This document shows positions 1 to 30,833 of a stretch of 30,833 nucleotides of DNA, piece by piece. Both the position numbers and the translations under genes were made by a program. The DNA comes from Lophium mytilinum (taxonomy: Eukaryota), in the NCBI GenBank assembly GCA_010093605.1, contig MU004201.1:310001-340833 (forward strand), read 5' to 3'. Within the stretch, counting starts at the first letter, position 1, and every line of letters begins with the position of its first letter. The notes beneath the pieces were generated by a model. It worked only from the letters and a program-made list of their open reading frames with translations, did no database searches and was not told the origin of the DNA.

Positions 1-3000
1 TATAATAAAGGCTTCCGCCTTTACTTCCTTAGCATATGCCTTACTAGCACCCCCCTTAGTAACTACGTAGCGCGGATAATAGGCTATTAGCCCTTTTACA
101 CCCTAGATAAAGCTATTAAGTATCTTAACGTTAAAAACCTGCTGCACAACCCTAAAGCTCTTACTTCTTAGCAACTTAACTAGTTAATATAGGGCAATAA
201 TAACCTTAATATATTCTACGCAAAATACTAAGCGCTTATAGTATAACTGCTAAAGCAAGAATACTATTAGAATGTTACCGCGCTTAAGGTAAAGATCCGC
301 CCCGGTATTACTAAGCCTGCGGGCGTTCTAGGAAAATAATACAAGAAAGAATATAAAGTTATTAACGCTTACTGCACCTAGCTCCTTAATTAGGCTTTAG
401 TAGACTATACCCAGCCCCGCCGATAATATAATAACTAGCCCGGATAGTATGGCTAGCAGCCTAACTCCTAAACTAATAGCTGCCGCGGTGGCTACCGCGG
501 CAACCGCCTATAGAACCCCCCTAACTAGACCCTTATAGGTTAGTTTTAAGCCACCTAGAACTAGGTCTCTTAGAATACTTAAAACTAAGGCTACTAGAAC
601 AACTAAAGCTAAGGATAAGCCTAGAATATAATAAATGCGCCTAGCTAGAATTGCTAGATGTCCGCACTACAGACACGTAAAGTCACAAACTTCCCTGTTA
701 GCGTTCCCGCTAATTAGCAGCGCCTAGCTCTAAGCCGTCTTATAGATAACTAAAAGCGTTAGCTTATAAATAAGAACTGTTACTTCTACTACTAACTTGT
801 TAGCTGTACCTCTACTAACTAGCAGTACTCTATAGAGCGTTCTATACTCGCCCTATAAGGCGTTAGCACGTACCCTAATAATATTATAACTCTAGCCCTA
901 GCCCCGTCTATAATATACGCCCTGTCTACTTACGCGGCCCTATCTATATACGCTCTATCTACCTACACGCCTACTATGTTTACTCTAGCTCCTACTAAAG
1001 TGGGTATTAACACTTCTATCTTATCTAGAGGCGCCGGAGGACCGTTTATAGGTTACGGCCAACCCTAAAATTAGAGCCAACCCTACTTAGAAAATGCTCG
1101 GTCCTAGATTATAGTCGCGATCTAGGGCGTATTTTTACTTAAGCAGTCTAATACTATAAAAATAAAGAATCCACACAGTTATAGTTAAGAAGGTTAGTTA
1201 TTCTAGCTGCCTCTCTTAGTAATAATGTTTAAGCGGGTTAAACTAATAAAAAGACCCTCTATAGCTTTCTAGTACTAGTAAAGATCTAGCGTTTCTATAA
1301 AGAACAACTACTAGATATAATTAAAGAACACCTTTACAGCGACACTAGAGTAGCTAATAAATTTATAGATACTACTTATGCGCACTAAATAAACTTCCCT
1401 ACCCGCCCCTTACCTAAATTACAAATACTTGAATTAGCTAACGGCTCTGCCGTCGCTAAAAAGATTACCCATGAAGCTCTTATTCCCATCGCTATTTAAG
1501 GCTATTAGAGCCGCAAATAGGCCTATATTACCGACCTCGGCGACTATAATATTATCTTAGGCCTCCGCTAGTTCTAGCGCTACAACCCGGCTATTAACTA
1601 GGTTACCGGCAAGATTAACTTTATAAAAAAGAAATATAATAGGATTTTCTATCCATATTACTGTTACTATATAAACAGCACTAATAGCGCTATTACCTAC
1701 GTAAAAGGCTTAGCACTACCTAATTTTATATATAATTATAATATTATACAGCCTTCTAATTCTATAGACTCTGCGCAATGTATAGGCGTTACAGCCTACC
1801 TTACTATGCGCCGTATAGCCGCTGTTAAAGAAGACTAACTTAATAATTTACCTTAACACGTCGCAGCCGACCTCGCTAATACCTGCAAGGATTTCCTAAC
1901 TTGTTCAAATCACCTCCAGGTCGTAGCTATGCAAACGAGCAACGTACCCGTTTACCTCCGCAAACTAGCTATACGCGATATTAAGAAGTTTATAGAAGTT
2001 AAGCAACACTATACTAAGAAGGAAACGTTTACTTAACTCCCCCCTAGTCTTTATAAATACGTCCGCATCTTTAACTAAGTTAATGTAGACAGCTTACCGC
2101 TATACTAACTAGGCATAGACTATAAGATTAACTAGGTTAATAGTATTAACCTAAGTAAACTACCTAAAGCCCGCCTGTATTCTATATCTGCTAATAAACT
2201 TTATATTATTAAGAAATAGCTTAATAATAATCTAGCTAAGGGCTACATTAGACGATTATAATTATAAGTCTCTTTACCTATCCTCCTTATACGCAAGCTA
2301 GGGGGCGGTGTCTAGTTCTGCGTTAACTATAGAGCCGTTAACGCCCTTACCGTTAAAACTTATTATCCTATACCCCTTATATAAGAGATACTTTACTATC
2401 TTAGAAAAGCTAAGTAGTTTACTAAGCTTAACATTATTGCCGCCTTTAATAAAGTCTGTATGGCCCTAGGCTATAAGTATAAAATAGCTTTTGCAATACG
2501 CTATAGCGAATACAAGTCCCTTATTATACCTTTTAGCGTTATAGGAGGACTAGAAACCTTCTAGTCCTTTATTAATTAAATACTGTATAACTTCCTTAAT
2601 ACATTCTATATAGCGTACCTTAATAATATCCTTATCTATATAGGAGGCTCTAAAGCTAAATATAAAGCTTACGTTATAGCTATACTTAAATAATTAGACG
2701 CAGCAGGCTTATATATTAACTTATCCAAGTGCGCGTTTAATTAAAAAGAAGTTACCTACTTAGAACTAATAATCTTAACTAACGGAATCCGCATAGATCT
2801 AGAGAAAGTTGCCGCCATCCTTAAATAGAACACTCTAACCTGCATTAAGGACGTCTAAGCCTTTATCGGGCTGTCTAATCTTTACTAGCGATTTATATAC
2901 GGGTTCTTATATATTATTAAACCTCTTACTAATATAATAAAGCTTTAAGAGGGATAGAAAAAAGCCCGCTTCTTATAGATAGAGGCCTATAAAAAGGCCT

Positions 3001-3337
3001 TCCGCGCGCTTAAGAAAGCGTTTATAGAAGTACCCGTCCTTATGCACTTCTAATACGGTAAGAAGGTCTTCCTTAAAATAGACGTTTCGGATTACGTAAT
3101 AGCCGGCGTTATATCCTAAATTAGACCTAACAGCCTACTATATCTAGTTGCCTTTTTCTCTTCTAAGATGTTACTAGCTAAATGCAACTACGAGATCTAT
3201 AACAAAGAACTCCTTGCCGTAGTTATAGCTTTTGAAGAGTAGAGACCCGGGCTCGCGAGCGCTAACTCTAAAGACCTAACCAACATTCTTATAGATTACT
3301 ATAATCTAGAATAGTTTATAACTACTAAGAAACTTAA
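1..3337 (+). mobile_element. Ty3/Gypsy chromovirus 'A', 5' part (gag remnant, protease, RT, RNase H); heavily RIP-mutated; 5' LTR lies outside the window
   Basis: Protease D-T-(G>R) at 1341, LELA(D)G and DLGDYNIILGL follow. RT motifs PILLIRKLGGGV*FCVNYRAVN (~2277-2342) and YLNN (=YLDD, 2616-2627). RNase H motifs IDVSDYVIAGV (~3078) and NYEIYNKELLAVV (~3186). Ends abruptly at TTKKLN. Confidence 0.9.
1320..3337 (+). pseudogene. pol: pol (PR-RT-RNase H) of element A, RIP-inactivated and truncated
   Basis: Domain motifs as listed for element A; many TAA/TAG stops at Gln/Trp positions. Start is approximate. Confidence 0.88.
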
Positions 3338-3492
3338 TTATTATCTCTTCTTCTTGCAAAGTCTACTCTAGGCAGCATAACGGCTACGGCCTTATCTTTA
3401 AAATATAATTAAGGTTATCCTCTCCTACTCTCTCTCCCCCCTTAGTAGACGTAATTCTTACTCCTATAACTATCCCGCCCTCTACTACTATA
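3338..3492 (+). repeat. 5' LTR of B, missing its first ~90 bp
   Basis: Aligns to 15715-15872 (ttatctcttcttctt...tatcccgccctctactac); terminal CCACA is RIP-mutated to CTATA. Confidence 0.92.
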
Positions 3493-3496
3493 TAAA

Positions 3497-3514
3497 TGGC
3501 GACCAGCACAGGAC
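3497..3514 (+). promoter_or_regulatory. Primer-binding site of B (tRNA-Ser-like)
   Basis: TGGCGACCAGCACAGGAC(T) lies 4 nt after the LTR. Its reverse complement AGT-CCTGT-GCTGGTC-G-CCA reads as T-stem, 7-nt acceptor strand, G discriminator and CCA, resembling tRNA-Ser 3' ends (...GTCGCCA). Confidence 0.7.
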
Positions 3515-3796
3515 TTTAACAGTAATAGCCTCGTCCTTAGAAAAAGCAACTAGCTAAGTTTCTTATCTCCTTCTAAGTCTATAATAGAGACGTCTATCTA
3601 TCTTTCCTAGTATTAGTTGTAAAGCAGTCTACGAATTAGCGGCAGTAGTGGCCTATTATTAGTTTAGCATTACTAGTCAGCCCGCAGCCTCTGCAGCCTG
3701 TTATTAGTCTTTCTAGTTTATATTAGCTATTATATTCTACATTAGCCGCCCCATACAGTTACAGCCTTACTATCTAGAATTAGTCCTGCCGTTTAG

Positions 3797-3899
3797 CTAT
3801 AGTCTTTCCATTCTACTACAGTCTTTCCATTCTACTACAGTCTTTCTATTCTACTACAGTCTTTCTATTCTACTACAGTCTTTCCATTCTACTACAGTC
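3797..3899 (+). repeat. 19-bp tandem repeat (CTACAGTCTTTCCATTCTA x ~5.4) in the 5' UTR of B
   Basis: Units start at 3797, 3816, 3835, 3854, 3873 and 3892 (partial); they differ only by C>T. Confidence 0.95.
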
Positions 3900-4485
3900 C
3901 TGCTATTTAGCCGCGGCCTCCCTGTTTGCATAGCGGCCTATAGCTGTGTTATCTTCGGGGCATCTAGGGGACCCTAAGAATTGCCAAGAAGGTTATTTAC
4001 TTTTAAGGCTGCCCGCAGGCCTGTGCTTTCCTTAGTATTGGAACTATTAGCCGCACTCAGCAAAGCGGCTAAAGCGGCCGAAGCTAGGATACCGCTATTA
4101 GGCCCAGAATCAGCACCGGCCATTATACAGAGACCTCCTGGCCAGTAGGATGGCTGCCCGGCAGCTAAGAGGCGACTATTACGGGCATCAGGCCCACCAT
4201 CGGATGCAGTACCGATGGCCTTAGGAACGCCGGAGTCGACAGAGCGAGCGCCTATAGGGGGTGCGACTCGTAAGAACGGCCACGCGGAGGCCCCGGCTAA
4301 GGGAAGAAACGAAGTGGCGGTTACCACGGGCGCAGGCAGATGATATATTTAAGGAAGCGTTCCCTTAGGTCGGAAAGAAGACTTAGCAGCTCCTATCAGC
4401 CGTCTACTTGTTATCATTCCTGACTACTTCTATTATTATCTCAGCCATCCGCGGATTCCTGGTCGCCCTCGCACCTATCGATAGA

Positions 4486-7272
4486 ATGGCGGACTTTACT
4501 ACCTTTCCGCACCTAGCGGCAGTAGACGGAGACAGCATTTTAACCTCTCGCCCGCTAGGTGAACACCATGAGGACCTTGCTCCTAAAGGGCAGGCCCGCG
4601 CGGAGCCTACTTAAGAATAGAGCACTAATCCTCCTCTATCTAACGCGATCATGAACCCGGCGTCCGAATCTTGTTTCTAGGGGCTAGGTATACCTTAGGC
4701 CACAGGTGCGCCCATGCCAACGGTACACCCGCAGGAAATCCGCATCATCCATCCGCTGCCTGGGCTTAGATCTCTAGAGTCCCCTCAGTTCACGGGCGTT
4801 AATGTTACTTAGTTCCTCCGTGACTTTAAAGACATGTGCTCTCGCTATTACGTTACAAGCGGTGATAATAAGATTAAGAAGATACTGGAATACTATAGCG
4901 AGCACATCAGGGAATGGCTTTAGACGACCCCGGAAATCACTTTGCCCTTCGCTGGTTGGACGGGCGTTGTACGCATGATAAAGAAGGAATTCCGTTTATA
5001 GAATAGCCACGCCAGGGTCGCTAAACTAGAGTTCCTGGAGGAATATGTGAAGGTGGCAAAGGCAAAACACGAGTCTGGGGAGATGTTTGATATTAAGCAG
5101 TACTGCCGCGAGTTCACTACCATCTCTTAGTACGCTGTTACTGCCGGAAACCTAATAGACTATAAGCGCGGATATAAGTTTATTATGGGGCTCCTAAAGA
5201 AGTATCGCATGAAGGCCATAAGCAGGGCAAACGCTCTTGCTAATGACAGGACGACCTTCCACTTTAAGAAGCTGCGCCGTGCGGTCCTGGAAAGCTATCA
5301 CGCTCTTCGGGGCGCTAAGCAGGTGGGAGAAACGGATACGGACAGCGTCGCCCTGTTAGTGTCAGCATTTCAAGGAGAGCAGCTACCTGCCACCTTGGCA
5401 TCACCAGCATCCGGCCAAGCGTCCTACGGAGGTGGCTATCATGCGCAGGAACCAGCAGCGGCAGCATCTACGGCGCCCATTGCGGTGCCAACCATCCGTT
5501 AACCAGCTCTATTAACGGATACGAACATAGATATGATCACGGAACAGCTTCGAGGGCTAAAGCTCAACGCGGTAGAACTTACTAATTACATTTCCAAGTA
5601 CCCGATGATTGATTAGGCCTTCCGGAACCCCACTAATCTGCTCCGTGCCGGAAACGCTGCTGCCGTTTAAGTCGTTCCAGCAGCACGCGCTATGCCAGCT
5701 CGGGAATCTACTGCACCGCTAACGCGTCCTCCTTAGCAGTACGGTAGCTATAGCGGAGGTGCCGCCGCACAGAGACCTGGAGTAATGGAATGCTTCGGAT
5801 ACGGAGAAGTAGGCTACGTCTGGGGACGCTGTCCGCAGATTGAGCGCCTTGTGGAATTCAACCTGGTGCACTTGGATGGCTATCGCCTAGTTCCTGGAAG
5901 GAAGGGCCATCCTGTTAGCGACTTTGAATGAATGCTGGAACGTAATCGCGTATAATATGTTAAGGACATGATTATTAGGAACCGTGGCGATCTAGAAAAG
6001 CCAGCACCTTCCTCTACCGCTGCTCCTACAGCCACGGGAGGCCAGGTCACCGCAGTTAGTGTAGGCTTCCAAGAGGCCTACGCGGAGGATGGAGAGGAAG
6101 AAGAATTAGGCCAGAACTGGGAAGATGAATTTGGCGTGCAGGACCTTTTAGTTGACTACAGCGTCAGCGCAGTAGCCAACAACACTAGAGGAAAGGCCCC
6201 CGTGCGTGCTCCTGTGCAGGGAGGGTCGAGAGTATAGAAACTAACAAACGGTCCGCAAAAGGCGACTGTAAGGACCTCTAGGCCTGGAGATTACGCGATG
6301 CTAGGACGGGCCCTTAAGGAACAGGACGGTGAACGTTCTCAAATAATGGACTACAAGGCTGGGCCCCAACAGGGTGATGGAGGTTAGCCCCGTCCGCCGC
6401 GAGTGAAGCCCGTACGAATAATGGACCTTCTAAGGCAGAAGGCCGCCCTAATGACGGGAATCGTGGAGAACATGATAACGGCCACGGTGGAGATGTTAAT
6501 TGCCGATATGCTCGTGCATATGCCTAATGCTGCAAAGCTATTCTTTAAGCCGCTAAGCCCTAATCTGGCGGAACCTATACAATAAGAACAGCAACAAATG
6601 ATCTAGCAGCAGCTATCGCAGCCACGATTTGGGCCCGGAATACGTACTATTGGCGAAGTGGCATCTATTAATGCTCGATACTTCCCCGCCGCGGATATAG
6701 CTGGAATGAATGCCAGCGAGATACTGTGTATAGAAACAGATGCAGGCTTTACTAGGTATTGTAGGCCGTGCCCGCAAGCATAAATTACTATCGGAAAGGG
6801 ACGGTTAAGCGCGTTAGTTGATTCTGGAGCAGAAATGAACATCATTTAGGAAAATGGGGCCCGAAGAATAGGCCTACCGATTGACAGTCTTCCAGGGGAA
6901 ATGGCTAGAGGAGTGATGACGGCCGCAAACGGTACGACTACCGGCTTCTCTGGCGTCATACGCCGTGCCGACGTTAGTATTAGTGGCGTCACTACTCCAA
7001 CTAACTTTGTAGTGGTTTAAGATATAAACTACGACGTAATTCTCGGCGAGCCGTGGTTATGTTAGGTTAGCCTGGAAACGAAACGAACGCCAGCAGGAGG
7101 AGTGACCTGCCTTATTACTGCCCCGAACGGGTCAATCCGCACGAGCTTCACGGCCATTTATAAAGAAGTAGGCTTCCTCCGTCCCGATGAATCTATGGAG
7201 GTGGGGGGGACGCGATTTAAGAGTATAGGCGCCAGCATTATTAGTGCGGGAAACGCCATGCCGGGGCAATAA
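4486..7272 (+). pseudogene. gag: gag-protease ORF of B (single frame, RIP stops)
   Basis: ORF fragments at 4408, 5185, 5968 and 6403 share one frame. Motifs: PQFTGVNVT*FLRDF capsid-like; zinc knuckle C-F-G-(C>Y)-G-E-V-G-(H>Y)-V-W-G-R-C at 5791-5832; aspartic protease ALVDSGAEMNI at 6811-6843; DVILGEPWL at ~7033. The start codon is uncertain (4486 or 4651). Confidence 0.88.
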
Positions 7273-7298
7273 CCAGTGTTGCTTCGGTAAGTGCTAGT
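7248..7298 (+). promoter_or_regulatory. Programmed -1 ribosomal frameshift signal (slippery heptamer plus stem-loop/pseudoknot)
   Basis: G_GGA_AAC at 7248-7254 is in phase with the gag frame. A 13-bp stem forms between 7259-7271 and 7277-7289 (with G-U pairs), loop ACCAG. The gag frame stops at 7270-7272 and pol is in the -1 frame. Confidence 0.8.
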
Positions 7299-10200
7299 AT
7301 TCCGGTATTAGATCTCCCACCGTCCGGGGAGAACCCTATGGAGGCCAGGCACAGCACGGCGGACGTCTTCGGGTGGAGGAAGTTACCGTTGGAAGCTCGA
7401 CAGCGAGATGTGGAGAGCGCAAGAAAGAAGACGGATGCTACGCACGTGTTTGTGGCACGAGCAAATGGCTTATGCTATTAATTAATAAGGGAAACAGACC
7501 TCTTTAGAATGCAGATAGAGATGCGGCAGCAGGACGTTAGACGCCAACAGCTTAACGGTACTGCTAAATATCGACAACGCAGCGCTAACGTTGCTACGCT
7601 GTACAAACGAAAAGCGGACAAGGTGCGGCCAGTTGATTCCTCGGAACAGGATTGCGTGGGTTTAGGGGGAATTAGGGAATGGAAGGAGAGGGCCAAGCAG
7701 CGCCAACAGTTGTTGCTTAATGAATAGCAGGCCGCGGGCCATAACCTACCCACCGGGCGTTTCGACGATGTGCTGGAGGCACGCTATGCGCCGTTTCCCT
7801 GTGGAACTCGGCTAACGGACGAACGCATGAAGAAGCTTCTAGTTGGAACCCACTTGAAGTCTCAGGAACTTAAGCTGCTAAAGGAAATGCTGCACCGATA
7901 AGAGGGGGCCCTATTGTTCGATTTCACAGAGATGGGGCGTGTTCATCCTAACGTCGCGCCGCCACAAAAGATCAGGACTGTCCCTCACAATGCCTGGCAG
8001 GCAAAGCCCTTTCCCGTTCCAAGGAAGCTCCAAGAGACCGTGACGGAAATGGTGAGGGAGAGGCTCGAGAAGGGAACCCTAGAACCGTGTTAAAGCCCGT
8101 GTAGGAACCCATGGTTCCTTATAAAAAAGAAGGATAGGAAGTATCGCCTTATTAACGCGGCAATGAAGATTAATGCTGTTACTATTCGGGACGCCAACTT
8201 ACCGCCAACTGCGGATAAGTACTCTGAGGAGTTTGCATGCTGCAAGGTCCTCTCGCTTATTAATTTCTTCTCCAGCTACGATTAGATACCCCTAGACCCG
8301 GAGAGCCGTAATCTTACTGCATTTATAACGAGCCTAGGCCTAATGCGTTAGACGACACTACCGCAGGGAGGAACGAACTCAGTCGCGCAGTTCGTGCGCA
8401 TCATCCTTGAGATTCTTAGCGATCACGTTCCTACAATTGCGCTACCCTTCCTGGACGACATAGGCGTAAAGGGGCCCAAAACGACTTACGGGAACGAAGA
8501 ATTAATGCCGGGCATCCGGCGCTACGTGATGGAGCACATTCAGAACCTGGACGCCGTCCTGGCTGATCTCGAACGGGCCGGATGCACTATCAGCGGTGCC
8601 AAATCCTTCTTCTGCGTGGAGGAGGTCGTAATCGTCGGGTATAAGTGCAATGGGACGGGAAGGCATCCGAATAACGATAAGGTTGAAAAGATCGTTAATT
8701 GGAAGCCGTGCAATTTAGTGACAGCAGTGCGGGCCTTTCTAGGTATTTGCACGTACTTTCGCATATAGATTAAAGGATACGTAAGCGTTGCTAAGCCCCT
8801 CTTTCGGCTGACTAAAGTAACCGTGAGATTCGTATGGGGACCTAAGCAGGCTAGGGCGATGGAGTCGTTGAAAAGGATGCTAACTTCCGCGCCTGCGCTG
8901 GTTAGCCTTGACTTCAGTGACGGGGCAGGAGAAATCATACTCGCCGTAGATGCTAGCACCGGCGGATAGGGGTGCTGTTTAATGCAGCTTGACGCTGAAG
9001 GACGGCAGCACCCTGTGCGATACAAAAGTGGCATCTAGTTATCGGCGGAACGGAAGTATAATGCTGGGAAACTTAAATGCAGAGCACTACTACTATTACT
9101 AAAGAAGCTTCGCCGATACCTCTACGGGGCAACATTTACGGTGGAAACGGATGCAAAAACGCTAGTGGCTCAACTTAACAGGGCTGCGACGGATCTTCCC
9201 GGCTCTTTGATAACACGGTGGCTGGCCTAGATACAGCTATGGGACTTCTAGGTTCGTCACGTACCTGGGAAAAGAAACGGCGCTGCAGACAGGCTCTCTT
9301 AACGTCCTCCGGATAATGATAAGGTCCTGGAGGAACTATATGAGGACATTGATGCATTCATTAATAGTAAGATTGGAGCCGTAAGATTCGACATCTCCCC
9401 GGCGGCAGCGGGGCATGCAGAGGATGCCACAGAGGAGGTGTATAATGCGCAGCTGGCAGAGGGGTATTTAGAGGAATCGGAGCGTATCGCCGCCTGGCTA
9501 ACAATAATGCAACGCCCCGCAGGCATGGATCGAAAGGAATATCGCTCGTTTAAGAAGAACGCCTGCCGATTCGTTGTTCGAGAGCGCTACCTCTTCCGCC
9601 GTCAATCTAAAAACGTGCCTATTCAACGGGTTATTGATGACCCGGAGCTGCGCAAGGAGACCATTAGAAATCTCCATAACGATGGGGCTTATCGCGGGCG
9701 AGAAGGGACGTACCAGCGAATAGCTTACAGATACTGGTGGCTAAACCTCTAGCAGGAAGTCTGCACCTTCGTTACTAGCTGCAAGGAGTGCTAAAGTCGA
9801 GCATTAAACCGTACGCAAGAGGCCTTGCATCCTACTTGGGAGAGTGTGCTGTGGGAACGGGTATTAATTGACATCGTTAAGCTGCCAACCTGCAGAGGTT
9901 TCCAATTTATCATCGTCGCCCGAGAATACGTCTCTGGTTGGGTAGAGGCTCGTGCTCTGCGGAAGGCCGACTTAAAATCTGTTGCAAAATTCCTATACGA
10001 GGACGTTATCACGCGCTACGGTCTAATGGGGAGGCTAAACGTTAATGGTGGAGGAGAAAATATGGGGGAAGTGCTCTAGATGCTCGCACTCTATAGCGTT
10101 AAACGCGTCCAGGCCTCGGCGTATTACCCAGAGGCTTAGAGCCTCATTAAGCGCGGCCATCGCCCTATCCTAGACGCCCTGGTAAAGATGGGAGGAGACT

Positions 10201-11102
10201 AACCACAGAATCTCTTCGCCGTACTATGGGCAGACAGAACGACTATGCGCATTAGCACGGGCATAACTCCAGCCAGAATGCTCTTTGGGCAAGAGTATAT
10301 CCTTCTAATCGACCTCGCCATCCCAACCTGGCAGGCACTCCCGTGGAATACCGTGCGCACTACTGCGGATCTCCTTGAGCTGCGCGCTCGCCAATTGCAA
10401 CGTCGCAAGGAGGACGTTAAGGAGGCTGTGGCTCGGACTATACGCCACCGTCTGAATAACAAGGAGGAATTTAACGGCCGGAAGCATATACGGGAGGCCG
10501 GGTACGCAGCTGGCGATATAGTACTTCTCTGGGACAGCGTGCGAGAGAAGGATATAAGTAGAGCTAGGAAGCTAAGCCCCCGATGGCTAGGCCCTTTCCG
10601 CGTTTGAGATGGGACCGCCATGGGATCCTACCAGCTCGAGGAGCTTGATGGCATAAAGTTCCGCGGCAGAACGCCTAGCAGTTGCCTGAAGTTGTTTATC
10701 TAGAGGGACCCTAATAGCGTGGCGGCTAAAGACCGCCTAGAGAGAATAGGGACAGCTCCGGAGGACGACGCCCCGAACGAGGCGTGGTGGGAACCTATTA
10801 ATCCCGCGTATAACGAGCGGCCGCCCGCTCTTAATAGTACTTCTGTTCCTAAAGCAATTACAGATGAGCCTGACTTTAAACAAGAGCTGCCTCCGCGCCT
10901 GCAGCATGAAGTCCGCATTACGATCCCGCAGGCGTTTAACCGGGATAAATACCAGGCCTTTAATGATAACGGGGCGCCCGTGCTGCCTGCGCCCATAGCC
11001 CCTTAGCCTAGTGTTTGTATTGTTCCCCTAGTAAACTTTAATCCCGACGAGTATACGCGCTTTAAGGAGGAGGACCTTATTAATTTTTCCAATTTAGATT
11101 GA
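7254..11102 (+). pseudogene. pol: pol (RT-RNase H-integrase) of B, RIP-inactivated, no chromodomain
   Basis: Fragments at 7509, 8394, 9438, 9825, 10245 and 10719 are all in one frame. RT: NPWFLIKKKD, LPQGGTNSVAQF, FLDD at 8448-8459. RNase H: ILAVDAS at ~8937. Integrase: H..(H)..CKEC, LIDIV, N(D)GGGEN, GLI(E)RGH, and GPY/F motif KLSPRWLGPFRV. Probable true stop TGA at 11100-11102. Confidence 0.95.
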
Positions 11103-11150
11103 TTCCTGCGCGCGTGCAACTTGCTACCTAGGTATTTAATTCGGGGGCGT

Positions 11151-11182
11151 TCGATTATGGGACAATCTCGTAGGTGGGGAGG
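11151..11182 (+). promoter_or_regulatory. Internal copy of the hairpin plus polypurine-tract motif, just after pol
   Basis: tcgattatgggacaatctcgTAGGTGGGGAGG compared with the terminal tcgtcatgggacgactccTAGGTGGGGAGG (15595-15623). Confidence 0.75.
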
Positions 11183-12063
11183 AGGACCTGAGCCGTGCCT
11201 GCTCATCGTTAGCAAGTTGCAAAAACCTGGGTTTGACCTCACGCCCTCACCCTATTACGACTTCACGACGTTTTCCTTAGTTTCCGTTTCCTGAGGTAAT
11301 GCGCGGGCAAGGTAGAAGTGATGGTATTGTGCGGATTGGCGCCAGAAGAGACTGCTAATAAGGCGGTGAGCGACCTGGCTAATCAAGAGTTTTCGTGTCG
11401 GATTCTGCCGTAACATGAAAACTTGTAATTGGCTGGATTAGACATTACGTTTACTGCCTAGTCCGGATAGCAGTATATTCCGTCCCGCTAACCGCATATC
11501 TATTACTACTATCACTACTATTACCGCCCACCTCTCCTTTCTACCTATAACCTCTTCCTCTTTCTATTTAAGCCTTTTAAGTTCTATATAGCCTTAACCA
11601 CCAGCAAGAATAAGTCCTGCTGCACGCCAGAAGCTGCCTGCGCAGCCTAAGAGTGCCTACTCTTAATAACGCTATCCACGGTTGTTGCAGACTACCCAAT
11701 CTTGCTTACAGACTACTTATTCCTGTATGCAGCCTTACCATGCTCCTCTAGTCTTCGTAAGAACAACTGCACGAGCAACCTTACTATCTACAGTCCTTCT
11801 ATTTCACCTTCAGTCCTACCACCCTACTTCAGCCTTTCTTCCTTAAGCTAAGGACGGAGCGCACGCCGCTCACCGCCTCTCTGCCAAAGAGACACCGCCA
11901 GTATCGTGCCTCCCCTCTTAAGAACCTCACCTTCTTCTGCTTTCCTCCTTAGCTCCTGTCAGTTAATTATTAGCTGCCGTCCTCCTCTAGCGCTTTAAGC
12001 CTTCTCCATTCTGTCCGCCCTCCAGCACCATCTGCCAGATCCATCGCCAACGAGCCGCCCGCA

Positions 12064-15051
12064 ATGGCGTCTTCTTCTTCCAGCCTGGTTCCGGTCGCCA
12101 CAGGCAGTGCCTTTTGGTTTAATTACCAGGGCAAGATGACAACCGTTAATGATGCGCTCGCAGCCATTGCGGAATTTACCCTGAAAATGAGAATGCAATT
12201 ATATTACTACTTTGTGGAATGCGTCACCGACGTCCAGGAGCACATTAACACGGCTGCTCAATCTATTCTTGACGTAGCAACGCGAGACGTCCAAGCACGC
12301 GCGCTCCTTACTCCTGCGCAGTTCAAAGAGGCATTCCGCCCGCTCACTGAGGTTGCCCAGATGACTTGAGATAGCCGCACCCGCGCAGTCGCTGCTAGGG
12401 CCAAGGTTCAAGAGGTCTTTGGCGACCTAGTTAAGGAGAAAATTAGGGTCCTCCGCCAGATCAACACTACGCACGGAGCACCTATCGTCAATAGGTACCT
12501 GCGGACCTATCCTAGGGACTTTAAGCGGGTAAATAGTGCGCTGCTTACCCGCCTTACCACCCAAGCCTCTGCTAGGAAGACCCCCCACCTTATAGCTGTT
12601 GACTTCATCACAGCATTAACGCCGATATATCAACCTTAATACTTCTCGAACGAGGTTATTCTTTCCCTTGGCCTCGGGCGCCATCCGCTGGGCTTCTTAC
12701 TTCCCCTTAGCGATCTACCACCGGTAATAGATCGCTTTACCACGGTTCCGCCCGATGCATTGTCCTTAATCAAGCTCCCTTATCGAAGCGCGCCGCCCTC
12801 TCGCCTAGAAACCCCCGTCAAGGCCCCTCCTTAAGACGTTGAGATGGCCTCCCCTATGTCGTCCGCGCTGTCCTCCCCTAGGGATGTCGGAACCCCTTAA
12901 TTATTTGGTTACCCGTCGCCGCACCCAAAGCCCCAAGACACGCTTCCAGCCCCCCGAACGACTCGTACCTTCCTGGCTGCCGTGGACTACAGTGAGCTGG
13001 ACCTAGAAGAAGACGAGGCCCTGCTGGAGGACCAGGTTGAGTCCCTGGTCGCCCTAAACTCAGCACCCTCCCGATGCACCTGCGATTCCTCCGTGCAGCC
13101 TGCTCTTAAAATAAAGCTGCAGTCTAAGACAAGAATAACTGATTTCGAGCGCATGCGAACACTGACCAGCTGGTTCAAGAATACTGGCCCCAACCCATCT
13201 CGCTGCTTCGTCTGCTATCACCATACGCGCGCGATGGCAGCCCACCTAGGCCTTAAGAGCGGCCACGGGACCTACATTTAGCTGATTTCGAGGCTCCGCT
13301 ATATCTATAACCATCGCGAAACCTTTAGTTCCTTAAAGGTAGCTAATAACACATTTAGTTGGTTCCGCAAGGAGGCTCGTCCACCCGTCCTATTTGATGA
13401 GCTTAGACCCTACCGTTTTAATCACAACACTGCAGCTACTTGTGGATCCAACTTCAAGGTCCCTGTCCTTTAACTCTAGCAGCGGATTCTCGGCTCTAAG
13501 GTCCTATTAGATGCCTGGCATAGGGATGGCACTATTGTTCTCCCAGACGCTTTTAGATAGTGGCGATCCAGCGGTCTCCTAGCCATCTTCCACGAGGAAA
13601 TGGAGATGTATTTGTGGCACCAGCGAGTAATTAGCGGCCGCCCGAACTATGGTTGGCTGCGCTCTATGGTGCACGGACTTAGTTAGCAGGTTATAAGGAT
13701 AGATTCTTAGTACTACCGGCAATATATTGCCCTTCGCCCGGACCATTAATGGTGCCTAGTCTCCTTTCCGTACTATGCTAAGTTTGCTGTTCCCGGCGAT
13801 TATACGGCATTCCAGCACATTAATCTAAATATTAAGGAGTTAGTGCTATACGACCGCGGAATTAACGCCCTTCAAGGCAGTATTTCCCTGGATGATGAGC
13901 GAAATGATGACTGCACTTAGCTGGTTTTCGGCATGCACAGGAACATTTAGAACTAGTACCAGCGCATGGTGAGCGAGAATTGCCCCCTCGCAGATGGCAA
14001 GGTTTAAAGCATCAACAGCGAGATGTGGAATGCGGAAGACATTACGCTCTATGGCGACTTCTAACCCCAGCCCGTGAATAACTGTGGAGTTTGTATCTCT
14101 ATGCCTTATCTGCCCTATGGCGCGCTTAGCCCTTGCAAATAAGTCCGCCGCACCCTCCTCCCCTGGTTTGTAGGCATTTAGAAGGATTACGTCTATCTAG
14201 AGATTACGGAAGGCACTACGTGGCCGGAAGTATCCCAGGCGGCGCGCGACCTGATAATGACGAAGAAGACACTCTCTGGGCATGCCTTTATATACGGCAC
14301 CGCACCCTATTAATTCCCTGCAGCCGTGGAGCTTAATCCCCCTCGCGCCATCTATGCTGCACTCCTTGGGCTGCGGAAGTGGGATTTGCCCGCTATTCTT
14401 GCCGAACGAGACTTCCTTCTTACGGCGCCTTAGGCAGAGGTTGACAAGTGGATGCACTAGTACCGGAAGGACATCACTAGGGAGGTAGAGAAGGCCTGGC
14501 CCCTTATCTAAGCGGCTGAGCGCAAGGTTTTCGGCGACAAATTATACTTCAAGTACATGGACGAGAACAGCCACAAGCCGCGCGATTACTAGTATCCTGA
14601 CAATCCTTAATATAGGCCTTTCCCGCCCGCTACTAGCAAGGACATGAACGCAGAGAACGCAGCCTTAATGCCCTATACTAGCACCCCCGATGACTAAGCC
14701 GCTGCCGCAGCTGCGGGTCTTTAACCTATTGCTGCACCTGCTGGGCTCTATTCCCGATCTTCCTCCTCCGCATTATCGTCCTTAGCTGCCTCAGGACGTC
14801 CCCGCACTTTCTTTTCTGCTAGCCGTGGAGGAGGAGACAAGCTGTTGAAACAGGTGCACCAGAGATCGCTGTCTGGCAGTGGTGGAGACTCCTTTCTTAG
14901 TCTTAACTCAGCCTTACAGCAGTCGGCCTTATCTTTAAAGGGAAAGGGTAAGGAGCGCGCCTCCCGGAAGGGCTCGCCCATAATATCACGGCGGAGCTCT
15001 CGCTCTCATAGAGATTCTCCTCTGCCTCCCCCACCTTAGCCGGAATCTTAA
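12064..15051 (+). pseudogene. Extra ORF3 of B (~995 codons): Cys/His module plus PhyH-like 2OG-Fe(II) dioxygenase domain, RIP-inactivated
   Basis: ATG in good context (gcaATGG). Fragments at 12064, 12982 and 14845 share a frame, which reads through with about 25 RIP-type stops and no frameshift. Motifs: WHRDGTIVLPDAF (13516), H-I-(D>N) (13816-13824), LQGSISLDD (13870), VFGMH (13924-13938), LP(H>Y)GA (14110-14124), RR (14146-14151). The end is 15039 or 15051. Confidence 0.8.
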
Positions 15052-15192
15052 TGGGACTAGGAAACTCATCTATTTTCCTTCCGTTGCTGCCTTTGTCTCC
15101 AACGGAACCTCTACTACCTGCGCGGCTTCCTGTCGCCACTGCAGTCTATCCGCTGCCTATGCGAGTTTACATTTCAAATAACTTGCGCCCAC

Positions 15193-15280
15193 TGCGGAAC
15201 GAGCGACTCGTTGCGAAACGAGCTTGCGCTGCGGAACGAGCTCGCGCTGCGGAACGAGCTCGCGCTGCAGAACGAGCGCG
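15193..15280 (+). repeat. 18-bp tandem repeat (TGCGGAACGAGCTCGCGC x ~5) in the 3' UTR of B
   Basis: Units at 15193, 15212, 15230, 15248 and 15266. Confidence 0.92.
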
Positions 15281-15403
15281 GCATTCCCCTTTCCTTCTAT
15301 AAACTGCTAAGTTTATTTCTACAGCCTACCCGTTCTATAGCTAGGCTGTATTAGTCTTCCCATTTCTCTGGCTAACCTTATTAAGCCATCGCTGCACCAG
15401 CTT

Positions 15404-15417
15404 CTAGGTGGGGAGGC
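15404..15417 (+). promoter_or_regulatory. Second PPT copy (CTAGGTGGGGAGGC)
   Basis: 14/14 identical to 15611-15624. Confidence 0.7.
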
Positions 15418-15610
15418 CGCCACTAACTAACACTCTCTGTTTTCCTGCCCACCCCTAACTATCACCACGGCTAAACTTTCTATGCTTCTTTCCTTAGTTC
15501 TCTACAATCTCTATTCCCTTAGCTACCTAGTCTTCTGTTTGTAGCAGTCCTTAGCGATTCTTAGTGTCTATCTACCTTACACGGTCTACTGTATCGTCAT
15601 GGGACGACTC

Positions 15611-15625
15611 CTAGGTGGGGAGGCA
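15611..15625 (+). promoter_or_regulatory. Polypurine tract of B
   Basis: CTAGGTGGGGAGGCA abuts the TG start of the 3' LTR. Confidence 0.88.
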
Positions 15626-15872
15626 TGTGGTAAGGTAGATCGGTGCAGGTATGCGAGCGGCACGTAATAAGCGTCTAGGCCCCTTCTTAATTGTGGAGGG
15701 CGGAGCTTCATCATCTATTATCTCTTCTTCTTACGAAGTCTGCCCTAGGCAGCACGACGGCTACGGCCTTATCTTTAATATAATACAATTGAGGTTATCC
15801 TCTCCTACTCTCTCTCCCCCCTTAGTGAACGTGATCCTTACTCCCTTAACTATCCCGCCCTCTACTACCACA
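15626..15872 (+). repeat. 3' LTR of B (247 bp)
   Basis: TGTGGTA...TACCACA inverted termini; matches 3338-3492 and 30540-30784. Confidence 0.95.
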
Positions 15873-17137
15873 CTACTAGTATATATAGTAAAGGAAATTA
15901 ACTAGTTCTATAATAACTATACTATCTACTACTATTCTAAGTACTCCTAAGATAAGAAATATAGTTTCTTAAGGCCCCTACCTATTCTAAATAAGCGCTA
16001 GCAGTATCTTAGCATTAACTATATTGCTGCCCTACCTAAATGCATCTATAGAGGTATTATATATAAGTATATTATAGTAGTCTATAATAGACTAACTAAA
16101 CACTGCTACTTTATTTCTATAGATAGCCTTAGCTCTAAGGCTCTTATATAAGCCTTCCTTTCTATCTTTACACTTTACGGAGTCTTAGTCTATCCTCTCT
16201 AATAGAGGAAGTAACTTTATCTCTAAGTTCTAGAGACGGCTCTGCTAACGCCTAGATATCTCTCTTAAGATGTCTACCGCCTTCCACCTAGAAATAAATG
16301 GTTAAACTAAATATTCTAACTAAGAACTTAAAGAATATATTTAGAAATATATTAATTATGCATAAGATAACTAGGTAGACTAGCTATCTATTGCGGAATT
16401 CTAAGTAAATAATACTATTTATACCTCTACTAGTATAACGCTCTTTTTTATAGATACCGGCTACTACCCTAGCACCGGCCTTAAACTAGCTATCGCTGTT
16501 ATCTAGATCTAACTAGTAGAGGTAAGAAAGAAATATACATTGCTAATAATATTACTATATCTATAGAGAACCTTACTTAAGTTCTTTAAGAGAATCTAGC
16601 TTAGGCTTAGGAATAATAAGCTAAGTACGCTAATGCACACTAAGTAGACGCTCCGCTATTTAAGATAGGAGACCTAGTCTATATTAACACTAGGAACTAG
16701 AAAACAGAATAACTAGCTAAGAAACTTAATAATAAGTACGCCGGCCCTTACCCTATTATCTATATTATACTAGAAAGTAAAGCTATATAAGTATAGCTTT
16801 CTAAATACCTTAAAGTAGAAGGGATATTTAATATCTTCTACTTTAACCTTCTACACTTATATAAGCCCGACTCTATTCTATTATAGGCTTAACCTAAACT
16901 ATAACCTATCTATATAGTTTAGAATAAAAAAATAAAGACGCAAAAAGAAGAGTACCTTATAGATAAGATTATAGATAGCCGCTATATTAGATAAGGAGTT
17001 TAATATAAGATTAAGTAGGTAGATAACTCTAAGTACTACTAGGAGCCTTTTAAGACGTGGATTAACTATTATAACGCTTAGTTATTCTACTAGAAGTACC
17101 CGTGTAAGCTACGCCCGCCTACCTAAGTTCTACTACC
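15873..17137 (+). pseudogene. pol: Integrase plus chromodomain of element A (resumes after B)
   Basis: Y*Y..VKEIN..(C)..(C) zinc region, LRPLPI, RLTK, SNRGSNFISKF* (~16198), STAFHLEING*T, GPYPI (~16743), chromodomain EEYLIDKIIDSR...YKIK* (~16947-17050). Linkage to 1-3337 is inferred from domain order. Confidence 0.85.
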
Positions 17138-17357
17138 TATTATGGCCGTAACGCGACCCTTATCGCGATACGTTTCTATTATAGGCAACGGCGTCACGTA
17201 GCTTCTATCACGTGCCACCGTGACCTAACCTCGCTTAGCGCCAGCCTCGCCTACCTCTTAGCCGATGCTCCGCGCCCTACTCTCTCTCCTTGTAGCTACT
17301 TTATTATATACTTAATATAATTAGTTTTCTATTACAATTCTATATTGCACTATAATA
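17138..17357 (+). repeat. 5' LTR of C
   Basis: Colinear with 24856-25075; termini are RIP-derived from TGTCACGG...CCGTGACA. Confidence 0.94.
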
Positions 17358-18199
17358 TAAAGTAGCTACCCTTCTAGCTTCTAGAAGATATTAGAAGTAC
17401 TCTTTTTACCTATCTAACTATATATATATATATATACACCGGCGCCATTTACTATCTATAAGCTACTAAAATTTAATTCCTATAACCTTTATTAATAAGG
17501 AACTAGAATAGAAGGAGGCTCTATAACCTTATATTAAGGATACTACAACCCGTTGCCTATATAGACTAACGCGCAGGCCCTATAAACCTACTTGCTATTG
17601 CGCCTCTACCCGCGCACGCGTAAACTAACTAAACCCAGCGCAGTTATTAGATATTATTTACTAATTAGCTTAGCCGCTAAGAACGGCCGCTAAGGAGCGC
17701 ACTAGCTATATCTACTTACTAGCTTTTATAAAGGCCCTATAACCTTCCTTTCTATACTAATCTTTTTCTTTATCTACCTACCTGGACTATTATCTACCTA
17801 CTAGAACACCCTCTACTATTACCTAACTAGTAATAGTTAACTAGCGCAACCCCCTAACACTAGTTCCTCCTTATTTAAGACCCCACAAGCAGAATTAACC
17901 GCCTGCGACATCGAGTCGCGGTAAACACGCTGCAGCGCATTTAGAAGCTTCCTCTGGCGGTGTATACGCTAATAAGAGTAGCAACACTAACCTATACCCT
18001 ACTCTTAATAGCTAAGCTACCTAGTTAATACTAGCTTCTAACTCTTAGTAAGTATAATAAGAGACCTAATACACTAAAGCCTTACTTAAAAAGGCAGGTA
18101 AATTATCTTAATATAGTGTTAGTTCTACTCTAGAGTAGCTAGCCGCTCGCAGTAAACTCTACCTGCCCTAAAAGCTAGTACTATTAGACTAGGCGCAGC

Positions 18200-20460
18200 C
18201 GCTGCCTATAGTCGCCTGTAATAACTAACTATAATCCTCTAGCGCAGCAGTCGCTCCCTTAACCCGGAAGATAAGGAATTCTGTATTACTTCTAATAAGA
18301 AAGATAGCGCGCAGCTTAACTAGGAGCTTGACGAGCTTAATAAAGAGGATGAGGATAATTAATTCTAATCCGCTATAGACCTCCGGAAAGTAGTCTACTT
18401 TAATTAAGGCGACCTCCTCGGCGTATAATAGAATAAGACCGTTCTAGCTAGTCTAGTTCTGCCATTTACTCCTTAAGAAGCTTAGCGCAGCAATAATCTA
18501 CCTTTCTTAGCATAGAGCCCCTCTAGGCTAACTATAGCTATGCTATTACAACCTAACCCGGAGTTACCTACACTAGGCGCATTAGGGCGCCGCAACTCTA
18601 ACTATCGTAAGTTGTACTTTGCTATAATAGCTAAAGGTATTACATTCTATATTAACCGCGATAGAGTTGCCAATACTATTAATATTAACCTTAACTCTGC
18701 TAAAGCCTTCCGGGATGCAGTTTCTGAGCATTATAAGGATATATATTATAAAGTTACTATATTCTAATAAAACCTAGAAGCGCTTTAAGAAGACATGCAG
18801 GCTAAGAACGCGGAATTAAATACTCTCTGCAGCTAAGCTGAAGCTTATAACCTAGAGGAGATCTTATGCTTTTAACGCAAAGTTACTTAACTAAATAAGG
18901 ACATTGCGCGTTTTTAATTAGAAAATAAGAAAGCGTACACTAAGTATAACTAATAGTTTACAACTAAACATAAAGCTTATAAAGATAAAACTCTCCTGCT
19001 TAGTAAAGCACGCCTAGAGATTAAAGCTCTCTGTTAGGACGTCTCCACAGCATAATAGGATTCAGATTAATTGTGAACCTAGTAAGATTACTTTAAGGAG
19101 CTTAGTCTTACCTATAAGCGGCAGTACACTAATTTAAAAGCAAACTAGAAGATAATATTAGCGCCTGCATAATTACGACGCGCTGCCGCTGTTGCCGCAG
19201 GCGACCTTAACTATAACTTAGCGGAAGACAATAATAATAAAGTTAATTGGGACGACTTCGCTATTATAGATAATAACACCATAACTTAGCTTACGTGCCT
19301 GCAGCTCCACGGAGACTATAAGCCTAAATTCCGTAATCTTTAGAAATTTACTAGTAAGAGCGATAAACACTAATACCTATCTTAGAAGAGCTACGCCTAC
19401 GCTATCTTCTAATATAAGGGCCTGGCCTACCTAGATAAGTAGAGCAAGATAGAATATATTAAGTTATACTGCGTTAATTACGCAGAAGCTACTATCTGCA
19501 GCTACATCTAGTTTAAGAAGCCCTTGCTAAATAAGAACTTTAAAACTCTAGACTAGATATTTAAATATATAGACCCGTACTTTACTATTTTTAATAAGCC
19601 CGCGCATATAGATAATATCCTCTATAGCAATAAGGTAAAAATAAAAGGCTGTAAATTTTAGGACATGTACATGCTACGTTTTAAAGAGATAACTAATATT
19701 AATAATAAGAACTAGATGCTCTTCGCTTTTAAGAAAGGATGGCTTAAGCGACTCCTACGTCTAGATCTTAGTAGCTAAGTGTTTAGCAGCGCTAACAGCT
19801 ATTAAGACTGGCCCACGCTTATCGCCGCGGTATTCCGCGCTAAAGCCTTCCTTTAGAATAACGCTTAGCGAGATGCAACTGCCTAGCCCTCTTAATTATC
19901 CGGCTTCTATAATAGTTACCGCAACAACTATTTAAGTAATTACCGACTAAACCGACCGAATAACTACTAAGATTGTCGCCCTAACTAGAACTACAGATAA
20001 AAGTTATCTACTCCTTGCAACGATAAGAGCGATTAAGGCAATCGCTCTATTTACCTTCCCCTATTAGTTATATTAGTCCTGCGCACTAAAGGATACTGCT
20101 TCTACTATATTAAGAAAGGTTACTAAGCTAATAACCCTAAGCGCCCTTGCGCTAATAACCCCCCTCTATCCAAGCGTAAGCTAACTAAGTACCTGTCTAA
20201 AGCCGAGAGTGGACTTAAGCTTAAGCTCTCCGCGATTTATTACGCGGACGAAGATATTAACAACTTAATTTCTATTAATAGTAATAGAGAGAATCTTACT
20301 ATTATTACCTACTCTAATAAAGTATTATCCTCTAGTGTACTTAGTAATATAGATAGTAGCAGCAACTAGGAGGATTTTATATAGGCTCTAACTATAGTTA
20401 TAGATAAAGCTATATAGAATTCTTTCTAAGTACTATTACGGCCCGTATCTAGGAACTAGA
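18200..20460 (+). pseudogene. gag: gag of C (RIP-degraded; boundaries approximate)
   Basis: Lies between the 5' LTR and the protease; coiled-coil-like stretch at ~18770-19150; degenerate zinc knuckle GYCFY(C)..KG(H)...PC at 20091-20150. Confidence 0.65.
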
Positions 20461-20469
20461 ACGGCCACC

Positions 20470-23400
20470 CCTGGAACTAGATAAGATCTAGCTATCCGCA
20501 TGCTCTACTGACTTAACCTAAGACATTACTTACGGCAAGTAGTTAAATTTCAAGTGTAGAATTTATATACCTATTAGCACAACTAATAGCTACTATCTTA
20601 TAAGATACAGGCTGCTCCTGCTTCGCCTTCGTCTTACAATCCTACGCTAAAGCCAACAAGCTAATAACGTTGCCCCTAGCTACTTCTATCCTACTGCGCC
20701 TAGCTAATAGTATATCTATAAAGCTTATTACTTATAAAGCCTAGCTTATGCTATTCTTAGGTGCCTATACTAAGAATATATAGTGTTATATTACTAATCT
20801 TAAGGGCTATAATATTATCTTAGGCACCCCTTAGTTTAAGAAACACAAACTAAATATTATATAGAGTAAACACGCGCTTAACTTTAATAAGGACTTCTGC
20901 TATAATTACTGCCTCTATACCGACAGATGAAGGCGCGTATAGAGCGACGGAAAGAATAGAGATATTACCCGCGTAGGTAAGCGCTTATATAATACCGCAC
21001 TTTAAGAAGTCTTTAGCAAGTATTGGAAACTTAGCCTAGAACTAGATAAGGTAAAGGACATAATAGCAGCCTGCTAAAAGCTCCAGCGCGAAGGCAAAGA
21101 GGACTATATTGTTTAACTCTAGGATAATAACTAGGTAAAACTATAAATAGAGGATTACGAACGCTATTAGCCTTAGCCTATAACTTATCCTCTATAAACA
21201 TCCACCCCGGAAAAGAATCCAGCCCTGTGCGGCCTCGCTAAACTTAATAATATCCTTAATAACGCATAGATAGCCGCTTTTACCGCTAATATATTCGCTA
21301 TTAACCCTTCTAATTACTAGAAGTTCTTTAAGAAAATAAATCGGCCTCTAATTACTAATAAAGAAATTAAGGAGTTACTTCCTAATTAGGTGCACTATAT
21401 AGTAGATGCATAGGATCACCGTAGAGCTAATAAGCTTCCACCTTATTAACTAATAGACTACGCAATTAACGTCCTCCCTAATTCTAAGCCACCTGCCCGG
21501 AAAGTCTACGGCCTTTTAAGAGATTAAGCCGCCATTATTAAAGCTTTCGTTAATAAAATGCGCGCTAAAGGTTTTATTCGCCCGAGCTCCTCCTTATACG
21601 CTGCACCAACCCTAGTTATTAAGAAACTAGGTGGAGGACTCTATGTTTGCATTAATTACTATAGCCTTAATAAGATTAGCATTAAAAGCCGTAATATACT
21701 ACTACTTGTAAAAGACACTCTTATACTGCTGGCTAAAGCTAAGTATTATACAAAACTTAACGTAATTAGCGCGTTTAACGCCCTCTATATTAAAGAAGGC
21801 GACGAATATAAAACAGCCTTTCTAACACGCTAGGGGCTATTTAAATTTATAGTACTCCCGTTTAGTCTATATAATGCACCTAGTTCCTTCTAAGCCTATA
21901 TTAATAACACCCTATAAGAATATCTTAATAATTTCTATACTATATATATAGATAACGTCTTAATATATAGCAATACGCTAGAAGAATATAAGGTACACGT
22001 CCTTACGGTTGTTACTAAGCTCCGCGATGCTGGCCTATTCCTTGACATTTATAAATGCGAGTTCGCCGTCGACAAAGTTAAATATCTTGGGGTGCTTGTC
22101 GGCGTTAACGGCGTTTAGATAGACCTAGCTAAAGTATAAACCGTACTCGACTAGCTAACGCTATAAAACCTTAAGAACGTCTAAGCCTTCCTTAGATTCT
22201 GCAATTTCTATTATTATTTTATTGCTAACTACTCCGCGTTTATAGCTCTACTAATAATACTAATATCTACTATATAAAAAGGCTTTAAGTTTCTATAGCT
22301 AGATAATAGTAACGAAGCAAAGGCTTTTTAAAATGTAAAAGAATATTTCCGCGTAGCCGCCTAGCTTGCATTATAGAACCCTAACTACGATACCTGGGTT
22401 AAATGCGACTCGTCTAATTATACTATAGCAGCCGTGCTATCTTAGGTCTAGCCTAACCGGACGCTCCGCCTAGTTGCCTTTATATTACGATGTATAATAC
22501 TATAATAGATTAATTACGCCATCTATAATAAAGAACTCCTAGCTAAAGTCCTCGCCTTTAAAGAATAGAGACTAGAACTTGCCGGATAGGGATAGGAATG
22601 TAACAGCCTAGTTAATATTATCTTAGATTACAAGAACCTATAAATGTTTATAACTTCTAAAGGCCTTAATTATCGATAAGCTCGCTAGGCCAAGTTTCTT
22701 GCGGAGTTTAACTTTAAAATTACCTATAAACCAGGCAAGTAGAATAAAAAACCTAACCTGCTAACTTAATAACTAGGTAATAAACTAGCCCTAGGCGATA
22801 ATTGGTACAAATGCTAAGAATAAGTTATGCTAAAGCTAGCTAACTATAAAGCAGGAATGCACTACGCCGTAAAGCTTGCGTATATTCTAACTAACACGCT
22901 TAAATGCACTCCTGTTAAACTGGCATAGATAATATACAACTTTAGTAAATTTAATTACCTAGACGATAAAGGCGTTTAGTTAGCAGTTACGCGCATGCGC
23001 TCTCCGCCTACTGTTTTAGATAAGCTAAATAATTCTAGACTACGCGTGCGCATAAGAGGCCGCCCTAAGAAGACGATTACGCCTATAGTTTCTTAACCGA
23101 CAGCCAAGCTAGATAAGATAAAGGACTCTAGCCTAGCTCGCCTACAAGGACGCCCTAAGAAGAATAAGACACCCCTAGTAGATGAGCTATATAATTCTAC
23201 TACCGAGAAACTACCTATAGATAATAAGCTAAATAATTCATCTAAGAAAATAGTTCTTACGGGTAACTAGATCCTTTAAAGGGTCTAAAAGCACTCTAAA
23301 GGCGACCCCGTTATACAAGCTATTAAATACGCTAAACGCCGCAATTAATAACGGCTTTCTACCTAATTCTGCCGAGATTACTACCTATAAATAGAACTAG

Positions 23401-24568
23401 GTAACTATAAAGTTATTAATAACCTCCTCTACGTCTATAAGCGGCTCTATGTTCTAGATATTAAATAACTGCGCACTTATATTATCTAATCTATGCAAGA
23501 ACCTAAGCCCGCTAGACACGCTAGGATAATATTAATCTACGCACGACTCTGTAAACACTATTACTAGCCTTAAATAACGTCCTCCATAGACTAGTATATC
23601 GGCGCCTTCCTAGCTTATAAAAGATCTAAACACTCTTAAGAAGGTAAATAAGGACTACTCCGTCCTCTGCCTATTCTAGATTAATATTAGTATTACATTT
23701 CTATTAACTTTATTACCCCCTTGCCAATCTATAAATAATAGGGGCGCAAGCTTAAATATATTATAGTTGTTGTTAATTAATTCTTAAAGAAGAGGAAGTT
23801 TATCCTTTCATTGCAATAAAAGGATATAATCCGCGCTCCGGTCTTAAACTAGTAGATAACTCTATAGCTAAAGGACTATAGAAGCCCCTTAGAGAGAAGG
23901 CTAATGCGCTCGCTAAGCGACTAAATAACCTCCGCCTGTTCCTCTATAATAAATTAATTTGGGTACAAGCTAGATAGATAGAGTTTGCTAACCGCAAGCG
24001 GAAACTAGCTACAGAGTTTAAAGTTGGTAACTAAGTTATATTGGACGCGCGCAATATTAAGACTTACCGCCTAAATAAATTACTAGACCATAAATAGCTT
24101 AGTCCCTTTAAAGTTACTAAGGTTATTAATAACGCCGCTTACTAATTAGATCTCCCACGCACTATAAAGGGAGTGTTTAATATCTTCCACCTATAGCTAC
24201 TCTACCGCATTACGCATAAGCTATTAAAAGGATAAATCCAGGAGGAACCTAGACCCGTTAAGATTAATAAAGAAGGCTACGAGCAATAGAATATTAATAA
24301 GACTATTAACTTACGTATTAATAAAGCTATGCTTAACCTAGCCACTAAATAAAAAGGCCTACTTTAGTATAAGATTCTCTATACTAGTTACCCTAAATGG
24401 AACGCTAATTCTTAATAGAAGTTCTATACTAGTGTTACTAACTACTATAATATTATTATAGACTATTACTACATCTACCTAAATATAAAAGGACCTTATA
24501 AGTCCTTCTAGAAACCTAAATATTAGGAGCCGCTACTCGCCCTAATTATGACAACGCTCTACAGATAA
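20470..24568 (+). pseudogene. pol: pol of C (PR-RT-RH-IN-chromodomain), RIP-inactivated, integrase core deleted
   Basis: DTGCS at 20604; RT ORF fragment 21558-21833 and YIDN (=Y.DD) at 21945-21956; RNase H TWVKCDSS at ~22392; GLLRPLPI at ~23652; chromodomain at ~24280-24500. Confidence 0.92.
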
Positions 24569-24843
24569 CGCCCGTTCCCTGCCTTGCTAACCCAACTAGT
24601 ACCGGTCGGCTAAGCTATTGTCGACTATATTAAACAACGCCGCACCGCGTGGACTGCGCAACGAAGCTTAGTAACGCATGTAAGATTAACTATATTACTA
24701 ACCTTATATCTAAGGCTTAGTAAGCACCTACTATAACCCGGAAGAATAATAGGCCGTTTATATAATTGCAAGATAGAAAGGACTACTCTATAGTAAGTAT
24801 ATATGCTAGAATAGGAAGGCTATATATATATAGCTTTCTTTTT

Positions 24844-24855
24844 AGAGGGGGGGAG
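24844..24855 (+). promoter_or_regulatory. Polypurine tract of C
   Basis: AGAGGGGGGGAG immediately before the 3' LTR. Confidence 0.88.
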
Positions 24856-25075
24856 TATTATAGCTGTAACGCGACCCTTATTATAATACTTTCCTATTAT
24901 AGGTAACAGCGTTACGTGGCTTCTATTATATGCCACCGTTACCTAACCTCGCTTAGCGCCAGCCTCGCCTACCTCTCGGCCGACGCTCCGCGCCCTACTC
25001 TCTCTTCTTGTAGCTAATTTGTTGTATACTTAATACAATTAGTTTTCTATTACAATTCTATATTACACCGTGACA
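24856..25075 (+). repeat. 3' LTR of C
   Basis: Ends in CCGTGACA; matches the 5' LTR. Confidence 0.95.
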
Positions 25076-25450
25076 CCACCCGGTTAGATACCCTGGAAGG
25101 AGGATTAAAATAATTTTAATAGTATTAGTAGTATATAGCTAGCTAGATTAAGCTAGAGGAACACTTATATAGTTAATTTAGTTTATAACCTTCTTTCTTT
25201 AGCTACTCCTTACAGGAGCTTAGACTTAAAGGGAAGAAGGGTAGTTTTAGGCCTTATAAGGCCTTTTTCTTTATTTATTGCGGGACGGGCATATAGGTTA
25301 CATGCCCTTACGCCTCTTAGCACGCTAGCGCGTTAGCACGCATATAGCAGCGTACTTCTAGCTGCTGCACTTACGTCTCTTTTCTCTCTTTATCTTATAA
25401 CTTCTATAGTATAGTAATTAAAATCTTACCTTTCTCTATATAGCCTATAA
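25076..25450 (+). mobile_element. 3' end of element A: last pol codons (stop 25106-25108), PPT (25228-25244) and probable 3' LTR (~25245-25450)
   Basis: The frame continues from 17137. A ctcct/aggag hairpin precedes AAAGGGAAGAAGGGTAG, followed by ~205 bp with imperfect inverted ends (ttttaggc...gcctataa). There is no second LTR copy in the window, so the ends are approximate. Confidence 0.65.
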
Positions 25451-28400
25451 GTTCTTATACTATTTATATATAGCCTAATTACTTTAAGCTAGCGCTAGCT
25501 TATAAGAAAGCTAAAGCTTAGGCGCGCACTAATAGACGCCCGTATAAATCTAGCAATGTTGTCTTAGGTCTAGCTAATTTTACTAATAACCTAGCAGCTA
25601 TTAGTCTCTACGCAATGTTAAAAGATAACTAACGGAAATTCTTTAAGAAGATAGAACGCAAGCTAATAAGCTGTAATAAACTTAAAGTATTAGTATCTAT
25701 AGAATATTATAGCTTCCTTAATATATAAGACCTAAAGAAAGCTAATAAGCTTCTATCCTATTATAAAGCAAAAGACGGCACTAATATTAACTACTAAATT
25801 AATATTAAGCTAGAATCTAAAGCACCGGCATTTAACGTCTACAGGCTCTTAAGAAATAAGATACTAGTTATTAAAACATTTATTAATAAGATATATAGTA
25901 AGGGCTATATTTAGAAAAGTAATAGTTAATATATAGCCCTAGTTATTATTTTCCATAAGCTAGGCGGAGGTCTACGCATCTGCGTTAATTATTGGGGCCT
26001 TAACGCTGTTACAATTAAGGCCCGGAATGTCCCTCTAGCAATAAAGGATACTCTAGCCTTATTAAAACACGCCCAATAATATATAAAGTTCGATGTTATT
26101 ACTGCCTTTCACGCTATCTAGATATAAAAAGGTAATAAAAAGTATATAGCGTTTCTTATAAGATACAGTTTATTTAAATTTACTATCCTATCTTTTAGCT
26201 TATACAATACTCTAGCAACATTCTAAGCCTTTATTAATAATATCCTCCTAGAGTACTTAGATAATTTCTTTATAGCGTACCTTAATAATATCCTTATTTA
26301 TAGTAATATACTTAAAGAGTATGTCGGCCACGTTAAGAAAGTCTTTTAATAACTTTATAAAGCTGGCCTCTTCCTTAATATTACTAAATATAAATTTTAT
26401 AAGTAAGAAGTTAAGTACCTAGGTATTATTATTAGCGTCGACAGCCTTAAAATGGACCTGCCTAAGGTAGAGACCGTTATTAATTAGCCCTAACTATAAA
26501 ACTTACAGGACGTAAAAGTATTCTTAGGCTTTTACAACTTCTATAAGTAATTTATTATCGCCTATTTAGATATTACAGGACCCCTTATATAACTGACTAA
26601 GGCAGAAGTCCGTAAATAGTTTACTTTCCTATAGTAGAAAGATAGCTAAGAGAATTTCTTCTTTAAATATAAATAAAACAGGCGTTTATTAACGCCCCTT
26701 AGATGGCCCACTTTAATCTAGATCTAGAGATGTAGGTAGAATATAATACATCTAATACTGTTACAGCTGCTATTTTATTATAAATATAGGCTAATAGCGT
26801 TCTCCGCCCTATTATATTTATATTATATTAGATAAGCGCTATATAACTTAATTACTAGATCTATAATAAAAAACTCCTTATAATTATCCGCGCCTTTAAA
26901 AGATAGCGTATAGAACTTACTAGTTAAAGCTATAGTAACCTAATTAAGGTGCTCTCTAACTACTAGATATTATAATACTTTATAGAAACTAAGCAGCTTG
27001 CTTAGAAATAAGCTAGATAGGCTAAGTTTCTCTAAGTTTAATTTCTACATTACTTATAGGCCAGGCAAGGATAATACTAAAGCTAATTTACTAATAAGGC
27101 ACCTAGGCAATATACTAGGTTAAGATAATAAGCGCTATAAAATCTAGTAGTAAACTATTTTAAAAGACTATAACCTTAAACTAGAAATGCGCTATACTAT
27201 TAAACTAGCCTATATTATAACTAACGGTGTTACCTATAATATAGCCTTCCTTGCAGCAATAATATACAACCTTATTAAAGTGGAACTTAATTAGGAGGAG
27301 TCTAAGAATAACCCTAATAAGAAGCTACTAGAGCTACTAAGTAGGTAGAAGGAGTTATAGAATAACCCTACTAAAGGTGCTATAGATTAAGATATTATAG
27401 ATTATATATAAGAAGCCCTTACTAATATTATTATTGCTAACGCTATTAAAGACGCTATTGGAGCTAAGCTACGCCGCCTGCCTACTAATATAGTTAAAAA
27501 TTACGGCGTTAAGCTTAAGCTCTATAATTATATAATTATAATAGCCTTATCTTTATTTAAAAAGACCGCCTATATATTTCTACTAAGAAGAAACTCTAGT
27601 TAGCTATTATTAAGACCCTTTAGAAACCTCAACGCGCTAGATATAGTAGAACTACGTCCACCTATAACCGCGTTTTAATATATTACTTCTAGCTATAGAT
27701 AACCTATAATATTAACCGTTATATTAAGGCCTATTAGCCGTGTAATTATATTAAGCACGCATAAGAAGTAAAGCAAGGCTTTCTTAAGCTACTCCCTATC
27801 CCTAAGCGATACTAGACTAATTTAATAGTAGATTTTATTAGTCCTCTGCCTAAATACTTATAATTTAGACGGGATTACTAATATCTTATAGTAGTTATTA
27901 ATAGGCTCTCTAAGATGCGTAAGTTTATCTCTATAGTTACTACATACACTAAGGAAGTAGCCTAAGCCTTTCTTAAATAGATATAGCGCATTAAAGGGTA
28001 TTTATAGTCTATTATTTCTAATAGAGAAATATAATTTATCTTAATCTTTTAGTTTCGCCTATGTAAATGCATTAGAATAAAGCTAAAGCTTTCTACCTCT
28101 TTCTACTCTAAACTAGATAGATAGACGGAAATTACTAATATAGGCTTTAAATAGTACTTTAGAGCATATAATTACTACTAGTAGAATAACTAGTATAACT
28201 TCCTTACTATTACTAAGTTTAAAGTTAACTTATTAAAGAATGCCTCTACTAGAGTAGCGCCTTTTACAGCTACTAAAGGTTATATTCCCAGCGCGGGCAC
28301 TAAACTAGCTACGCAATTGCTAGAAGACGCAACTGCATCTATAATTCATTCTACTAAGCTAGCGGATAAGCTTGTTAATAAGCTAGATAAGCTATACGCG

Positions 28401-29052
28401 TTCCTCTACACGGAAATTATTTAAGCTTAGGCTAAGTAAAAGAAATACGCTAACGCCGGATAATAACTAGCTTAGATATACTACCTAGGCGATTAAGTTA
28501 GACTTAATAGATAAAATAAACTGCCTAAATAAGAAACTTAACTTTAAGAAGCTAGGCCCCTTTAAGGTTCTAGAAAGCTATAAAAACGGCAGTGCATATA
28601 AGCTTAAGCTACCTAAGGGTATAGAAAACCTGCACCCTATCTTCTATCCTTAGTAACTCTACCCGGCTAACGCGGTCCCTATAGAAGAATAGTATAATCC
28701 TAAGCCTCTACCTATATAGATAACGCTAATATATTAGAAAGATAACGCTAAGAAGGTTATTAACTACTATCTTAATAGAAGATAACTTAACCCCACTAAA
28801 GGTAAAAGGGGCATACTCTAGTATAAAATTAGGTTTATTAGATAGTATAATAAATCCTAATATAATAACTATAATTACGCTAACAGTTGTCTATATTTTA
28901 TAGTAGACTTCTACTATTACTATCCTAAGAAGCTAGAACCTTACATGTTATTTATACTACTATTAGACTAGAAACTAATCTTAGCTAATATCCTTGCCGC
29001 TATAGACCTCCGTATAACTAATGCTGCAGAAGCTTACTAGACTAGCAGTTAA
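25451..29052 (+). pseudogene. pol: pol of D (PR-RT linker through chromodomain)
   Basis: HKLGGGLRICVNYWGLN (~25953), YLNN (26278-26289), RNase H (~26730-26990), LKLLPIP (~27783), RLSKMRKF (~27903), GPFKV (28555), chromodomain (~28730-28940). Confidence 0.9.
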
Positions 29053-29218
29053 ATTGATTTATTAAGAAGGCCTAAATGTAGACATGCATAATGATTAAAT
29101 ATAATATAATAGCATAGATTATTATAAGCACCTAGTAGTAGGCTAGCAGCTATAAAGGCTATATAGCTCCTTATAGCCCTATTATACCCGGTTCTAGTCT
29201 AGATAAATAAGGCTACTT

Positions 29219-29265
29219 ATAGTAATACTGCGCATAGTAATACTACGCATAGTAATACTATACAT
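29219..29265 (+). repeat. 15-bp tandem repeat (ATAGTAATACTRCGC x3) in the 3' UTR of D
   Basis: Units at 29219, 29234 and 29249. Confidence 0.85.
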
Positions 29266-29481
29266 GTCTATACTACTGCACTAAAACAGTAAGGCTGCAT
29301 AAAAATAGGAAGAATAAGCAATCCTCTAGAAATTAATTTATTTCCTTTATTTACTTACGGCTGTAACACGATAAAGTACTTTATTTAATAAATATTAAAC
29401 TAGTTATAGATACTCTAGCATAGAAATAACTCTCTGTTATAAAAGCTTTAAATTAGGGGGCTTCTTTAGAGGGAGAAGATG

Positions 29482-30513
29482 TGTTATAGCTATATAATTG
29501 CGCATAACACGTAACTAGAGGTTACGTAATAGAGGCTCTACGGAATAGGTAAATATTGCTCTGTATTTTAGGTTCTTATAACGTCCGTCCTAGAAACCTC
29601 TTTCTCTCTTATATTTATCTTATATTAAGGGCACTAATAATTCTATACCGGGTTTTTCCTCTATATATACCGTGTAATTCCTCTATATATACCTACTTAC
29701 GTCTAATCTTCTAATTAGCTTAGAGGGCTTGGAATACTGCTCCGGCGCTTTATAGTAAGGCTGTATAGCCTTCCTATTTTATTATGCATTCTTACTATTT
29801 TTAATAGACTATACTTAGTCGCGCGTAAGGCTATAGATAAGACTATATATATAGGCCGTGCGCAAGGCTATATATAAGGCTGTATTTATAGTAAGGCTAT
29901 ATAGTTATAGTAAGGCTGTATAGTATACCCGTTATACTATATATACTCCCTGTTTCCTATAGTATATAGGCTATTATATTACTATCTACGTGCCTGCGTG
30001 CCTATAAGCATGCTAAAACAGTTAAATTCTTACCTTATTACGGCCTCTCCGCATTAAACCTAGCCCCCCTACATCGCCCCTGCACCCCCCTAGCTATTCT
30101 AATCTATTAACGCCTCTATATACTATTTATATATTACTATCTAATATTAGAGCTCCTTATAAGAAAGCAGCGCTAGCGCTGCCTAAGGCTAAGGAGCTAG
30201 CTAAGGGGGCGGCTGGAGGGCTATAGTAAGAGGTGTATTATAGAGGAAGAGATTAAGAATAAGATTATAATTGCTTATAGCTACGCCGCACTTAGAGAGA
30301 GTATTTAGAATTAGTAGTAAACCTAAGCGAGCGAATTAGAGGCCTTATAGGGCCTCTCTAGACCAATTAGAAGATTAGATATAAATGGGTGTATATAGAG
30401 GAGAAAACAGGTATACATAGAGGAAAAACCTAGTGTAGGATTATTAGTCCCCTTTATTAATATTAATACTATTTAATTTAATAATTCCGATGTTCTAACC
30501 CTAAGCTCTAACA
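29482..30513 (+). repeat. 3' LTR of D (~203 bp: 29482-29627 plus 30457-30513), interrupted by the MITE
   Basis: Follows the PPT; 8/9 inverted termini TGTTATAGC / GCTCTAACA; B-family sequence begins directly after it. Confidence 0.7.
29628..30453. mobile_element. Non-autonomous TIR element (MITE-like, 826 bp, ~100-bp TIRs, probable TTA TSD; PIF/Harbinger-like termini)
   Basis: 29628-~29727 (agggcactaataattctataccgggtttttcctcta...tctaatcttctaattagcttagag) is the inverted copy of ~30354-30453. TTA at 29625-29627 and 30454-30456. No transposase recognised. Confidence 0.82.
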
Positions 30514-30784
30514 CGGGATAACTTCTAGATAGGGAGGCATTTAGTAAGGTAGATAAGTGCAGGTATATAGGTAGCACGTAATAAGTATTTAGGGCCTTTC
30601 TTAGTTATAGAGAAGAGAGCTTATTATCTAATATCTCTTTATCTTATAAAGTTTACCCTAGGTAGTATAACGGCCACGGCCTTATCTTTAATATAATATA
30701 ATTAAGGTTATTCTCTTCTACTCTCTCTCCCCTTTAGTAAATGTAATTCTTACTCTTATAACTATTCCGCCCTCTACTGCTACA
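30514..30784 (+). mobile_element. 3' end (PPT plus LTR 30540-30784) of an older B-family element 'E'
   Basis: gggataacttctagatagggaggca matches B's gggacgactcctaggtggggaggca. The following ~245 bp are colinear with 15626-15872 and more heavily RIP-mutated. Confidence 0.92.
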
Positions 30785-30833
30785 CTAACTAAGGTTATTA
30801 TAGGAATGAAGAAGTTTAAGTAATAGTAAGAGG

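Follow-up and report, generated by a model that had tools for sequence, protein, structure and literature searches.

The window, which is the whole 30,833 nt stretch of DNA analysed here (Lophium mytilinum contig MU004201.1, positions 310,001–340,833), very probably holds a RIP-damaged copy of a Ty3/gypsy element from a lineage that carries a predicted PhyH-like oxygenase gene, ORF3, as a regular inherited third gene. The copy (element B) is an LTR retrotransposon at about 3338–15872 on the plus strand, and ORF3 is located between its pol and its 3' LTR. ORF3 of the window (positions 12064–15051) is an inactivated gene for a PhyH-like Fe(II)/2-oxoglutarate (2OG) oxygenase of about 950 aa. All features given below are on the plus strand.

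Organization of the element in the window

The 5' LTR is present as a remnant at positions 3338–3492, the first ~88 bp having been lost, and is 89% identical to positions 15716–15868. When the sequence is recoded in purines and pyrimidines, which is insensitive to RIP, positions 3338–3493 correspond to 15715–15873 and to 30642–30785. The 3' LTR is 247 bp in length (positions 15626–15872). These limits differ from those implied by the original prediction. The 3' LTR has the termini TGTGG...CCACA; those of a related element family described below are TGTGG...CCCACA. With the beginning of its 5' LTR missing, the window copy can display no target site duplication. A third copy of the polypurine tract (PPT) and LTR of the element is found at positions 30512–30787. 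A primer binding site (PBS)-like sequence, read directly at positions 3497–3514, begins with TGG 4 nt past the end of the LTR. In the related family the PBS also begins with TGG, 7 nt past the LTR end; a search with aragorn across the related-family loci for a tRNA matching the PBS returned no records.

A RIP-damaged gag-like region is at positions 4711–6600 in window frame 0, as traced by stop density. By tblastn, the gag-like stretch of P0007 is 23–33% identical to the sequence that occupies the place of gag in the related loci. It is followed by a retroviral-type aspartyl protease at positions 6784–7059, which represents residues 1062–1153 of P0007 and matches the Pfam family gag-asp_proteas (E 5.8e-8) as well as Asp_protease_2 and RVP_2. 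The pol frame (positions 7203–11102) is -1 relative to gag-protease and ends with a TGA at 11100–11102. Pfam analysis of P0008 locates the reverse transcriptase (RT) at about 8121–8645 (RVT_1), RNase H at about 8835–9236 (RT_RNaseH and RT_RNaseH_2), the integrase zinc domain at about 9639–9800 (Integrase_H2C2) and, by a weak SH3_Tf2-1 match, an SH3-like domain at about 10512–10640. The order protease, RT, RNase H, integrase is present both in the window element and in two intact copies of the related family, L001 and L002.

Alignment and purine runs reveal an internal copy of the PPT block at positions 11157–11186, about 55 nt past the pol stop. Downstream of ORF3 is a 3' untranslated stretch (positions 15052–15612) with short tandem repeats at 15209–15277, and then the 3' PPT, AGGTGGGGAGG, at 15613–15623. 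This tract is homologous to the PPT that is directly 5' of the 3' LTR in the related family.

The ORF3 reading frame and RIP damage

The frame at positions 12064–15051 has 995 codons ahead of a terminal TAA. It contains 27 internal stops: 13 TAA (14 with the terminal codon), 13 TAG and one TGA. An uninterrupted sense frame of about 995 codons between pol and the 3' LTR, broken by RIP-type stops alone, had been proposed at the outset, and 26 of the 27 stops are indeed TAA or TAG. Each of the five alternative frames of this segment has 32–74 stops. By itself the number of stops is weak support, since minus-strand frame 0 holds just 32. With P0002, an intact homologue, as the tblastn query, one HSP is obtained (E 1e-155), which aligns residues 11–853 with window positions 12124–14568 in one frame; therefore there is neither a frameshift nor an intron across 12124–14568, as had been expected from the letters. 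The predicted coding frame is thus confirmed by homology. In an alignment to five homologues, 8 of the 24 alignable stops fall on columns of Q or W, vs 14% of ordinary columns, and the stops at aa 499, 541, 631 and 706 are on invariant W or Q.

The catalytic core, placed at positions 13381–14568 by the P0029 model, its fold matches and the conserved residues, has an incomplete H-x-D...H triad in the window copy (H585, N587, Y685). The original prediction that only the first His is intact is correct. H585 (positions 13816–13818) is CAC. Asn587 (13822–13824) is AAT preceded by ATT and replaces the Asp of the family, a TpG-to-TpA type change. Both Y682 and Y685 are TAT in place of a family His (CAT to TAT), and Tyr685 (14116–14118) is at the position of the distal catalytic His. 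Arg695/Arg696 (14146–14151) are intact. With Asp changed to Asn and the distal His to Tyr, both of them RIP-type transitions, and with 27 stops, the window copy of ORF3 is dead. Its translation matches no Pfam family at E ≤ 1.

RIP in the window ORF3 is mild. The TpA/ApT ratio is 1.08–1.25 vs 0.53–0.58 in intact relatives; (CpA+TpG)/(ApC+GpT) is 1.10–1.23 and is not depressed, and in the flanks it is 0.31–0.59, which is classic RIP. The gag, pol and ORF3 regions are damaged to a similar level and are sharply unlike the flanks, with a GC content of 0.50–0.55 vs 0.31–0.40.

The ORF3 protein family and its conserved residues

A phmmer search of all cluster representatives gave 901 matches at E ≤ 1e-3, with 522 at ≤ 1e-10 and 196 at ≤ 1e-30. 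The named members are hypothetical proteins of Pezizomycotina (Rhinocladiella, Coccidioides, Onygenales, Penicillium and lichen-fungus MAGs). The original prediction was that the HxD...H residues and a downstream Arg should recur in other copies and homologues, and these are nearly invariant in two alignments. Conservation reaches at least 90% for H192, D194, H295 and R305 (P0029 numbering) across 149 sequences and for H602, D604 and H703 (P0002 numbering) across 84 full-length sequences, in which R713 is nearly invariant. The family is real and large, and its predicted catalytic residues are conserved. Judging from their position, the H-x-D...H residues would coordinate the metal, and R305/R713, about 10 residues past the distal His, is the predicted basic residue for the 2OG C5 carboxylate.

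A second conserved motif is Cys-x-Cys ... Cys-x-x-His, which is N-terminal to the catalytic domain (aa 338–387, positions 13075–13224 in the window). Residues C361, C363 and C407 (P0002 numbering) do not vary among the 84 full-length homologues, in which H410 is nearly invariant. The pattern of conserved residues suggests a putative zinc site.

Sequence profiles detect the relationship to known oxygenases at low scores. Among 22 homologues, Pfam PhyH (PF05721) is matched below threshold in eight, is without a match in 12, and two have unrelated weak matches; none of the 22 reaches the gathering cut-off of 22 bits, the best value being 21.8 bits (E 2.6e-4). The weak matches fall in the C-terminal half of the PhyH profile. 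In the same 22 homologues there is no match at E ≤ 0.1 to Gig2-like/DUF1479 (PF07350), nor to AlkB, TET/JBP or JmjC. Sequence searches of the PDB gave only a spurious match with a single protein, and only the oxygenase AviO1 (4xaa) with the 149-sequence profile, a weak match (E 0.47) in which the HG...RRT stretch corresponds to that of AviO1. A scan of viral contigs gave 90 pattern matches, none of which is a relative.

Fold of the catalytic core

The core of P0029, a homologue of the window core, was modeled with a pLDDT of 93.6 and a pTM of 0.90. Structural comparison by VIA-align shows YbiU (4rgk) as the top match, with Z 20.0 and an rmsd of 3.1 over 280 aligned residues, followed by Gig2 (6akz) at Z 18.7 and then PhyH-type enzymes at Z 13–15, with human PHYH (2a1x) at Z 14.0. 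There are 51 PDB representatives at Z ≥ 8, and the top rows are all 2OG oxygenases. ALKBH3 (Z 8.4), NgTET1 (Z 8.2) and JMJD3 (Z 8.2) are in a range that the tool itself calls common, and they have no more than the superfamily fold in common with the core. Foldseek agrees, with 75 matches at E ≤ 1e-3 and the YbiU/Gig2 group at the top (E 2.5e-6 and weaker). A search of the Atlas leads to PhyH clusters, and in BFVD the only matches are PhyH-type proteins from phages and giant viruses, with nothing retroviral. The similarity of the core to Gig2/DUF1479 is structural only. The models support the PhyH-type fold that had been proposed, and the core is predicted to be a double-stranded beta-helix (DSBH) of the Fe(II)/2OG oxygenase superfamily. 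A search of the Atlas with the N-terminal domain (residues 1–215 of P0004) gave no usable feature match, and its structural rows all have TM < 0.4.

A related element family in metagenome contigs

ORF3 transposes with the element. A scan of metagenome contigs with a 12-sequence alignment gave 311 loci, of which the best 80 were kept; all 80 belong to one family, that of P0002. Its layout is gag-protease, pol and ORF3, as in the window element. A locus was considered testable when it has at least 3.5 kb upstream of ORF3 (69 of the 80 best loci out of 311), and in 62 of these 69 the pol end is on the same strand and no more than 2 kb upstream of ORF3. LTR pairs that enclose gag through ORF3 are found in 46 of the 80 best loci after a strict filter. 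Exact 4-bp target duplications are present in 26 of 41 testable LTR pairs from these 80 loci, vs 0 of 41 in a shifted control, and nine further pairs of the 41 become exact once the 3' boundary is shifted by one base. Elements of the two lineages are about 10.6–12.5 kb long. L002 has three open ORFs and LTRs that are 99.6% identical. Compared with the window element, pol of the related family is 59% identical and ORF3 is 37–45% identical.

Four of the 80 best loci (out of 311) have ORF3 and a 3' LTR without pol and adjoin a DNA-transposon relic; ORF3 thus occurs in other repeat contexts as well. The possibility that these four represent cDNA copies of a spliced ORF3 mRNA was rejected, since they have no full 5' LTR and no PBS before the junction. 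The element context is observed in two lineages, the window and the P0002 family; therefore many of the other ~900 representatives may be ordinary host genes, and transfer may have gone from host to element or from element to host.

Selection and the duplicated PPT block

A comparison of the single intact pair, L001 and L002, gives an ORF3 dN/dS of 0.071 at a dS of 0.33, with 50 nonsynonymous and 181 synonymous differences. The values for pol and gag-protease in this pair are 0.091 and 0.198, respectively. Within ORF3 they are 0.069 for the N-terminal part and 0.049 for the core. For this one intact pair the substitution pattern shows apparent purifying selection on ORF3 as strong as that on pol. 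The view in the original prediction that ORF3 is stable cargo and not a one-off acquisition is borne out by the occurrence of a second lineage, by the repeated arrangement with LTR pairs and target duplications, and by this selection.

By alignment, the window element, L002 and L001 each have the PPT block twice, once following pol and once preceding the 3' LTR. That two diverged lineages share this duplication suggests a single ancient acquisition on the downstream side of the original PPT. The internal block looks like a shared scar of that event; ORF3 has this retained copy, close behind pol, on one side and the functional 3' PPT with the LTR on the other.

Alternative explanations

The observations on the window alone could be read as a one-off capture or separate insertion, in which chance placed a host gene or another element between pol and an LTR of unrelated origin. 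The 5' LTR is truncated so that a target duplication cannot be shown there, an additional PPT and LTR are present at the far end of the window, and the spacer from ORF3 to the PPT is 560 nt, vs about 50–60 nt in the related family. The related family, where the same order and orientation recur with LTR pairs and target duplications, contradicts this reading; the window element and that family have homologous PPT and LTR sequences, and RIP damage is alike across gag, pol and ORF3 and distinct from the flanks. A chance juxtaposition is thus extremely improbable. It is also quite improbable that the family is mainly a Pezizomycotina host gene that one Gypsy lineage gained once as a passenger of no benefit. 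The named homologues are on megabase-scale chromosomes of annotated genomes with few member sequences each, as such a gene would be. A neutral segment of 2.9 kb should, however, decay or vanish, yet copies that have diverged to a dS of 0.33 keep a dN/dS of 0.07 in the N-terminal part and the core alike (one pair), and both lineages, despite the divergence of their pol genes, retain a full-length ORF3 and the flanking PPT blocks.

A different question is what the enzyme would act on. It was suggested in the original prediction that methylated bases, RNA or chromatin are oxidised, and ORF3 as a demethylase or oxidase of 5mC, 6mA, m6A or methyl-lysine would remove silencing marks from the element. 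Other transposons that carry 2OG dioxygenases provide a precedent (PMC9289625, PMC12730594): such a role is proposed for TET/JBP on fungal DNA transposons and was shown in vitro for AlkB on orchid Gypsy elements. The large non-catalytic N-terminal domain, the CxC...CxxH motif and the basic Ser/Arg-rich tail would suit a macromolecular target, and the hosts perform RIP, so that pressure from genome defence is strong. The structural neighbours, however, are PhyH, YbiU, Gig2 and hydroxylases of small molecules or amino acids at Z 13–20, vs Z 8.2–8.4 for the AlkB, TET and JmjC representatives, and the corresponding Pfam families are unmatched in the 22 homologues at the threshold given above. This suggestion is therefore not supported by the fold comparison, and a demethylase of this kind is unlikely. 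The models suggest as the probable substrate a small molecule, an amino acid or a protein side chain rather than a methylated base.

Comparison with known systems

YbiU and Candida albicans Gig2/DUF1479, both putative dioxygenases of PhyH-like type, are the best core matches, with 280–282 residues aligned, but they have 12% sequence identity to the core. They are stand-alone proteins of about 400–450 aa encoded by cellular genes, and are without the N-terminal domain, the CxC...CxxH motif and the tail of ORF3. We know of no established substrate for either one. PHYH and PF05721 share the fold class and the order H-x-D, distal His, Arg with the ORF3 family, whose members are much longer and include additional domains. 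Env-bearing Ty3/gypsy elements, i.e., errantiviruses and plant elements with env-like ORFs, have a third ORF between pol and the PPT/3' LTR. The position is like that of ORF3, but the product is a membrane glycoprotein vs a soluble enzyme fold here.

A parallel in element structure is found in Phalaenopsis orchids, where Ty3/Gypsy elements are described as having an extra ORF for an AlkB-type 2-ODD that is an m6A RNA demethylase, active in vitro (PMC9289625). As in the elements described here, a Ty3/gypsy lineage has a fixed extra Fe(II)/2OG dioxygenase ORF, and a role against host surveillance is proposed for it (PMC9289625). The hosts differ (plants vs Pezizomycotina), as does the enzyme branch, which is AlkB in the orchid elements vs PhyH/YbiU/Gig2-like here. 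The orchid acquisition is described as recent, in elements of 25 kb and with activity demonstrated in vitro (PMC9289625), whereas here the gene is shared by lineages with 59% identical pol, in elements of 10.6–12.5 kb, and its activity is predicted. TET/JBP dioxygenases with an HxD/E...H triad are carried by fungal DNA transposons and are thought to benefit the transposon (PMC12730594). These are likewise 2OG dioxygenases with this triad on fungal mobile elements; their carriers are DNA transposons and Helitrons (PMC12730594), whereas the Gypsy enzyme here is not TET/JBP-like, with Z 8.2 to NgTET1 vs Z 20.0 to YbiU.

A search of the text of published articles turned up no account of a PhyH-like ORF in LTR retrotransposons of fungi; for DUF1479/Gig2 it led mostly to a fish gene called Gig2, which is unrelated. 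The word 'dioxygenase' is absent from the review 'LTR Retrotransposons in Fungi' (PMC3248453), and the sole dioxygenase mentioned in a paper on Coccidioides transposable elements is unrelated (PMC5872316).

Proposed role and significance

An intact element of this lineage would encode gag and protease, followed in the -1 frame by RT, RNase H and integrase, and then ORF3. Expression of ORF3 could be by a spliced RNA, a subgenomic RNA, an internal promoter or reinitiation. In intact relatives the ORF3 product has about 950 aa in five parts: a mostly helical folded N-terminal domain of about 200 aa without recognisable relatives; a disordered linker; the invariant CxC...CxxH motif; the PhyH/YbiU/Gig2-like DSBH with the predicted Fe(II) triad H-x-D...H and the downstream Arg for 2-oxoglutarate; and C-terminal helices that lead into a basic Ser-rich disordered tail. 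As a predicted active Fe(II)/2OG oxygenase, the protein would hydroxylate or otherwise oxidise a host or element molecule. This oxidation would raise replication or persistence of the element, perhaps by countering host silencing, for instance by hydroxylation of a host silencing or RIP-pathway component or of the element's own protein. A broader proposal is made tentatively and is somewhat doubtful: an old and widespread Pezizomycotina Ty3/gypsy lineage may keep an active PhyH-like oxygenase of an unnamed family as a fourth functional module, beside gag, protease and pol, for counter-defence or replication, and much of the ~900-cluster family may be transposon-borne.

LTR retrotransposons with fixed accessory genes are rare, and each one signals a conflict between host and element. 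In the present case another dioxygenase branch forms a heritable gene under selection in Gypsy elements of fungi that rely mainly on RIP for defence. The finding offers a concrete protein for tests of counter-defence or replication, and because the intact copies L001 and L002 exist, the ORF3 enzyme can be made and tested. It likely accounts for a large and so far unannotated family of fungal 'hypothetical proteins', and it warns that genes of this type in annotated fungal genomes may be cargo of transposons.

Structure of element B and position of ORF3

ORF3 is a frame of 995 codons on the + strand that starts at position 12064 of the window and ends with a TAA at 15049–15051. It is carried by element B, a RIP-damaged Ty3/gypsy LTR retrotransposon. 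A gag-like region, an aspartyl protease (6784–7059) and, after a -1 frame change, the RT, RNase H and integrase zinc domains are found upstream of ORF3 in this order on the same strand. The pol frame also has a weak match to the SH3-like domain of integrases and ends with a TGA at 11100–11102. Downstream of ORF3, the polypurine tract (PPT) AGGTGGGGAGG (15613–15623, + strand) directly precedes the 3' LTR (15626–15872, + strand), which has the ends TGTGG...CCACA. ORF3 is ~960 nt downstream of pol and 560 nt upstream of the PPT. These positions of pol, PPT and LTR place ORF3 within the element, between pol and the 3' LTR as in the original prediction.

The LTRs were placed from comparisons within the window and from homology to a related family described below. 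The 5' LTR is a remnant (3338–3492, + strand) that lacks its first ~88 bp and is followed by a TGG-initiated PBS-like sequence starting at 3497 on the same strand. At its truncated end it adjoins the RNase H region of a different Gypsy element, which is heavily RIPed. Because the start of the 5' LTR is lost, no target-site duplication can be demonstrated for the window copy; the 4 nt following the 3' LTR are CTAC. The DNA flanking B (2123–3340 and 15855–16747) resembles successive pol parts of another Gypsy family (25782–27004 and 27668–28559). B was probably inserted into an element of that family, and a subsequent deletion would have taken ~660 bp of the target together with the missing LTR start. 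Short tandem repeats are present in the leader (3781–3927) and in the 3' untranslated stretch (15209–15277) of B.

Two neighbouring repeats were also noted. A third PPT and LTR copy of the B type, RIP-degraded, is located at 30512–30787. No ORF3 or B-type pol is recognisable upstream of it by tblastn (E<=1e-3), and the preceding DNA resembles pol of a different Gypsy family. Positions 17138–25076 are occupied by a nested LTR retrotransposon from another Gypsy family, with LTRs of 213 bp that are 88% identical (17138–17350 and 24856–25068). Its PPT differs from that of B, it has no third ORF, and its RT region resembles 2123–3340 and 25626–27279.

Reading frame and RIP damage

The ORF3 frame has 27 internal stops (13 TAA, 13 TAG and one TGA), and the remaining five frames across 12064–15051 have 32–74 stops each. 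The stop count by itself would be weak support for the frame; it is the homology that is convincing. Residues 11–853 of P0002, an intact homologous protein, match 12124–14568 in a single HSP with an E value of 1e-155. There is thus no frameshift and no intron across this segment, which bears out the reading of one uninterrupted frame of ~995 codons.

In an alignment with five homologues, eight of the 24 alignable stops fall on Gln/Trp columns, compared to 14% of other columns, and four are at invariant Trp or Gln columns. This placement is consistent with the expectation from CAA/CAG-to-TAA/TAG and TGG-to-TAG changes, and the proposal that the stops are of RIP type agrees with it, as does the finding that 26 of 27 are TAA or TAG. 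RIP is mild in the ORF3 region, where the GC content is 0.50–0.55 and TpA/ApT is 1.08–1.25, against 0.53–0.58 in intact relatives. The flanks of element B are heavily RIPed (GC 0.30–0.40). The window ORF3 keeps the first His of the H-x-D motif and the Arg pair. The Asp of H-x-D is replaced by Asn (AAT, after ATT) and the distal His by Tyr (TAT), both of which are RIP-kind transitions. The family has Asp and His at these positions, and the earlier de-RIPed reconstruction of the two residues was correct.

Protein family and predicted fold

The window ORF3 translation has no match in Pfam. A word-index search yielded five proteins of 833–950 aa (E 1e-141 to 1e-78), and an exhaustive phmmer search 901 cluster representatives at E<=1e-3, 196 of them at <=1e-30. 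The named members come from Pezizomycotina (Rhinocladiella, Coccidioides, Onygenales, Penicillium and lichen-fungus MAGs) and are annotated as "hypothetical" or "uncharacterized" proteins; one JGI record among them carries the label PhyH. The conserved core corresponds to window ORF3 residues ~380–835. Two alignments, with 149 and 84 sequences, show that H-x-D, the distal His and an Arg ~ten residues further are nearly invariant, and that a CxC...CxxH motif upstream of the core is likewise conserved.

An AlphaFold model of a 473-aa core homologue, based on the 149-sequence alignment, has a pLDDT of 93.6 and a pTM of 0.90. When compared with 48,161 PDB representatives, its best match is YbiU (4rgk; Z 20.0, 280 residues aligned, rmsd 3.1), then Candida Gig2/DUF1479 (6akz; Z 18.7) and many PhyH-type enzymes at Z 13–15, i.e., EvdO1, proline hydroxylase, SnoK, KanJ, EctD and human PHYH (14.0). 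The Foldseek ranking agrees. An Atlas search gave PhyH clusters, and a BFVD search PhyH-type proteins from giant viruses and phages. Of 22 homologues, 8 match Pfam PhyH below its cut-off of 22 bits, with a best score of 21.8. By the strong fold matches and the sub-cut-off scores together, the family is a remote, unnamed branch of PhyH-like 2OG oxygenases that by curated score lies outside Pfam PhyH. The predicted PhyH-type double-stranded beta-helix is upheld by the model.

The full-length P0002 model (pLDDT 79.4) displays four regions: a confident, mainly helical N-terminal domain (~4–209), a disordered linker (210–344), a segment with the Cys/His motif, the catalytic domain and C-terminal helices (345–863), and a disordered, basic tail. 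A search for relatives of the N-terminal domain found none.

ORF3 in a related family of elements

A scan of metagenome contigs gave 311 relatives of ORF3, and the best 80 of these were analyzed. All 80 loci fall in the P0002 family, a second, diverged element lineage. L001 and L002 have a stop-free ORF3 of normal composition. The other 78 have 21–56 in-frame stops, almost all TAA/TAG, with a GC content of 0.35–0.42 and essentially no indels, and are RIPed copies.

Sixty-nine of the 80 loci have at least 3.5 kb upstream of ORF3 and are testable for pol. In 62 of them, a homologous pol in the same orientation ends no more than 2 kb before ORF3, with protease and gag further upstream. The remaining seven comprise one internal deletion, two loci in which additional DNA separates pol from ORF3, and four copies of an apparent composite repeat. 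Under a strict filter, 46 loci have LTR pairs of 260–280 bp (TGTGG...CCCACA) on either side of the segment from gag to ORF3, and the PPT is directly 5' of the 3' LTR, ~50–60 nt past the ORF3 stop. Target duplications of 4 bp are exact in 26 of 41 testable LTR pairs (0 of 41 in a control with a 10-nt shift), and nine more become exact after a one-base move of the 3' boundary. In L002 all three ORFs are open, with lengths of 1014 aa for gag-PR, 1202 aa for pol and 950 aa for ORF3, and the LTRs are 99.6% identical. Since LTR pairs and target duplications surround gag through ORF3, the ~10.6-kb unit, ORF3 included, transposes as one element. The presence of ORF3 beside pol within such units supports the idea of a stable cargo.

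The duplications flanking L002–L080 are almost all N-T-A-N (CTAC, ATAG, GTAG, ATAT, CTAT and others). This may represent an integrase preference or the result of landing in RIPed TA-rich DNA.

Four RIPed loci have ORF3 and a 3' LTR without gag or pol (L017:5119–8755, L033:9539–13182, L037:6700–10343 and L039:5928–9502). Element homology begins at the same base in all four, namely where the internal PPT block starts (L002 7131). The upstream DNA common to them has a PPT-like piece and ~100 bp resembling an LTR start. Further upstream in L033, on the opposite strand, is a relic of Pfam Transposase_21 (tnp2; E 4e-7). These loci may represent a composite repeat that arose when the ORF3 module was moved into another mobile context.

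Selection and proposed acquisition of ORF3

The dN/dS values are from one intact pair, L001 and L002 (dS 0.33–0.58). ORF3 has a value of 0.071 as a whole, 0.069 in the N-terminal 380 residues, 0.049 in the core and 0.225 in the tail; pol has 0.091 and gag-PR 0.198. For this single pair, ORF3 is as constrained as pol in the P0002 lineage.

Identities between the window element and the P0002 family are 59% for pol, 23–33% for gag and 37–45% for ORF3. The window element is a different lineage, yet it has the same layout. In both lineages a PPT block, GGGAC...AGG(T/C)GGGGAGG, is found twice per element: just past the pol stop (11157–11186 in the window, ~7131–7166 in L002) and directly before the 3' LTR (15599–15623 and 10440–10469). 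In ordinary Ty3/gypsy elements the PPT is directly after pol. The simplest reading of the doubled block would be a single insertion of ORF3 on the 3' side of the original PPT, with duplication of the block and before the lineages split. The internal copy may be a central PPT or a scar of the ORF3 insertion.

Three ORF3 homologues pair with a close pol relative from the same source and an equally long contig (P0159/P0311, 11007; P0163/P0221, 10685; P0198/P0300, 12508), a weak hint at more diverged elements with both genes. In P0311, a chromodomain is matched as well.

Possible function of ORF3

Transposon-borne 2OG dioxygenases are already known, with an AlkB enzyme described in orchid Gypsy elements (PMC9289625) and TET/JBP enzymes in DNA transposons of fungi (PMC12730594).

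Searches of the literature, as distinct from element libraries such as Repbase, gave no report of a PhyH-like ORF in LTR retrotransposons of fungi, and two fungal TE surveys are silent on it.

A nucleic-acid or chromatin demethylase is one candidate role for ORF3. A macromolecular or nuclear target would fit with the additional domains, Cys/His motif and basic tail of the product. However, AlkB, TET and JmjC proteins reach only Z 8.2–8.4, a level that the comparison tool terms common, against 20.0 for YbiU. The model has its structural neighbours among hydroxylases of small molecules, amino acids and protein side chains rather than among base demethylases, and a demethylase specifically is considered improbable. 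A neutral passenger is rated well below an accessory enzyme that serves the element. The ORF3 family combines a conserved oxygenase active site and a PhyH-like fold with inheritance as part of the element and purifying selection. Its product is predicted to be an active Fe(II)/2OG oxygenase, which would aid the replication or persistence of the element.
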